Below are positions 1 to 64,000 of a stretch of 64,000 nt of DNA, in pieces; position 1 is the first letter of the stretch; each line of letters begins with the position of its first letter. The position numbers and the translations under genes are program-made. The notes beneath the pieces were generated by a model that saw only the letters and a program-made list of their open reading frames with translations, searched no databases and had not been told where the DNA came from. Origin of the DNA: Bacteroidota bacterium (lineage in GTDB: Bacteria; Bacteroidota; Bacteroidia; Bacteroidales; FEN-979). The DNA is taken from contig JBAXLI010000015.1 in assembly GCA_037134895.1 (NCBI GenBank), forward strand, positions 2,875-66,874, given 5' to 3'.

Positions 1-1260
1 TCCTTTGGAATATTTTGAGCTTTTTTTGACGGTGTGAGGCGGAGCAGGACTGGCTCTTTTGCCGTTTACATATTTTGCAATGAAGGCATCGGGGATCTCT
101 TTTGAAGTCCTCAGCGAAGTCATCAGCTTCCTTGCATCATTAACATTCACGAAAGATCCAATGGTATACCGGTACCAGCCTCCTGAAAACTCTTTTGAAA
201 CGGCCTGGCTGAGTTTGAATTTCTCTTTTACCTGTTCGGCTGTGTATGTATTCTCTTTAAAAGCGTAAATCTGGACCCTGTAAGTGACCCCTTTTACAGC
301 TTTTACCGGGGATGACATTATATTCGTGTCGGGTATAAATTCTTCGGATATATTGGTATCGGGCAGAAGCAGGTTTTCCACTGGATGAAGACTGTCACTC
401 TGCTGGACTTTCGGTTTGGAATTGGCATTTGCAACTGCTGCTTTTGCAGCCAGTTCTTTTTGTCTTTCAGCTTCAATCTCTGCGGCCAGCAAAGGTTGAG
501 GAGGGGGCGGACCGATTTGTTTCTGGTATGAAGCCTGCCCGAGCTTATCATTTGAAGGTTTGTTGAAATTATAGGTAACATTAAAAGCCAGCAGGCTGTA
601 GGAGTCATACGGGAAGCCCCCGGGCGTAGCATCAAGGTTGTCGCTTAAAAGGCTTCTCAGGGTCCATTCCAATCCGAGATTTACTTTGTCTTTAATGCTG
701 AAATAAGCTCCAAGTCCGGCCGGCACCACAAGGTGAAGATTGAGGTTCTCCCAGCTTCCGTCCCTGCCGATAATTTCACCGGTGGTTATATCTTTCTTTT
801 TCGTGATCCAGTCAACAGCGCCTGCACCCAGGGTGCCGTAAACAAAGAAAAAACGTTTCGGATTGTATCGTCCAAAGAGATTGCTGAAGTTGATGGTTGT
901 GTTCACGTTTAATTCGAAAAGGGTGCTTTCGAAATATTGGTTACACGGGCTCCCATCCTTATATTTGGTCTTTTCACCGGCCAGCTGTCCGTAAAGGAAT
1001 TGTCCGCGTAACATGAAAACATGGCTCAGCTGCCGGTTAAGCGAGAGGGTTCCTGCAAAACGTAGTTCATTAATCGGGCTTGTAGCAGGAAAAAAATTGT
1101 TCTCTTTAAGGTCTCCGAAAAAAATGTTTGGCCCACCGCTCAGGCTCACCGACCAGTTGTCCCAAAAGCGTTTACCCAGGAGCCCGTTAGTCTGGGCCTG
1201 AGCACCGGAGCCAAAAAATAGCAAAAAGAGGATGATCAGCAGTGGAGTAGATTTATGCAT
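1..1260 (-). CDS. Outer-membrane beta-barrel protein with C-terminal SPOR-like peptidoglycan-binding domain (3' end runs off the window)
   Basis: Not in the ORF track because its stop lies outside the window. I checked every codon of the minus frame from 1260 to 1 and found no stop (420 codons). ATG at 1258-1260. The signal peptide is MHKSTPLLIILFLLFFGSGAQAQ. An aromatic/Gly-rich alternating beta-strand region ends in ...YSLLAFNVTYNF, followed by a Pro/Ala/Lys linker. The C-terminal segment YRVQIYAFKENTYTAEQVKEKF...GGWYRYTIGSFVNVNDARKL is typical of SPOR repeats. Confidence 0.6.
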   Translation of the reverse strand, partial: MHKSTPLLIILFLLFFGSGAQAQTNGLLGKRFWDNWSVSLSGGPNIFFGDLKENNFFPATSPINELRFAGTLSLNRQLSHVFMLRGQFLYGQLAGEKTKYKDGSPCNQYFESTLFELNVNTTINFSNLFGRYNPKRFFFVYGTLGAGAVDWITKKKDITTGEIIGRDGSWENLNLHLVVPAGLGAYFSIKDKVNLGLEWTLRSLLSDNLDATPGGFPYDSYSLLAFNVTYNFNKPSNDKLGQASYQKQIGPPPPQPLLAAEIEAERQKELAAKAAVANANSKPKVQQSDSLHPVENLLLPDTNISEEFIPDTNIMSSPVKAVKGVTYRVQIYAFKENTYTAEQVKEKFKLSQAVSKEFSGGWYRYTIGSFVNVNDARKLMTSLRTSKEIPDAFIAKYVNGKRASPAPPHTVKKSSKYSKG

Positions 1261-1351
1261 GCAGAGTGTGACAACTTGGATCCGGAGTAAAGATACGTGC
1301 ATAAGTTTTAGAAACACTCTCTGATGGAAGAACTTTATTAACAACCCATTG

Positions 1352-2458
1352 TTACTTTTTAAGTTGGAGAGCTTTAGAAAAATCGCTTACCGAATTGGCA
1401 TAATCACCCATGGCCTTGAGAGCAAATCCCCGGTAATAATACCCGTCGGAAAAATCGGGTTTAAGTTGAACCACAGTTGTGAAATCCGCCACCGATTTTT
1501 TGTACTCCTGCATTTTCAGGTATACCAATCCACGGTTGCAAAGTGCATCGACCCCGCCTTTGTTTTTACGTATTGCAGTTGTAAGGTCCGACAAGGCCCT
1601 GCTGTATTTTTCCATATAAGCAAAAAGGCACCCCCGGTTATTATAACCCATATACGATGGGTATTGGCCCAGCAACAGGTCAAAGGCTTTCATGGCCTGG
1701 ATATTATCCCCCGAAAGCCTGTATAGATAACCCAGATCAAGAAGGATCAGACTGTCATCGGCCGGTTTAAGTTCGTGCACCTTCACAAGCATGTCGATAG
1801 ATTTCTTGTACCTGCCGAAATTATAACTCCATGTCGCATAATTGTAATAGGCCTCAAGGAATTTCTGTTCCCTTGAGCAAAAACCATAAAGTGCATCAAT
1901 AAGCAGGGAATCGCTTGGCCTGGTTAACACCTGGTTGGTCCCAAGTATATATGAAATGAAAATCCTTTCCTGAGTAAACTCCGCATTGTTCCAGTAATCG
2001 GGCTTCATCAATTGCTGTGGAGGAACATTCAAGGTCGTACCGCATATATTAAGCACGCTGTCGTTCCAGTGAAGCTGCATATAAGAGAGTGCAATGAAAA
2101 AGTTACAGAAGTTCCTGTTGATGTTGCTATCGACCCTTGCAATTTTGAAATCGCGGATGGATTCGAAATACATTCCCTGTTTCAGAAGGCTGATGCCACG
2201 GTAGAAATGGATTGCGCTTTTGGCATTGCTCTTGGGGAAAAGATCCTCCTTGTATTTATCGGCAAGAGATGCAAAATCGGTTTTATATTTCAGGATACAG
2301 AGTTCCCTTAAGGGCGGAATCTGGTCTTTTCCCTGTTTATCACCTGGATTGACAGTTGCTGTCGGGCTTGTCTTTGGGGTCGCTTTCTTCTGAGCATGGC
2401 AAAATGCAGGCAGGACTAAAATTAGCAGGGCTGCAGCAATGTATGAACACTTTCTCAT
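1352..2458 (-). CDS. Secreted TPR-repeat protein
   Basis: ORF 1352..2509. The likely start is the ATG at 2456-2458 (MRKCSYIAAALLILVLPAFCHAQ signal peptide). The C-terminal half has repeated TPR-like 34-aa units (AMKAFDLLLGQYPSY..., YSRALSDLTTAIRKN..., YKKSVADFTTVVQLKPDF..., YANSVSDFSKALQLK). Confidence 0.7.
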   Translation of the reverse strand: MRKCSYIAAALLILVLPAFCHAQKKATPKTSPTATVNPGDKQGKDQIPPLRELCILKYKTDFASLADKYKEDLFPKSNAKSAIHFYRGISLLKQGMYFESIRDFKIARVDSNINRNFCNFFIALSYMQLHWNDSVLNICGTTLNVPPQQLMKPDYWNNAEFTQERIFISYILGTNQVLTRPSDSLLIDALYGFCSREQKFLEAYYNYATWSYNFGRYKKSIDMLVKVHELKPADDSLILLDLGYLYRLSGDNIQAMKAFDLLLGQYPSYMGYNNRGCLFAYMEKYSRALSDLTTAIRKNKGGVDALCNRGLVYLKMQEYKKSVADFTTVVQLKPDFSDGYYYRGFALKAMGDYANSVSDFSKALQLKK

Positions 2459-2536
2459 GAGAAGCAAATATAAAGCATTCGCATCTAATTTTACAACATA
2501 CCCGCTCAAGATATTACTGGATTATTAACAACGATT

Positions 2537-3910
2537 TCAATGAAATGCACTTGGTTTTTTACGATTGCGGATGAGGAACACCGGAGTCCATTCGATCGAG
2601 ACCCAGGCGTAACTTACAGGCTTCCCGTTCTGGAAGCTCCAGCCGTTAAAATTTTGCATGCCTGCACCGGGAAAGAGAAGTGAATAATCAAATATAAGTT
2701 CCAGGTTGGGTATGGGAAGCCAGCTGAAATTCAACTCGGCGATATGCATGAAGCTTGGAGGGACCTTGACAATCCTGACAAGCATGGAGTCGGGTACAAG
2801 CTGTCTTATATAAGGGTGTGGAAGACTTAACCAATGATAAGTCGCTTCGATAGAGACCTTCTCTGATAGAATGAAGATGGCCTTGAAGGAAAGGTTATTG
2901 AGTCCCTGGTGCTCATTACTTCGGGTCATCCCGGTAAACAGCCCGCCAGCGCCGATATTTTTTGCGGTATTGCCATAAAGCAGGCTGAAACCATGAACTG
3001 TGGTCTTCATTCCAATGGAATCAGACAGGTCGTTACCACCAAAATGTTCGAAAGCAGGCACCAGGTTAAACCATTCAAGCGGGTGAAAGGCAACATAAGC
3101 CGCATAGTAATTTGCAGAAAGCCTTCTGCCGTCAGGAATATGACCGAACTGATAGTACCCCACCAGGTTTACGTCCCATGAAGGCCAGGCGATCCAGGCA
3201 GTCCCTCCAATCGTATTCTTGATGTAAAGTGTACTCAGGTCGATCCCGTTGTCGTTTGCATCCCATGTGTCGCTGAATATCAGCGTGAGCTGACCGTCAA
3301 ACAGTTTTTTCATGCCATATAACCAGCCCATGTAACGGTAATTGTTTATATCGGGATCGGTGCTGAGTATAATATACTCTTTCCCCAGACGGTTGAATGC
3401 AAAACCAATGTCGGCCCAGAGTGAAGTGTCAGGTTTCAGGTAATGCAGAATAATGGCATTATGAGAAGTGACAAGCCGGTTCCAGTCCCTCGACTGAAAA
3501 AACAGGTTAGTCGTGTAATCGATCTGTATCCTTCCTGCCTGCAGAGACAGATTTTTATTAAAATTAAATCTAACCCAGGCTTCATAAACGTTGGCATTGA
3601 AATAAGCAGGAACGTTGATGCTATAGAGGTTGCTTCCTTTGGTGAAAGATCCTCCCAATGATAAATAAGCCCCGAACCTTCTGCTGTTATAACGCAGATC
3701 CAGTTCACCATATCCCAGCACATTGTACAAATTGCTTCTTGTAGAATCGGAAAACGTTCTTCTGAGGTTGTAGTATTCTCCCCTGAGGCTGAAATCTCCT
3801 GAAAAGATGAACTGTGCTTTCGCCGGTTCAGCCCAGGATGCCATCCGCAGTAAAACAAACAGGAATAAGATTCTGTACAGGAAAATTTTATGAGGAGAGG
3901 AAAGCGTCAT
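2537..3910 (-). CDS. Outer-membrane beta-barrel protein (porin / alginate-export-like)
   Basis: 457-aa ORF with a signal peptide ending AKAQ. The body shows an alternating aromatic/hydrophilic strand pattern rich in Tyr, Gly and Asn (FSLRGEYYNL, LDLRYNSRRFGAYLSLGG). The family assignment is by pattern only. Confidence 0.45.
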   Translation of the reverse strand: MTLSSPHKIFLYRILFLFVLLRMASWAEPAKAQFIFSGDFSLRGEYYNLRRTFSDSTRSNLYNVLGYGELDLRYNSRRFGAYLSLGGSFTKGSNLYSINVPAYFNANVYEAWVRFNFNKNLSLQAGRIQIDYTTNLFFQSRDWNRLVTSHNAIILHYLKPDTSLWADIGFAFNRLGKEYIILSTDPDINNYRYMGWLYGMKKLFDGQLTLIFSDTWDANDNGIDLSTLYIKNTIGGTAWIAWPSWDVNLVGYYQFGHIPDGRRLSANYYAAYVAFHPLEWFNLVPAFEHFGGNDLSDSIGMKTTVHGFSLLYGNTAKNIGAGGLFTGMTRSNEHQGLNNLSFKAIFILSEKVSIEATYHWLSLPHPYIRQLVPDSMLVRIVKVPPSFMHIAELNFSWLPIPNLELIFDYSLLFPGAGMQNFNGWSFQNGKPVSYAWVSIEWTPVFLIRNRKKPSAFH

Positions 3911-4034
3911 CCTGAAAATTTGAGCAAAAATAGTTTATTTGTTATAATGCAGATATCATTATCGCGTTATACTTTCCGATAATCAGCAGTCTTTTAGTAT
4001 TTTTACCGACTTCAAAGAACCCTAACATCATTTT

Positions 4035-7000
4035 ATGAAACAATTCCGCAAATATAATACGATTGCAGGATGGATAGTATTCGCAATCGCCGCTATTGTT
4101 TACATTAAAACCGTGGAGCCCACGGTTAGCTGGTGGGATCCGGGCGAGCATATCGCCACTTCATATAAGCTTCAGATCGGGCATCCTCCCGGGGCGCCTA
4201 CCTTCCAGCTTATGGCACGCTTTCTCTCGCTTTTTGCATTCGGAGATACCAGCAAAGCTGCGGTAATGATCAATATGGTTTCGGTGCTCAGCAGCGCTTT
4301 CGTGATCCTGTTCCTGTTCTGGATCATCACTATGATTGCCAAAAAGATGCTGATTAAACCCGGAGAGGATATGACGCAGGAGAACATGTGGACTATTCTT
4401 GCTGCAGGTTTTGTAGGGGCTATGACATTTACCTTCACCGATTCCTTCTGGTTCTCGGCCGTGGAAGCCAATGTGTTTGCCATGTCGTATTTCTGCACTT
4501 CCGTCGTGATCTGGGCCATTTTTAAGTGGGATGAGATGGCGGATGAAAAACACAGTTACCGATGGCTGATTTTCGTAGCTTTCATGATCGGGCTCTCAAT
4601 CGGGGTTCATCTTCTGAACCTTCTTACCATTCCTGCTCTGTCGATGGTTTATTATTTCAGGAAATATAGTCCGACAAAATGGGGAATAGTTACCGCCATG
4701 GGCATCTCATTCGCCCTGGTAGCCAGCATGATGTATTTTGTAATACCATGGATCCCTAAATTTGCAAGTTACTTTGAACTGGCTTTTGTAAACGGACTGG
4801 GAATGCCTTTTAATTCCGGGACAATCATTTATTTCCTGCTCTTTTTCGGACTGCTCATATGGGGTTTATGGTATACAAGAGCAAAAGGGAAGACGGTACT
4901 GAACACCATCCTGCTTTCACTATCATTTCTGCTGATCGGATATTCTTCCTTCGTTTCTCTTGTGATCAGGGCAAATGCCGACACACCAATAAATGAAAAC
5001 AAACCCAAGGATGCTATTACGCTTGTTTCTTTCCTGAACCGCGAGCAATATGGAACCTGGCCTTTCCTTTACGGACAGTATTATACAGCCCCTGTGATTG
5101 AATATAAGGACGGAAGCCCGATCTATAAAAAGAATGCGGCAACCGGGAAGTATGAGGTTATCGACGACCGCAAGGGAACAATCCCGGTGTACGACCCAAG
5201 ATTTACAACTCTCCTGCCCCGTATGTGGTGCACAAACCAGGACCGGCCCGGAAGTTCTGAATTTTTCAAAAACTGGGGAGGACCAGGTATCCCCATGGAC
5301 ATTACAGGACCCGATGGCAAGCCACAGACAGTAAGCAAACCGACCTTCGGCGAAAACCTGAAATTCATGTTCACATACCAGTTCAACTGGATGTACTTAA
5401 GGTATTTTCTCTGGAATTTTTCAGGGAGGCAGGATGATATACAGAGTTTCGGAAGTGTCAGGAACGGAAACTGGATCACAGGGATCCCTTTCATTGATAA
5501 ATATCATGTGGGAAACTCTCTCACCGACCTTCCCGACAGCGTGAAATCAAGAGCTTCTCATAAATATTTCATGCTTCCGCTAATCCTGGGATTAATTGGA
5601 TTCTTTTTTCAGATCAAAAAGGATTACAGGAACAGCATCATTGTCATCCTTCTGTTTCTGCTGACCGGGCTTGCGATAACATTTTATCTTAATCAGAAAC
5701 CTTTTGAACCGAGGGAACGGGATTACTCCTACGCCGGATCCTTTATGGCGTTTTCAATTTGGATAGGTCTCGGGGTGATAGCCCTGGTTGATTTCATCCG
5801 GGAAAAAGCAAAACTGAAAGGATTTCTGCCGATAATCCTGGTTACAGTCATTACAACCCTCCTTGTTCCGGGAGTTCTTGCCCAGCAGAACTGGAAAGAC
5901 CATGACCGCACCGGAAAATATTCGGCCAGGGATTTTGCTGCAAACTACCTGAATTCCTGTGATAAAAATGCCTTGCTGATAACAAACGGTGACAACGATA
6001 CCTTCCCCTTGTGGTATAACCAGGAGGTGGAAGCAGTGAGGCCCGATGTACGAATTATCAACAGGGAACTTGCTTCAGGCTCATGGTATATCGAACAACT
6101 GTATAAAAAAATGTATGATTCGGAGCCTGTGAAACTCACCATTCCCGTTGAACAATACCAGCCTGGAACCAATGATATTATAACGTATTATGATGTCGGA
6201 CTGAAAGGATATGTTGAGCTTAAAGATCTTGTCGACTTCATAAAAAGCAAGGATCCACAGACTTTTGTAACCATGCAGAACGGGGAAAAGATCAAATTCT
6301 TCCCTGCGAAAAAGATCAAGATCACGGTAAATAAGGAAAATTGCCTGAAATACGGGATTGTGCCTGAGTATTTCAAAGACAAGATGGTTGATTCAATCAC
6401 TTTCAATATCAAATCCAACCTGTTATACAAAAACGATATCATGACTCTTGACCTGATCGCCAGCAGCGACTGGACAAGGCCGGTGTATTTTGCAGCTCCG
6501 AATTCGGTACGCAATTTCCTCGATATTGAGAAATACTGTTATATGGAAGGCTGGGTCTATAAATTCATGCCGGTAGCTCCCGATTCGACCAATTACATAC
6601 CCTCGCTTGGAAGTATCGATGCAAAGGGTTCCTATGACATCATCATGAATAAGTGCAAATGGGGAAACCTCGATGCTCCTGGTGTTTACGTGGATCCTGA
6701 AAGCCTCAACAGTTCGATGAGGCCAAAGATGGATGCATTGTTTGTGGGACAGATGCTGCTCGACAAGGGAATGAAGAAAGAGTGTAAAGCCCTGGTAGAT
6801 CTTTACCTGTCGAAATTCCCTGATCCGAAATTCGTGTATGATATGTACAACCTCCCCTTTGTCGAAATGTACTACAAAACCGGAGATCCGGCAAGCGCTG
6901 TGAAGCTGAGCAACAGGATCGCCGAGGTGATGGGGCAGAACCTTGATTATTATGCTTCATTTTCGTCTGCATTAAAGCCTGATTTTCTTGAGGATGTTCA

Positions 7001-7112
7001 AACTGCACTGGAAGTGCTAAACCGACTGAAGGATGCAGCTGTGCAAAACAACCAACCCGGGCTTGCTCAAAAAATTGGGGTATTGATTAAGCAGAAGAAT
7101 CCCGGGATTTAG
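4035..7112 (+). CDS. DUF2723-family large polytopic membrane protein (PMT/ArnT-like glycosyltransferase fold)
   Basis: 1025-aa ORF. The N-terminal motif TVSWWDPGEHIATSYKLQIGHPPGAPTFQL is followed by about 10 hydrophobic helices and a large soluble C-terminal domain. This architecture is characteristic of Bacteroidota DUF2723 proteins. Confidence 0.75.
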   Translation: MKQFRKYNTIAGWIVFAIAAIVYIKTVEPTVSWWDPGEHIATSYKLQIGHPPGAPTFQLMARFLSLFAFGDTSKAAVMINMVSVLSSAFVILFLFWIITMIAKKMLIKPGEDMTQENMWTILAAGFVGAMTFTFTDSFWFSAVEANVFAMSYFCTSVVIWAIFKWDEMADEKHSYRWLIFVAFMIGLSIGVHLLNLLTIPALSMVYYFRKYSPTKWGIVTAMGISFALVASMMYFVIPWIPKFASYFELAFVNGLGMPFNSGTIIYFLLFFGLLIWGLWYTRAKGKTVLNTILLSLSFLLIGYSSFVSLVIRANADTPINENKPKDAITLVSFLNREQYGTWPFLYGQYYTAPVIEYKDGSPIYKKNAATGKYEVIDDRKGTIPVYDPRFTTLLPRMWCTNQDRPGSSEFFKNWGGPGIPMDITGPDGKPQTVSKPTFGENLKFMFTYQFNWMYLRYFLWNFSGRQDDIQSFGSVRNGNWITGIPFIDKYHVGNSLTDLPDSVKSRASHKYFMLPLILGLIGFFFQIKKDYRNSIIVILLFLLTGLAITFYLNQKPFEPRERDYSYAGSFMAFSIWIGLGVIALVDFIREKAKLKGFLPIILVTVITTLLVPGVLAQQNWKDHDRTGKYSARDFAANYLNSCDKNALLITNGDNDTFPLWYNQEVEAVRPDVRIINRELASGSWYIEQLYKKMYDSEPVKLTIPVEQYQPGTNDIITYYDVGLKGYVELKDLVDFIKSKDPQTFVTMQNGEKIKFFPAKKIKITVNKENCLKYGIVPEYFKDKMVDSITFNIKSNLLYKNDIMTLDLIASSDWTRPVYFAAPNSVRNFLDIEKYCYMEGWVYKFMPVAPDSTNYIPSLGSIDAKGSYDIIMNKCKWGNLDAPGVYVDPESLNSSMRPKMDALFVGQMLLDKGMKKECKALVDLYLSKFPDPKFVYDMYNLPFVEMYYKTGDPASAVKLSNRIAEVMGQNLDYYASFSSALKPDFLEDVQTALEVLNRLKDAAVQNNQPGLAQKIGVLIKQKNPGI

Positions 7113-7121
7113 TATATTAGC

Positions 7122-9263
7122 ATGCTGTTGAGGTCCTTATGCAACTTTTTAGTGGTAATAAGGGTCTTGAGTATTAAAGATGTCATTATGATCAGTAAAT
7201 TCTGGCTCTGCCAGATCATTTTCGTATTGTTATTCTGTTTCACCTGTTCAGCCAACGCTCAGGCCAGGACCCCCGATACACTTGGCGCAGACCTCAGGAG
7301 AGACTATATTCCTGTTACCAAAGAACAATACAATCTGCTGTTGATCTTTCAGAATGCCAGGTATGCCAGAAAACAGAATCCTGCCAAAGCAATTGAATTA
7401 TACCAGGAATTCTATGACAAATCGGTTAGGGAGAAGGAAATGTATTATGCCGCTACAGCCCTTTTTGAAATCTGCCGGGTATACATGGACCAACATCTGT
7501 ATTTCCAGGCGATGGAGTATTCCTTAAGGGCTTACCAGGTTCTTGCCGACAATGATCTTGAGAAAAAGTCGAACTACTTCATGATCGGGATAGGCAATTG
7601 CTATTTTCAAACGGGGAATTACCTGATTGCCGAAGGGGATTTTAAAAAGGCCGAACAGCTCTTCGTTCAGAACAATGACCATTTCGGGATTGCCGTTGCT
7701 CAGAATAATATAGGGCTATGCAAGCAAAAACTTAATCAGCAGGATTCTGCCCTGGTTTATTTTAAGAGAGCTTTATCGCATCGCAACAAAACAAGGCAGC
7801 CCGCAATTATCGGCCATTCCTATTATTACATCGGGACCGCATATGCAAACCTTGGAAAAGTTGAGGAAGCAAGGCGGTATTTCAACCTTGCCATACCACT
7901 CCTGAATCTGATAGTTGATGATATCTTCCTCAGGCATGATCTGAGTTCGACCCTCGGCGAAGTGTATTTTGAACTCGGAAAACTGAATGCCCGCGAGAAA
8001 GAACCAAAGGAGGCAATCCTTAATTTTACAAAAGCGCTTGAGATCTTTGACACAATTGCAGAGCAGGTCAAAGAACCCCCGGTATACATTGCCATCGGCT
8101 ATAGTTATCGTGACCTAAAGGATTTCCCTCTGGCGATGAAAGCATACAGGGATGCTTTAAGAATTGCGTACTCCAAAGAATTGCTTGACGTGGAAAAATC
8201 CTGTTATCAAAACATGATCCAGGTCTTCCAGCTGACCAATAGAACTGATTCGGTTTCGGTTTACCTGGAGAAATTCTATCATGTAACCGATACGATTCAA
8301 GCACAGATGATTAGCAGCCGTTTCAATGAAATCCGCCTGGCGCTTAAGATCAGGGAAGCAGAAAATGAATCCAGGACTCTTCAGCAAAAGAGCGATTACG
8401 CCATTGTTTTTTTCGTGACAGTTGGCTTCCTGATGCTTCTGCTGATCATTATTTCCCTGATATACATACGCAAGCAAAGAAAAAACGCAAAGATCGCTGC
8501 AGCTGAAATAAAAGCCAGGGTTCAGGCCGAAAAGGACTTGGAAAAGCTGAACCTCGAACTCAAGGAAGTCAATACCAATAAAGACCGTTTTATCTCAATA
8601 ATGTCTCATGACCTCCGTAGTCCGTTCAATGCCTTATTGGGGTTCGCAGATCTTCTTGTTGAAGAGACTGCGGATAAGAACATCCCTGAGATCAGACATT
8701 ATTCGAAAATTGTGCAGCAGATAGCCAGTGCGACCTTCCAGCTGCTCGAGAACCTGCTTACATGGTCGAGGCTTCAGATAGGAACAATACCTTTTCAACC
8801 TGCAAACCTTCATCTGTACGACGAAGTATCGGTTGTTATCGACACCATGATGGTTCTGGCTTCCCGCAAATCGATCCGTATCCGTAACCTGGTCAGCGCC
8901 GACGCCATGGTGATCGCCGATAATAACATGATCCAGGCAATATTTAGAAACCTGATCTCGAATGCCGTAAAATTTACAAAAGCTGAAGGCACAATAGAGA
9001 TCAGAAGTGAATATACGGAGGGCTTCTATATAATCAGAATTTCCGACAATGGGGTCGGGATACCTCCTGAGATCAGCGGGAAACTGTTTCTCGAAACTAA
9101 CGGACTGGTTTCTACCAATGGCACGGAAAATGAAAAGGGGCACGGATTAGGGTTGCTTTTATGCCGTCATATGGTTGAGAAGAACGGCGGGCGCATCTGG
9201 CTGGAATCGACTTCCGTTAAGGGAAGTACCTTTGCCTTTACATTGCCTCCGGTAAAAGATTAA
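7122..9263 (+). CDS. TPR-containing sensor histidine kinase (orphan)
   Basis: 713-aa ORF. The probable true start is the ATG at 7188 (MISKFWLCQIIFVLLFCFTCSANAQ signal). It has extracytoplasmic TPR repeats, a single TM segment (YAIVFFVTVGFLMLLLIIISLIYI) and a coiled coil. The HisKA H-box is FISIMSHDLRSPFNALLGF. The HATPase N, G1 and G2 boxes are NLISNAVKFT, DNGVGI and GHGLGL. Confidence 0.85.
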   Translation: MLLRSLCNFLVVIRVLSIKDVIMISKFWLCQIIFVLLFCFTCSANAQARTPDTLGADLRRDYIPVTKEQYNLLLIFQNARYARKQNPAKAIELYQEFYDKSVREKEMYYAATALFEICRVYMDQHLYFQAMEYSLRAYQVLADNDLEKKSNYFMIGIGNCYFQTGNYLIAEGDFKKAEQLFVQNNDHFGIAVAQNNIGLCKQKLNQQDSALVYFKRALSHRNKTRQPAIIGHSYYYIGTAYANLGKVEEARRYFNLAIPLLNLIVDDIFLRHDLSSTLGEVYFELGKLNAREKEPKEAILNFTKALEIFDTIAEQVKEPPVYIAIGYSYRDLKDFPLAMKAYRDALRIAYSKELLDVEKSCYQNMIQVFQLTNRTDSVSVYLEKFYHVTDTIQAQMISSRFNEIRLALKIREAENESRTLQQKSDYAIVFFVTVGFLMLLLIIISLIYIRKQRKNAKIAAAEIKARVQAEKDLEKLNLELKEVNTNKDRFISIMSHDLRSPFNALLGFADLLVEETADKNIPEIRHYSKIVQQIASATFQLLENLLTWSRLQIGTIPFQPANLHLYDEVSVVIDTMMVLASRKSIRIRNLVSADAMVIADNNMIQAIFRNLISNAVKFTKAEGTIEIRSEYTEGFYIIRISDNGVGIPPEISGKLFLETNGLVSTNGTENEKGHGLGLLLCRHMVEKNGGRIWLESTSVKGSTFAFTLPPVKD

Positions 9264-9928
9264 AAATCACACCTTGCCTGGTTGAAAACCCCGGTATCAA
9301 GATCCATTATGCTCAGGAAACGCCGGTGCCCTGCGCCTGTATCCATCATGAACACATTCGAAAGCCTTGCAGGCTCATCCTTGAAAATAAGCTGGGTTGG
9401 AGAATGTCCGATGTAGATCTCACGGAATTCCTTAAATATCCTGCCATCTTCGTGGTATTTTAATGCATCCTGGTAAAGCGAACGGTTCCAGAGAAGGGTC
9501 CGCTTGTCTCCCTTCTGCTCTTCAAAAGGCCTGTCGCTGTCAAATCCGCCGTGCACGAACAGCCTGTTTTGCTTATCAATATGGTATAGCCGGGCAGTAG
9601 CAAAGAAACCCAAATGACTTTTTGCGGATTGAGGATTTATTTCATAATCCTTGATCGTTGTATGTGCTCCCTGGTAAACCCAGTCGGGAGAGATAAACCC
9701 AGTCTTCAGGTATTCAGAACACCATAAATCATGGTTCCCCATGATAAAAACCAGGTTTCTGACCTTCATCATCTCATCCACCACCCTGACGGGTTCCGGC
9801 CCCCTGTCGACGAGGTCACCAAGACTTATCAGCCGATCATTCTTATAGTCGAATCTTACCTTGCCGAATAATTCAATAAGTGGTTTGAAATTCCCGTGAA
9901 TATCGCCGATTACAAAGGATCGGGGCAT
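9260..9928 (-). CDS. Metallophosphoesterase (PPP-family Ser/Thr phosphatase / ApaH-like)
   Basis: 222-aa ORF with the calcineurin-like motifs GDIHGN, GDLVDRGPEP and GNHD. Its stop overlaps the stop of the convergent kinase gene in a TTAA at 9260-9263. Confidence 0.8.
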   Translation of the reverse strand: MPRSFVIGDIHGNFKPLIELFGKVRFDYKNDRLISLGDLVDRGPEPVRVVDEMMKVRNLVFIMGNHDLWCSEYLKTGFISPDWVYQGAHTTIKDYEINPQSAKSHLGFFATARLYHIDKQNRLFVHGGFDSDRPFEEQKGDKRTLLWNRSLYQDALKYHEDGRIFKEFREIYIGHSPTQLIFKDEPARLSNVFMMDTGAGHRRFLSIMDLDTGVFNQARCDF

Positions 9929-9983
9929 AACCAGTGTTTAAGGCGGATGAGGTGACTACTCAAAGAAACCGGGAATTCCGGAG

Positions 9984-10058
9984 TGGGATGTACTGGATTC
10001 GAACCAGTGACCTCGCGCGTGTGAGGCGCGCGCTCTGAACCGGCTGAGCTAACATCCC
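9984..10058 (-). tRNA. tRNA-Val(CAC): tRNA-Val (anticodon CAC)
   Basis: I folded the reverse complement by hand: GGGATGT-TA-GCTC-AGCCGGTTCA-GAGC-G-CGCGC-CTCACAC-GCGCG-AGGTC-ACTGG-TTCGAAT-CCAGT-ACATCCC-A. This gives 75 nt with a 7-bp acceptor stem, a canonical T-loop (TTCGAAT) and anticodon loop CT-CAC-AC. CCA is not encoded. Confidence 0.9.
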
Positions 10059-10101
10059 GGATTGAGGCAAAGATAGAAATTTCCGGGACACGGGTAAAAA
10101 G

Positions 10102-10192
10102 GTGAATGTCGAATATCGAATAAAGAATAACGAATATTGAATGAAAATAATTCAATGTTCAATGTTCAATGTTCAAAATTTGATATTCAAAG
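10102..10192. repeat. Degenerate tandem heptanucleotide array (about 13 units, core TTCAATG x3 and NCGAATA x4)
   Basis: Parsed in one 7-nt phase: gtgaatg tcgaata tcgaata aagaata acgaata ttgaatg aaaataa ttcaatg ttcaatg ttcaatg ttcaaaa tttgata ttcaaag. Confidence 0.7.
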
Positions 10193-10404
10193 GCTTTCCT
10201 TTGTTCCTCTTCCAGGGGCTCGATCTTTTCGAAGTTTTTCCATTGGAAATTTACCCGACGGCCGTGTTCATCCCAGGAATAAACATTGTCGAACATCCGA
10301 CCGAACCTGAATTTTGTTGAATCGTAATACACTGCATGGGCAACCTGTTCGCCTGTGCTGATATCGTTACCGATGAATGCATATTTTACATGCAGAAGGA
10401 TTTT
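10159..10404 (-). other. In-frame continuation of the Kir-type channel cytoplasmic domain, downstream of the TGA at 10405-10407
   Basis: It reads in the same frame as ORF 10405..11127 (codon phase verified). The 81 codons are KILLHVKYAFIGNDISTGEQVAHAVYYDSTKFRFGRMFDNVYSWDEHGRRVNFQWKNFEKIEPLEEEQRKAFEYQILNIEH*. The segment has no ATG near its 5' end. Confidence 0.55.
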
Positions 10405-10998
10405 TCAGTCAAGTGAATCGACCAGGGCCTGCCTCAGCTTTAATGCCGCGGGCTCATCCAGGCAGATATCATAGTATAAAATGCTTTCCATATCAGCCAT
10501 CTCTTCATCGTACCTGAATATCCTGACCCTGGTGTTATCCTGAACGATCCATGCCTCGAATTTTCCTTTCATGTCGATGATAGCTCTGCCTTTGTTTCCG
10601 AGGCGGATTGAAAGAAACCATTTATCCTTCCGCAGACGAATATAAACATGATGGGTAGTAAAGATATCGTCTCTTCTGCGGATGACGAAGTACACAAGGA
10701 AGCCGGAGAAAATTGCCGTGAAGAACAGAGAAGTGAACGCTTCGGTCATAAGGATGAGCCTTCCCGAAGTGGTAAGCGGATATATGTCGCCGTAACCTAT
10801 GGTATGAAAAGAAACGATACTGAAATAAATGGCTTTTTCAAAATCGATGGGTTCGTACACCCTCTGTATTGGCCTGTAAAAACCTATGCTGTTGGTGTTG
10901 TAATACAGGATCGCAAACAGGAATATCAGGCATGTATAAATCACAATGGTTGAGACAAGGAACCAAAGGATCTCACGGGTTTTGGTTGTCAGTTGCAT
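10405..10998 (-). CDS. KirBac-type (inward-rectifier-like) 2-TM potassium channel, ending at an apparently premature TGA
   Basis: The selectivity filter is SFHTIGYGDIYP. It is flanked by M1 (ILWFLVSTIVIYTCLIFLFAILYY) and M2 (GRLILMTEAFTSLFFTAIFSGFLVYFVI), followed by a beta-rich cytoplasmic domain. The likely start is the ATG at 10996-10998 (MQLTTKTREI). The ORF-track N-terminal extension to 11127 overlaps the divergent promoter and repeat region. Confidence 0.75.
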   Translation of the reverse strand: MQLTTKTREILWFLVSTIVIYTCLIFLFAILYYNTNSIGFYRPIQRVYEPIDFEKAIYFSIVSFHTIGYGDIYPLTTSGRLILMTEAFTSLFFTAIFSGFLVYFVIRRRDDIFTTHHVYIRLRKDKWFLSIRLGNKGRAIIDMKGKFEAWIVQDNTRVRIFRYDEEMADMESILYYDICLDEPAALKLRQALVDSLD

Positions 10999-11110
10999 CT
11001 TGAAACTGCTTAGGTATTCCAAATATAAGAAAAAATCGTGAATCGGTTCCTGGTTCCTGGTGCTTGGATATTGGTAAGACTCACGGCCTCCAACATCTTC
11101 TTTTTCACAA

Positions 11111-11138
11111 CATTCGTCATTCGTCATTCGTCATTCGT
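11111..11138. repeat. Perfect tandem heptamer (CATTCGT)x4
   Basis: Read directly as cattcgt cattcgt cattcgt cattcgt. It lies 41-68 nt upstream of the EF-G start codon, in the divergent intergenic region. Confidence 0.95.
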
Positions 11139-11178
11139 AACTAAATTATTTGTACCTTTGCACCCCAATTTGAAAATC

Positions 11179-13245
11179 ATGGCTTTAAACAGAGTAAGAA
11201 ATATAGGGATTGCCGCTCACATCGACGCAGGCAAGACTACAGTAACAGAACGTATACTTTTTTTCACCGGCGAAACCCGTAAAATGGGAGAGGTGCATGA
11301 CGGTCAGGCAACCATGGACTTCATGAAGCAGGAACAGGAGAGAGGCATCACAATCGCATCTGCAGCTATTTCCTGCACATGGAATAATCATGCGATAAAC
11401 CTTATCGATACCCCGGGCCACGTGGATTTCACCATTGAAGTGGAGCGCTCGCTCCGCGTAATCGACGGTATGGTCGCCGTTTTCTGCGCCGTTGGAGGCG
11501 TTGAGCCCCAGAGTGAAACGGTATGGAACCAGGCCGACCGCTACCGGGTACCACGTATTGCTTTCATCAACAAGATGGATCGCGTTGGTGCCGACTTCCC
11601 TGCAGTCGTCGAACAGATGAACAAATACCTCGATGCCAATGCATTTCCTTTTCAGGTGCAGATGGGCGAAGAAGAACATTTCGACGGCATTATCGACGTG
11701 ATCGAGCGCAAGGCATACAGGTTCGAGGAAATGGAGAGGGTTGAGATCCCCATCCCCGAAGATTACAAAACAAAGGTTGAACAGGCCAGGGCAAAAGTTG
11801 TTGAAAAGGTGGCAGAATTCAACGAAGAGATCATGGAGATGTTCTTCGAAGAAAAGGACGTACCTTCAGACCTCCTGAAACGTGCTGCCCGCGAAGCTAC
11901 CCTGAAGCTGCTTATCACTCCCGTGTTCTGCGGTGCTGCATATAAAAACAAAGGCATTCAGCTTATCCTTGATGCCGTGACCGATTACCTTCCTTCCCCC
12001 ATCGACAAGGGAGCTGTCACCGGAACCGATCTTGATGATCCTGAAAAACTTCACACCTGCCATCCTTCACCCAAGGAATCTTTTTCGGCACTTGCGTTCA
12101 AACTCATCCATGACCCTTACGTCGGACAGCAGACCTTCACCCGGGTATTTTCAGGCACCCTGAGAAGCGGTATGCAGGTCTATAATTCCACCAAGAAAAA
12201 GCATGAGCGCATAGGCCGTATCATGAAGATCCATGCCAAAGAGAGGGAGGAAGTTGCCGAAGCCGGTCCGGGCGACATTGTAGCTCTTATCGGGCTCAAA
12301 CTCACTAAAACAGGGGATACCCTTTGTGCCGATGAACATCGGTTGCTGCTTGAGAACATCCATGTTCCGCCTTCAGTTATTGAATTGAAGATAACACCTG
12401 CTAAGCGTGGGGACCAGTCGAAACTCGGTGAAGCTCTTCATAAGCTGACTACCGAAGATCCTTCATTCAACGTTAGGTATGACGAGGAAACCGAAGAAAC
12501 CGTAATAGCCGGGATGGGCGAACTACACCTCGAAATAATCGTCGACCGGCTTAAACATGAATTTAAAGTCGATGCCATCGTTGGCGAGCCTTCTGTTGCA
12601 TTCCGCGAAACCATTACCATGGAAGTCGAATCCAACCACAGGCATGTAAAGCAGACCGGGGGCAAAGGTCAGTTCGCACATACCGTTATGCGCATAGAAC
12701 CGAATCCCGGCAAGGGCTTCGAATTTGTCGAACACATCAAAGGCGGTGCGATCCCTGCAGAATTTATCACTTCGGTAAGGAAAGGTCTCGAAAAGAGCCT
12801 TGAAAAAGGGATCATGGCTGGCTACCCGGTTGTAGACGTACGTGTAACCCTTCTCGACGGAAGTTTCCATGCAGTCGACTCATCCGATATGGCTTTCCAG
12901 ACCTGTGCAGCAGTAGGCTTCAAGCAGGGATTCATGAAAGCCAGTCCCATTCTTCTCGAGCCTATCATGAAGGTAGAAGTGAATACCCCCGACGAATACA
13001 TCGGCGATATCGTAGGCAACCTAAACCGCCGCCGCGGAAAGATCGAAGGCATGCGCCGCTACCGGAAAGGATCGCAGAAGATCAACGTATTTGTCCCGCT
13101 TATGGAAATGTTCGGTTATTCTAACCAGCTGCGCAATGTATCCTCGGGCCGGGCCAACTACGCTATGGAATTCTACCAGTATCAGCCGTTGCCGAAAGCA
13201 ACACAAGAGGAAATTCTGAAGAAGATTGCAGCGGAGAAGAAATAA
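11179..13245 (+). CDS. Elongation factor G family GTPase (paralog, not in an rpsL-rpsG-fusA context)
   Basis: The start is at ATG 11179 (MALNRVRNIGIAAHIDAGKTT). G motifs are AHIDAGKTT, DTPGHVDF and NKMDR. EF-G-type domains II-V continue through to ...GRANYAMEFYQYQPLP. The ORF-track extension 11038-11178 translates the heptamer repeat and is rejected. Confidence 0.9.
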   Translation: MALNRVRNIGIAAHIDAGKTTVTERILFFTGETRKMGEVHDGQATMDFMKQEQERGITIASAAISCTWNNHAINLIDTPGHVDFTIEVERSLRVIDGMVAVFCAVGGVEPQSETVWNQADRYRVPRIAFINKMDRVGADFPAVVEQMNKYLDANAFPFQVQMGEEEHFDGIIDVIERKAYRFEEMERVEIPIPEDYKTKVEQARAKVVEKVAEFNEEIMEMFFEEKDVPSDLLKRAAREATLKLLITPVFCGAAYKNKGIQLILDAVTDYLPSPIDKGAVTGTDLDDPEKLHTCHPSPKESFSALAFKLIHDPYVGQQTFTRVFSGTLRSGMQVYNSTKKKHERIGRIMKIHAKEREEVAEAGPGDIVALIGLKLTKTGDTLCADEHRLLLENIHVPPSVIELKITPAKRGDQSKLGEALHKLTTEDPSFNVRYDEETEETVIAGMGELHLEIIVDRLKHEFKVDAIVGEPSVAFRETITMEVESNHRHVKQTGGKGQFAHTVMRIEPNPGKGFEFVEHIKGGAIPAEFITSVRKGLEKSLEKGIMAGYPVVDVRVTLLDGSFHAVDSSDMAFQTCAAVGFKQGFMKASPILLEPIMKVEVNTPDEYIGDIVGNLNRRRGKIEGMRRYRKGSQKINVFVPLMEMFGYSNQLRNVSSGRANYAMEFYQYQPLPKATQEEILKKIAAEKK

Positions 13246-13284
13246 TAGTTATCCGGCATTCGTTTGGATAGAAACAAAAAACAT

Positions 13285-14307
13285 ATGCGTTACAATATAT
13301 TAGGAAACACAGGGGTCCTGGTATCAGAACTCTGTTTGGGAGCCATGACTTTTGGCGGAAGGGGTTTCTGGACCAATATCGGCAAACTTCCGCAGGAAGA
13401 AGTCACGAACCTCGTTAAGATCGCTGTTGAGAACGGCATCAATTTCATAGATACGGCGAACGTATATTCCGAAGGACTCTCAGAGATCATGCTGGGCCAG
13501 GCGCTGAAAGACCTTGGCATCAACCGACAGGATATCTTCATTGCCACCAAGGTAAGGGGACGGATGGGCGAAGGTGTAAACCAGGTAGGCTTGTCAAGGC
13601 TGCATATTCAGTACAGTGTGAATGACAGTCTGCAGAGGCTTGGCCTTGACCATATCGACCTGCTTTATATTCACGGCGTTGACCCTGCGACCTCTCTGGA
13701 AGACACCATGCGCGGACTCGAAGAGGTGGTTCAGTCGGGAAAGGTGCGTTACCTTGGCATCAGCAATCATCCTGCCTGGATGGTCGTAAAAGCCAATGCC
13801 ATCGCTTCCGCCATGGGATGGAATAAATTCGTCGCCCTTCAGAATTATTACAGTATCGCAGGCCGCGATATCGAACGGGAGATCGTTCCCATGGCTGTTT
13901 CAGAAAACCTGGGCATCATGCCATGGAGCCCACTCGCAGGAGGATTCCTTTCGGGCAAATTCACAAGGGAAACTCAAAAAGCCGGGAACAGCCGCAGGGA
14001 CGATTTCGATTTTCCGCCGGTAAATAAAGAAAAAGCCTACGATATCATTGAAGTGATGCAGGAGATTGCATCAGGGTACAATGTCAGCGTCGCAAGAATT
14101 GCTCTCGCCTGGATGCTCCGCAAGAAAGGAATTACCAGCATTATCATCGGCGCCAAAAATGAAAACCAGTTACGGGAAAACATTGCTTCAACAACATTAT
14201 CGCTGACTGCGGATGAGATGTCCCGTCTCGACGCTGTAAGTGAATTAAGCAAGGAATATCCCGGGTGGATGGTCGAACGCCAGGCGGACGGTCGCTTACC
14301 GAAGTAA
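13285..14307 (+). CDS. Aldo/keto reductase
   Basis: The start is MRYNILGNTGVLVSELCLGAMTFG, followed by GINFIDTANVYSEGLSE, the AKR active-site region ...IATKV... and LYIHGVD. The length of about 340 aa fits the family. The ORF-track TTG start at 13264 is less likely than the ATG at 13285. Confidence 0.9.
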   Translation: MRYNILGNTGVLVSELCLGAMTFGGRGFWTNIGKLPQEEVTNLVKIAVENGINFIDTANVYSEGLSEIMLGQALKDLGINRQDIFIATKVRGRMGEGVNQVGLSRLHIQYSVNDSLQRLGLDHIDLLYIHGVDPATSLEDTMRGLEEVVQSGKVRYLGISNHPAWMVVKANAIASAMGWNKFVALQNYYSIAGRDIEREIVPMAVSENLGIMPWSPLAGGFLSGKFTRETQKAGNSRRDDFDFPPVNKEKAYDIIEVMQEIASGYNVSVARIALAWMLRKKGITSIIIGAKNENQLRENIASTTLSLTADEMSRLDAVSELSKEYPGWMVERQADGRLPK

Positions 14308-14349
14308 CCGTGAGCCATGAGTCGTGAGCAGGATCACGAATCACGATTT
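14308..14349. repeat. Tandem heptamer array (CCGTGAG-like x3, then ACGAATC-like)
   Basis: ccgtgag ccatgag tcgtgag caggatc acgaatc acgattt. It starts immediately after the AKR stop codon. Confidence 0.7.
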
Positions 14350-14352
14350 TTT
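14322..14352 (+). terminator. Candidate intrinsic terminator of the aldo/keto reductase gene
   Basis: TCGTGA (14322-14327) can pair with TCACGA (14341-14346, or alternatively 14334-14339). A T6 run follows directly at 14347-14352. Confidence 0.45.
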
Positions 14353-14480
14353 CTTCGCAGCACCATTGCCATGACTGCTACGGTCTAAATGAGCTCACCA
14401 TTTGTTTTCCCTTAGTTTTAATTCAAATCTCTGTTCGCTCATGTAGCCCTGAGGCAGCCCTGGCAAGGTGCTGCGAATTA

Positions 14481-14508
14481 CTCACGGCTCACGGCTCACG
14501 ATTTACGC
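14481..14508. repeat. Tandem heptamer (CTCACGG)x2 plus CTCACGA plus TTTACGC, the inverted complement of the 14308 array
   Basis: ctcacgg ctcacgg ctcacga tttacgc. The reverse complement of CTCACGG is CCGTGAG. The array overlaps the stop codon (14496-14498) and last codons of the MFS gene. Confidence 0.85.
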
Positions 14509-15650
14509 AGGCTGTACAAACCAACTCCAAACAGATATACCATACACCCGATCAGGACATAGATGCCGGCGATCACAGAACTGACGTCGGTGACCCAGCC
14601 GATTAAGAGAGGGATTACAGCTCCGCCGCTGATGGCGCTCATCATGAGGCCTGAGATTTCGTTGGTACGGTCAGGGTATCTTTCAACAGCAATCGAGAAA
14701 ACAAGGGGCCAGATATTGGCTACGAACATCCCTACAAGAAAAACAAGAACCCAGGCTGCGGCAGCCGATGGAATTGCGATCATTGCCAGCAACGCAAGAA
14801 TTCCGAGAAAGGAAGTCCCCATCAGGAATTTCCTTGACGACATTTTTGTGAGCATGATAGCGCCTGCAAAAGTTCCAAGCATACGTCCGAAGAAATAAAC
14901 GCTTCGTCCCGATTCAGCTGCAGTCTGTTCGATACCGAAATGTTTGATCAGGATCTGTCCGGAGTTTGAATTGAAACCCACGTCAACCCCGACAACAACG
15001 AAGATCGCAAGAACCATAAGGAATATAAAACCATTGCCCAGCAGGCTGAATGCCGATCCGAAGGTTACATTGACAGATTCCAGCTTCCGCTCATCCACTT
15101 TGGTCATTCCCAGCCATACTGCAGTAAGTATGGAAACAATCCCGAAGACCAGGAACAGAAGCTTCCAATCGCCGAATTTCAGGGCGAAATAACCGGCAAG
15201 AGGAGCACCTATCATGGAGCCTATGGCCTTGATAAATTGTGAAAAACTCAGGAAACTCGAAGCCCGGTTTGAAGGCACCACATCCACGATCAGGGGATTT
15301 GCCGAGACCTGAACGATGGTGTTACCAATCCCAAGCAATGCAAACCCGAAGAGTACCATAGAGAACGAGTAGATGAAGAACGGGACCAGCAATCCGCAGG
15401 CAGTTACAAGAATACCGATGTTCAGCATATTGCGTTTACCTATCCTTGCCTGCATGATGCCAACCGGGACCGAGAGCAGCAGAAACCAGAGAAAGGCTGC
15501 TGAGGGGATCAATTGTCCGAGGGTGGCGCTCAGGCTCATGTCTTTGCTTACGCGGTCAACGCCAATTCCGACCAGGTCAACGAAACTCATGACGACAAAA
15601 GCCATCAGCACCGGCAGCAGTTTGGGGATATTCACTTTTTTTGTTTCCAT
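14496..15650 (-). CDS. MFS transporter (sugar / FucP-GluP-like)
   Basis: About 12 hydrophobic helices. The N-terminal region LPVLMAFVVMSFVDLVGIGVD...IPSAAFLWFLLLSVPVGIMQARIGKR resembles sugar MFS permeases. The likely start is the ATG at 15648-15650 (METKKVNIPK). Confidence 0.7.
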   Translation of the reverse strand: METKKVNIPKLLPVLMAFVVMSFVDLVGIGVDRVSKDMSLSATLGQLIPSAAFLWFLLLSVPVGIMQARIGKRNMLNIGILVTACGLLVPFFIYSFSMVLFGFALLGIGNTIVQVSANPLIVDVVPSNRASSFLSFSQFIKAIGSMIGAPLAGYFALKFGDWKLLFLVFGIVSILTAVWLGMTKVDERKLESVNVTFGSAFSLLGNGFIFLMVLAIFVVVGVDVGFNSNSGQILIKHFGIEQTAAESGRSVYFFGRMLGTFAGAIMLTKMSSRKFLMGTSFLGILALLAMIAIPSAAAAWVLVFLVGMFVANIWPLVFSIAVERYPDRTNEISGLMMSAISGGAVIPLLIGWVTDVSSVIAGIYVLIGCMVYLFGVGLYSLRKS

Positions 15651-15709
15651 GAAATTTTTGTTAGGGTGATCAATGAATGGCAAATATATAAAACTCCACC
15701 GACAGGAAT

Positions 15710-15741
15710 AAAAAAAAGCTGCCTCCCCAAAGGAAGGCAGC
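15710..15741 (-). terminator. Rho-independent terminator downstream of the 15784..16134 gene
   Basis: The minus-strand RNA reads GCUGCCUUCC-UUUG-GGGAGGCAGC followed by U8 (the plus strand has A8 at 15710-15717). It lies about 40 nt after the stop at 15784. Confidence 0.75.
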
Positions 15742-15783
15742 CATCAAGCAATCAAGTCAACTAATCAACGTATGACGTCTGAA

Positions 15784-16134
15784 CTAAATCAGGCGAAAAG
15801 ACAGTTTAATGCGGTAATACTGGTTCAGCGGGCTTTCAAGTTTGGTGAATTTGATCTGTGCAAGCTGATCCTTGATATAGTCCGAAAGCTCTTCGTTGCT
15901 GCTGATGATGCGCTTGACGAGCAATTTGCCTTCGGTAGTTACGGTGAACAATACATCTGCGCAGCAAAGATTATCCTGGACTTTAATATATCCCGGATGT
16001 TTTACCTGGTGCTGTATGGCTTCCCTGATTGTAGCTGCGGTATCTTTAATGGTTTTCCCGGCGAAGGACGAGCCTCCCAGGATCAGAAGGGTGGTCAGAA
16101 TGAGAATGAATTTTGAAAAGGTTTGCGGTTTCAT
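15784..16134 (-). CDS. Small secreted protein of unknown function
   Basis: 116-aa ORF with signal peptide MKPQTFSKFILILTTLLILGGSSFA. It is followed by its own terminator. The family was not recognised. Confidence 0.6.
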   Translation of the reverse strand: MKPQTFSKFILILTTLLILGGSSFAGKTIKDTAATIREAIQHQVKHPGYIKVQDNLCCADVLFTVTTEGKLLVKRIISSNEELSDYIKDQLAQIKFTKLESPLNQYYRIKLSFRLI

Positions 16135-16485
16135 GGTTGGTTCCTCCGATATATGTTGTGTGATATATGAGTCGTTTAATTTTTGGAAATGTTACAATGT
16201 TTTAAATATTTAACACATGTTTAACATTTCCTTAAGTATTGAAACAAAGATAATTCCATGCAAGTATCAGATCAAAAACCAATCGGTATTTTGATAGAAA
16301 GGAGTTGTAGGATTCAACTTATCGTCGCCCAAATCGTTAGGATGATATAATGGCAGGGGAAATCGTCGCCGAAATCGCTTTTTTAATGTGTGAAATTCAG
16401 CAGGCCTCAAAAGAAAGGCGATGGATATATAAAATGATTTTATTACTTTGTAGTCGGATTCTGAGCAATCATAAAATCAAACCAT

Positions 16486-16920
16486 ATGAAAAAGTCATTC
16501 CTGATTATTCTGATCGCCGCGCTGGCACTGGGCTCAACGGCAATTGTATCATGTAAAAAGAAAACAAATGACCCTACCTATCCTCAGTTGGTAGGAGCAT
16601 GGAAAGGGACTACCAATCAGAACATTCCCATCGAGGTTGATGTAGCCAATAACGACGGAGACCTTTATGTGACCTATGTCAACATGAAATGGTCGCACTC
16701 TGCCGGAGATACGGCATCAGTTACCAGGTATGCGAGTACAGGATTATACCAGATGTCAGGAACCACGTTTTATATTTTCCTGGATGGCACTGCCCCGAAC
16801 CAGACGACTATCGGCGGCACTTATAAGCTCGACACTCTGAAGCTTGTAGGGACTTTCATCGGGTATTCGGGCAATCCGCCTGTGGCGACCTCAGGAACCT
16901 ATACCGCGACCAAACAGTAA
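16486..16920 (+). CDS. Small lipoprotein of unknown function
   Basis: 144-aa ORF with a lipoprotein signal, MKKSFLIILIAALALGSTAIVSC. Confidence 0.6.
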   Translation: MKKSFLIILIAALALGSTAIVSCKKKTNDPTYPQLVGAWKGTTNQNIPIEVDVANNDGDLYVTYVNMKWSHSAGDTASVTRYASTGLYQMSGTTFYIFLDGTAPNQTTIGGTYKLDTLKLVGTFIGYSGNPPVATSGTYTATKQ

Positions 16921-16985
16921 TCCCTGAGCGTCGAGGTTTTTGGAAGGTTTTATAATGATCCTTCCACTGTAAAATGAGTATGTGG

Positions 16986-18482
16986 TCACTTCCCCTTCGC
17001 GGTATATTGCTCCATCACCTCAACCAGGCTGCGCTGGCAAACTTTGCAGAAATGGATGTGTCGGGTGTACATGATGCAGTCGAGCTGGGAACGGTAAAGG
17101 CCTTTTGGCGTATAACCTGCTCCTTCGAAAGCACCCACGACATCCTTGTACTTTTCTTTTGAGAAGTATTCGTCCTCCTGCTTGTATTGCTTCATAAACA
17201 AAGCCTCCATCTCGGCTTCGGGCACGTTGGCTTTGCGCATTTCCTGCCTCTTCTTCTGGATCTCATTCCCGAATTTATCAAACTCTTCCTTGTTCCATGG
17301 AGTTGGAAGCGGGGTGGACGGATCAACAAGGTCTTTCCATTTGAGGTTGTTCTTGTCGAGCATGGCAGTGATATTCGTTTCCCAGGGCTCGAGCTTGATA
17401 TCCGGCGCCTCGTAAGCAACTGCCGAACTGTAGTATTCATCGGCCAGTCCGGCCATATGATGCCCCAGCTCATGCACCATGATGTAATCGGCGAATTTGT
17501 TGTCGCTCGATACGGTTGTATAAAGGTTGTAGATGCCGCCTCCTCCGTAAGTGCGTTCGTTCACGAGGATCACCATGAAATCATAGGGTACCTGGGAAGC
17601 TACATTTCTCACGGTTTTATTGTCGAAAGTAAGCGCATAACGTTCTGAATCGAAAGCCCCGTACTGCACGCTCAGCGGGGTGCGTTTGAACACACCCGGA
17701 TGAGGTTTGCATACTCCCGAAACTTCCGAAGGGGTCTCAACGGCCCGGATATTGATATCTTTTTCATGACTGCGGAAGGGTTCCTGCGCCAATAGCACGG
17801 CCGACAAACGCTTTGCGTCGCTCCTGAATTTTGCCATTTCGGCTTTTGTATACCCGTCGCCAAGGATCACGATATCGACTTTTTCGGCAGCCGGACCGTT
17901 TTCCCGGATCACGTCAACAACATTGGTGTGTGTGAGATCTGCAGGGTTCACTTCTCTGGCCGACGGATCCACATCCGCAGTCCATATTGTTTTGAATTTA
18001 TTGGTCTGCGGATTGCGTTTTCCCATCAGCACAGTCACCGGTTTTTTCGGCCAGGGAAAACGAATGGATTCATTGAATGAACCCCAGGTCTGATCAGCTT
18101 CAGGAGTACTCTGCCATTCGCCGAAAATGCTTGCAAATCCGCGGGAAAAAAGCAGTGTTTTGCTATCCTTGTCGATGACCTGGAAAAAGTACGGACCGAG
18201 TTCAAGTTTATCGATCAAAACGAATTTGTTCCCGGGCCAGGCCCCGTCTGAAACAATTCGGTCGGTCGCAAAATGTTCTTCCTTGGAAGTGCCGCTGTGA
18301 TTGTAATCAAACCGCATGGTTTTATCGCTGAAATACTGGTCAAATGAGACATTGCCGTTGTCGACGACCTTGATCTCAGTTTTAATGGAATCGGATTTCA
18401 CCGAAGCAGTTTGTTGTTTTGCAGGCTGGTTGCATGAAGCCAGCATTCCAGCCAAAGCAAGAAAGAGGAAATACTTTTTCAT
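16986..18482 (-). CDS. M64-family (IgA-peptidase-like) zinc metallopeptidase lipoprotein
   Basis: The zinc motif is HELGHHMAGLADEY. The preceding region YGGGGIYNLYTTVSSDN is typical of peptidase M64. The start is at ATG 18480-18482 (MKKYFLFLALAGMLASC lipobox). Confidence 0.8.
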   Translation of the reverse strand: MKKYFLFLALAGMLASCNQPAKQQTASVKSDSIKTEIKVVDNGNVSFDQYFSDKTMRFDYNHSGTSKEEHFATDRIVSDGAWPGNKFVLIDKLELGPYFFQVIDKDSKTLLFSRGFASIFGEWQSTPEADQTWGSFNESIRFPWPKKPVTVLMGKRNPQTNKFKTIWTADVDPSAREVNPADLTHTNVVDVIRENGPAAEKVDIVILGDGYTKAEMAKFRSDAKRLSAVLLAQEPFRSHEKDINIRAVETPSEVSGVCKPHPGVFKRTPLSVQYGAFDSERYALTFDNKTVRNVASQVPYDFMVILVNERTYGGGGIYNLYTTVSSDNKFADYIMVHELGHHMAGLADEYYSSAVAYEAPDIKLEPWETNITAMLDKNNLKWKDLVDPSTPLPTPWNKEEFDKFGNEIQKKRQEMRKANVPEAEMEALFMKQYKQEDEYFSKEKYKDVVGAFEGAGYTPKGLYRSQLDCIMYTRHIHFCKVCQRSLVEVMEQYTAKGK

Positions 18483-18531
18483 ATAAAGTGATTTTGGGTT
18501 CGGGAATGTAAAGTTAATCATTCCCGTCTAA

Positions 18532-19845
18532 TCACTTCAGCTTTACCGATCCTTCATACATTTGAAGTTTTACTGCAGACGCTGTATTCTCATCCCCTCC
18601 CTGGGTTACACCCAGGTATTCGAAGTCTTCGTCTTCCTTATGATATTTGATTTCCCTGAATGCCGACTTAGGATAATCGAAGCTGGTGTATTTCATTTCG
18701 GCATCAAGCTTGTAGGGGGTGCCGTATTCGAAGAGCAGCTCGAGTTCGGTATACTTGCTGTTAATACTGATCCCTGTGAATTTTTTGCCCACCTGCAGCA
18801 CGGTGATCTTGTCTTCGAAGCTGTTTAGGAAATTCAGGTTGCCGTCGAGCCGTGAAATCCTGTAGGTGCTGTAATTTGAACTGGCTTTGAGGTCCCCTGT
18901 TTGCTCACAATTGAATTTATTTTCAAAGGAAGATGTAAACACGATAGCTTTACAGGAAATGAATTCCACTGAACTGTATTTTGCCGCTATGGCGATGATG
19001 TTCCCGTTTCCGGCTTTTAACTTGCACTCAAACAGGTCAAAGGTTGACTTGTTGAAATCGGACAGGTTCAGGGTAGTGTATTTCGCCCTCACATTGAGAT
19101 CTCCATGACGTTTCACGGTGACCTTGTCTTCATAGGAATCAATATTCAGCGAACCGGCAGTACCGATTTCGTTTTCGGAATACTTTGAATCGAGCTTGAT
19201 ATTCCCTGCATGCCTCAGCGTGAGATTATTCTCGTAAAGCTTGAGGCTGATATCCTGAACAGAGTCTATTTCGGTTTTCCCGTATTTCGCGGTGATGTCC
19301 CCGCAGTTCGGAAGCTTTCCGGCTGAGAAGTCAGTCTCGTACAGGTCGAGGATGATCTTTCCGTCCAGGTCTGGCAAAGTCGCGTTTTCATAAGCCTGGG
19401 TAAGGTTCAGCGCATTGCTTTTCGGCATTGTAAGAACAAAGGAAAGATCGAGTTTAGCCAATTTTGCAGTGCTGCCGTCAAGAAAAGTGATCTTAAACTT
19501 TCCGGGGATCATCCCGTTCATCATGCTATAGAACCTGGTGTTGAATTTCACTTTGTCTCCATCCTGAACGAAGGCCATTTTTTTAATTTCCTCCAGGGCT
19601 TTCTGCACCTGTTCTTCGTCCCCGTCGACCGAGATTGAAACGTCAACTTTAACAGAGTTTTTCTCCCAGGTTTCCACCTTGAGAGCGCCGAACTTGTTCT
19701 CAAATATGATCTGTGTTTCTGGTTTGACAACCCTTTCGAAAGAATAGGTTTCTTTTCTTTCTTTTAATTCGCTGGCGGATGTCATTAAGGGGAATGCCAG
19801 GCAGCCCAGCATCAGCAGGCTATAGAATATGCTTTTCGTTTTCAT
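18532..19845 (-). CDS. Secreted beta-strand-repeat protein (DUF4097 / putative adhesin-like), third gene of the ECF sigma operon
   Basis: Signal peptide [26 protein letters not shown]. The body is long, repetitive and beta-rich. Its position after the sigma and membrane-protein genes matches the common sigma / anti-sigma / DUF4097 arrangement. Confidence 0.55.
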   Translation of the reverse strand: MKTKSIFYSLLMLGCLAFPLMTSASELKERKETYSFERVVKPETQIIFENKFGALKVETWEKNSVKVDVSISVDGDEEQVQKALEEIKKMAFVQDGDKVKFNTRFYSMMNGMIPGKFKITFLDGSTAKLAKLDLSFVLTMPKSNALNLTQAYENATLPDLDGKIILDLYETDFSAGKLPNCGDITAKYGKTEIDSVQDISLKLYENNLTLRHAGNIKLDSKYSENEIGTAGSLNIDSYEDKVTVKRHGDLNVRAKYTTLNLSDFNKSTFDLFECKLKAGNGNIIAIAAKYSSVEFISCKAIVFTSSFENKFNCEQTGDLKASSNYSTYRISRLDGNLNFLNSFEDKITVLQVGKKFTGISINSKYTELELLFEYGTPYKLDAEMKYTSFDYPKSAFREIKYHKEDEDFEYLGVTQGGDENTASAVKLQMYEGSVKLK

Positions 19846-20458
19846 ACTTTTTGTTCTTTTCGATTTCATTCAGTGTTTTTTCAATCACCCTGATCTTTAA
19901 TTCATAGCAGCGGATAATGCCTTTTAATATTTTCGGCTGGCTGCCGAGTTCATGAAGGTCGCTCATGTAAGTCTGGTACTGCTTGTCTATCTGCTCCAGT
20001 TGCTGCATCATTTCATAATAGTTGTCGCGACTGGCCCCTGATTTTTTCACCTCCTCCATTTTCTGCAATACTGTAAGCCTGAAAAAATTCTCCTCTTCTC
20101 CCAGTTGCTTCGATACATTTTGAAGTGAAAAACTGAGTTCTGAAGTCTGCCTGTGTTTTATTACCAATGTAGCGGCTACGCCGGATGATATCAGCAGAAG
20201 AATCACGGCTGCGGCGCTGAGCAAGCGGATCCTCAGCCTCCGGCTTTTATTAAGCTCTGCTGAAATCCCTTTCCAGATCTTCTCATCATCAGGAACCTCC
20301 ACATCCTGCATCCCGCATCCCGCATCCTGCATCTTGCATCCTGCATCCTGCATCCCGCATCCCGCATCCTGCATCCCGAATCCCGCATCCTGCATCTTGT
20401 ATCTTGCATCTTGTATCTTGTATCTTGCATCCAACATCTCTTCAAACTTACTTTTCAT
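19820..20458 (-). CDS. Single-pass membrane protein (putative anti-sigma factor) with a heptamer-repeat-encoded N-terminal tract
   Basis: The start overlaps the sigma gene's stop region by 11 nt. The TM segment is [22 protein letters not shown], followed by a coiled-coil-like C-terminus. Residues about 7-53 are the periodic tract ...[33 protein letters not shown], encoded by the 7-bp array. Confidence 0.6.
20301..20440. repeat. 20-unit tandem heptanucleotide array (plus strand GCATCCY/GCATCTT/GTATCTT; coding strand RGGATGC)
   Basis: Parsed unit by unit from 20301 to 20440 in a single 7-nt phase. Every unit carries ATG or ATA on the coding (minus) strand. Two ORF-track entries (19820..20458 and 20233..20445) read through it in different frames. 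Confidence 0.95.
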
Positions 20459-21005
20459 ACACCTTTTTCATTAGCGATTCCTGAAGCAGGCTTACAGCCC
20501 TCCGGTATTGAGATTTCGACGTCGACTCCGAAATCCCCAACATCCCTGCGACATCCGAATGCCTGTATCCTTCGAGAAGGTGAAGTACGCATACCACTCT
20601 TGCACCTTCGGGAAGACGCAGGATAGCCTGGTGGATCTCATCCGCCGTGATATCATCAAAAGAAAACTCCGGATCCGCAGCATCCGCCATATCCTTATCC
20701 TTATCCTCAAACTCAACGAATACCGGTTTTTGTTTTCGTATATGGTTCAGGCATTGGTTGACAACAATCCTTCTCAGCCATGCACCCAGGGTACTCTGGA
20801 AGCGAAACGAGGGAAGTTCCCTGAACATCTTCACAAAAGCCTCCTGCAGAAGGTCTTCAGCTTCGGATTTGTTCGAAACCATTCGCAAACATAGGTTGTA
20901 CATGGTACGGGAATATTGCTTGTACAAACGATACTGGGCCACACGGTCGCCCCGGATACACGATCGTATAAGTTCCTGGTTGATATCCGGGATGTTTGAC
21001 TCCAA
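20448..21005 (-). CDS. ECF-type RNA polymerase sigma-70 family factor
   Basis: 185 aa. Region 2 is [41 protein letters not shown]. Region 4 is [40 protein letters not shown]. Confidence 0.9.
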
Positions 21006-21171
21006 TTCCGTGTTGTTTAATGAAAAGACACCTGTACTATGCGAAAGTTGGAATTAAAGGTAAAAAATCTTTTTCTCCGGAATACCGTTTAAATTACTTG
21101 TAACTCAGGAGACTTTATAACGTCCTACATTTATTCAATGATTTCACAATATTCAAAACAATAGTTGCCTT

Positions 21172-22374
21172 ATGAGAAAATTCACAGTTTCGTTTGCCAT
21201 GACTGGCTTGTTAATCCTGATGATGTTGACAGTTAAAAGCTTTGCTCAGTATACAACAATCGAGGGCGCAAAGGATTATATCAATGACAGACTTTCGCAC
21301 TCTATAATCCAGAAGGTTGATTCTGCCGGAACCGTGACTATCAGTGCCCCTGGTGAAAAAATTAAATTCAGATTACAGGATGTCTCCTTTAATTATAATG
21401 GTGGAAATAATGATGACCGTGTGAGGGTTTATTGTGATAATTGCATAGAGCATTATGAGCACAAAGAGCTCTCTGAAAAAACCAGCCGGCAGTCATTCCT
21501 GTGTGAATCAGAGAAAGAGGCTTATGAAGTGATCAATGCTTTCAGATATCTGAAAAAAATGACTGCCTCGAACAAAAAGGGTGTAATGACCTATGGAAAA
21601 AAATTGAAAGTTATCGATACAACATTCGGTACAAAAAGCATAGGAGAAGCCATTGATTTCATCAACGACAATCTGTCATTTTCGATGGTTATGGGCATAA
21701 ATGATGAGGGCCTTATGACAATCAATGCTCCTGATGAAGTATTCGAAATTGATTTGAGAGAAGCTGAATTCGGATATAATGATCTCGAGGATGCCTCGAA
21801 AGTGAGGATTTACGGAAATTTCTGCATTGATGTCAAGAACAATCACGGGAAGAAAGAATACCTTTCACGTAAATCATTTCAAACGCCGGGCAGGGTGAAA
21901 GCGTTTAAAGTTATAACAATTTTATACTACCTTAAATGCACTTATAACAATACGGATCCTTCGACTCTGTCCATATTAAAAAATCTTGGTAAAACCAGGA
22001 CCGAAGCTTACAAGAATACTACGGAAGCCATTGATTTTATCAATAGCCGTCTTTCTTATTCAATTATTATGGGGATCGATAACAGCGGGAATCTATCGAT
22101 TAACTCCCCCGATAATATATACGCATTTAACATTCATGATGTGAAGATGTCTAAAACAGATCACAGTAATCTGAGTACCGAATGGTTCAGCATACCGTAC
22201 AAACTTGAATATACACCTGGAGTTTTAATGGAATGCCAGGATTGTATTAAACAGTATGATGCACCAGGGACATTTCATACAATGCGTGAACAGGTATTTC
22301 AGTGTGGGAGCATGACAGAAGTGAAGGATGTGCTCAAAGCGTTTGCATATATTCAGGCCCTGGTAAAAAAGTGA
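21172..22374 (+). CDS. Secreted protein built from three copies of an unrecognised ~125-aa module
   Basis: Signal peptide ...LTVKSFAQ. The three modules start AKDYINDRLSHSIIQKVDSAGTVTISAPGE, IGEAIDFINDNLSFSMVMGINDEGLMTINAPDE and TTEAIDFINSRLSYSIIMGIDNSGNLSINSPDN. Each ends in a Cys-containing segment and an AF(R/A)Y(L/I) helix. Confidence 0.6.
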   Translation: MRKFTVSFAMTGLLILMMLTVKSFAQYTTIEGAKDYINDRLSHSIIQKVDSAGTVTISAPGEKIKFRLQDVSFNYNGGNNDDRVRVYCDNCIEHYEHKELSEKTSRQSFLCESEKEAYEVINAFRYLKKMTASNKKGVMTYGKKLKVIDTTFGTKSIGEAIDFINDNLSFSMVMGINDEGLMTINAPDEVFEIDLREAEFGYNDLEDASKVRIYGNFCIDVKNNHGKKEYLSRKSFQTPGRVKAFKVITILYYLKCTYNNTDPSTLSILKNLGKTRTEAYKNTTEAIDFINSRLSYSIIMGIDNSGNLSINSPDNIYAFNIHDVKMSKTDHSNLSTEWFSIPYKLEYTPGVLMECQDCIKQYDAPGTFHTMREQVFQCGSMTEVKDVLKAFAYIQALVKK

Positions 22375-22382
22375 GGGATCTC

Positions 22383-23732
22383 TTACAGTGTAATAATAAA
22401 GCTTGTGCTTTCGGCGGATGACTCAAGGTGTATATATCCGTGGTGCAGCCTGAGGATCTGGCGTGAAAGGCTCAAACCAATGCCCGAACCATTGTCTTTC
22501 GTGGTAAAGAAGGGGATGAAAATCTTTTCCTGCACATCTTCAGGGATAAAAGGTCCGTTATTGCTGATCCTGATCACCGGACGGTTCTGACGGGAGAGGT
22601 CAACCCATACTTTGATCTTCCTGTTTTCAGATATGTCTTCCAGGGCCTCCATTGCATTGTTCAGTATATTAATGACAACCTGGGTGAGGAGTTTTTTGTC
22701 ACCGGGAATATTCGTGATCCTCGATTCAATTTTCAATTCATGCTGAATATTCAGTTTTTCCATCCTTTCCTTTGAAAGCAGCCAGATCTGGTCAAGCCAT
22801 TCTTTCACCGGGAAGGGGGCAAACTCAGGCTTCGGGATCCTCGTAAGTTTGCGGTAACTGTCGACGAAATTGACCAGCCCTTTGCCCCGTTCTTCAATGG
22901 TATCAAGGCCCTGGATTACGTTCTCGATGGTTTCTTCATCGACTGTTGAGGGATTGACAGGGTTTCCTTCCTCGAGAAAAAATCTTCTGAGAGTCCCGGT
23001 AAGCGAAACTATAGGCGCTATGCTGTTCATGATTTCATGGGTAAGCACTCTGATCAGTTTCTGCCAGGAATCGAGCTCTTTCTCATCCAGCTCATGCCTT
23101 ATGTCCTGCAGGGATATGAGTTTAGACACTTTCCCGCCGTAATGAATCTCCTTTGAACGGATTAGCAGGTTGATCTGGGAATCCTTGCTGAACTGCTTGA
23201 ACGAAGAGGCCTCACCGGGTTTGATTGCTGCAAGCAAGGTGAAAAGTTCCGGATTTCTCATTGGGATCAGGTGAAGCGGAGTGAAAGAAGGGATACCGGC
23301 ATAATCAAAAGCCTTGTCATTCATGATCTCCACTTCATTATCCTGGTTGATGGCCATCAACCCGGTTGCTGCATGCTGGATAAACGTCCTGAAATATTTC
23401 TCAAGGTATTCATTCTGCAGCTTGATCTGGTTGATCTGTTCGTTCAGCTCGGTAAGGCTTTTATAGAGATGACGCAGGGATTTCTGGCGGATCTGGGTGG
23501 GAAATTTCAGGGATGAATCTTCGTTGCGTATCGCTTCGAAAAAGAAGGCGATCTGACGGTTCGACTGGTTGAAAGTGTAAATTATGGAATAGGCTGACAC
23601 AGGCACAGGAAGCAAAAACATCAGGTACCAGGAATCCATATGATAAGCTGTTAAAAATCCTGCCAGGAATACTGCAATCAATATGACTGCAATATGTATC
23701 ATTGCCCTTAGGGTGACATGTTTATAGCCCAT
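22383..23732 (-). CDS. Sensor histidine kinase with two adjacent TM helices and no periplasmic domain (NtrB/AtoS-like cytoplasmic part)
   Basis: TM1 is AMIHIAVILIAVFLAGFLTAY, the loop is HMDSW and TM2 is YLMFLLPVPVSAYSIIYTF. A PAS-like region follows. The H-box is LIRVLTHEIMNSIAPI, and the HATPase boxes are NILNNAMEAL, NNGPFI and GSGIGLSLSRQI. It overlaps the regulator gene by 11 nt. Confidence 0.85.
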   Translation of the reverse strand: MGYKHVTLRAMIHIAVILIAVFLAGFLTAYHMDSWYLMFLLPVPVSAYSIIYTFNQSNRQIAFFFEAIRNEDSSLKFPTQIRQKSLRHLYKSLTELNEQINQIKLQNEYLEKYFRTFIQHAATGLMAINQDNEVEIMNDKAFDYAGIPSFTPLHLIPMRNPELFTLLAAIKPGEASSFKQFSKDSQINLLIRSKEIHYGGKVSKLISLQDIRHELDEKELDSWQKLIRVLTHEIMNSIAPIVSLTGTLRRFFLEEGNPVNPSTVDEETIENVIQGLDTIEERGKGLVNFVDSYRKLTRIPKPEFAPFPVKEWLDQIWLLSKERMEKLNIQHELKIESRITNIPGDKKLLTQVVINILNNAMEALEDISENRKIKVWVDLSRQNRPVIRISNNGPFIPEDVQEKIFIPFFTTKDNGSGIGLSLSRQILRLHHGYIHLESSAESTSFIITL

Positions 23733-25095
23733 ATTTTTTCATTTTTTTGTACAGGGTGGTACGTGAAATGCCCAGGTTTTTAGCAGCAATACTTAAACTC
23801 TGGCTGTTGTTTTTTAGTTCATTTTCAACCATGCGTTTTTCCATTTCTTCAAGGGTGAGGTTTTCTCTGCTCACCGATTGAGATGACTGGAATAGGTTCA
23901 GGTCTTGTGGGGAAATTTCCCTGCCTTCGCAGAGGATCACCGCTTTTTCCATGGTATGCTGCAGCTCCCTCACATTCCCCGGCCATTCATATTTCCTTAG
24001 CCGGTCTAAGGCTTTTTGTTGCAACCTTACGCAGGTCTTTTTGTATTTCAGAGCATATTTGCTGATGAAAAAATTGGCCAGGATCTCAATATCCTCAGGA
24101 CGTTTGCGTAATGGAGGAAGTTCGATCTGAATGGTATTTATCCTGTAAAGCAGATCCTGCCTGAACTGCTTGTCCTGCACCATCTGCAAGAGGTTTTTAT
24201 TTGTAGTACATATCAGCCTGATATTTACCGGCAGTTCCTTGTTTGAACCGACAGGGATTACCACCCTGTTCTGAAGCATATTCAGCAGTTTCGACTGGAG
24301 ATGGAGAGGCAGGTTGCTGATCTCATCAAGAAGCAATGTCCCTTTATCGGCAAGAGCGATTTTCCCGGTACGTTCTTCATATGCGTTGGTGAATGAACCT
24401 TTGGCGTGCCCAAACATCTCGCTTTCAAACAGGCTTTCGGCTACCGATCCCAGGTCAATGGCAACCAGGAGTTCATTATACCGTTCCGACTGCCGGTGGA
24501 TCTCTTTGGCAATAAGTTCTTTTCCTGTGCCGTTCTCACCCGTGATCAGGATGTTGGCATCGGTGCGGGCAACTTTTTTCACAAGGTCAAGGATCTGTTG
24601 CATGGCCGGAGAAACACCGATGATCATCCGCTCATCCCGGTTCATCTCGGTTTTGAGATCCTGTTCTCGTTTTATCAGGTTCCCCACAGCCTGGTTCGAT
24701 CTGCGCAGTTTTAAGGCAGCTTTAAGAGTGGCCAGGAGTTTTTCATTTTCCCAGGGTTTCAGAACAAAATCTGCAGCGCCTTCATGGGTGGCTTTGACTG
24801 CAGTTTCTATGTCGCCGTATGCTGTAAACATCACAACCTCAACATCAGGTTTTCTTTGTTTGATTTCCCTGAGCCAGTACATCCCTTCATTCCCCGAACT
24901 TTCGCCTGCCTTGAAGTTCATATCGAGCAATACTACGTCGATTTCCCTGCCCTCTATCTCATGAGGCAGGGTATTGGGGTTTGAGAGTGTGATCACCTCA
25001 AGGAAATCGAACTTCAGGAATAAGCGCAGGGCATTAAGCACGCTTTTATTATCATCCACAATCAGTAAGCGGCCTTCTTTAATTCTTTCATCCAT
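23722..25095 (-). CDS. Sigma54-dependent response regulator (NtrC family enhancer-binding protein)
   Basis: The REC domain is LLIVDDNKSVL...VVLLDMNF...KPW. The AAA+ domain has Walker A (ITGENGTGKE), an ESEMFGHAKGSFTNA loop (a GAFTGA-motif variant) and LLLDEI. The C-terminal Fis-type HTH is AAKNLGISRTTLYKKMKKYGL. Confidence 0.9.
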   Translation of the reverse strand: MDERIKEGRLLIVDDNKSVLNALRLFLKFDFLEVITLSNPNTLPHEIEGREIDVVLLDMNFKAGESSGNEGMYWLREIKQRKPDVEVVMFTAYGDIETAVKATHEGAADFVLKPWENEKLLATLKAALKLRRSNQAVGNLIKREQDLKTEMNRDERMIIGVSPAMQQILDLVKKVARTDANILITGENGTGKELIAKEIHRQSERYNELLVAIDLGSVAESLFESEMFGHAKGSFTNAYEERTGKIALADKGTLLLDEISNLPLHLQSKLLNMLQNRVVIPVGSNKELPVNIRLICTTNKNLLQMVQDKQFRQDLLYRINTIQIELPPLRKRPEDIEILANFFISKYALKYKKTCVRLQQKALDRLRKYEWPGNVRELQHTMEKAVILCEGREISPQDLNLFQSSQSVSRENLTLEEMEKRMVENELKNNSQSLSIAAKNLGISRTTLYKKMKKYGL

Positions 25096-25298
25096 AATCT
25101 GAAAAGTTTATACCCCCAGGCGGCATTCTCCTCCAACTGAACTAAGTACGATGGAAGGTTTTGGCGCAAAGAGAGTGTAATATATCTCGTAAAAAGTTTT
25201 TAAATGTACAGAAAATTAACACCAAACTGTTCAGTATGTTTACAAAAAATCACATGAAACATATTATAAATAGTTATAAATCAATCATATAAAATTTT

Positions 25299-25314
25299 TG
25301 GCATAAATTTTGCA
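25299..25314 (+). promoter_or_regulatory. Sigma54 (-24/-12) promoter: TGGCAT-AAATT-TTGCA
   Basis: The sequence tTGGCATaaattTTGCAa matches the TGGCAC-N5-TTGCW consensus with exact GG/GC spacing. It lies 32 nt upstream of the ABC ATPase ATG (25346), next to a divergent sigma54 activator gene. Confidence 0.65.
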
Positions 25315-25345
25315 ATAGTATGTATCAAAATTAAACAATATACCA

Positions 25346-26038
25346 ATGATAAAAACAGTAAATCTAACCAAACGGTTTATCACCGACGAGATCGAAACCA
25401 CTGCACTCAACAATGTGAGCATGGAGGTTAAAAAAGGCGAATTCATTGCCATTATGGGTCCTTCGGGTTGCGGCAAATCAACTTTGCTTAACATCCTTGG
25501 AATGCTTGATAATCCAAGTGACGGCAATTACATCTTCAACGATGTTGATGTTTCAAAATACAAGGAAGGGAAGCGAACCCAATACCGCAAGGGAAACATT
25601 CAATTCGTGTTTCAGAGCTTTAATCTCATCGACGAACTGAACGTTTATGAAAACGTCGAGCTTCCCCTGCTGTATCTGAAGAAAACAACAGCCGAGCGCA
25701 AACAGATGGTAACCGATATCCTTGACCGGATGAAAATCGGTCATCGCAAAAAGCATTTTCCGCAGCAACTGTCGGGTGGACAGCAGCAGCGTGTTGCAAT
25801 TGCCCGTGCAGTGGTACCTGGCCCTCAGTTGATCCTTGCCGATGAACCAACCGGTAATCTCGACTCGAAAAACGGTATAGAGGTAATGAATCTCTTATCT
25901 GAACTGAATAAGCAGGGAACCACCATTGTGATGGTGACCCATTCGCAAAGGGATGCAGCATTTGCTCACAGAATTGTCAATTTGTTTGACGGACAGATCG
26001 TAAGTGAGGAAGTCGCCCATAGCCAGCAAGCCGTATAA
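25346..26038 (+). CDS. ABC transporter ATP-binding protein (MacB/LolD-type NBD)
   Basis: Walker A is GPSGCGKST, the signature is LSGGQQQRVAIARA, Walker B is LILADEPTGNLD and the H-loop is VTHS. 230 aa. Confidence 0.95.
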   Translation: MIKTVNLTKRFITDEIETTALNNVSMEVKKGEFIAIMGPSGCGKSTLLNILGMLDNPSDGNYIFNDVDVSKYKEGKRTQYRKGNIQFVFQSFNLIDELNVYENVELPLLYLKKTTAERKQMVTDILDRMKIGHRKKHFPQQLSGGQQQRVAIARAVVPGPQLILADEPTGNLDSKNGIEVMNLLSELNKQGTTIVMVTHSQRDAAFAHRIVNLFDGQIVSEEVAHSQQAV

Positions 26039-26039
26039 A

Positions 26040-27389
26040 ATGAAATGCCAAACGAACATACTGCTCCTGTTTTTGCTTGCATTCTCCTGCCAGGGAATTT
26101 TATTTGCCCAGAAGTCCTGGAACCTCGATCAATGCATAAACTATGCCTGGGAAAACAATTTCTCTGTTCACAACCAGGAGCTGGGTGTTAAAATCAAGAA
26201 GACCGATTACAGGCAGGCCAGGAATGATTTATTGCCCGACCTCGGTTTTTCAACTTCATACACCCAGAACTATGGACGCAGTATCGATCCGACTACAAAT
26301 TCATACATCGATGTACAGTTCTTTAACAATGGTTATGGGCTGGCGGCTTCAGTTGACCTCTTCAACGGGTTTATGAAGGTCAATACGATCAATATGCAGC
26401 GCTTGAATTATGAAGCGGAGAAGAACAGGCTTCAGCAAGTCAGGAACGAGGTTGCATTTACAGTGATTAACAGTTATTTCAACGTTTTGCTTCAGCAGGG
26501 GCTTTCGTCAATTGCAATGGAGAATTTCAAACTCTCACGCACCCAATTGGATTTTACTACTGAATACGTCAGGCTTGGTCGTAAACCGGGTACCGATTTG
26601 CTCGAAACAGAAGCCAACCTGGCCTCCGACAGTTTCCTGCTGGTTCAGTCTTATAACCTGCTTGAACAGGCAAGCCTGGGGCTGAAATACCAGATGAATT
26701 TTCCGGTTGCCGACAGCCTTGTCATTGATACTGTTGTGATGTCAATCTTCGCAGGTTCAATCGATACGCTTTCGATGGACGAGTTATACAGGGTTGCAGC
26801 TGTTGCACTGCCTGATATAGTATATGCAAAGAATAACATGCTGGCTGCAAAAAAAGCGGTACAGGTAAGCCAGGGCTCATTTTCACCCAGGCTTGGATTT
26901 TATGCCGGATGGAATTCGCAGTATATGCAAACAAGCCGAGACTCCCTGAACAGGATCATTCCTTATGGCGACCAGATGAAAAACAACTCAAGCGAATACC
27001 TGAGTCTTGATCTCCAGATACCATTGTTTTCGAGATTTTCTAAATACACTTCCCTGAGTAAATCCAAACTGAGATACCAGCAAGCCAGGATACAGTATGA
27101 TGACATCTCATATAAACTCATGATGGGCGTCGAAAAATCGCTTACCGAATGGAGAGCTTCAAGGGCGGAATATGAATCTTCACTCAGCCAGCTTGCAAAG
27201 AACCTTAAAGCATATCAGGCTGCTGAAAAGAAACTGGATAAAGGCCTGATCAATATCATAGAATTCGATATCCAGAAAAATAAATGGATCAGGGCAAAAG
27301 CCGAAGTTTTAAGAACCGGCTTGCAGGTATTGTTAAAGGAACGATATATCAGGTTCCTGATGACCGGATCACTGTTATCGGGGAAATAA
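26040..27389 (+). CDS. TolC-family outer-membrane efflux protein
   Basis: The start is at ATG 26040 (MKCQTNILLLFLLAFSCQGILFAQ), 1 nt after the ATPase stop. It has a two-fold repeated coiled-coil/beta architecture with typical OEP motifs (LDQCINYAWENNFSV, ARNDLLPDL, LDKGLINIIEF). Confidence 0.85.
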   Translation: MKCQTNILLLFLLAFSCQGILFAQKSWNLDQCINYAWENNFSVHNQELGVKIKKTDYRQARNDLLPDLGFSTSYTQNYGRSIDPTTNSYIDVQFFNNGYGLAASVDLFNGFMKVNTINMQRLNYEAEKNRLQQVRNEVAFTVINSYFNVLLQQGLSSIAMENFKLSRTQLDFTTEYVRLGRKPGTDLLETEANLASDSFLLVQSYNLLEQASLGLKYQMNFPVADSLVIDTVVMSIFAGSIDTLSMDELYRVAAVALPDIVYAKNNMLAAKKAVQVSQGSFSPRLGFYAGWNSQYMQTSRDSLNRIIPYGDQMKNNSSEYLSLDLQIPLFSRFSKYTSLSKSKLRYQQARIQYDDISYKLMMGVEKSLTEWRASRAEYESSLSQLAKNLKAYQAAEKKLDKGLINIIEFDIQKNKWIRAKAEVLRTGLQVLLKERYIRFLMTGSLLSGK

Positions 27390-27390
27390 A

Positions 27391-27432
27391 CGTAAATCGG
27401 GCTTCGTAAATCGTGAATCGTAAATCGTAAAT
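27391..27432. repeat. Tandem heptamer array (CGTAAAT/CGTGAAT, 6 units) inside the operon spacer
   Basis: cgtaaat cgggctt cgtaaat cgtgaat cgtaaat cgtaaat. It fills most of the 51-nt gap between the TolC-like and HlyD-like genes. Confidence 0.8.
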
Positions 27433-27440
27433 AACACAGT

Positions 27441-28715
27441 ATGGTAGCTAATGACACAACCGGGATGGATAAGGTAATCGTGGAAAAACGGTGGATTAAA
27501 AAAAAATACTGGAAATACATCATTGGCGGAGGTTTGCTCCTGGCGGTCGTTCTCTTTTTTCTTTTAAGGGATTGGACCAGCACGGTAAGGGTTGAAAGGG
27601 AGAGAATCAGTATTGCTCCTGTGATCAAGGGGATTTTTAATGATTATATCACCAATGACGGGATAGCCGCTCCCATCTCCACCGTATACCTGGATGCTTA
27701 CGAGGGCGGAAAAGTAGAAGAGATCCTGCTCGAAGAAGGAACCATGCTGAAAAAGGGAGACGTTATTATCCGGCTGATGAATAACGATATCAACCTGAAC
27801 ATCCTTAATAGCGAAGCCCAGCTGGCCGAGAAATCGAATTTCCTTAGGGAAGTCAGGATACGCATGGAACAGGAAAAACATTCCCTCGAAAGGGAAGTGC
27901 TTAATGCCCGTTTTGACCTTATTGCCAAAAAAAGGACCTATGAACAGAATAAAGAGCTTTATAAAGACCAGCTGATTTCCCGGGATGAATACCTTCGTTC
28001 GGAAGAAGCCTATCAGCTGGCCGATAAAACAAAAGAGCTGGTTTATCTCAGGCAAAGGCAGGATTCTTCCTTCCGGTCCCTTCAGATTGAGCAGATCAGC
28101 GACAACCTGAAGAACATGCAGCTGAACCTGGCTCTTGTAAAACAACAGCAGGATTACCTGAATGTAAAATCCCCGGTCGATGGACAGCTTGGCAGCCTTA
28201 TGGTAGAAATCGGGCAGTCGATCCCTCGTGGTTTCCGAATCGGGCAGATCAACATCCTCACTTCCTATAAAATTGAGGCGGATGTGGATGAACATTATAT
28301 CGACAGGATAAGAACAGGACTAAGCGCCTATATTGAAAGACCGAATGACACCCTGCCTCTTGAAATTAAAAAAGTGTATCCCGAAGTCCGGAACGGCAGG
28401 TTTAAAATAGACCTTGTGTTTACAGGAAAACTTCCTGAGAACATCAGGATAGGACAGTCCTATTTTATTAAGATCAAGCTCGGACAGGCTGTCGAAGCTA
28501 TACAGATTCCCCAGGGCGGATTTTATCAGACTACCGGTGGACAATGGATTTTTGTTGTTGATAAAAGTGGTCTGTTCGCTGTTAAAAGGAACATCAAGAT
28601 CGGAAGAAAAAATCCGCAGTATTATGAAATTCTCGACGGGCTTGCTCCCGGAGAAGAGGTCATTGTTTCGGATTACACGATTTTCGGAAACAATGATAAG
28701 GTTGAATTAAAGTAA
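27441..28715 (+). CDS. HlyD-family periplasmic adaptor (membrane fusion protein)
   Basis: N-terminal TM anchor (YIIGGGLLLAVVLFFLL), a lipoyl-like segment (GGKVEEILLEEGTMLKKGDVIIRL), a long coiled-coil hairpin and a beta-barrel C-terminus (SPVDGQLGSLMVEIGQSI). Confidence 0.85.
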   Translation: MVANDTTGMDKVIVEKRWIKKKYWKYIIGGGLLLAVVLFFLLRDWTSTVRVERERISIAPVIKGIFNDYITNDGIAAPISTVYLDAYEGGKVEEILLEEGTMLKKGDVIIRLMNNDINLNILNSEAQLAEKSNFLREVRIRMEQEKHSLEREVLNARFDLIAKKRTYEQNKELYKDQLISRDEYLRSEEAYQLADKTKELVYLRQRQDSSFRSLQIEQISDNLKNMQLNLALVKQQQDYLNVKSPVDGQLGSLMVEIGQSIPRGFRIGQINILTSYKIEADVDEHYIDRIRTGLSAYIERPNDTLPLEIKKVYPEVRNGRFKIDLVFTGKLPENIRIGQSYFIKIKLGQAVEAIQIPQGGFYQTTGGQWIFVVDKSGLFAVKRNIKIGRKNPQYYEILDGLAPGEEVIVSDYTIFGNNDKVELK

Positions 28716-28726
28716 ATCATGAAAAC

Positions 28727-31120
28727 ATGTTAAAGAACACCTTTAAAATAATATTCCGCAATATTTCCAGGCAGAAGGGCTTCACCTTTATAAATGTAGC
28801 CGGACTTGCAGTTGGCCTTGCAGCAGCTTTGCTGATCCTGATGTGGGTCATGGATGAATTGAGTTATGAAAACTTTAATGAGCATGCCGGTAATATCTAT
28901 ATGGTTCACCAGGACCAGTTCTATACAGGGGATCGTTATCGTGTACCTGTGACACCTCATCCCTGTGCCCCGGTCTGGAAGGAACGGATTCCTGGGATAA
29001 GGGAAACAACGCGGCTTGTCAGGCTTCCCAAGCTCCTGTTTCGCGTTGACGACAAGGTGTTCTTTGAAGACCACATCAAGGCAGCCGACCCGGGAATCTT
29101 AAAGATTTTTACATTTCCGTTGTTGTTAGGGGACGCAAACACGGCCTTGCTTGATCCACACTCAATAATTCTTACGGAAAAATTGGCAAGGAAATATTTT
29201 GGAGATAAAAATCCGGTCGGAAAGAACATAAGTCTCGAAAACAAGAATACATTTACGGTCAGCGCTGTGATGAAAGACATCCCGAAAAACTCTGTCTATT
29301 CTACCGCTGTTGAAAACGGAATTGGTATTGATGCGATTATTCCATACTCCTTTCTGAAGGAGATTGGAGTGTCAGATGACTCATGGGGCAATAACAGTAT
29401 TTTTACTTATGTATTACTTGATAATGGGGCCGATATAAAATCCGTTAATAAGAAACTAACCGACATTGTTGTTGAACATAGACCTGAGACCAGGACAAAA
29501 TTCTTCCTCTCACCATTATTGGATTTACGCCTTCACACTTCGTTCGGATTCCAGGTTGGCAAAGGGGCTATCGTTAACATTTACATATTTGTTTCCATTG
29601 CCATATTTATTCTTCTCATCGCCTGTATTAATTTTATAAATCTTGCCACTGCTAAAGCATCCTTAAGAGGGAAAGAGATAGGCATTAAAAAGGTTTCAGG
29701 GGCCAACCGGCTGAACATGATTGTCCAGTTCATGGTTGAATCACTGGTGATCGTAATGATTTCTTTATTTTTTGCACTGGTGCTGGTCGGCTTGTCTCTC
29801 GCGGTTTTTAATTCGATATCAGGGAAAAGCTTTACACTAACCGATATTTTCCAGGTAAAATTCATGGTAGGATTTATCATAACAGGCCTGGTAACCGGAA
29901 TCCTTGCCGGGATTTATCCTGCATTTTATTTATCCTCTCTGAAACCGGTCCTGGTGCTTAAAGGAGAAACGATATCCGGAAAAAGAAACAGCCTGTTAAG
30001 ACGAATCCTGGTAATCGTCCAGTTCTCTCTTTCGATATTTATTGCACTTGGTTCTATTTTCATGTACCTGCAATTAAAATTCATGCAAGGAAAGGAACTG
30101 GGATTTGATAAGGAAAACGTCATATGCATCAACATGCCCGACAACATGAAAACCAAATACTATTCACTGAAGAAAGAGTTGCTTCGGGAGTCTTCTGTAC
30201 TTGGTGTTACAGCTTCATCGCATAATCCTACAATGATCGGCAGTAATGGTGGTGGTGCATCATGGGCAGGAAAGGATCCGAAAAAGGAAGTACTGATAGG
30301 GCAGAACATCATCGATTACGATTACTTAAGTACCATGAAGATCAAACTGGTGTCGGGACGGGATTTTTCGCGCGATTTTCCCGGTGACATGGGTGATACC
30401 TTGGGTAATTTCCTGGTAAATGAAGAAGTCGCAAAACTGATGGGAGGAGGGGATGCGGTTGGTAAAAGTTTCAGGTTTATGGGACAGAAGGGAATTATTG
30501 TCGGGGTGATGAAAGATTTTCATTTCAGTGGAGCCCAGGAACCGATTCAACCCATGGCTTTTGCGGTTAGCGACAGCAAATCCTTTTCCAATGCGCTGAT
30601 AAGGTTGGCGCCGGGCAATCTCCCCGGCACCCTGGAGACCGTGGAGAAAATCTGGAAAAAAATTGTTCCTGATTATCCGCTCGAGTACAGTTTTCTTGAT
30701 AAAGATTATGAAAATCTTTACAGGACAGAGATGCGGATGAGCCTCTTGTTAAAGTATTTCACAATAGTTGCGTTAATTATTGCATGTCTCGGGCTCTACG
30801 GATTAAGTGCATATGCAGCCGGCAGGCGTACCCGCGAGATAGGTGTGCGTAAAGTGATGGGAGCAGGAGTGGTCTCGGTGATTTTCTCCCTGTCTAAGGA
30901 ATTTCTCCTGCTTGTGATCATTTCGATTGCACTGGCGTTTCCGCTTGGCTGGTATGCCGTAAATAAGATGCTGAATGAATTTGCATACCGCATAGACATA
31001 AACTGGCTGGTGTTTGGTGAGATCGGACTGGGTGCATTGATCGTTGCCCTGGCGACGGTAAGTTTCCAGGCATACAGGGCTGCTGCAATTAACCCGGCGG
31101 TGGCTTTGAAAACGGAATAA
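28727..31120 (+). CDS. MacB-like ABC permease, double FtsX/MacB_PCD architecture (paralog 1, 797 aa)
   Basis: The N-terminus is MLKNTFKIIFRNISRQKGFTFINVAGLAVGLAAALLILMWVMDELSYENF. There are two FtsX cytoplasmic-loop motifs, LRGKEIGIKKVSGANR and RRTREIGVRKVMGAG, each preceded by a large soluble (periplasmic) region. The C-terminus is INPAVALKTE. Confidence 0.9.
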   Translation: MLKNTFKIIFRNISRQKGFTFINVAGLAVGLAAALLILMWVMDELSYENFNEHAGNIYMVHQDQFYTGDRYRVPVTPHPCAPVWKERIPGIRETTRLVRLPKLLFRVDDKVFFEDHIKAADPGILKIFTFPLLLGDANTALLDPHSIILTEKLARKYFGDKNPVGKNISLENKNTFTVSAVMKDIPKNSVYSTAVENGIGIDAIIPYSFLKEIGVSDDSWGNNSIFTYVLLDNGADIKSVNKKLTDIVVEHRPETRTKFFLSPLLDLRLHTSFGFQVGKGAIVNIYIFVSIAIFILLIACINFINLATAKASLRGKEIGIKKVSGANRLNMIVQFMVESLVIVMISLFFALVLVGLSLAVFNSISGKSFTLTDIFQVKFMVGFIITGLVTGILAGIYPAFYLSSLKPVLVLKGETISGKRNSLLRRILVIVQFSLSIFIALGSIFMYLQLKFMQGKELGFDKENVICINMPDNMKTKYYSLKKELLRESSVLGVTASSHNPTMIGSNGGGASWAGKDPKKEVLIGQNIIDYDYLSTMKIKLVSGRDFSRDFPGDMGDTLGNFLVNEEVAKLMGGGDAVGKSFRFMGQKGIIVGVMKDFHFSGAQEPIQPMAFAVSDSKSFSNALIRLAPGNLPGTLETVEKIWKKIVPDYPLEYSFLDKDYENLYRTEMRMSLLLKYFTIVALIIACLGLYGLSAYAAGRRTREIGVRKVMGAGVVSVIFSLSKEFLLLVIISIALAFPLGWYAVNKMLNEFAYRIDINWLVFGEIGLGALIVALATVSFQAYRAAAINPAVALKTE

Positions 31121-31147
31121 CATCCGCCCACAAAACAAACGGAAATC

Positions 31148-33568
31148 ATGATAAAGAGTTATTTTAAAACCGCAGTGAGAAATTATTCCCGGAACAGGGG
31201 ATTCACTCTGATCAATATTGGAGGGTTATCTGTTGGCATGACATCTGCTTTAATACTCATTCTGTTTGTTGTAAACGAGCTTAGTTTCGACCGCTTTCAT
31301 AATAAAGCAGACCGTATCTACAGGGTTGAAGAGCAGCATGGCCCCGACCCCGCTAACCGTGGATTTTTCACCTCTCCTCCTCTTGCTCCGGCTTTGAAAT
31401 CGATGTTCCCTGAGATCCTTGATGTTACAAGAATCATGCTTTGGAAAAGGAATGTTCTTGTAAGCTACAAGGATAAAAAGTTTGTTGAATCAAATATTGC
31501 CCGGGCCGATTCTTCACTGTTTGATGTTTTTACTATTCCTTTTCTCGAGGGAAATCCGAAAGAGGCGTTAAGAAGGCCCAATACTGTTGTCATCACCGAT
31601 AAAATAGCGAAAAAATTCTTTGGAGATGAAGACCCCCTCGGGAAATCGATCAATATTAATTCAAAAACAGCTTACGAAATTACCGGAGTTGTGCACGAAT
31701 TACCCCAGAATTCTCATTTTTTCTTCGATTTTCTTATACCCGCGAATTACGAAGGGTTGAACTGGGGTGATGGATGTTTGCAGACTTACCTCACACTACC
31801 TGAAAATTATGATAAAGCACAGCTTGAACAAAAGTTCCCTGATTTTATTTTACGATATATGAGTCCCTGGCTGGAAAAGGAATATGGGCTTCCTGTTACC
31901 AGGATTTTTAAAGACAAAAACAACCAGATCAACTATTTCCTGGCTCCCCTTCGCAATGTCTATCTGCATCATAATATGGAAGGCCTCCCTGGTCTGGATG
32001 GCCTGATGATGAAATTCGGAAGTTTAAAAACGGTGATTCTTTTCTCGATCCTGGCTGTGTTTGTCCTGCTTATTGCCTGCATTAATTTTATCAATTTATC
32101 AATTGGAAGGTCGGTTAAACGAACATCGGAAATTTCGCTTCGGAAAGTAATGGGGGCAAGAAAGAGTTCCCTGATCAGGCAATTCCTTATTGAATCGGTA
32201 ATGATCAGTTCTGCCGCCTTGATACTGGCTTTTATCATTTTGAGAATTTCGATCCCGTTTTTCAATAATTATCTAAATACCTCCATCGGCTTTTCTAACA
32301 TTTCTTTGTTGTTTCCCGTTTTTGTGATTATCACCTTCCTGGTTGGAATCCTTTCGGGCTTGTACCCTGCATTCTACCTGTCGTCAATCAATCCCGCCGA
32401 AATCCTGGGTAAAAAGTCAGGACCCCCTTTGCTGAGGACCTGCCTCAATCATCTCCTGCTTACAGTCCAATTCATTATTTCCATCGGGTTGATTATTTCC
32501 ACTGCCACGATTTTTTTACAATTGAATTTCGTGAACAAAGTAAAACTCGGGTTCACGAAAGATCATGTCATGTTGATTGAAAGAGCCGGTGCATTGGGCG
32601 AAAACCAGCATTCATTTACTGAATCATTAAAAAGAAATCCGGGTGTACTGGAAACATCCTATTCTAACTCAGTTCCCGGGCGCCATTTTGAACCGACTGG
32701 TTACAACCTCGAAGGAGCCCCGAGATCAGAGTCATTTTTTTTAATGACCATGAATGCCGACCAGGATTTTCTTAAAACCCTCGACCTGAAACTTGTTAGA
32801 GGGAGGTACTTTTCCAAAGGAACAGCATCCGGGAATCTTGAAGCGGTAATCAATGAGAAAGCAGTGGAAAGATACCGGTGGAAGGAGCCTCTTGGGAAAA
32901 GGATAATCTATGAAACAAAGGAAAACGGGGAAAATGTCTATGCAGAAATCATCGGTGTGGTCAGGGATTTTAATTTTGAACCATTATACCAGGTCATCCA
33001 GCCAATGATGATCTGCAACCTGCCTTATCCTGGGAACCTGCTTGTCGTAAAACTCAGACCTGAGAATTTGAATAACACAATTGTTTATATACAAAATCAA
33101 TGGAGCCGAATGACGAATGCACAACCTTTCCAATACTGTTTTCTGGATGACGATTTCGGGAAATCCTATAAGCCTGATCAGAGAAGGGGAATCCTGTTTC
33201 TTCTTTTTTCCATTTTGGCAATATTTCTTTCATGTATGGGTATGCTGGGTCTCGTAATCTCATCAACAGAGCAAAGAACAAAAGAAATAGGTATCAGGAA
33301 AGTCAATGGTGCCACAAGCATGATTCTGCTGACTCTTTTTTCAAAAAATTATTTACGATGGATTGGCATTGCCTTTCTGGTGGCCTGCCCGGTTTCATAT
33401 TATGCAATGTACAGGTATCTTGAAAATTTTGCATTCAGGATAAACCTTAGCTTGTGGATTTTTGTTTTTGCCGGCCTTTTTACCATGCTGATCACCATTT
33501 TAACCATTACCTGGCAGAACTGGCTGATGGCTTCCAAAAATCCGGTGGAAATGCTCAGATATGAATAA
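31148..33568 (+). CDS. MacB-like ABC permease, double FtsX (paralog 2, 806 aa)
   Basis: The N-terminus is MIKSYFKTAVRNYSRNRGFTLINIGGLSVG...ELSFDRF. The motifs are KRTSEISLRKVMGARK and QRTKEIGIRKVNGAT. The C-terminus is KNPVEMLRYE. Confidence 0.9.
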   Translation: MIKSYFKTAVRNYSRNRGFTLINIGGLSVGMTSALILILFVVNELSFDRFHNKADRIYRVEEQHGPDPANRGFFTSPPLAPALKSMFPEILDVTRIMLWKRNVLVSYKDKKFVESNIARADSSLFDVFTIPFLEGNPKEALRRPNTVVITDKIAKKFFGDEDPLGKSININSKTAYEITGVVHELPQNSHFFFDFLIPANYEGLNWGDGCLQTYLTLPENYDKAQLEQKFPDFILRYMSPWLEKEYGLPVTRIFKDKNNQINYFLAPLRNVYLHHNMEGLPGLDGLMMKFGSLKTVILFSILAVFVLLIACINFINLSIGRSVKRTSEISLRKVMGARKSSLIRQFLIESVMISSAALILAFIILRISIPFFNNYLNTSIGFSNISLLFPVFVIITFLVGILSGLYPAFYLSSINPAEILGKKSGPPLLRTCLNHLLLTVQFIISIGLIISTATIFLQLNFVNKVKLGFTKDHVMLIERAGALGENQHSFTESLKRNPGVLETSYSNSVPGRHFEPTGYNLEGAPRSESFFLMTMNADQDFLKTLDLKLVRGRYFSKGTASGNLEAVINEKAVERYRWKEPLGKRIIYETKENGENVYAEIIGVVRDFNFEPLYQVIQPMMICNLPYPGNLLVVKLRPENLNNTIVYIQNQWSRMTNAQPFQYCFLDDDFGKSYKPDQRRGILFLLFSILAIFLSCMGMLGLVISSTEQRTKEIGIRKVNGATSMILLTLFSKNYLRWIGIAFLVACPVSYYAMYRYLENFAFRINLSLWIFVFAGLFTMLITILTITWQNWLMASKNPVEMLRYE

Positions 33569-33577
33569 AAACATCAT

Positions 33578-35971
33578 ATGATAAGAATTGCTTTCACAAC
33601 ACTTTCCCGGACGATCAGGAAAAACGTTGTTTTCTCGTTTATCAACATTTTTGGACTAACCTTGGGAATTGTCAGTTTTTTACTGATGATGATGTTTGTT
33701 TTCAGTGAACTAAGTTATGACCGGTTTAACCAGAACTCAGACCGGGTATACCGCCTGTGTATCAGGGCCGGGATAGGGGATACAAAGATCAACCAGACGT
33801 ATTCCTCGTCCAGAATTTTCAGGGAAATGCTGGCAAAATTTCCCGAGATTGAAACCGGTGTAAAATTTTCAGGTTGGCAGGATGTCCTGGTCAGAGTGGG
33901 AGAAAAAACGATCTCTGAACCGACAGTAATGTTCGTGGACTCAACTATATTTAAAGTTTTTACTTTGCCGTTGATTTCGGGTAATCCATCATCTGCGCTC
34001 GGTCGCCCAAATACTTTGGTGATCAGCGAATCCACTGCAAAAAAATATTTCGGTGAACAAAACCCGGTAGGTAAGATCATGGAGGTTGATACTGGTGGTT
34101 TCGGGCGGTTTGAAGTGACCGGCATATTTAAGGACATCCCGTCAAACGCTCATTTCCATTTCGGATTGATGGCTTCACTGGTTACATTCCCTCAAGGGCT
34201 AAGGGAGCAGGAATGGTCTGCAAACAACTTCGTCACCTATTTTCTTCTTAAACCCGGAAGTTCTGCAAAGGAGTTAGAAAATAAATTCAAAAAATATACC
34301 ATTGAAACGTATGGTGAAGAAAATTATAAAAAGCAGGTAGCCAAAGGAAACTTTTGGGAATTTTATCTTCAGCCCCTGACTTCCATCCACCTGCACTCCG
34401 ACATCAACGGGGAATTTGAACCAAACGGAAATATTAATTATGTCTATATTTTTATTGTAATCGCTTTCTTTGTCCTAATCATCGCCTGCATCAATTTCAT
34501 GAACCTTTCCACGGCAAAATCGATGCTGAGGGCCCGTGAGGTCGGGATCAAAAAGACCGCTGGATCGACCCGGGGTATATTGATAGGACAGTTCCTGTCG
34601 GAATCGGTGATATTCACATTCGTTTCGCTGATCCTTGCGATCATCATTATATATACTTTGCTTCCTGCCTACAATTCATGGCTGGGAAGGGAATTGTCGT
34701 TCAACATATTATCAACCCCCTTGACAATACCGGGCCTGGTAGCTTTTGGATTGGTAGTTGGAATGGCAGCAGGCATTTATCCCGCATTTGTACTCTCATC
34801 TTTCAACCCGGTTAAAGTCCTGAAAGCCCAGGCAATTTCTGAAACCAAAGGGATCGGATTCAGGAACATACTTGTCATCGTACAGTTCTCCGCGTCTATT
34901 TTTCTGATCATAGGGACTTTGGTTATAAGCAGGCAGATGGATTTCATCATGAAAAAAGATGTTGGTTTCACCAGGGAAAATATAATCATCCTTCGCACCC
35001 CACCTGCTTTTAGCAGGGTCAGTAAAGCGTTCAGCGATGTAATCAGGCAGCGTACGGGTGTTACCGCAGTTTCAGCATCGAATACAATACCGGGTTTTGG
35101 TTTTTCAAACTGGGGTTTTGGCGCAGAAGGGGTTGAAAAATGGTTTACCCTGAACCAGATCATCTGCGACACGGGGTTTTACCGGACGATGGGGTTCCAT
35201 ATGGCCGAAGGACGTTTCTTCTCCCGGGAGTTTCCCACTGATTCCTCAGGCATCATTTTAAACGAAACAGCAGTCAGGGTTTTAGGATTAAAACATCCAT
35301 TAGGAACTAAGATGTTTGCCGGCCGAACACCCCGGCGCAACTATCATGTGATTGGTGTTGTAAAAGATTTCAACTACGAATCGGTTCATTCCGAGATACG
35401 CCCGATGGGACTGGTTAACCTGAACTCACTAACAGGCAGTTATTTAAGCATACGGTTTGATCCGGGAAAATCAAAGGAGATCCTGCCACTGGTAAAAAGC
35501 ACCTGGGAGAAGCTGCTGCCTGCCACACCGTTCTCCTATAGCTTCATACAGGATGATTACGTGAATCTTTACCACAATGAAATTCAGACGAAGCAGGTAT
35601 TTACCATGCTGGCCGGTCTGGCTGTCATCGTTGCCATCCTCGGTATCCTGGGACTGGCTTCTTTCATGGCCCAGCGAAAGACCCGTGAGATCGCCATCCG
35701 TAAAGTTTCGGGTGCAGGTATCGGCACGATCATCATGCTACTCAACTGGAAATTCGTTAAATGGGTGTTGTTTTCCTTTCTCCTGGCAAGCCCTGTTGCA
35801 TGGTGGGTGATGAACCGCTGGCTGCAGGATTTTGCATACAGGGTATCCCTCAGCGCCTGGATCTTTTTACTGGCAGGTGCAATTGCCCTGTTACTGGTTA
35901 TCATCACGGTGAGCCTGGTCACTTTAAAAGCCGCATCGGTCAACCCTGCCGAAAGTATGAAATATGAATAA
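33578..35971 (+). CDS. MacB-like ABC permease, double FtsX (paralog 3, 797 aa)
   Basis: The N-terminus is ...FSFINIFGLTLGIVSFLLMMMFVFSELSYDRF. The motifs are LRAREVGIKKTAGSTR and RKTREIAIRKVSGAG. The C-terminus is VNPAESMKYE. Confidence 0.9.
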   Translation: MIRIAFTTLSRTIRKNVVFSFINIFGLTLGIVSFLLMMMFVFSELSYDRFNQNSDRVYRLCIRAGIGDTKINQTYSSSRIFREMLAKFPEIETGVKFSGWQDVLVRVGEKTISEPTVMFVDSTIFKVFTLPLISGNPSSALGRPNTLVISESTAKKYFGEQNPVGKIMEVDTGGFGRFEVTGIFKDIPSNAHFHFGLMASLVTFPQGLREQEWSANNFVTYFLLKPGSSAKELENKFKKYTIETYGEENYKKQVAKGNFWEFYLQPLTSIHLHSDINGEFEPNGNINYVYIFIVIAFFVLIIACINFMNLSTAKSMLRAREVGIKKTAGSTRGILIGQFLSESVIFTFVSLILAIIIIYTLLPAYNSWLGRELSFNILSTPLTIPGLVAFGLVVGMAAGIYPAFVLSSFNPVKVLKAQAISETKGIGFRNILVIVQFSASIFLIIGTLVISRQMDFIMKKDVGFTRENIIILRTPPAFSRVSKAFSDVIRQRTGVTAVSASNTIPGFGFSNWGFGAEGVEKWFTLNQIICDTGFYRTMGFHMAEGRFFSREFPTDSSGIILNETAVRVLGLKHPLGTKMFAGRTPRRNYHVIGVVKDFNYESVHSEIRPMGLVNLNSLTGSYLSIRFDPGKSKEILPLVKSTWEKLLPATPFSYSFIQDDYVNLYHNEIQTKQVFTMLAGLAVIVAILGILGLASFMAQRKTREIAIRKVSGAGIGTIIMLLNWKFVKWVLFSFLLASPVAWWVMNRWLQDFAYRVSLSAWIFLLAGAIALLLVIITVSLVTLKAASVNPAESMKYE

Positions 35972-36036
35972 AAGGTCTGATGGTTTGAAATAACTAATGT
36001 GTACGTAAGATCCGGACTAATCCAACAAACTGTATT

Positions 36037-38385
36037 ATGATAAAGAGTTATTTTAAAACAGCAATTGCCCATCTTTTCAGGAATAAAACCTATTCTTTGA
36101 TAAGCATTCTGAGCTTGACCATCGGATTGGCGGTTTGCATCCTGCTTTTATTGTACATCAGGATTGAACTAAGCTTCGACAGGTTCAATAAAAATGCAGA
36201 CAATATTTACAGGTTGTGCAATCCCGAACATCCTTGCCATTCACCCCAGACCGCGAAATTCCTGGCCGATAATATCCCTGAAATAAAAGGATATACAAGG
36301 ATCTTACCCCGGGTAAATGAAATTGTCGCATACAAGGATAAGAGGTTCAAGGAAAACCGGGTTGCTTTTAGCGATGCAGCTTTCTTCAGTATCTTCTCTT
36401 TTAAATTCAGACAGGGAAATCCGGAAAACGCTTTAAATCTGCCTTTCACCATCGTAATTTCTGAAAAGACCGCACATAAATATTTTGGAAACGAAGACCC
36501 GATAGGTAAGGTGCTGAAACTGAATAATGAATCCAATTATACCATAACGGGCGTAATGGACGACATGCCAGGGAATTCACATTTCTGTTACGACATGATC
36601 CTGACTCTTGCAGGCACCGATAAAGAAGAAGGAATGGACAACTGGGGATGGCAGAACTTCCTGATCTATTTTCTGTTTCCTGACCACTTCTCCAAAACTG
36701 TAGTGGAAGCAAAATGCAACAGCTTAATGAAAACCGTTAAAGACCCGAATAATCTTCCTTCTCAATATTCCCTGCAACCACTGAATGACATACACCTCTA
36801 TTCCTCTCATTTCAAGACTGACATCCAACCCCAGAACAGCATTTTATACGTCCTGATTTTTTCAGCAATTGCTTTCCTGGTCCTGCTCATTTCCTGCTTC
36901 AATTATATCAACCTGTTTACTGCCAGTACCACCACAAGAGTTGTGGAGATCGGCATGAGGAAAGCTTGCGGCGCATCACGCAAACAGCTCGCAGCACAAT
37001 ATATTTTCGAATCTTTTTTAATGGTTGTTGTCTCGTTTATTCTGTCACTTCTTGTTGTAGTTCTTAGTTTGCCTGTATTCAATGAGCTGTCGGGTAAAGA
37101 CCTCTCAATCCTCGCACTGATCGACGCTAAAACAATCTGGGGTATTTTCGGGATCCTGCTGCTCGTAGGGATTCTCGCAGGATGGTATCCCGCTTTTGTG
37201 CTTTCATCGTATAATCCCGTCAGGGTGTTTCAATCGTCCAAAACCACCAGGGAGCAGAAATTTCAATTCAGGAAGATCCTGGTAGGCGCCCAATTTACGA
37301 TCGTCATTGTCCTGATAACCATTTCAATTGTCATGTTCCGGCAGATAAGGTTCCTCCAATACGGAAACCTGGGATTCGACAAGGAATATGTCCTGGTATC
37401 CGAAGTCGGGAGCTTTGGGAATGAAGGAAAATACCTGACCCTGAAACGGGCGCTTCTTGACCAGGCTTCAGTGCTCAGCGTTTCGGCAGCCAGCCGTGTT
37501 CCTTCGGAAGGCCTGAACAATATCGGTGCGGTCAAACTCCAAGGACAAAAAACCGCTTCAAAGATTCCCTATGTCCATGTTCATTTCGATTATTTTAACA
37601 CATTGAACATTAAAGCTATAAAAGGACGATTATTCTCAAATGCATATAAAACAGATACCAGCCAGGCTCTGATTCTGAATGAAGCTGCGGTGAAAAGCCT
37701 GGGAATACAGGGAGATCCAATCGGGCAGTCGGTAAAATGCAACTGGCCAAGGTCTGAAAGGAAGATTATAGGAATTGTTGGCGATTTTCACTTCGAATCT
37801 CTGTATGAAAAGATCAAGCCCGCTGTTTTTGTGATAGATTTCAATGAATGCTGGGAGCTTATGGTCAAAGTGCAGCGGTCCAATATACCAAGCTCCATCA
37901 GTAAAATAAATGAGATCTGTAAGACCGTTTACCCCGACCATGTATTTGATTTTCATTTGTTGGACAAGCAACTTGAGCAGCTCTATCAATCCGATGAAAA
38001 GAGATTTCACCTGATGGGATATTTTACAGTGCTGGCAATTGTTCTTGCCTGTATGGGACTATTTGCGATGGCTTCTTTTATCATCACAAGCCGTACGAAG
38101 GAAATCGGGATACGAAAAGTCAACGGTGCAACTGTTCCTCAAATAATGCAGATGCTGAATTTAAGTTTTATTAAATGGATAGGCATCGCATTTGTAATTG
38201 CAAGTCCGGTTGCCTGGTATGTCATGTCCAGATGGCTCGGAGGCTTTGCCTACCGGACCAGCCTTTCGTGGTGGATTTTTGCAGTGACTGGGGTCATCAG
38301 CTATATTATAACAATGATTACCATCGGAATCCAGTCATACATGGCTGCAACGGTAAACCCGGTGAAAACACTTAAAACGGAATAA
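36037..38385 (+). CDS. MacB-like ABC permease, double FtsX (paralog 4, 782 aa)
   Basis: The N-terminus is MIKSYFKTAIAHLFRNKTYSLISILSLTIG...ELSFDRF. The motifs are TTRVVEIGMRKACGASR and SRTKEIGIRKVNGAT. The C-terminus is VNPVKTLKTE. Confidence 0.9.
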   Translation: MIKSYFKTAIAHLFRNKTYSLISILSLTIGLAVCILLLLYIRIELSFDRFNKNADNIYRLCNPEHPCHSPQTAKFLADNIPEIKGYTRILPRVNEIVAYKDKRFKENRVAFSDAAFFSIFSFKFRQGNPENALNLPFTIVISEKTAHKYFGNEDPIGKVLKLNNESNYTITGVMDDMPGNSHFCYDMILTLAGTDKEEGMDNWGWQNFLIYFLFPDHFSKTVVEAKCNSLMKTVKDPNNLPSQYSLQPLNDIHLYSSHFKTDIQPQNSILYVLIFSAIAFLVLLISCFNYINLFTASTTTRVVEIGMRKACGASRKQLAAQYIFESFLMVVVSFILSLLVVVLSLPVFNELSGKDLSILALIDAKTIWGIFGILLLVGILAGWYPAFVLSSYNPVRVFQSSKTTREQKFQFRKILVGAQFTIVIVLITISIVMFRQIRFLQYGNLGFDKEYVLVSEVGSFGNEGKYLTLKRALLDQASVLSVSAASRVPSEGLNNIGAVKLQGQKTASKIPYVHVHFDYFNTLNIKAIKGRLFSNAYKTDTSQALILNEAAVKSLGIQGDPIGQSVKCNWPRSERKIIGIVGDFHFESLYEKIKPAVFVIDFNECWELMVKVQRSNIPSSISKINEICKTVYPDHVFDFHLLDKQLEQLYQSDEKRFHLMGYFTVLAIVLACMGLFAMASFIITSRTKEIGIRKVNGATVPQIMQMLNLSFIKWIGIAFVIASPVAWYVMSRWLGGFAYRTSLSWWIFAVTGVISYIITMITIGIQSYMAATVNPVKTLKTE

Positions 38386-38419
38386 CGTTTTCCAAATTCA
38401 ATACAGGAAGTAAACCAAT

Positions 38420-40774
38420 ATGAATGATTTAAAATTTGTCCTGAGGATTTTAAGACGCAACCCGTTCATGCTTATTACAAACGTGACAGGGCTTGCAGTG
38501 GCATTGACCACTGTGATCTTCACTCTCACATACATTCGCTATGAGCTGAGTTATGACAGGCATTTTAAAACCAGTGACAGGGTTGTAAGACTGTACAGCC
38601 GGGTTACCGATAATACGAGAACCGAAGTATATGGCATCACCTTGCGCACAGCTTATACACAGCTTCCCGGGAGAGTTCCCGAAATTGAGTCAGCCGTTCA
38701 GTTGTATGGATTTAATCAGACTTCAGTTCAAACAAAAGAAAACAAAATTCAAAAAATCAGGATGTTCTATGCTGATCCTGAATTTTTTAAAGTATTCGGA
38801 CTTTCACTGAAAGCCGGCGATGATAAAACCGCATTGCTTGGAAGTAAAAGTGCGGTGATCTCGACTTCTGTTGCAGAAAAACTGTTCCACACGACCAACT
38901 GCATTGGAAAGGAAATTGAATCGGACGGTGAACATGTGCTGATTACAGGGATAATGGATGAAATTCCGAAAAACTCTCATCTGAGTGTCGATCTGTTGAT
39001 TTCCCTGTCAACCCTTAATATGAAATGGCTTGGGTCCTCTCTTGAATTTCAAACATACTATTTGCTAAAACCGAATATTGATTCAAAGGCTGCAGGCGCT
39101 AAGATTGCCAGTGCATATAATTCACTTATGCAGGACTGGGCCAGGACCTTTTACGCAAAGGTGCAATCGGGGGTTGAGCCACTGACCGATCTGTACCTTC
39201 ATTCTGTCGCAAAGGACTATATCCCGACCCATGGGAGCACGAAACAAATGCTGATCGTGGGATTGATCGCCTTGTTTGTCCTTCTCACGGCATTGCTCAG
39301 CTATATTAACCTGTTTATCATCCAGGGCGAAAAACGCATTACCGAAATATCAACCCGCACCATGTTCGGAGCCACAAAGGCAAGCATCGCCAAACTGTTT
39401 TTTCTGGAAACACTCATTGTCTTTCTTTTTTCAGCCATATTAGCATTTATGGTCATCTTTAAATCGATGCCATTCCTTTCGACTTTGTTGCAGTCGAAAG
39501 TTGATCTTTCGGATTTGTTTTCTGCAGGAGGTATTATTTCCTGCGCTATTTTGCTGGCAGTGCTTCTGGTGATTACATCCGGTTATCCAGTCCTTTATCT
39601 CTCCAGGATGAAATACGCACTGGGATTGAGGGGAAAAATCTCAAGTACAGGAAATAATAACTGGCTTTCTGCAGCCTCGGTATTGGTGCAGTTTACAGTA
39701 GCCTCGTTTTTTATCAGCTGTGTCGTAATTATATTGTCGCAACTGGCATATATGCACGAAATACCGATGGGATTCGACAAGAATAATGTCATCACTGTCA
39801 GCAATTGCAGCATGCCTGTATCCAGGAAGTATGAAAGCATTAAAACGGAATTGTTGAAACTGCCTTTCATTACTGCTGTTTGCGGAGGGGAGCATTTTAT
39901 GGGCGGCGGTTGCAGCGGACAGAGCATTAGAACCATGGCTGAGGGGGAAAGCAGCGACAAAGCCATCAATGAATACCGTGAAAAACCCGGTTTTGGAGAA
40001 CTCATGCAGTTTAAGCTGGTCGATGGGAGGTTTTTTCGCCAATCAATGGCCGACAGCCAGGCTGTTGTTTTAAACGAATCGGCAATCAGGTACCTGGGAA
40101 TAAAACCAAAAGCCGGACAAACAATCCTTTATAAGGATGAACCGGTTGAACTAATTGGTATAGTAAAGGATTTTTATTATATGAGCAATCCAGGCGAACC
40201 AATTGCTCCCCTTGTTATCGCGAATTGTTTCTGGGGAACTCCGAACATTTACATCCGCAGTAATAATAAATTGACAGGAAGTCAGCTGATGCAGATCAAA
40301 TCGGTTTTCCATCGCTTTGATGAGAATTTTATTTTCAACTATAATTTACTGGCGGATATCTTTGACGGGATGTACAGAAAAGAAAACCGGCTTGCTGAAT
40401 TGGTTTCCCTTGGCGGAGCTGAAGTGGTTTTCATCAGCCTGATCAGTTTACTGGCCCTGACCGTTCTGAAAATTTCGCGCCGTACCAGGGAAATCGGGAT
40501 CCGAAAAGTGAACGGGAGTTCAGTAAGCCGGATAATCGCTGTTTTGTTCAAGGATATCCTGGTCATTGTGGTCGTCGCAATTATCATTGCTTCAGCAGGC
40601 TCTTATATTGTCATGAGCCGATGGCTTTCAGATTATGTCCAACGTATCCTGCTGCACCCGGGATATTTTTTAGTTAGCGCTTTGTTTGTATTGGCGATAG
40701 CCGTTATTGCCACAACATGGCAGGCCTGGAAAGCAGCTACACAAAACCCGGTAGAAGCATTAAAGCATGAATGA
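38420..40774 (+). CDS. MacB-like ABC permease, double FtsX (paralog 5, 784 aa; most divergent first FtsX loop)
   Basis: The N-terminus is ...NPFMLITNVTGLAVALTTVIFTLTYIRYELSYDRHF. The first loop, GEKRITEISTRTMFGATK, is degenerate. The second is RRTREIGIRKVNGSS. The C-terminus is QNPVEALKHE. Confidence 0.85.
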   Translation: MNDLKFVLRILRRNPFMLITNVTGLAVALTTVIFTLTYIRYELSYDRHFKTSDRVVRLYSRVTDNTRTEVYGITLRTAYTQLPGRVPEIESAVQLYGFNQTSVQTKENKIQKIRMFYADPEFFKVFGLSLKAGDDKTALLGSKSAVISTSVAEKLFHTTNCIGKEIESDGEHVLITGIMDEIPKNSHLSVDLLISLSTLNMKWLGSSLEFQTYYLLKPNIDSKAAGAKIASAYNSLMQDWARTFYAKVQSGVEPLTDLYLHSVAKDYIPTHGSTKQMLIVGLIALFVLLTALLSYINLFIIQGEKRITEISTRTMFGATKASIAKLFFLETLIVFLFSAILAFMVIFKSMPFLSTLLQSKVDLSDLFSAGGIISCAILLAVLLVITSGYPVLYLSRMKYALGLRGKISSTGNNNWLSAASVLVQFTVASFFISCVVIILSQLAYMHEIPMGFDKNNVITVSNCSMPVSRKYESIKTELLKLPFITAVCGGEHFMGGGCSGQSIRTMAEGESSDKAINEYREKPGFGELMQFKLVDGRFFRQSMADSQAVVLNESAIRYLGIKPKAGQTILYKDEPVELIGIVKDFYYMSNPGEPIAPLVIANCFWGTPNIYIRSNNKLTGSQLMQIKSVFHRFDENFIFNYNLLADIFDGMYRKENRLAELVSLGGAEVVFISLISLLALTVLKISRRTREIGIRKVNGSSVSRIIAVLFKDILVIVVVAIIIASAGSYIVMSRWLSDYVQRILLHPGYFLVSALFVLAIAVIATTWQAWKAATQNPVEALKHE

Positions 40775-40787
40775 ATAATACTTTATT

Positions 40788-42344
40788 ATGACCAGCAAAT
40801 TAAGATTACCTGCCATCATGCTTTTTTCCTGGGTGTTGATACCGCTCTTCTCCTGCCAGGGAAACCGATTGAAAACCGATGAAAGGAAACTTGCAGAAGA
40901 CATGCTTGGAAAAGAAAAGGAGGCAGAGGAGGCTGAACGAAAGTCTGGCGAACAAAGGCTTTCAGATACCCTCAGAAAACTGCCCCCGGGATTCAGATTC
41001 AAAGAGGAGCGTAAGGCCGACCCGTCCAAGCCTCCTGTTGTGATTGATATTGCAGGAAGCCTTGGTAATATAAGGGAATTCAAGCTTTCAGATGTAGCCT
41101 CAAAAATAACTTACATCAGGATCCAGAAAGTTCCCGATACCGGCTTTGCAAGGGCAATGAAGTTCAAGTACTGCCTGATGGAAAAGAATATCGTTGCAGT
41201 AAATCCATCAGGCATACTGCTCTTCACAAGGGATGGGAAATTCATCAGTACGATCGTAAAAAATGAATTTACAGGCATTGAAGTCACATCGAAGATGATG
41301 GTAGTAAGGGCCGATAACACATTTATCGGGGGAGGGAATTCGGTTTGGGCGCAGGGCAATAACCTCTATTATAAATACAGGAATTCTCTTACCGGGCAAT
41401 CTTATATCATGGAGTACGATTGTTCCCAGGTTCCCATCAGCCTCAACACCGCGTTTGATCCTGAGAAACCCCGTCAGATCAGGGCCCTGGGCAATATTGC
41501 CGTTGATCTCAACCCGGGAAGCAAGTCTCCCCCGAAGAAAGGCCCTTCAAATGGGATGTGGAGCGCAGGATCAGATTATTTGTATAAAACCGTTGGAGCT
41601 TTCATGCTTGATAAAAATACCTACTCCCGGCAGCTTGGAGATATGTTTAATCTTAAAAGCAACTACATGCTGGGAATTTTTAATACAAGGGGCGATACAC
41701 TTACAACTTTCACCCAGTTTGAAAAACTCCAGTCTTTTAACAAAAGCCTGATGCGAAACACCGACGGGGGTGAACAATACGAACAAAACGGGAAGCTCTT
41801 CTTCCGGAATGCGTTTAATGATACGGTATTCAGGGTGATTCCCCCCAACCGGCTGATGCCTGTGTATGTTCTGAATCTCGGCAAATTCAAGCTTTCTAAA
41901 AAAGAAGGACTTGACCCTGATTTCAATCTCAATGGAAAGATCATCCCCCAAAGCTGGGCCGAGGGCAGGAACTATGTTTTTATAACATTTTCAAAAGACA
42001 GCTATGATTGCTTCAATACAAGAAAAAGCAAACAACTGAAAACCTATTTTGCCCTGTTTGAAAAAGCAAGCCGCAAACTGTACATTGTGAAAGGTGATCC
42101 GCATAACTATGAGGAGGAAATCCTGCTGAACAATATTGATGGCGGATTGCCGGTTTGGCCCTCCGCATATATGATCGGAAATAACGGCGAGATCATGGTT
42201 TCACTTAAGGGAAGTGACCTGAAAGCAAGGGTCAGGTCGGATCAGTTCAAAAGATCAGCAGCCCCTGCCAGTAAAAAAAATGAATTAAAGAAACTTGCTG
42301 ACTCTGTATCTGATTCAGAAGATATCCTGATGATCGTTGAATAA
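40788..42344 (+). CDS. Lipoprotein, probably six-bladed beta-propeller-like (BF3164/DUF4934-like), embedded in the permease array
   Basis: The lipoprotein signal is MTSKLRLPAIMLFSWVLIPLFSC. A charged low-complexity linker (KEKEAEEAERKSGEQ) follows. The segment KITYIRIQKVPDTGFARAMKFKYCLMEKNIVAVNPSGILLFTRDGKFISTI resembles the first blade of Bacteroidota 6-bladed propeller lipoproteins. The family call is by pattern only. Confidence 0.45.
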   Translation: MTSKLRLPAIMLFSWVLIPLFSCQGNRLKTDERKLAEDMLGKEKEAEEAERKSGEQRLSDTLRKLPPGFRFKEERKADPSKPPVVIDIAGSLGNIREFKLSDVASKITYIRIQKVPDTGFARAMKFKYCLMEKNIVAVNPSGILLFTRDGKFISTIVKNEFTGIEVTSKMMVVRADNTFIGGGNSVWAQGNNLYYKYRNSLTGQSYIMEYDCSQVPISLNTAFDPEKPRQIRALGNIAVDLNPGSKSPPKKGPSNGMWSAGSDYLYKTVGAFMLDKNTYSRQLGDMFNLKSNYMLGIFNTRGDTLTTFTQFEKLQSFNKSLMRNTDGGEQYEQNGKLFFRNAFNDTVFRVIPPNRLMPVYVLNLGKFKLSKKEGLDPDFNLNGKIIPQSWAEGRNYVFITFSKDSYDCFNTRKSKQLKTYFALFEKASRKLYIVKGDPHNYEEEILLNNIDGGLPVWPSAYMIGNNGEIMVSLKGSDLKARVRSDQFKRSAAPASKKNELKKLADSVSDSEDILMIVE

Positions 42345-42354
42345 TTATTGACCC

Positions 42355-44751
42355 ATGATCTGGCAACTGAAAGTACTGACCCGGAATTTCATCAATAAAC
42401 CTGTTTATTCCTTTATCACGTTTATGGGGTTCACGATTGGCGTGATGGCCAGCTTATTGATCTATTTGTGGGTTTACAACGAACTCAGTTACGAAAAATT
42501 CCATCCTGATCATGATAGGATATACAGGGTGCTCACCCTGGTAAGAGAGGGAGATGAAATTGTGAAATCGGCGGGTTGCTACCGTCCTTTGGCCAAAACC
42601 CTGAAGGCTTCGTTTCCACAGATCGAAAATGCCACATACCTTAGTTTTGATTCGGAAGATTCCCCTTTGTCGGTTGAAAAAGGAGGTGATAAAATTGAAG
42701 CCCGCGGACTGACTACCAACGATGATTTATTTGCTGTTTTCGGCGGATTTGCATTCATCGAAGGCACTCCTGAAAAGGCATTTTTGAACCCCTCAAATAT
42801 TGTGCTTTCTGAAGATGTTGCGAAAAAGCTTTTCGGGAATAAGCCAGCCCTTGGCAAAACGGTCATCAGTGATAAATATGACAAAGAGGTCTACACAGTA
42901 AGTGGTGTTGTGAGGATCCCCCGCCAAAGCCATATAGCCTTCGGGTTTATCCTTCCCGAAAGAAGCCGTCATTATGCAAGGTTTGCAAATGACTGGAGTG
43001 ACAAGGCTCATGTTCGCGTATATATTAAGCTAACAGAAAATGCAGTTATAGATGAGAAATTCCTCGGGGAGATCACCAATCATCTCAGCCGTGTTTCCCG
43101 GTTTCCCGATAAGCTTCTTTTTCAGCCTCTGACCGATATTCACCTTCATACCGATTACCCTACTTACTTCTATGACAAAAATATCAGCAGTTACAAATAT
43201 ATCGTGATATTTTCCTCCCTGGCATTCCTGATCATACTAATGGCGGCTCTTAATTTTTCAGTACTGTCGGTAGCAAGGTCTTCGGAGCGATCGACGGAAA
43301 TTGGTCTTAAAAAGGTCTGCGGAGCCGAACGCACAGAAATCACAATTCAGTTTATGGCAGAATCCATGCTGCAAACATTCGGTGCCACTGTACTTGCACT
43401 CTTCCTCATCTGGCTCATCCTTCCCTGGTTCAACGGATTTACCGGGCAGGATCTAAGCCTGCGTTTTTCATTCGGATTTCTTCTCACGTTGTTCATGTTA
43501 ACAATATTGGCAGGGGTTGTTGCAGGTATTTATCCATCCTTGTATCTTTCTTCCTTAAAACCTTTGAATATCTTCAGGGGAGGGAGCCAGACCGGATCCA
43601 AAGAGGGATTTACCCGTTTACTGGTCGTTTTCCAATTCGGCATAGCAGCCTTCTTCATCATAGCCGCAACAGTCTTTGTAAAACAGCTGAACTACATCAA
43701 TGGCAAGGACCTGGGGTTCGACAGGAATAACATAGTAGTTGTCCCCACAGGACTCTGGTATGAAAACAAAACTTTTAAAAATGAACTCCTCCGGAACCCG
43801 AACATCCTGAGTGTTTCAGCAACCACTTACGCTCCTGTTGACTTTGAATGGCAAAGTACATTTGCTGTGGAGCATGGTAACCGGATTGACAGCATAAGGG
43901 CTTCAATGTTTTGGGTGGATGAGGATTTTGCTAAAACATACCGGCTACAGGTAACCAAAGGACAGTTCCTGCAGATGGATTATGATGCTTTCTGGAAAAC
44001 CACGGAAAAGGATACCGCGAAAAAAGCACCTGGCAGCAGCGGCTTTTCTTTACCTGTCGTCATCAATGAAGCTGCCGAAAAAGCGCTGAGGTTTGAAAAC
44101 CCCATAGGGCAAAAAATAGGTGAGTACGTGATTGTTGGTGTAGTAAAGGACTTTAACTTTCGTCCCCTTCAGTATGCAATAGGGCCATTGATTATGACTA
44201 ATGACCCACAGAACATCATGACCATGAATATCAGGATTTCGGATAAAAATAAAGGGGAAACCCTTAAATTCATCCGCGATACATACAGGAAAAACAGGGA
44301 TTCCAGGAGCTTTTCATACAGCTATTTTGATGAGCTTATGTCACAGAAGTACCAGGATGAGATCCGTTTGAGAAACCTTACGCTGGTGTTTTCATTCCTT
44401 GCGATCATTATCTCGATGCTTGGAATACTTGGGATGGCAGTTTTTTCTTGTGAAAGGCGTACAAGGGAGATCGGCATCCGCAAGGTAAACGGGGCATCCG
44501 CAATCCAGATGGTATTCATGCTGAACAGGGATTTCCTCAAATGGGTTGCGATTGCCGTAATCATTGCCAGTCCGGTCGCATGGATTGTCCTTAACCGCTG
44601 GCTTGAAGGATTTGCCTACAGAACAGCCCTGAGCTGGTGGATCTTTGTTCTTGCAGCCATCTCCTCAATCGCCATAGCCATCACGGCGATCAGCTGGCAA
44701 ACCATCAGGGTAGCAACAGGAAATCCTGTCAATGCCTTGAGAAATGAATAA
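42355..44751 (+). CDS. MacB-like ABC permease, double FtsX (paralog 6, 798 aa)
   Basis: The N-terminus is ...KPVYSFITFMGFTIGVMASLLIYLWVYNELSYEKF. The motifs are ERSTEIGLKKVCGAER and RRTREIGIRKVNGAS. The C-terminus is GNPVNALRNE. Confidence 0.9.
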   Translation: MIWQLKVLTRNFINKPVYSFITFMGFTIGVMASLLIYLWVYNELSYEKFHPDHDRIYRVLTLVREGDEIVKSAGCYRPLAKTLKASFPQIENATYLSFDSEDSPLSVEKGGDKIEARGLTTNDDLFAVFGGFAFIEGTPEKAFLNPSNIVLSEDVAKKLFGNKPALGKTVISDKYDKEVYTVSGVVRIPRQSHIAFGFILPERSRHYARFANDWSDKAHVRVYIKLTENAVIDEKFLGEITNHLSRVSRFPDKLLFQPLTDIHLHTDYPTYFYDKNISSYKYIVIFSSLAFLIILMAALNFSVLSVARSSERSTEIGLKKVCGAERTEITIQFMAESMLQTFGATVLALFLIWLILPWFNGFTGQDLSLRFSFGFLLTLFMLTILAGVVAGIYPSLYLSSLKPLNIFRGGSQTGSKEGFTRLLVVFQFGIAAFFIIAATVFVKQLNYINGKDLGFDRNNIVVVPTGLWYENKTFKNELLRNPNILSVSATTYAPVDFEWQSTFAVEHGNRIDSIRASMFWVDEDFAKTYRLQVTKGQFLQMDYDAFWKTTEKDTAKKAPGSSGFSLPVVINEAAEKALRFENPIGQKIGEYVIVGVVKDFNFRPLQYAIGPLIMTNDPQNIMTMNIRISDKNKGETLKFIRDTYRKNRDSRSFSYSYFDELMSQKYQDEIRLRNLTLVFSFLAIIISMLGILGMAVFSCERRTREIGIRKVNGASAIQMVFMLNRDFLKWVAIAVIIASPVAWIVLNRWLEGFAYRTALSWWIFVLAAISSIAIAITAISWQTIRVATGNPVNALRNE

Positions 44752-44777
44752 ATCAGAACCTCTAACAATCTGAAATT

Positions 44778-47093
44778 ATGTTCAGGCACATTTTAAAGAT
44801 CACGTTCAGGAATTACAGCAAGAACTTGTTGTTTACCCTGATCATAGTATTCGGACTGGCCGTAAGCATGTCGACGATACTGGTTATTTCAAGGTATGTT
44901 ATACGGGAATACAGTACCGATAAATTCCATAAAGAGTATGATAACCTGTTTCTTCTGCTGAACATTGCCTCTGATGGCAACAGTTCAACGGTAAAAGAGG
45001 ATTGGGCCGAAAAACTCAAATCAGGCTATCCCGAGGTCAAAGAATATTGCCGCATCGACAGGATTGAACTCGATATGGTAAATCAGCAAGGACCAGTCAG
45101 GATGAATAAAGTCTTGTCAACAGATCCCTCATTTTTCAAATTGTTTTCCTTCCCTCTCGTAAAAGGGGATACATCGGGGCCACTGAAAGATATCCAATCA
45201 ATAATTCTCACCGAAAGCACCGCTAAAAAGTTTTTTGGAAAGGAGGATCCGATCGGTAAAACGATCAGAGTAAAAATGGAGAAAGAAGAAAGCATATTAA
45301 CTGTAACTGCCTTAGCCAAAGACCCGCCGGCCGAGTCGAGGATACAGTTTGAAGCCCTTGTTTCATTTGAAAACAAATCATTCCATTTCAGGATGATGTC
45401 TTTCGGTAACCCGAACAAACCAGGCGGTTACACAACGATCTTTATGTGTGATATATACCTGCTCCTCCACAGTAAAGCAAACATCCCTCTTATCGATAAT
45501 AAGCTGAAGAAAGAATCCTATACATCTTCGAAGGAACATGATTTTTTTTTCTACCTGAAACTTCAACCTTATTCAGATCTGTATTTTGACAAGTCGGGGA
45601 GCGACAGTTTCAAACATGGCGACAAGATGATGCTGTTTGTGTTTTTATCACTCGCGGTGCTTCTGATATTGCTGGCCTGTATAAATTACATAAACCTAAG
45701 CACGATCAAGGCATTTTCGAGGGCCAGGGAGATCGCCCTGAAAAAAGTTTCGGGTGCTTCACGCCCCATGCTTGTAAGGCAATTCCTGTTTGAATCGGTG
45801 GGATTATCATGCATTGCTTTCGCTCTTGCCCTTGCCTTTTCAGGCTACATGGCAAATGCATTTGGGAAAATGGTGAATACCGAGGTGGATGTTTCCTGGT
45901 TTTATCACTTTCCGCAGGGTTTATGGATCTTCATGATCACGGTGGTTCTCGGCCTTATTTCAGGATATTATCCGGCCATGTATTTGTCAAAATTCAAAAC
46001 TTCGGAATTATTCAAAAGGCAGAGATTCAGCGGGAAATTCAGCTTGTTCCTTCCGAAAAACCTCTTCATTTTTCAGTTCACTATTGCAATCGCACTCATC
46101 ATATCAGCAATTGTCATAAAAAACCAGCTGAGGTTTATCAATGACAAGGATCTTGGATTTGACAAGAACCAATTGTTGCATATCAGTCTTCCATCGGATA
46201 TCAAACCATTTGCATTGAAAGAGGAATTGCTGAAATACCCTGGCATTTCAGGGGTAACTTTATCTTATGGAATTCCCGGCAACCTGGCTGCAACAGATGG
46301 GACAAACTGGTTTATGTTCATCGATTCTTCATTTATTTCAAGCTTTGACATTAAGCTTATAGAGGGAAGGAACGTTGCACCCGGGGATAAGAATGTATGC
46401 CTGGTAAACGAGACTTTGGTAAAGGCAAATAAGTGGGAAAATTACCGGGGAAAACTTCTGGGCAACAATGAAGTGATAGGTGTTGTAAAAGATTTTCACA
46501 CCAGTTCCCTGTACGAAAAAATTGTACCTCTCGAAATGGATTTCAATACATCCTATCTCTCTGATATGACAATCAGGCTTGAAGGTAAGAGCGTTACAGG
46601 GACTATTAATCTCATCAAATCATCCTGGAAAAAAATGGCCCCATATTCTCCTATGGAGTATTTCTTTTATGACGATTGGTTCGACAAGCAATACAGGAAA
46701 GAAGAAGCCTTCGGATCGCTGATCTCGGTATTCACCCTGATCGCAATAATAATCTCCTGCCTGGGTTTGTTCGGCCTTCTGGCATACCTGATAGAGAGAA
46801 GATCAAAAGAAATTGGCATACGGAAGATCAACGGGGCAAAAATTATTGAGATTATGGTCATGCTCAATAAAGACTTTGCCAGGTGGGTTGGTATTTCCTT
46901 TATCCTGGCCACTCCCATTGCCTGGTTTGTAATGCATAAGTGGCTTGAGAATTTTGCTTACAAAACAAAGCTTGACTGGTGGTTCTTTGCATTTGCAGGC
47001 ATCATCGCCTTGCTGATCGCTTTATTCACCGTGAGCTGGAAAAGCTGGTTTGCTGCAAGCCGCAACCCTGCTGAAGTCATCAGGGAAGAGTAA
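44778..47093 (+). CDS. MacB-like ABC permease, double FtsX (paralog 7, 771 aa)
   Basis: The N-terminus is MFRHILKITFRNYSKNLLFTLIIVFGLAVS. The motifs are SRAREIALKKVSGASR and RRSKEIGIRKINGAK. The C-terminus is RNPAEVIREE. Confidence 0.9.
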   Translation: MFRHILKITFRNYSKNLLFTLIIVFGLAVSMSTILVISRYVIREYSTDKFHKEYDNLFLLLNIASDGNSSTVKEDWAEKLKSGYPEVKEYCRIDRIELDMVNQQGPVRMNKVLSTDPSFFKLFSFPLVKGDTSGPLKDIQSIILTESTAKKFFGKEDPIGKTIRVKMEKEESILTVTALAKDPPAESRIQFEALVSFENKSFHFRMMSFGNPNKPGGYTTIFMCDIYLLLHSKANIPLIDNKLKKESYTSSKEHDFFFYLKLQPYSDLYFDKSGSDSFKHGDKMMLFVFLSLAVLLILLACINYINLSTIKAFSRAREIALKKVSGASRPMLVRQFLFESVGLSCIAFALALAFSGYMANAFGKMVNTEVDVSWFYHFPQGLWIFMITVVLGLISGYYPAMYLSKFKTSELFKRQRFSGKFSLFLPKNLFIFQFTIAIALIISAIVIKNQLRFINDKDLGFDKNQLLHISLPSDIKPFALKEELLKYPGISGVTLSYGIPGNLAATDGTNWFMFIDSSFISSFDIKLIEGRNVAPGDKNVCLVNETLVKANKWENYRGKLLGNNEVIGVVKDFHTSSLYEKIVPLEMDFNTSYLSDMTIRLEGKSVTGTINLIKSSWKKMAPYSPMEYFFYDDWFDKQYRKEEAFGSLISVFTLIAIIISCLGLFGLLAYLIERRSKEIGIRKINGAKIIEIMVMLNKDFARWVGISFILATPIAWFVMHKWLENFAYKTKLDWWFFAFAGIIALLIALFTVSWKSWFAASRNPAEVIREE

Positions 47094-47138
47094 GATAATA
47101 ACATTAAAAACTGAAGGCTGAACATTCGGTTTCAAACT

Positions 47139-49475
47139 ATGATCCGGAATTTCTATACTACGGCGATAAGGAACCTGTTGCGCGACAAGATGGCAAATCT
47201 TGCCAACATCCTGGGCTTGTCGTTAGGGATGGCCACTTTTCTTGTAATCATCTTATGGGTTCACGACGAATTAAGCTATGACCGTTTTCATAAGGATTTC
47301 AGGCAGACCTATAAACTGGTCAACAATATGGGCAAGGGCTGGTTTGAGACCTCACCGTTTTTACTCACAGAACATCTTAAACAGGATTTCCCTGAGGTTG
47401 ATAAAACAACCAGGGATTTTTCAATGACGCGTTTGATCAGTTACAATGACAAGCACTTTCGTGAATCCTGCGGATTTGTTGACCCTGATTTTTTCAACAT
47501 TTTTTCTTTCCCGCTGGTTCGGGGGAGCACCGAACATATTTTCGATATCGAAAAATCTGTCGTTATAAGCGAGAATATGGCAAACAAACTTTTCGGGAAT
47601 GAAAGCCCGGTTGGGAAATACCTTGATGTCGCATTCAGGGGGAAATACCTTGTAAGCGGAATCATGAAAAACTTACCCGAAAATACAACATTTCAGTATG
47701 ACATTCTTTTTCCTTTGAAGGATATTCTAAAACAGAAAATCTTCAACGGCGACGATATTTGGGGATATGATGTCCAGTCCTATGTGAAACTTAAACATGG
47801 AACAGATGTCGATGCATTCAGGGCAAAAATGGCCGGTACATGCAATAAATATGATCCGCGCAAAGGTGATTTCACATGCATAAATGACATACAAAACATT
47901 GGAGAACTAAGGTTATACGCAAGGAACGGGACCCAGGGGATATTGTACGTAAAAATTTTTATACTCATTGCGATCTTCATTCTCGTGATCGCCTGCGTGA
48001 ATTTCATCAATTTCACAACAGCACGCTCCGGCATCCGCAATAAAGAAATCGGCATACACAAAGTCAACGGCGCCACAAGGTTTTCGCTGGTAAGAAAGTT
48101 GACCGGGGAAGCAGTTCTTATATCATTCCTTTCGATGTTCATAGCATTTTTGCTGGTCACCGCAATCCTTCCGGAAGTCAACACGATGATGGATAAAAAA
48201 TTGTCATTCGGATCGTTTTCCGGACTCTGGCTGGTATGTATTTTCGTCATTATCCCGCTGTTCACAGGTATCCTCTCAGGCATCTTCCCTTCCTTGATCC
48301 TTTCTTCACTGAACCCGGCCACAACGCTTTCATTAAAAGCACTACCTTCAAGTACTTCGGCATTTCTACGGAAATCACTCGTTGTTTTTCAATTCAGTAT
48401 CGCGATCATTATCATGATATGCTCATGGATAACTTACAGGCAACTCAACCTGATGCTTGACAAGGACCTTGGTTTTGATAAGGAAAATATCCTGGTCTTC
48501 AGCAACAACAGGTTACTTGGGAAAAATTATTATGCTTTCAGGACAGAACTTCTCAGGAACAGCAGGATCAGCCAGGTTACTTACGCAAGCAGTCTTCCCG
48601 TAAACATATCAAACAGCAATCCTGTGACAAAAAAAGGACAGTCGAAAGATGAAGGGATTTTCGTCAAGTATGCAAGAGTTGGAAATGATTATTTCAGTCT
48701 TTTCGGCATGAAGATCCTAGAAGGCCGTGATTTTAATGCAAATTTTAAGGGTGATTCGGCGAGTTGTATTGTCAATGAAGAATTCGTCAGGACCCTGGCG
48801 ATCAGTAACCCTGTTGGCTCTGAAATCGTCCTTTGGGGAGCAAATCTTAAGATCACAGGAGTTGTTAAGAATTTCAATGCCCAGTCCCTGCATTCTTCAA
48901 TTCTTCCTCTCTTGATTTTACCGGCAATGGATCCGTATACAAATTTCGTTTTTGTTAAAACTGCGGATAAGCCTGACCCGGAAACCATAAAGTTTATCCG
49001 CAAATGCTGGACCGGATTCTCAGGGGATTATCCGTTTGAATATACAATGCTCACCGACAGGTTCAGGCAGCAATACGGATTTGATGAGCGCCTGGTTAAT
49101 TTGTTACTGTATTTCACCCTTATATCGGTTTTTATTTCAATGCTGGGATTATACAGTTTATCAACTTTTATGATCAGGCAGCTCAGGAGGGAGCTTGCAA
49201 TACGAAAGGTTTTCGGAGCCCTGCCGGCAGGCAATGCCCGTTTGCTTGCCACCAGGATTGTAAGGCTGATCCTGTTATCGAACCTTATTGCATGGCCTCT
49301 TGCATGGTTGCTTGGTAATCGAATGCTTCAGACGTACTCTTTCAGGACAGAAATTTCACCCTGGATCTTTTTAATGTCCGGCATGTTGACTCTTTTATTG
49401 TCATTACTGATAATCGGGGGTCACACCCTGAAAGCTGCAAGGCAGAATCCTGCTGAAGTATTGAATAACCAGTAA
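47139..49475 (+). CDS. MacB-like ABC permease, double FtsX (paralog 8, 778 aa; divergent second FtsX loop)
   Basis: The N-terminus is MIRNFYTTAIRNLLRDKMANLANILGLSLG...ELSYDRF. The motifs are IRNKEIGIHKVNGATR and the divergent QLRRELAIRKVFGAL. The C-terminus is QNPAEVLNNQ. Confidence 0.85.
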   Translation: MIRNFYTTAIRNLLRDKMANLANILGLSLGMATFLVIILWVHDELSYDRFHKDFRQTYKLVNNMGKGWFETSPFLLTEHLKQDFPEVDKTTRDFSMTRLISYNDKHFRESCGFVDPDFFNIFSFPLVRGSTEHIFDIEKSVVISENMANKLFGNESPVGKYLDVAFRGKYLVSGIMKNLPENTTFQYDILFPLKDILKQKIFNGDDIWGYDVQSYVKLKHGTDVDAFRAKMAGTCNKYDPRKGDFTCINDIQNIGELRLYARNGTQGILYVKIFILIAIFILVIACVNFINFTTARSGIRNKEIGIHKVNGATRFSLVRKLTGEAVLISFLSMFIAFLLVTAILPEVNTMMDKKLSFGSFSGLWLVCIFVIIPLFTGILSGIFPSLILSSLNPATTLSLKALPSSTSAFLRKSLVVFQFSIAIIIMICSWITYRQLNLMLDKDLGFDKENILVFSNNRLLGKNYYAFRTELLRNSRISQVTYASSLPVNISNSNPVTKKGQSKDEGIFVKYARVGNDYFSLFGMKILEGRDFNANFKGDSASCIVNEEFVRTLAISNPVGSEIVLWGANLKITGVVKNFNAQSLHSSILPLLILPAMDPYTNFVFVKTADKPDPETIKFIRKCWTGFSGDYPFEYTMLTDRFRQQYGFDERLVNLLLYFTLISVFISMLGLYSLSTFMIRQLRRELAIRKVFGALPAGNARLLATRIVRLILLSNLIAWPLAWLLGNRMLQTYSFRTEISPWIFLMSGMLTLLLSLLIIGGHTLKAARQNPAEVLNNQ

Positions 49476-49594
49476 TTTGCCTGGTAATGCCTTCCCTTCA
49501 AAGTGTACACTGAAAATACCGCATATCTCCTCTTTTCAGATCAGCTCTTCCATATTAATATAAAAACAATCCTGTTCATTATTATTCACGGAGT

Positions 49595-50815
49595 TCATGA
49601 CTGTCTGATATCATAAGCCATCAGCACCTTCCCATGCCGTATAAACAACATGCCTTTTGCGATTGACATATGCGCCAGACAGGGACCTGATCCGATGGTA
49701 ACCCTGAAAGAACCTGCAACATCAACATTGTTACCGTTTGGTTTCAGCAAATAGACTTTCCCATCGTTCCCGTCATAGGAGTAGATCCGGTCTTTTGTGG
49801 CAATCAATGAAGATTCTTTAATGGTTTTATTTGAAAATACCAATTTACCGGTATTACGGTCGATGCAGTGAAATCCCATGGCAGCATTCCGGTTTGTCCC
49901 GAAGATATGGTCCCCAACAGCGACGGCCCCGCCCATATATGATCCGGGAACCGAATCGCACCAGGTGAAAGAAAAATCATTATTCTCCGGATTGTAGGAA
50001 AATAGTTTTCCGCGTTGCCCATCGTTGCAGTAAATGCTGGTTTTATTCACAAGGGTTGGAATAATTCCAGGCAAAGAAGTGGTCTTGAAAAATATTTTCC
50101 CTGTACTTAAATCAGCAGCAAAAAAGTATTTTCTTGTCCCGGCAAAAATCATTTTCTTATCCTTATATTCAATGAACACAGGTGATACGTAATCACAGGT
50201 ATCACTTAAGGATTCAGATTTCCATACGGTTTCACCATTTAAATAGTTGAGCGCTACCAACGTCGTTTGATTGCCAGCTGTAGTGAGAATTACCTTATCC
50301 TCAACAACCAAAGGGGATTCACAAAAAGCAAACTCGGGATTTCCAACTGCACCAAATTTTTCGGTACTGTTGAATCTCCACAAAATGCTACCCGTTTTAC
50401 TGTCGAGACATGCGAAATCTCCATATCCGGTAAAAGCGTAAAGCTTGTTTTTGTAATAAGTGGGTGTACACCGGCTCTCAGGCCATTCTCCTTTGTGTGC
50501 CCTGCCAAAAGCCTGTTGCCATAATACTTTTCCAGTAAAATCGATAGCTGTGAGATATTCCAGTGAATCAATCTTTCCAACAGTAAACACAGTATTCTCG
50601 CCTACAATTGCAGAGGTAAAACCATCCCCCACGCTGTTTACCGCCCATATGCGACGTGGTCCTGATACAGGCCACTCCTTCAGCAGATTTTCTTCGGTGC
50701 AGATGCCATCCCGGTTTACTCCCCGCCATTGAGGCCATTGGGCATTAATACTTTCCGTTACGCCGAGAACAAACAGGAAGAACAACAATAATTGACAATA
50801 TAGCTGATTTTTCAT
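49595..50815 (-). CDS. Secreted PQQ-like (BamB-type) beta-propeller repeat protein
   Basis: A signal peptide is followed by WPQWRGVNRDGI, the typical N-terminal motif of this family. Repeated ...G(K/E)..W... blade motifs run throughout the 406 aa. Confidence 0.7.
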   Translation of the reverse strand: MKNQLYCQLLLFFLFVLGVTESINAQWPQWRGVNRDGICTEENLLKEWPVSGPRRIWAVNSVGDGFTSAIVGENTVFTVGKIDSLEYLTAIDFTGKVLWQQAFGRAHKGEWPESRCTPTYYKNKLYAFTGYGDFACLDSKTGSILWRFNSTEKFGAVGNPEFAFCESPLVVEDKVILTTAGNQTTLVALNYLNGETVWKSESLSDTCDYVSPVFIEYKDKKMIFAGTRKYFFAADLSTGKIFFKTTSLPGIIPTLVNKTSIYCNDGQRGKLFSYNPENNDFSFTWCDSVPGSYMGGAVAVGDHIFGTNRNAAMGFHCIDRNTGKLVFSNKTIKESSLIATKDRIYSYDGNDGKVYLLKPNGNNVDVAGSFRVTIGSGPCLAHMSIAKGMLFIRHGKVLMAYDIRQS

Positions 50816-50905
50816 ATGATATTGGTTTTATGAATTGAATTATAAATTACGAATCATTGGCGTCGCTTTCTTTCTGACTGGATTAAGAGAAAAATGAACC
50901 TGCTG

Positions 50906-52480
50906 TCATTTACCCCATTTTGCATTCTTCTTCATTTCGTTCACAAAATCAGAACTCACCCAGAAAATATCCTGACTGCTTTCGGGAGTACGTCTTACGA
51001 AGAAGAAGAATTTTCCATCGGGGCTCAAGCCCGAAAACAATTCATTTGCAGGAGTGTTAATAGCTTCAACAGGAGCCGGAACAGACCAGATATTTTTTTG
51101 TTTATTATAAAAAGTGATATACAAATCCTGAACTTCAGCGTTTCTGAGTGTAAAAAACATATAGCTTTCATCCGGAGCAATTTGGAACTGATAATTCTGG
51201 CCAGCCGGATAGGCTATCCGGGTAATCGTATCGGGTTTCGAATAGACTCCGTTCTTCTGGGTAATGCGCAGGGTTTTCATGTCAAGGCTGTTGCAATATA
51301 TCGTTCCATCTTTTGTGACCGAAGCATAAATTCCATCGGCCACTTCCTGTGGATTTACCCATTCATTATTAACTTTGGTATAGCAGATGATCTTGCAATT
51401 TCCAGGCATACCATATTGGAATATTGGTGTTCCACGAAAAATATAGAGTTTTTTCCCATCGGCGGATATTTTCGGGTAACCTTCAAATTTATTTCCACTC
51501 GAAAAGGAGGCTCTTTGAGGTTCGGTCCAATTGTTTCCAACCTTTTTAGTAACCATAATTTCCTGATAAATTGAATCTCCTTCACGACGGATTATTGTCC
51601 AATAAACCTCCTTCATGTCAGGAGAGAAGCAGGGAGCTGAATTCTCAGTTTTATTGGTACACATATATTGCGGCGCAAATCTGACGGCCGTAGTCCCCGG
51701 ATCGATTTGATTAATATAGTCAGACAGTCCGGCTTGAGACGAAAAGGATTCTGATTTATTGGGAAATACAGGTTTACTGATTTTTCCTTCAAATTCTGCA
51801 TAAAGGCTGCCGATTTCATTCGGCTCCAGTGCACGGTTGAATATTTTCACCTCGTCAATATTCCCGTTGAACCAGGTGCAGTCATCTTTCTGATAGCCGA
51901 TATACAAGGGAAGTTCAGATCCGGTGATGTCGAATGCGATATCAAAGGATTCAATCTGCTTCCCGTTTAAATAGAGCACAATTTTTTTTGCTTTTTGACT
52001 GAATGTCGCTGCGACGAATGACCATTGCGAAGATGGAATGGAGTCGAGCGTGGTATAATAATCTGCTCTGTCCTTATTCCAGTTGCCAAACCCCCACTCG
52101 TTTGAACTGACATCTCCAAAACCGAACCGCCACTGCGAACAACGATTCGCTTTTGACACCCATGATTTGTAGATGCCTTTATTTTCCGGGGCAATCCAGC
52201 AACTGATGGTCAACGATTCGGTGAGGTTGATTGAAGGTGTGCTTTTCACCTCAATATACGCATTGGCCCCATTGAAGTAAAAGGAGCCATTTTCTTTTCC
52301 TTTCAGATCAGCGGTAAGAACCGCATTATAAATTCTCGACTTTAATTTGCTTCCGCTTGCATCTTCAGCGTTCCCGTTAAAGGGAAACCAGGCAACCAGG
52401 GATTTATCCGGTGGGTTCTTCTGGCCATATGCCGTAAAACAATAAAACAGAATAATGGGAATGATCAGCATTTTTCTCAT
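50906..52480 (-). CDS. Secreted LamG-like jelly-roll domain protein fused to a TolB/PD40-like beta-propeller
   Basis: After the signal peptide comes LVAWFPFNGNAEDASG...FYFNGANAYIEV...WSFVAATF...LYLNGK...GNIDEVKIFNRAL, a LamG pattern. The C-terminal half has PD40-like repeats (SPDMKEVYW, SADGKKLY, APDESYMFF, SPDGKFFFF). Confidence 0.7.
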   Translation of the reverse strand: MRKMLIIPIILFYCFTAYGQKNPPDKSLVAWFPFNGNAEDASGSKLKSRIYNAVLTADLKGKENGSFYFNGANAYIEVKSTPSINLTESLTISCWIAPENKGIYKSWVSKANRCSQWRFGFGDVSSNEWGFGNWNKDRADYYTTLDSIPSSQWSFVAATFSQKAKKIVLYLNGKQIESFDIAFDITGSELPLYIGYQKDDCTWFNGNIDEVKIFNRALEPNEIGSLYAEFEGKISKPVFPNKSESFSSQAGLSDYINQIDPGTTAVRFAPQYMCTNKTENSAPCFSPDMKEVYWTIIRREGDSIYQEIMVTKKVGNNWTEPQRASFSSGNKFEGYPKISADGKKLYIFRGTPIFQYGMPGNCKIICYTKVNNEWVNPQEVADGIYASVTKDGTIYCNSLDMKTLRITQKNGVYSKPDTITRIAYPAGQNYQFQIAPDESYMFFTLRNAEVQDLYITFYNKQKNIWSVPAPVEAINTPANELFSGLSPDGKFFFFVRRTPESSQDIFWVSSDFVNEMKKNAKWGK

Positions 52481-53107
52481 AAATTTTTTTTTAAAAACTG
52501 TTTTCGTTTCATATACTGATGTAGGTACGATTAAAGGAGGTGTTGACTACCCAAAGCAACAGAAAAAAAGCAGGCAGAGCCCGATTCCGGGGATTATTCG
52601 AGACATAACAGTGTTTTAATAACTACATTGACTACCCTTTCAAATATAAGGCTCTTAATGCAGCTCTGGTTTCAAATTTCGACCAATTGCCTATTTCGTC
52701 TGTAAATGGTACAATTCAATCGGCAAAGATTGCTTTACCTTTAAAAATGATCATCTATTTATTTTTCAGGAAAAGAGCGGCAAGATCGGAAACCTATACA
52801 TCCATGATACCAGTTCACACTTCGGATTAATCCCGGTGCCGGGGCGTTTAACAAAAGGTTTAGTTGACCAATCCATCTTGCCGTTTAACGAGTTTAAATG
52901 ACCTTTCGCCGATTGCCGATTTTTTTCTATAAATGATATATCGATTTTTGCTTTAACAACCTTAAAACAATTTCAGTACGAAAAATACACAGATATTTTT
53001 GTTGCAAGCTGGGGAGGAGGCGCTGGAACCACTGTACTGAAGATCACCCCCGGTGATTTCAAAATTTTTAAACAGACTCTAAATCGAAAAAATTAGCCAT
53101 TGAAGTA

Positions 53108-54169
53108 ATGCAACACTTCCTGACGAAAACTAAGATGAAAATCAATACAAAGATAACGCCCATAATACTTGCAAGTGTGATATTCACACTTCAGGCTTCT
53201 GCAGGTTGCGCTGGTGCCATTGATCCCGTTAAGATTAATGTAACCCAGGTGCTTGATAAATATATTCAGGCAATGGGGGGAATGGCTTTAAAACAAGTAA
53301 AAACGCTATCGCGTCAAGGCACTCTGGTAAAAGGAAATCAGGGCAAAGTTCCCTTCGAGGCGTACTCGGAAAATCCGGGAAAATGGAATTATAAACAAAT
53401 TTTTGCTTACGGGGACGTGGTCTGCTATGCAAGCGACGGAAAAGACTTTTGGGTGCAGGATACAAAAGGCGTTACTCAAATACAGGATAATGAGCGCATG
53501 GATCTTCAGCTGATGTTTGATATCATGTTTCCGTTAAAACTGCATGATCTCTATCCTGATTTGAGGATCAGGGAATCGGGTCCCTCCGACAAACTGAAAA
53601 CTGTTTCACTAATTGGCAAATCGGGCGGCATTGAAAAAGAATTTGAATTTGATCTGGAAACCGGGTTTTTGCTGCGGGCAGGGGATCTGTATTTCACCGA
53701 TTACCGCCAAAGCGGAAAACTAAAGCTGCCTTTCCGCATTTTCATTGGCGAATCCACAGATAAAGAAAGCCTGAGATTAAAAATGGAGGTTTCAGTAGTT
53801 GTTTGGGATTCAGCAATGGATCAATCCGAATTTGATAAACCATCCTGCCCGCTTAAGGCTCAGAAATCACAGCTTTACACCTTGAGAAAACAGGTTACGG
53901 TTGATGATGGAGCTATGGAAGCCTGCGTTGGAGTATACCGCAATACTTCCGACTCAACATTGAAATACATTGTCTCAAAGCAGGGGAAGCATTTAATGTA
54001 TGAAATACCAGGCAGATCTTCAAGGATTGAAATTAAACCCGAATCGGAATTGGATTATTTTGTCAGGTTTTTGAACCAGGAATATCATTTTGTTAAAGAC
54101 AGCAGGGGAAAGGTGGTTCAGCTTGAGTTTGGGTATGAAAGGAAAATAAAAGCAAAAAGGATTGATTAA
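53108..54169 (+). CDS. Secreted hypothetical protein
   Basis: 353-aa ORF. The more likely start is the ATG at 53135 (MKINTKITPIILASVIFTLQASA signal). The C-terminal part (CVGVYRNTSDSTLKYIVSKQGKHLMYEIPG...KDSRGKVVQLEF) resembles the small beta domains found at the C-termini of beta-lactamase-like or peptidase proteins. The family was not securely recognised. Confidence 0.55.
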   Translation: MQHFLTKTKMKINTKITPIILASVIFTLQASAGCAGAIDPVKINVTQVLDKYIQAMGGMALKQVKTLSRQGTLVKGNQGKVPFEAYSENPGKWNYKQIFAYGDVVCYASDGKDFWVQDTKGVTQIQDNERMDLQLMFDIMFPLKLHDLYPDLRIRESGPSDKLKTVSLIGKSGGIEKEFEFDLETGFLLRAGDLYFTDYRQSGKLKLPFRIFIGESTDKESLRLKMEVSVVVWDSAMDQSEFDKPSCPLKAQKSQLYTLRKQVTVDDGAMEACVGVYRNTSDSTLKYIVSKQGKHLMYEIPGRSSRIEIKPESELDYFVRFLNQEYHFVKDSRGKVVQLEFGYERKIKAKRID

Positions 54170-54190
54170 AATTGTTAACAGGAACAGGTT

Positions 54191-54835
54191 ATGGATCGTA
54201 AGCAGTTTTTATTGAAATCAGCCCATACCTGCCTGTTTTGTTGCAGTGCGGTTGCCGGTTTCGGATCAGTTCCTCCCGGCCATATCCCCGCTGATGATAA
54301 ACTCAGTTCTGATCTTGGAAAGCGAATGTTGGATGGAGCAAAAAGCCCTGACTGGCGGAGGGCCGAAAAATCTCTTTCGTGGATCAGGAACATGCTCGAT
54401 GTAATGGATGAGCATCTTGATGAAGAAACGAAAATAAAGCTTTTAAACGCTTGCGGACGTTCCTGCTATCTTTTCGCTGTTGGAGTGGCAGATGAAAAGA
54501 AACCGACAGCAGGGGAAGCAGAAGAATATCTTGCATGGCTTGATGTGAATGGCTTTAAAGTTGAACGCAATAAGGGAATGACGGTAATTAATTTCGGCTG
54601 GCATGGCAAACAAAGTCCGCTGGGATTAAGCATAAAAGAAGGTTTCTGCCTTTGCCCGATTGTTGAAAATGACTTGCAGGGTTTATCAAAATCATACTGT
54701 AATTGTTCTGCAGGATATGTGAAAGAGATTGTCGAACGAAGTACCGGAAGGAAAGTTATACGGGTCGAGGTCGTGGAATCAATCAAACGGGGCGGGAAGG
54801 ATTGCCGCTTCAGGGTTGAATTAAACAATGCGTAA
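54191..54835 (+). CDS. Cys-rich hypothetical protein with Tat-like (RK variant) signal
   Basis: The N-terminus is MDRKQFLLKSAHTCLFCCSAVAG. Conserved-looking Cys clusters are CGRSCYLF, CLCPIV, YCNCSAGY and DCRF. Function unknown. Confidence 0.55.
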   Translation: MDRKQFLLKSAHTCLFCCSAVAGFGSVPPGHIPADDKLSSDLGKRMLDGAKSPDWRRAEKSLSWIRNMLDVMDEHLDEETKIKLLNACGRSCYLFAVGVADEKKPTAGEAEEYLAWLDVNGFKVERNKGMTVINFGWHGKQSPLGLSIKEGFCLCPIVENDLQGLSKSYCNCSAGYVKEIVERSTGRKVIRVEVVESIKRGGKDCRFRVELNNA

Positions 54836-54882
54836 GTGGAGGCGGGGATGCACTATTCGTGATAATCATAAAAACAACCAAC

Positions 54883-55389
54883 ATGAAAAAGCAAATAAAA
54901 TTAGCCGCGATCAGCCTGTTTTTCATTTATCAGGCGAATGTTTTCAGCCAGACAATGAATGAAAAGTTAACATTCCTTAAACCGATTTTGGGGAAAAGCT
55001 GGACAGCCGATTTTAAGTCACCCAATGGTCAGACAACAACGAAGGTCAGCCGCAGCTATGAACTCATGTGGAATGGGGAAGTGATAAAATTCACGAATTC
55101 AAATCCGCAGCTCAAATATTTCGAAGAAGGATATTTTTATGTGGAAGACGGCACCAATAAAGTAATGTTTTTTTCGGTTTGCAACAAAGGAGGGGCACAG
55201 AAAGGCGAAGTCCTTCCTGAGGAGGGGAAAATTACTATCCAGGGGCAAACAACGATACGGGATAAAACCTTTGATTATAAAGACACCTATGAATTTACTG
55301 CTGATGGCAAAATGACTGATCGCTGGTTCCAGAATGCCAGCGGTTCATGGAGGCCAGGTCACGTTGTTGAATTCACCAAATCGATGTGA
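54883..55389 (+). CDS. Small secreted hypothetical protein
   Basis: The start is ATG 54883 (MKKQIKLAAISLFFIYQANVFSQ). The ORF-track GTG start at 54859 is less likely. The rest is beta-rich over about 145 aa. Confidence 0.55.
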   Translation: MKKQIKLAAISLFFIYQANVFSQTMNEKLTFLKPILGKSWTADFKSPNGQTTTKVSRSYELMWNGEVIKFTNSNPQLKYFEEGYFYVEDGTNKVMFFSVCNKGGAQKGEVLPEEGKITIQGQTTIRDKTFDYKDTYEFTADGKMTDRWFQNASGSWRPGHVVEFTKSM

Positions 55390-55443
55390 AATGAAACATG
55401 TCACATCAATTTCTTTTCCGGGCGAATTTTTATGTCTTTCGTC

Positions 55444-56718
55444 TTATAGCTTCTGCCTGTATAGTAACCTGTTGTCTCCGCCGCCCGGAGTTTCGTAGAG
55501 ATAGTAAAGATAATTTTTATGCACCCTTACCTTTTGAGGAAAGCCGTGTTCAGCGCCGAGTATTTGCTTCAATTCGCCGGTATTCAGGTTGATCCTGTAC
55601 AAGGTAAAGTAGCCCCCGCTTTTTAAAAATGAAGTGTACGCCCTATGATCTATCTTATCAATGTAGATATCAGAAGTCCATTGATTTGCACCAATATCGG
55701 GGATGGGCATTTTCAACCTGGAAGTGAAAACTCCACCCATGGTAAAGAGTTCCAGGGTATAATCCGCAGTATTGAAAATACACAAGAGTTCATCTATCCT
55801 GTGCAAAGAGGATGTGTTTTTTCCGTATATAATTTTTTTCAGCCATTGCCAAGCGAGTACATCCTCATAATTGCGGGGAGGGTTTTCCATGACCAGGTAA
55901 CGGTAATCCTCCGGATTACGGCTCAGCATCTTTAGTTTTTCCTTATCACTGACGGAAGACAGGATCTGCCTTCGGCTGGTTTGGCGGTTGACCTGGTAAA
56001 ATTCAACGCTGAGCTGATCAGGGCTTTCGGTACGAAAAAACAGCAGGCTTTCGGTTGATGCCACGCAATCGGCCAGGAATGACCTGAACCGTCCGATTTC
56101 GGCCGTACAGCAGAGATCGAGTGTATCGCCATGACGGTATACCTGGTAAGACGAATCTTCGTTCAGTACATGTACGTTGCCCATGCAATCGAGGAAAAGG
56201 CCTGAAGGTTTGAAGGGTAAGCTTCCTGAACGGGCAATTGTATCTCCATCCAGCGATTTATAAAGGAGTTCCGATTTTTTTAACCTGAAACGATAGATCA
56301 GGAGATAGACCCGGTTGCTATCGACTTCATAATCAAGCACAGTGTATTTATTATCCTTGAAGAAAGGCTGGGGCTCACTTTTCGCTTTGACTTCAACCTC
56401 CTGTAAAAGGCGAACAGATTGAATCAGCAATACTGTAATTGATTTCGAGGTGCTATCCAGCCAGATCTTCTGGGTTTCATACCCGACATGGCTAACGTTC
56501 ATATAAACCGGCGGATAATAGAAAACGAGTGAAAATTCACCATCCTTATTGGTTACGCAACCACGCCGGGTTCCTGCAATGCTTATGTTGGCACCTGAAA
56601 CAGCAGCCTGTGTTTGCCGGTCAAGCACTTTCCCTTTCAATTGCATACGATGATTCTGGGCTGTAACTGCCATACAGCAGAAAACAACAACAGAAGCCAC
56701 CGTAATAAATTTAACCAT
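55444..56718 (-). CDS. Secreted protein with N-terminal carboxypeptidase-regulatory-like (CarboxypepD_reg) domain
   Basis: After the signal peptide comes LKGKVLDRQTQAAVSGANISIAGTRRGCVTNKDGEFSL, the classic CarboxypepD_reg pattern. The remainder was not recognised. Confidence 0.6.
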   Translation of the reverse strand: MVKFITVASVVVFCCMAVTAQNHRMQLKGKVLDRQTQAAVSGANISIAGTRRGCVTNKDGEFSLVFYYPPVYMNVSHVGYETQKIWLDSTSKSITVLLIQSVRLLQEVEVKAKSEPQPFFKDNKYTVLDYEVDSNRVYLLIYRFRLKKSELLYKSLDGDTIARSGSLPFKPSGLFLDCMGNVHVLNEDSSYQVYRHGDTLDLCCTAEIGRFRSFLADCVASTESLLFFRTESPDQLSVEFYQVNRQTSRRQILSSVSDKEKLKMLSRNPEDYRYLVMENPPRNYEDVLAWQWLKKIIYGKNTSSLHRIDELLCIFNTADYTLELFTMGGVFTSRLKMPIPDIGANQWTSDIYIDKIDHRAYTSFLKSGGYFTLYRINLNTGELKQILGAEHGFPQKVRVHKNYLYYLYETPGGGDNRLLYRQKL

Positions 56719-56735
56719 GTTAATTAAGACAAACC

Positions 56736-58184
56736 CTACTTACTGATCAGTTTCCCGCTTGAAACATTTCCCATTTCATCAGTAATCCGGTAAATATAGC
56801 AACCAGGATGCAGTTTTACATTATTTATTTTTGGGTTGGATCCTGTCAATAAAGAGGTAAAGACAACTTCGCCCCGGGGGTTTAAGATTGTGAATGTCGT
56901 CTTTCCGTAAATTCCTTCCACAACAAGAAAATCATTCATGGGATTGGGATATACCAAAACCTTAAGGTCCGTGTTTGCTGTACGGGGCACAAAGGTATAT
57001 AATGATGATTTGATATCCAGCAAAGCGCTCTCAATAACAGTAAGTGAATAGGGGATCTGCTGAGGCGGCAATGTGTACCAGCCATTAGCCGATCCTCCCC
57101 ACCCGAAATTAAAATGATAGAACTCATCTGTGTTGTACCCGTCGACAACAACATTATGCCCGCCTGAACCGGTCGAACTCAGTAATCCCAGGTGGACAGG
57201 AAGAGCCTTTTTAACATTGTCGGCGATAAGAGTGTTTAATGTGGTATCCTTGGGATATACGAGCCTGGATTCGTCAAACCCAAACCTCTGAAATGCCATT
57301 GCGGCCTGTTCCATCCCGAATGTCCCGGATACAGATTTACTGTAAACCTGGTGGGCTGCAACCCCACAGGCAAAAGACAAAGCGGCTTTCTCTGAATTTG
57401 ACAAGGTACCGTTTACTGCAAATGTTTCTTCGAGAGTGTCGAGCCAAAGGTTTAAAGTATCAAAGGATGGGAAATCATGTTCAAGATGATCATCATCTAT
57501 CCAGTAACTGTTCCCCGAACCGAAATTATGGTAATAGTCGTCAGTGGAATCAAACCTGGTATGGTTGATCTCACGATGATAATTGATTATCTGGGCCATT
57601 GCAATGGCCGGACATCCTGCGACGCTCCTTGAGCCTGCATTCAGGTCTAGCGGGCACATGATGTTATAAGGAGCCGACTGGGTGTAGTTTGTCACAATCC
57701 ATCCACCCGTTGGGGTTGATCCCTGTGGAGGCCATTGTTCGAACAAGCGGTTTTGACCAAGGCCGATATGGGAAACACCGGCCAGAAAATCAGACCAATC
57801 TTTTGAGATCCCGGCAGCATTGTAACTGGTGTTATATGCAGAAGCCTTTACCCGGTAATCAAGATCTGCCGACATGATTCCTTTCATTACTTTTTCCTCA
57901 TCCGCTGAAAGTTTAACATTCCCTTCAACAGAATAGGCATAAACCGGGTTAACATCCGCAGAAGAGGAAACGATCAGAAACCCGGAAGGCGAGTAGCGGA
58001 ATAAATAACCAACGGTTTCTTTTTGCCCATTGAACAAGGTATCGGTTTTTTCAAGAGAGCTTCCCTGAAGCCGCATTTGCATAAAAGCATTGGCGGCTTC
58101 TGTAATTGAAGGCAAAGGGACTTCTGCAGAAATTCCGGTTAGAGTGATCCACAGCAGAGACAATAAAAGAATCAAACGTTTCAT
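56736..58184 (-). CDS. C10-family (streptopain-like) cysteine peptidase with T9SS C-terminal sorting domain
   Basis: The start is ATG 58182-58184 (MKRLILLLSLLWITLTG). The catalytic Cys region is VAGCPAIAMAQIINYH and the His region is GGHNVVVDGY...FNFGWGGSANGWY. The C-terminal part, VLVYPNPMNDFLVVEG...GCYIYRITDEMGNVSSGKLISK, matches the Por/T9SS tail pattern. Confidence 0.85.
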   Translation of the reverse strand: MKRLILLLSLLWITLTGISAEVPLPSITEAANAFMQMRLQGSSLEKTDTLFNGQKETVGYLFRYSPSGFLIVSSSADVNPVYAYSVEGNVKLSADEEKVMKGIMSADLDYRVKASAYNTSYNAAGISKDWSDFLAGVSHIGLGQNRLFEQWPPQGSTPTGGWIVTNYTQSAPYNIMCPLDLNAGSRSVAGCPAIAMAQIINYHREINHTRFDSTDDYYHNFGSGNSYWIDDDHLEHDFPSFDTLNLWLDTLEETFAVNGTLSNSEKAALSFACGVAAHQVYSKSVSGTFGMEQAAMAFQRFGFDESRLVYPKDTTLNTLIADNVKKALPVHLGLLSSTGSGGHNVVVDGYNTDEFYHFNFGWGGSANGWYTLPPQQIPYSLTVIESALLDIKSSLYTFVPRTANTDLKVLVYPNPMNDFLVVEGIYGKTTFTILNPRGEVVFTSLLTGSNPKINNVKLHPGCYIYRITDEMGNVSSGKLISK

Positions 58185-58328
58185 GGCAGGAATAGTTTTA
58201 TTAGAGTTCGCCCGCAGAATTCTAAAGCAAAGGGAAAAGCCGACAAATGCAACTATTAATGGAAGGCTTATTAGATTTGTCATTGGTTTATAATTTTCTG
58301 TTATTGTAAATATTGTTGATCTTATTTT

Positions 58329-59588
58329 TTACTTTTTCAATTTCTTCAATTGATCTACCGCATTGGCATTTTGAGGATTTAGCTCCAAAGATTTTTCGTA
58401 GTTCTTAATGGCAAATTCTTTATTGCCTGCCAGCATATAGGCTTCGGCAAGGCTATCGAAGGCATTGGCCGATTGCGGATACAAATTTGTATTCTTTATA
58501 AATATGTTGATCGCAGATGCAATTTGATCGTCTCCAAGAAGTGAATATCCTAAAGTGTTTAAGAATCGCTCGTCATTGTTCTTTTCGATTAATTTATCAA
58601 AAATAATTTCAATTGTTTTATCGAGTGCATCTTTACTTTCTGTTTTGATGTCCGGTTCAACACCAATACCTTCACAACTGATTTTTGTAACCGGGCTGAT
58701 AACATCCGATATTGGCATATCAACCACATAATAATCATTTAATATTTTTGGACCTCCTGTTCCGTGAGCTCCAAAATTTGATTTTTCCCCAACAACCACT
58801 GCCCTGCCAAGTTTTTGTAAACTATAAGCAAAAATTTCTCCGGCGGAATAGGTGTTTGAACTAATTAGTATATAAAGTGGGATTTTATCCATTCGCTTAC
58901 CTGGGATATAAGGTAATGAACGATATTGGACGATCTCGTTGTTTTTTCTAAAATGTTCTTCAAATAAAATAATATTATCAGTTTCTTGATAAAAATAGCT
59001 CGCTAAAAACTGTATCATCGATTCCCATCCACCTCTAAAATTTCTCAAATCAAAGATTACAAAATCTGAATTTGAAAGAAATTTCATTGCCGAAATAGCC
59101 GTCTCACTTGCTAAATCTAGTCGTTCCATTCTTTTCAATCGCAAATAACCTATATTGCCCGGAAGTATTTTAATATTCTGAAACCAATAATTAACTGGTC
59201 TTCCATCGTCTAGTATATCTTTTACCCAGTCCTCTCCTTTTTCGGAAATAGCTTTTTTAATGATCGCTACGGTAGAAGGATTATAATATATACGAAAATG
59301 TCGATCATGTGCTATTTGGAACATATCGTCTGTAAGTACTCTGCCTAATTGACCAAAATTATCAATCGAATCATATTTCCCATTTTGCAGATTAATAGTT
59401 AATTGATTTGACATTTTTGTTGCAATATCCGGATTGACATAAAGATCGTTAACCATTACGCTGAGTTGTTTAATTGTTTCAGACCGTAATGAAGAGGTTA
59501 ATTTAATGCTTGATTGAGCGAACGCCAAGTTTGACAGAATCACTAATTGCATAGATAGCATCAATATTAGACCAATTTTCGGTTTCAT
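58329..59588 (-). CDS. S41-family peptidase with C-terminal TPR repeats
   Basis: Signal peptide, then the S41 core with ILISSNTYSAGEIFAYSLQKLGRAVVVGE (catalytic Ser context). The TPR tail is AFDSLAEAYMLAGNKEFAIKNYEKSLELNPQNANA. Confidence 0.8.
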   Translation of the reverse strand: MKPKIGLILMLSMQLVILSNLAFAQSSIKLTSSLRSETIKQLSVMVNDLYVNPDIATKMSNQLTINLQNGKYDSIDNFGQLGRVLTDDMFQIAHDRHFRIYYNPSTVAIIKKAISEKGEDWVKDILDDGRPVNYWFQNIKILPGNIGYLRLKRMERLDLASETAISAMKFLSNSDFVIFDLRNFRGGWESMIQFLASYFYQETDNIILFEEHFRKNNEIVQYRSLPYIPGKRMDKIPLYILISSNTYSAGEIFAYSLQKLGRAVVVGEKSNFGAHGTGGPKILNDYYVVDMPISDVISPVTKISCEGIGVEPDIKTESKDALDKTIEIIFDKLIEKNNDERFLNTLGYSLLGDDQIASAINIFIKNTNLYPQSANAFDSLAEAYMLAGNKEFAIKNYEKSLELNPQNANAVDQLKKLKK

Positions 59589-59612
59589 TTTAACTTCCTT
59601 TTGATTTGTTTT

Positions 59613-59768
59613 CTAATATTTTTGCTTTACTCTCAACTTTTTTAATTGCTCCACAGCATTAGTGTTTTGCGGATAACTCAAACGATTTTTCGTAGTGCTT
59701 AATTGCAAGTTCTTTATCGCCGGCTTTCATGTAGGCTTCACCAAGACTGTCAAATTCGCCTGGCTGCT
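59613..59768 (-). pseudogene. Frameshifted, 5'-truncated remnant of a paralogous S41/TPR gene 3' end
   Basis: The minus strand reads QPGEFDSLGEAYMKAGDKELAIKHYEKSFEL, then a frameshift, then PQNTNAVEQLKKL. This parallels the intact neighbour's tail, AFDSLAEAYMLAGNKEFAIKNYEKSLELNPQNANAVDQLKKL. DNA similarity to 58329-58480 is visible by eye. Confidence 0.7.
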
Positions 59769-59839
59769 AAAAACAGCGCCTTGGCTAACAGTTTTAAGTT
59801 AGTTTTGTTGCAATAAGCGTCAGGTTGGTTCGTGCATTT

Positions 59840-60028
59840 TTATGTCATTCCTGTTCTTATCCATTTCGCCCAATCATCGTCGTATGCTGGACATCCCACA
59901 CTGCCCGGATTAATAATGGTTTTATTACCTGTCTCGACTATTCTTGAAACGTGGCTATGTCCGCAAACAACAATTTTTTGCCTGACATTTTTTAATATGT
60001 CATCAATTTCTGTTGTTTTGCCATTCAT
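59840..60028 (-). pseudogene. C-terminal fragment of a YfcE/MJ0936-type metallophosphoesterase (N-terminal two thirds missing)
   Basis: The 62-aa ORF contains only the distal motifs VVCGHSHV and INPGSVG. TAA and TGA stops sit immediately upstream of its ATG, and no GDxHG or GNHD motifs are present. Confidence 0.6.
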
Positions 60029-60064
60029 TATGTGTTGTTTTTATTTAATGAAACATAACGCCTG

Positions 60065-60131
60065 GCCTGCAAACGAAACAAAGTCAGAGGCTTTGGCAGC
60101 AAATTGCGTTAGCATTGTTTCGTTTGCAGGC
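60065..60131. repeat. 17-bp perfect inverted repeat (GCCTGCAAACGAAACAA / TTGTTTCGTTTGCAGGC) with a 33-nt loop
   Basis: The arms are 60065-60081 and 60115-60131. Complementarity was checked base by base. It lies 49 nt downstream of the M16 peptidase stop, on the minus strand. Confidence 0.9.
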
Positions 60132-60179
60132 TCATTATGGCCACTAAAATTCATTGAATCATCTTCTGATAAGTTACCC

Positions 60180-63170
60180 TTAATCAAATTTCACAAGGTC
60201 TTTGAAAAGGTCTTTAGACGCGTTGATCTTGTCGGCATTACCATAAACACAGACTGCTCTCTGCTGCAGCATGTCGTTGATCATCTTTGAAAATCCTTTA
60301 ATGTCGGAGGCTTTGGTAGTTAAAATTGCGTCCCTGTCCTTTTGGATTTCCTCCGGTTTCCTTTTGGAGAAATAATAGTTCATTGCCGATTCTCCCTTCT
60401 GGCTGTTGGTCTGGGGAATGTCAAGAGTGGAGATTGTCCCGATAATATATCTTGTCATTGCAGTTTCATCGGCATCGAATTTATTCAGAAAATCAACAGT
60501 GGCGGAATACACATCGAATGTTTCCTTAAGGTTCGGATCACGGTAAGAAGAAAACGAGATTAATCCGGTAGCAGAGATATTTGCAGATGCGCCATAAGCA
60601 CCCCCCACAACACGGATTCGCTGTCTCAGCCAGTCCCTCGATAAGATCAGGTTAAGCACCCTCATTTTACCGTCCCATGCATAACCCAGATTTTTGAAAT
60701 TGTAACCTTCATAAACATACTGGACTTTTGAAGCAGTAAGAATCCCCTCGTTCTTCTTTTCGAAATTGAAAGTCCAGGTTTGTATCGGGTTCTTTGCCTG
60801 GGGCAAGGTGTTTGTAAAAATTCCAAGTTCCTTTTTAAAGGTTTCCAGTTCCTTTGTGCCGCTTGTGGTTGCTGCAATCAGGTTTTCTTTTGAGAAGAGC
60901 AGGGCTGAAACTTTTTTCAGGTTGGCAATGGTCATTTCATAATTCTTATCGAACCCTTTGGTAAGATCATTCACAAACCAGTAATAATCGAGGCCTGAAG
61001 TCAGTTCATTAAACATGCCCGAATTACTGTAGTACGATGGCAAACGGGTTGCAGCCACCTGCGCCCCTTCCTGTTTTTTCGAGGCTTCTAGCTGTGACTG
61101 GTGCCTTGTAAGCAATGTTTTTAGGCGGGATGTATCAGAGAAATCAGTTTTGCTGATGATCTCTGAAGTCAGTTCAAAAGCCTTGCCAAGTTTATCACTC
61201 ATGGCAGATGAAACGACAACAAACTTCGGCAGAAGCTGTTTGTCGTCAAGGTTTTCTGAGTAGGTCCTGAGGGTTGTATAGAGATTACCGGTATTGATAT
61301 TCATGGCTTTATTCAAGTCTCCGTAGCTGTAATTTTTTGTATTCATTGAGCCGAGAAGGTTAGAAAGCAGGGAGGCCCAGGGGATCATCTCCTTTGGGAG
61401 GGTGCGAACGTCAAAGTACAGGCTGGTGTAAACCACACCATTTGTAAATTCCTCATGGAACAACACAGGCACTCCATTGACCTGGTTTTGAGCGACCCCA
61501 TACCAGGTTGCTTTGGGATCAATATCTTTTAAGGTAAGCATTGGAATTTTTGCCAGGGCTTCAGTTGTGTTTTCCCTTTTCTGAAAAGCCACAAGGTCTT
61601 TTGTTTCTTTTACCAGTCCATCAACAGCCTCGGGGCTGAGTTTTGATTTATAGGCAGCAAGATTTTCCTGAACTTTTGCATTTTTTTCCTTATCCAGTCC
61701 TGGTTTTGGAATAAGTGTGAGCAATACTGAATGGTTGTTGCCGATAAAATATTTTTTGAGAATGGATTCAAAATAATTGCCTTTCAGCGCTTTTTTTACC
61801 TCTGCAAGCGGTTTTTCATATTCCAGTCCCTGGAAGGGGTTGCCTGCAAACAACCATCCCGGTTCGATCCAGCTTATATAAGAGATTCCTTTCTGGGCAT
61901 CATTACCTTCTCTGAGACGGAATTCAGTACGGTTTATAACCCCCTGGATCTCGCCTTTGTCGAAACCTTTCACACTGACGTCGCGGATGGTGTTCATCAC
62001 TGTTTCATAGAACCTTGCTTTGTCATTGGGATTAGCATTCTGAACGGTGATCTGAATAACATTCTGATGGTAATTGTTGACAGAGGCATTGACATCCTGC
62101 CCGATCCCGGCTTTTTGCAAAGCAAGCCTTACCGGGGCTGTTTCCTGGTTAACCAGCAGGTCGGTAATCATTCCCAGTGCCCATGTCAGCGATTCATCGG
62201 TATTATATCCTGCAACAAGACTCAGTGAAAGGAATGTCTGGTTTGCTGTATCTGCACCTTCCATCACCGGGTAATAACCCGTGATATCCTTCATCGCTTT
62301 AAAAGGTTTCTGGTCAGGCAATGCCGGTTTGAAACCTGAGCGGGTAAATGCTGAAAGGTATTCCCTGTCTATGAACTCGAGTTCCTTATCGAGGTCGGCA
62401 TTTCCGTAAAGAAGGATATAACTGTTTTCAGGGTGGTAATACTTTTTGTGGAAGGCGACAAATGCTTCCTGGGTAAGTGTTGGAATTGCTGCCGGAAGGC
62501 CGCCTGATTCAAAACCATACCCGTTGTCGGGGAACAAATTTTTATAGATCTGGTAACTCAGTTCTTCTTCAGGATTTGAAAATACTCCTCTCATCTCGCC
62601 GTAAACCACGCCCTTGTATGTGATCGCGTCATCTTTTCCTGCCAGGTCATAGTGCCATCCCTCCTGTTTTAATATCCGGGGATCAGAATAGAGCAGGGGA
62701 TGGAAGACAGCATCGAGATAAACATTCATCAGGTTGAAATAATCCTTATTGTTCATGCTTGCGACCGGGTAAGCTGTAAAATCCTTACTGGTAAATGCAT
62801 TCAGGAAGGTTTTCAGGGATCCTTTTGCAAGGACGTCGAACGGACTCTTAACCGGGAATTTTGTCGATCCGTTCAAGACGGAATGTTCCAGGATATGAGG
62901 AGCGCCATTGTCGGAATCAGGAATCGTCTTGAAAGAGATTGCGAACGTTTTATTCGGATCGTTTGCTGCTATTTTAAACAGCTTTGCCCCGCTTTTAATA
63001 TGTTCATAATAGTAACAATCGGCATTTACTTCTTTGACGAATCTCTTTTCAATCAGTTTGAAGCCATATGTGACTGTCTGGCCTTGAGAAGCCTGAGTAA
63101 ATGCAAAAATGAACATCGATGCCAGGATAGACAGCCCGGTCAATGAATGTAAGAATCCGATTTTTTTCAT
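60180..63170 (-). CDS. M16-family insulinase-like zinc peptidase (PreP / M16C type, 996 aa)
   Basis: The inverted zinc motif HILEHSVLNGSTKFP (HxxEH) lies near the N-terminus after a signal peptide. The roughly 1000-aa four-domain length is typical of PreP-like M16C enzymes. Confidence 0.85.
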   Translation of the reverse strand: MKKIGFLHSLTGLSILASMFIFAFTQASQGQTVTYGFKLIEKRFVKEVNADCYYYEHIKSGAKLFKIAANDPNKTFAISFKTIPDSDNGAPHILEHSVLNGSTKFPVKSPFDVLAKGSLKTFLNAFTSKDFTAYPVASMNNKDYFNLMNVYLDAVFHPLLYSDPRILKQEGWHYDLAGKDDAITYKGVVYGEMRGVFSNPEEELSYQIYKNLFPDNGYGFESGGLPAAIPTLTQEAFVAFHKKYYHPENSYILLYGNADLDKELEFIDREYLSAFTRSGFKPALPDQKPFKAMKDITGYYPVMEGADTANQTFLSLSLVAGYNTDESLTWALGMITDLLVNQETAPVRLALQKAGIGQDVNASVNNYHQNVIQITVQNANPNDKARFYETVMNTIRDVSVKGFDKGEIQGVINRTEFRLREGNDAQKGISYISWIEPGWLFAGNPFQGLEYEKPLAEVKKALKGNYFESILKKYFIGNNHSVLLTLIPKPGLDKEKNAKVQENLAAYKSKLSPEAVDGLVKETKDLVAFQKRENTTEALAKIPMLTLKDIDPKATWYGVAQNQVNGVPVLFHEEFTNGVVYTSLYFDVRTLPKEMIPWASLLSNLLGSMNTKNYSYGDLNKAMNINTGNLYTTLRTYSENLDDKQLLPKFVVVSSAMSDKLGKAFELTSEIISKTDFSDTSRLKTLLTRHQSQLEASKKQEGAQVAATRLPSYYSNSGMFNELTSGLDYYWFVNDLTKGFDKNYEMTIANLKKVSALLFSKENLIAATTSGTKELETFKKELGIFTNTLPQAKNPIQTWTFNFEKKNEGILTASKVQYVYEGYNFKNLGYAWDGKMRVLNLILSRDWLRQRIRVVGGAYGASANISATGLISFSSYRDPNLKETFDVYSATVDFLNKFDADETAMTRYIIGTISTLDIPQTNSQKGESAMNYYFSKRKPEEIQKDRDAILTTKASDIKGFSKMINDMLQQRAVCVYGNADKINASKDLFKDLVKFD

Positions 63171-63203
63171 GTTTAATAAGTGTTTGAATAAATATTTAAT
63201 GGT

Positions 63204-64000
63204 TTACTGTTTTGCAAGTTTGAACTGAAAGATAGCGTAAGCGATAAGATACGTGAGCAGGCCGGTAAGAAGGGCAAAGCTATAACCATAGGAAGAGGCG
63301 ATGAGGATGATCCCCACAGATCCTATGACTGAAGCGCTTCCGGTGACAGCAAAGGCCCAGTCAACCTGTGAGCTGATCCTGGCAGCAGCTTTCGGAAAAG
63401 GCATGCCCATGAAGTATCCAAGGGGAGCAATCAGAATTGCGCTCAGGAACATCCTTGGGAACAGGTCCCAATCACCGAATAAACAAAATAGTTGCCGGAA
63501 AAGAAAAATATCTGCCAGCAGCCATACAGCAATCGATATAAAGACCACATTCGGAGAAAACTTTTCAGAATGCAGGCTGCCAAGGCCGCTTGAAACAAGC
63601 ATTATCATCAGGACCAAAGCTATACTGTAGATTGAAGACCCAATGAACAAAGTATATTGCTGGATCAGTATCACTTCAAGGATCATATAGCCCATTCCGA
63701 TAAAAAAGAAATACAGCCAGGGAAGAAGTTTTAATTTCTCTCCTTTAAAAAGGTACGGCAGGAGGTTAAGCGGGATAATCAGGACAACACAAACAATGAG
63801 AATGATGATCATGATCACCCGGCTCAGGGGAAATCCTGTGAATTCATATAACGGGATCTGGTCGAGGCCCGATAATTTGATATTTCGGAGCAGTCCCTGC
63901 TGGGCAATGAACGGACGGTCATCGGTACATGGGGAAATATCGACTTTGGCATTTATTGCCATTGGTCTCCATCCAAACAGAACAATGCGGTTGTAAATGT
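63204..64000 (-). CDS. Polytopic membrane protein, C-terminal part (5' end outside the window); possibly the membrane module of a spermidine-synthase-like fusion
   Basis: The frame stays open upstream of the track's Met at 63962 up to the window edge (IYNRIVLFGWRPMAINAK...). The CTDDRPF motif is followed by about 6 TM helices. Confidence 0.5.
   Translation of the reverse strand, partial: IYNRIVLFGWRPMAINAKVDISPCTDDRPFIAQQGLLRNIKLSGLDQIPLYEFTGFPLSRVIMIIILIVCVVLIIPLNLLPYLFKGEKLKLLPWLYFFFIGMGYMILEVILIQQYTLFIGSSIYSIALVLMIMLVSSGLGSLHSEKFSPNVVFISIAVWLLADIFLFRQLFCLFGDWDLFPRMFLSAILIAPLGYFMGMPFPKAAARISSQVDWAFAVTGSASVIGSVGIILIASSYGYSFALLTGLLTYLIAYAIFQFKLAKQ

Follow-up and report, generated by a model that had tools for sequence, protein, structure and literature searches.

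A short-loop hairpin PAS kinase and its sigma-54 activator beside a MacB-type tripartite pump operon in Bacteroidota

A histidine kinase that is held in the membrane by a short-loop hairpin, and that has no periplasmic domain, is encoded together with an NtrC-type sigma-54 activator beside a predicted MacB-type tripartite ABC pump operon. The locus was analysed within a 64-kb stretch of DNA (the window; Table 1). Related kinase-activator pairs lie beside MacB/FtsX-type ABC genes in 57 of the 58 related loci that have enough flanking sequence. Since the kinase has no outward sensor and the trio recurs across Bacteroidota, it may read its signal from the pump. The grouping of kinase, sigma-54 activator and tripartite pump had been made in an earlier reading of this DNA (the original prediction), and both the linkage and a -24/-12 promoter ahead of the operon bear it out.

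Arrays of FtsX/MacB-type permeases rank with the largest paralogous gene sets of Bacteroidota that still lack an explanation, and the kinase-activator pair appears to be a dedicated regulator of such arrays in about one quarter of the sampled genomes of the phylum (the kinase family is present in 75 of 301). If the kinase does read the pump, transporter-coupled sensing would extend past Bce modules and PhoR-Pst, and the new case would join a different kinase class, a sigma-54 regulator class and a tripartite pump. The combination had been described as not known to be characterised, and literature searches agree: they found no characterised Bacteroidota example and no Gram-negative Bce-like system. 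One paper, PMC13749626, was rejected as a Bce-like match, the "BCEs" there being B-cell epitopes.

Table 1. Features of the kinase, activator and pump genes, with positions in the window
Feature	Position	Strand	Basis
Histidine kinase gene (P0001), 449 aa	22383..23732	-	ORF/translation; HATPase_c E 2.8e-19; AF2 pLDDT 89.5
TM1, residues ~10-30	23643..23705	-	hydropathy peak 2.9; AF2 helix 3-29
Outward loop HMDSW, residues 31-35	23628..23642	-	AF2 coil 30-34; no K/R
TM2, residues ~36-54, kinked at P42/P44	23571..23627	-	hydropathy peak 1.95; AF2 helices 35-40, 42-69
HAMP-like helix-connector-helix, residues 55-120	23373..23570	-	AF2: helix to 69, coil 70-83, helix 84-120
Cytoplasmic PAS domain, residues 124-210	23103..23363	-	ThkA 3a0r profile match, AF2 beta-sheet core, Foldseek
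DHp domain, residues 212-297	22842..23099	-	H232, E233, N236, P240 invariant; AF2 helices 212-252, 266-297
Phospho-acceptor His232	23037-23039	-	invariant H-box residue
Catalytic ATP-binding domain, residues 305-449	22386..22820	-	Pfam HATPase_c at 344-449; N359, G417, G419 invariant
NtrC-type sigma-54 enhancer-binding response regulator, 457 aa	23722..25095	-	Response_reg, Sigma54_activat (E 3.8e-63), HTH_8
Candidate activator binding sites, TGTACAG-N15-CTGTTCA-N3-TGTTTACA	25205..25244	+	kept in orthologous intergenic regions
Sigma-54 -24/-12 promoter TGGCATAAATTTTGC	25299..25313	+	32 nt before ATPase start codon
MacB/LolD-type ABC ATPase, 230 aa, sole ATPase of operon	25346..26038	+	ABC_tran E 1.7e-35
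TolC-like outer-membrane factor	26004..27389	+	Pfam OEP E 5.2e-39
HlyD/MacA-like periplasmic adaptor	27441..28715	+	HlyD_3, HlyD_D23; RND_mfp 119.7 bits, cutoff 94.9
Eight permeases, ~780-806 aa each, duplicated MacB_PCD+FtsX module	28727..49475	+	ORFs; Pfam, two stretches each
DUF4933 ORF, 518 aa, inserted in permease array	40788-42344		DUF4933 match

Membrane topology and domains of the kinase

The start codon of the kinase is supported, with M1 aligned across relatives and no N-terminal extension. Residues 1-60 (23553-23732, minus strand) read MGYKHVTLRAMIHIAVILIAVFLAGFLTAYHMDSWYLMFLLPVPVSAYSIIYTFNQSNRQ. The original prediction saw here two hydrophobic helices joined by about 5 residues, and hydropathy, the AF2 model and the family alignment all uphold it. 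In a Kyte-Doolittle scan (15-residue window) TM1 is strong and TM2 weaker and proline-kinked, and beyond these two no segment of the protein rises above the 19-residue hydropathy threshold. Positive charges lie ahead of TM1 (K4, R9) and past TM2 (R59, R69, K76, R82, K84, R87), with no K or R in the loop; the family means for K+R are 1.68 before TM1, 0.65 in the loop and 2.77 after TM2. This bias fits an N-in, loop-out, C-in orientation. The topology call combines hydropathy, the positive-inside rule and the AF2 model, which was built on a 132-sequence alignment. A substantial periplasmic domain, proposed at the outset as a check on the prediction, was sought in the topology and not found, with hydropathy, charge bias and AF2 in agreement.

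The hairpin aligns with essentially no gaps among 106 relatives of 45-100% identity. In 144 more diverse representatives (~30-70% identity) the two best 18-residue hydrophobic windows are separated by 0-13 residues. The F64 anchor, which marks the first conserved motif on the cytoplasmic side, falls at residues 62-68 in 136 of them, too early for a periplasmic domain to fit before it. From these alignments, the short-loop hairpin without a periplasmic domain is judged a trait of the whole family and not a chance feature. Part of the membrane anchor is apparently missing in only two of the 144 representatives, and because it is so rarely lost, a permanent membrane location appears to be selected. 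The sole long relative (P0151) carries an internal PAS-DHp duplication, with the hairpin still at its start. No natural fusion of the kinase to pump parts was found among the relatives.

The hairpin is followed by a HAMP-like helix-connector-helix, a cytoplasmic PAS domain, a DHp domain with His232 and a catalytic domain. The predicted order of PAS-like, HisKA and HATPase domains was therefore correct for PAS and HATPase_c; the H-box (H232-E233-x-x-N236-x-x-x-P240) is invariant in the family, but Pfam HisKA falls below threshold. The PAS domain has a profile match to ThkA (PDB 3a0r) from residue 112, and the model has Foldseek matches to PAS-DHp-CA kinases. The term "HAMP-like" refers to the geometry of residues 55-120 in the AF2 model only, and Pfam HAMP gave no significant match in the kinase. 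This segment holds the family signature N-R-x-I-x-F-F-F-E-A-I-R-N-E-D, in which F64 and D72 are nearly invariant.

The sigma-54 activator and the pump operon

The stop codon of the activator gene overlaps the kinase start by 11 nt, and the two are translationally coupled; an NtrC-type activator adjoins the kinase in 71 of 75 loci. The pair is divergent from the sigma-54 promoter and the pump operon, and the locus has every part of a sigma-54 two-component system, i.e., a regulator with REC, AAA+ and Fis-type HTH domains, an H-box kinase neighbour and a -24/-12 target promoter. Upstream of this promoter, repeats are kept in the orthologous intergenic regions (L001-L005) while their flanks diverge, and the activator is inferred to bind at these repeats. 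The promoter is the only sigma-54 match in the 64-kb window and lies at the same position in orthologues. Of 47 related loci, 16 carry the motif on the ABC strand and 1 on the opposite strand, and it turns up in 0.3% of shuffles. A strict scan for TGGCAC-N5-TTGC matched 10 of the 47; orthologues have TTGA or other -12 variants, and strict scans thus under-call these promoters.

With all component classes encoded, the operon is, as read from its domain content, a MacB-type (type VII) tripartite ABC pump. Its permeases are 26-33% identical to one another (tblastn), and each has eight TM segments and two MacB_PCD domains, with MacB the best PDB match. DarD, DarC and DarB are the top NCBIfam matches of the pump parts, all below cutoff; DarD, nearest to the ATPase, scores 270 bits against a cutoff of 375. 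The likeness to MacAB-TolC and DarBCD includes the MacB_PCD + FtsX permease fold, the HlyD-type adaptor and the TolC-like duct, and the 777-position DarB model suggests that DarB is likewise a long permease of about this length. Here the ATPase is encoded on its own, unlike E. coli MacB, in which it is fused, and one ATPase serves eight paralogous permeases, unlike either known pump; the scores below the DarB, DarC and DarD cutoffs also set the operon apart from DarBCD itself.

Linkage of the pair to pump genes

The 57 ABC-linked loci come from two subsets: 37 of the 38 loci from metagenomes and genomes that extend at least 6 kb upstream, and all 20 loci drawn from nine families of the phylum. 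Across the 38 loci a permease was found in 36, an ATPase in 33, an adaptor in 25 and an outer-membrane factor in 12, which makes the permease the most constant partner. The kinase family and its ABC linkage also occur in MAGs labelled Ignavibacteriales, Melioribacter and Salinibacter.

Comparison with known kinase systems

Precedents for a kinase that reads an ABC transporter without a periplasmic domain, or without a significant one, are BceS-BceAB (PMC11009047, PMC4513084), from modules of Firmicutes that sense and detoxify antimicrobial peptides, and, in the diderm Proteobacteria, PhoR-PstSCAB-PhoU (PMC4423584, PMC9239213). BceS has two TM helices, a short linker and no extracytoplasmic domain, and is encoded at the same locus as its transporter, the permease of which has 10 TM helices, TM7 and TM8 being separated by a single large extracytoplasmic domain (PMC11009047). 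Signalling by Bce kinases depends on the transporter and on its hydrolysis of ATP (PMC4513084). The present kinase shares the two helices, the short linker and the lack of an extracytoplasmic domain, and it too lies beside an FtsX-fold (type VII) ABC transporter; other likenesses are a single-polypeptide permease with two FtsX modules and a transporter operon that would itself be the regulatory target, as its promoter anatomy suggests. Unlike BceS, the kinase has a PAS domain and a length of 449 aa; intramembrane-sensing kinases were reportedly described by Mascher in 2006 as small and without a cytoplasmic input domain beyond a HAMP-like linker. Its regulator is of the NtrC type (REC, Sigma54_activat, HTH_8) and not of the OmpR type to which BceR belongs, and the permeases, with 8 TM helices and two periplasmic domains, are MacB-like and do not have the 10 helices and single domain of BceB. 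Further differences from Bce modules are the tripartite pump with its adaptor and outer-membrane duct, the ratio of one kinase to eight permeases, and a host that is a diderm member of the Bacteroidota and not one of the Firmicutes. In a PDB profile search BceS (8g3a_D) ranks far below PAS-type kinases and matches profile positions 315-450 only (E 6.6e-10); homology to BceS was rejected. The kinase thus has the topology of the intramembrane type, yet it is not BceS-like, and the original assignment to BceS-type kinases fails on its PAS domain, its NtrC-type partner, its 8-TM MacB-like permeases and a similarity that is limited to the catalytic domain.

PhoR is comparable in another way. Its membrane-spanning region lacks a significant periplasmic domain and is followed by PAS, DHp and CA domains (PMC4423584), the same domain order as in the present kinase, which gives weak whole-length alignments to the PhoR and PnpS models. 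The scores, however, are 49.7 bits against 334.2 for phoR_proteo and 84.9 against 400 for PnpS, and no PhoU or Pst genes were present among the neighbouring window ORFs scanned. The partner here is also an exporter, unlike the importer of PhoR-Pst, and the regulator, unlike PhoB, is a sigma-54 activator.

The AtoS-AtoC, ZraS-ZraR and NtrB-NtrC pairs likewise combine a HEIxN-type H-box kinase with a REC-AAA+-HTH_8 activator. Of the NCBIfam models, AtoS matches the kinase best (119 bits); AtoS, AtoC, ZraS and ZraR all stand near the top of the named matches at this locus, with scores far below the equivalog cutoffs, and the solved cytoplasmic domain of ZraS is among the best PDB sequence and fold matches. 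In AtoS and ZraS the sensor domain is periplasmic, and NtrB is a soluble kinase, whereas the present family has a bare hairpin and a MacB-type pump operon as its target. The named kinase equivalogs AtoS, PnpS, PhoR, ZraS, NtrB and PrsK were all rejected as identities for the kinase, each lying far below its NCBIfam cutoff.

What the kinase may sense

The reading favored here, and favored tentatively, is that the kinase takes its signal from the pump complex, which would be a co-sensor that reports its load or activity. Phosphorylated activator would bind the conserved repeats and open the sigma-54 promoter, switching on an operon of ~24 kb that encodes a single ATPase, TolC-like duct and adaptor, with eight fused-dimer permeases as alternatives. 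The contact might follow Bce modules, with the kinase hairpin against permease helices, or PhoR, with the shared ATPase meeting the HAMP-like/PAS region. The argument is that MacB-type pumps find their substrates in the periplasm or the outer leaflet (PMC5985334) and that the kinase family keeps its anchor while having no periplasmic domain, which would make the pump the most likely source of the signal. The original prediction reached transporter sensing more directly, from the premise that kinases of this topology cannot bind periplasmic ligands. The lack of a periplasmic domain stands, but the step from there to the transporter is not supported, for it skips sensing by the PAS domain as well as the PhoR-PstSCAB-PhoU precedent.

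Co-variation among the components gives a mixed picture. Distance-matrix correlations over 30 loci, in which contact and co-inheritance are not separated, were 0.93 for kinase and NtrC-type activator, 0.69 for kinase and adaptor and 0.42 for kinase and ATPase; all are significant in permutation tests, and only that with the cognate regulator is strong. No part of the kinase diverges faster than the hairpin (orthologue identities of 82% for the hairpin versus 92% for the rest, and 50% versus 74%), with the loop position the least conserved segment of the family (entropy 3.5). Nor, among close orthologues, does the hairpin track the first permease: L005 keeps the orthologue of that permease and has the most diverged hairpin, and L001 has a different first permease and a near-identical hairpin. 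Both observations argue weakly against a specific hairpin-permease interface, as does the presence of one kinase for eight dissimilar permeases, a ratio that is also a poor fit to a Bce-like, 1:1 co-evolved complex.

Nearly as likely as pump sensing is that the hairpin is only an anchor and that sensing is done by the PAS domain, perhaps with the HAMP-like segment. The input would be a small molecule, from the cytoplasm or derived from the membrane, or else a metabolic or redox state, and the pump would be the target only. ArcB and FixL-type kinases are built this way, with an anchor-only membrane part and an autonomous cytoplasmic sensor. A well-folded PAS domain does lie between membrane and DHp, and that it could be a sensor on its own was counted against pump sensing. 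Conservation is low in the hairpin and loop, which change more quickly than the cytoplasmic part; the sequence groups with PAS-bearing AtoS/NtrB/PhoR-like kinases, and a ratio of one kinase to eight permeases is easily accommodated if the pump is output alone. However, the conserved PAS residues (G124, N138, L189, L205, I211) look structural only, and no pocket residues are conserved across the family; the family is also essentially always anchored, which soluble PAS sensors such as NtrB do without, and a cytoplasmic PAS domain would not directly meet the periplasmic or outer-leaflet substrates of MacB-type pumps (PMC5985334). Even with an ordinary PAS sensor, the regulatory module would be a conserved and uncharacterised one whose promoter and operator can be recognised, and it could be tested in culturable Bacteroidota. 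It is unlikely that the hairpin itself detects a bilayer change, or a partitioned hydrophobic or amphipathic substrate (e.g., a peptide, detergent-like compound or lipid), and relays this through the HAMP-like segment with no part played by the pump. The family-wide retention of a minimal-loop, two-helix hairpin would suit such direct sensing, as would the TM2 kink (P42 and P44, conserved in closer relatives) and the strongly conserved juxtamembrane motif directly after TM2; but no polar or aromatic positions within the helices are conserved across the wider family, and the near-obligate linkage to FtsX-type permeases would be unexplained except as output.

A broader form of the pump-sensing proposal, put forward with some reserve, is that diderm Bacteroidota and related lineages possess a transporter-coupled ("need-based" or flux) circuit. 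A hairpin-PAS kinase in or beside a MacB-type pump would read the activity of the shared ATPase or of the engaged permease and, by way of the sigma-54 activator, feed this back to the entire pump array. Such a circuit would have evolved independently of the Firmicute Bce modules that it parallels, and it would probably serve to export peptide antibiotics and RiPPs or to confer immunity to them.

A paralogous module and the link to peptides

No ABC genes lie within 10 kb of the family member L105, and a contig (C35) of the same genome as the window, where an ATPase lies near a paralogous kinase, gave no FtsX permease match; both were counted against pump sensing. No peptide biosynthesis genes were found in the 64-kb window. 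The pump substrates are likely to be peptides, because the nearest named ABC relatives are darobactin exporter subunits and because the C35 paralogue lies at a RiPP cluster; any inducer of the sigma-54 promoter would be a candidate pump substrate. On C35 the paralogous kinase-activator pair is found at a sigma-54-driven radical-SAM peptide (RiPP) cluster, in which the sigma-54 promoter is accompanied by a GG-leader, Cys-rich precursor, a C39 exporter and an orphan ATPase that is 66% identical, and the GG_samocin_CFB maturase scores above its cutoff.

The kinase and its membrane hairpin

The 449-aa histidine kinase and the 457-aa NtrC-type regulator encoded beside it belong to a sigma-54 two-component module that is conserved, has yet to be characterised and is dedicated to MacB-type pump arrays. 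The N-terminal sequence originally quoted for the kinase is correct on translation, and the reading of it as two transmembrane helices joined by a loop of about five residues is borne out by Kyte-Doolittle profiles, an AlphaFold2 model (mean pLDDT 89.5, from a 132-sequence alignment) and charge distribution. TM1 (about residues 10-30) is strongly hydrophobic, TM2 (about 36-54) is weaker and proline-containing, and the Kyte-Doolittle profile of the whole protein has no other membrane-like segment. The model places the hairpin in helix 3-29, a five-residue coil (30-34) and helix 35-40/42-69. Positively charged residues occur ahead of TM1 and behind TM2, with none in the loop, a placement from which an N-in, loop-out, C-in topology is expected.

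Past TM2, the modelled helix runs to residue 69; residues 70-83 form a 14-residue connector and residues 84-120 a long helix, a geometry that is HAMP-like in the model; Pfam HAMP has no match in the kinase. The cytoplasmic domains predicted downstream were likewise recovered by AlphaFold2, the family profile and Foldseek: a PAS fold (124-210), DHp helices (212-297) whose motif H232-E-x-x-N-x-x-x-P is invariant in the family, and an ATP-binding domain (305-449). The profile aligns the PAS-DHp-CA kinase ThkA (3a0r) from residue 112 (E 1.5e-41), and Foldseek matches include WalK, VicK, YF1 and ThkA.

The loop-less hairpin is a family trait rather than a chance feature, and the observation is solid and general. 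The best 120 relatives from a word-indexed search with at least 8000 candidates are nearly all 449-451 aa long; of 1.84 billion cluster representatives searched exhaustively, 1819 matched the kinase at E < 1e-30, and the best 150 of these are nearly all 445-465 aa. Topology was compared in 144 full-length representatives (approximately 30-70% identity), and essentially all keep the membrane anchor. F64, the first conserved cytoplasmic residue, falls at positions 62-68 in 136 of them, the two best 18-residue hydrophobic windows are 0-13 residues apart, and none of the 144 has space for a periplasmic domain. Sequence conservation is low within the helices and lowest in the loop (entropy 3.5). 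The family signature N-R-x-I-x-F-F-F-E-A-I-R-N-E-D, in which F64 and D72 are nearly invariant, follows directly after TM2. The hairpin shares 49/60 residues with that of a close orthologue and 30/60 with that of a more distant one, against 92% and 74% identity, respectively, over the remainder of the kinase. One 678-aa metagenome relative has its PAS-DHp unit duplicated internally (hairpin-PAS-DHp-PAS-DHp-CA), which may be genuine or may have arisen in assembly.

Linkage to MacB-type pumps

Linkage of the kinase to a pump is near-obligate. When the window proteins were placed on 92 related loci (12 genome-derived, 80 metagenome-derived), a MacB-type ATPase or FtsX permease was found in 37 of the 38 that extend 6 kb or more upstream of the regulator. 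On either side of the kinase-regulator pair in these 38 loci, no neighbour is more constant than the permease (36), which is followed by ATPase (33), adaptor (25) and outer-membrane factor (12). The arrangement also occurs in MAGs labelled Cyclobacteriaceae, Ignavibacteriales, Melioribacter and Salinibacter. An even sample of the phylum contained a family member (E < 1e-40) in 75/301 genomes and 48/144 genera, with as many as five copies in one genome. Twenty of these occurrences, from nine families, were retrieved, and in 20/20 the pair is divergent from the adaptor, ATPase and permeases. The sole exception (L105:8644-11347) has no ABC genes within 10 kb of the kinase; its neighbours are genes for FtsH, biotin ligase BirA, a diacylglycerol-kinase-like protein, a DnaJ-domain protein and a universal stress protein, and it may represent a sub-branch with a different regulon. 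At another locus (L003:8638-14055), two complete modules of pump, regulator and kinase stand tail to tail, with the two family kinases convergent.

In the window, one 230-aa MacB/LolD-type ATPase gene, the gene nearest to the sigma-54 promoter, is followed by genes for a TolC-like protein, an HlyD-type adaptor and eight permeases, the whole series spanning 25346-49475. Each permease measures about 780-806 aa and contains two MacB_PCD + FtsX modules; the eight are fused dimers and are 26-33% identical to one another. The first contains eight hydrophobic stretches as well as two periplasmic domains, and the solved structures most closely related to it are of MacB and not of BceB. One more permease gene of the fused-dimer type lies on contig C168 of the same genome.

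Features of the window and of the paralogous module on contig C35
Feature	Coordinates	Strand or orientation	Remarks
Kinase N-terminus, residues 1-60	23553-23732	minus	Part of 449-aa ORF 22383-23732
Repeats TGTACAG-N15-CTGTTCA-N3-TGTTTACA	25205-25244		Upstream of sigma-54 promoter
Sigma-54 promoter TGGCATAAATTTTGC	25299-25313	divergent from pair	32 nt before ATPase ATG
DUF4933 ORF, 518 aa	40788-42344	plus	Mid permease array; DUF4933 match weak
C35 module	L033:4244-13688		Pair at 3' end of sigma-54-driven RiPP operon
C35 sigma-54 promoter TGGTACGATCTTTGC	4244-4258		
C35 precursor ORF, 69 aa	4306-4515		Double-glycine leader, Cys-rich core

Probable control of the pump operon

The kinase start and regulator stop overlap by 11 nt, and the two genes are translationally coupled. 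The regulator comprises REC, sigma-54 interaction (E 3.8e-63) and Fis-type HTH domains. We infer with good confidence that it is this pair that switches on the sigma-54 promoter in front of the pump operon. Within the 64-kb window, TGGYAY-N5-TTGC is matched at this promoter only. Across divergent intergenic regions, the motif TGGYAY-N5-TTG[CA] occurs on the ABC strand in 16/47 loci and on the other strand in 1/47 (shuffles, 0.3%). The -12 element is TTGA in orthologues at 71-73% identity; three of the orthologous intergenic regions (L003, L004 and L005, approximately 8459-8638) have TGGCAC at -24 with TTGA replacing TTGC, and other relatives have TGGC, TAGC or GTGC. Because of this variation, strict -24/-12 consensus scans miss most promoters of the module. 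The upstream repeats are kept in five orthologous intergenic regions (L001-L005, 71-91% protein identity) whose flanks diverge, and are probably activator binding sites. A 2025 in-silico survey independently found an enrichment of sigma-54 promoters ahead of FtsX-type permeases in Bacteroidia, which it termed a previously unrecognised link (PMC12316311).

Relationship to known systems and source of the signal

The likening of the kinase to BceS holds in part. As in the Bce module, a loop-less kinase stands beside an FtsX-fold ABC transporter under its regulation. Most tests of membership in the Bce family came out negative, however: the kinase has a PAS domain and is homologous to BceS in the catalytic domain only, the regulator is NtrC-type, the permeases are 8-TM and MacB-like and work in a tripartite pump, and the host belongs to a different phylum. 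PhoR is closest by domain order, and identity with it is ruled out by score and context. By sequence the kinase groups with AtoS, ZraS and NtrB, PAS-bearing partners of sigma-54 activators, and scores below every equivalog cutoff. In the literature searched we found no description of the kinase family, its topology or its sensing mode, nor of the combination of loop-less kinase, sigma-54 activator and tripartite pump, which the original prediction did not know to have been characterised.

Given this topology, transporter-coupled sensing is a reasonable and testable hypothesis, in which the pump would act as co-sensor and kinase signalling would depend on it. MacB-type pumps have periplasmic or outer-leaflet substrates (PMC5985334), and the kinase has no reach into the periplasm; its anchor is essentially never lost in a very large family, and the constancy of the neighbouring permease also speaks for such coupling. 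Kinases without a periplasmic domain read an ABC transporter in BceS-BceAB of Firmicutes (PMC11009047, PMC4513084) and, via a PAS domain, in PhoR-PstSCAB-PhoU of diderms (PMC4423584, PMC9239213). Against a co-sensing pump, the hairpin evolves faster than the rest of the kinase. Its sequence does not track which permease comes first in related loci, and distance-matrix correlations do not tell contact from co-inheritance. One kinase facing eight such divergent permeases fits poorly with a co-evolved 1:1 complex, so that any coupling would point to the shared ATPase or a conserved permease surface.

Transporter-dependent sensing is plausible on circumstantial evidence, and an ordinary alternative is nearly as likely, namely that the PAS domain, which could serve as a self-sufficient sensor, works autonomously with the hairpin as anchor only. 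Direct intramembrane sensing by the hairpin seems improbable.

A paralogous module and possible substrates

A second pair in the same genome, on contig C35, shares 35% (kinase) and 50% (regulator) identity with the first. After the precursor, the operon there encodes a radical-SAM maturase that scores above the GG_samocin_CFB cutoff (380 vs 300 bits), then its pseudo-rSAM partner and an ABC exporter with a C39 peptidase. Next comes an orphan ATPase of the MacB type, which has 66% identity to the window ATPase; no FtsX permease match was found on this contig. In NCBIfam, the named models closest to the window pump are those of the darobactin exporter, DarD for the ATPase, DarC for the adaptor and DarB for the permease, all below cutoff. 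Together, the RiPP module and these Dar-like best matches suggest that the family may control export of, or protection from, modified peptides.
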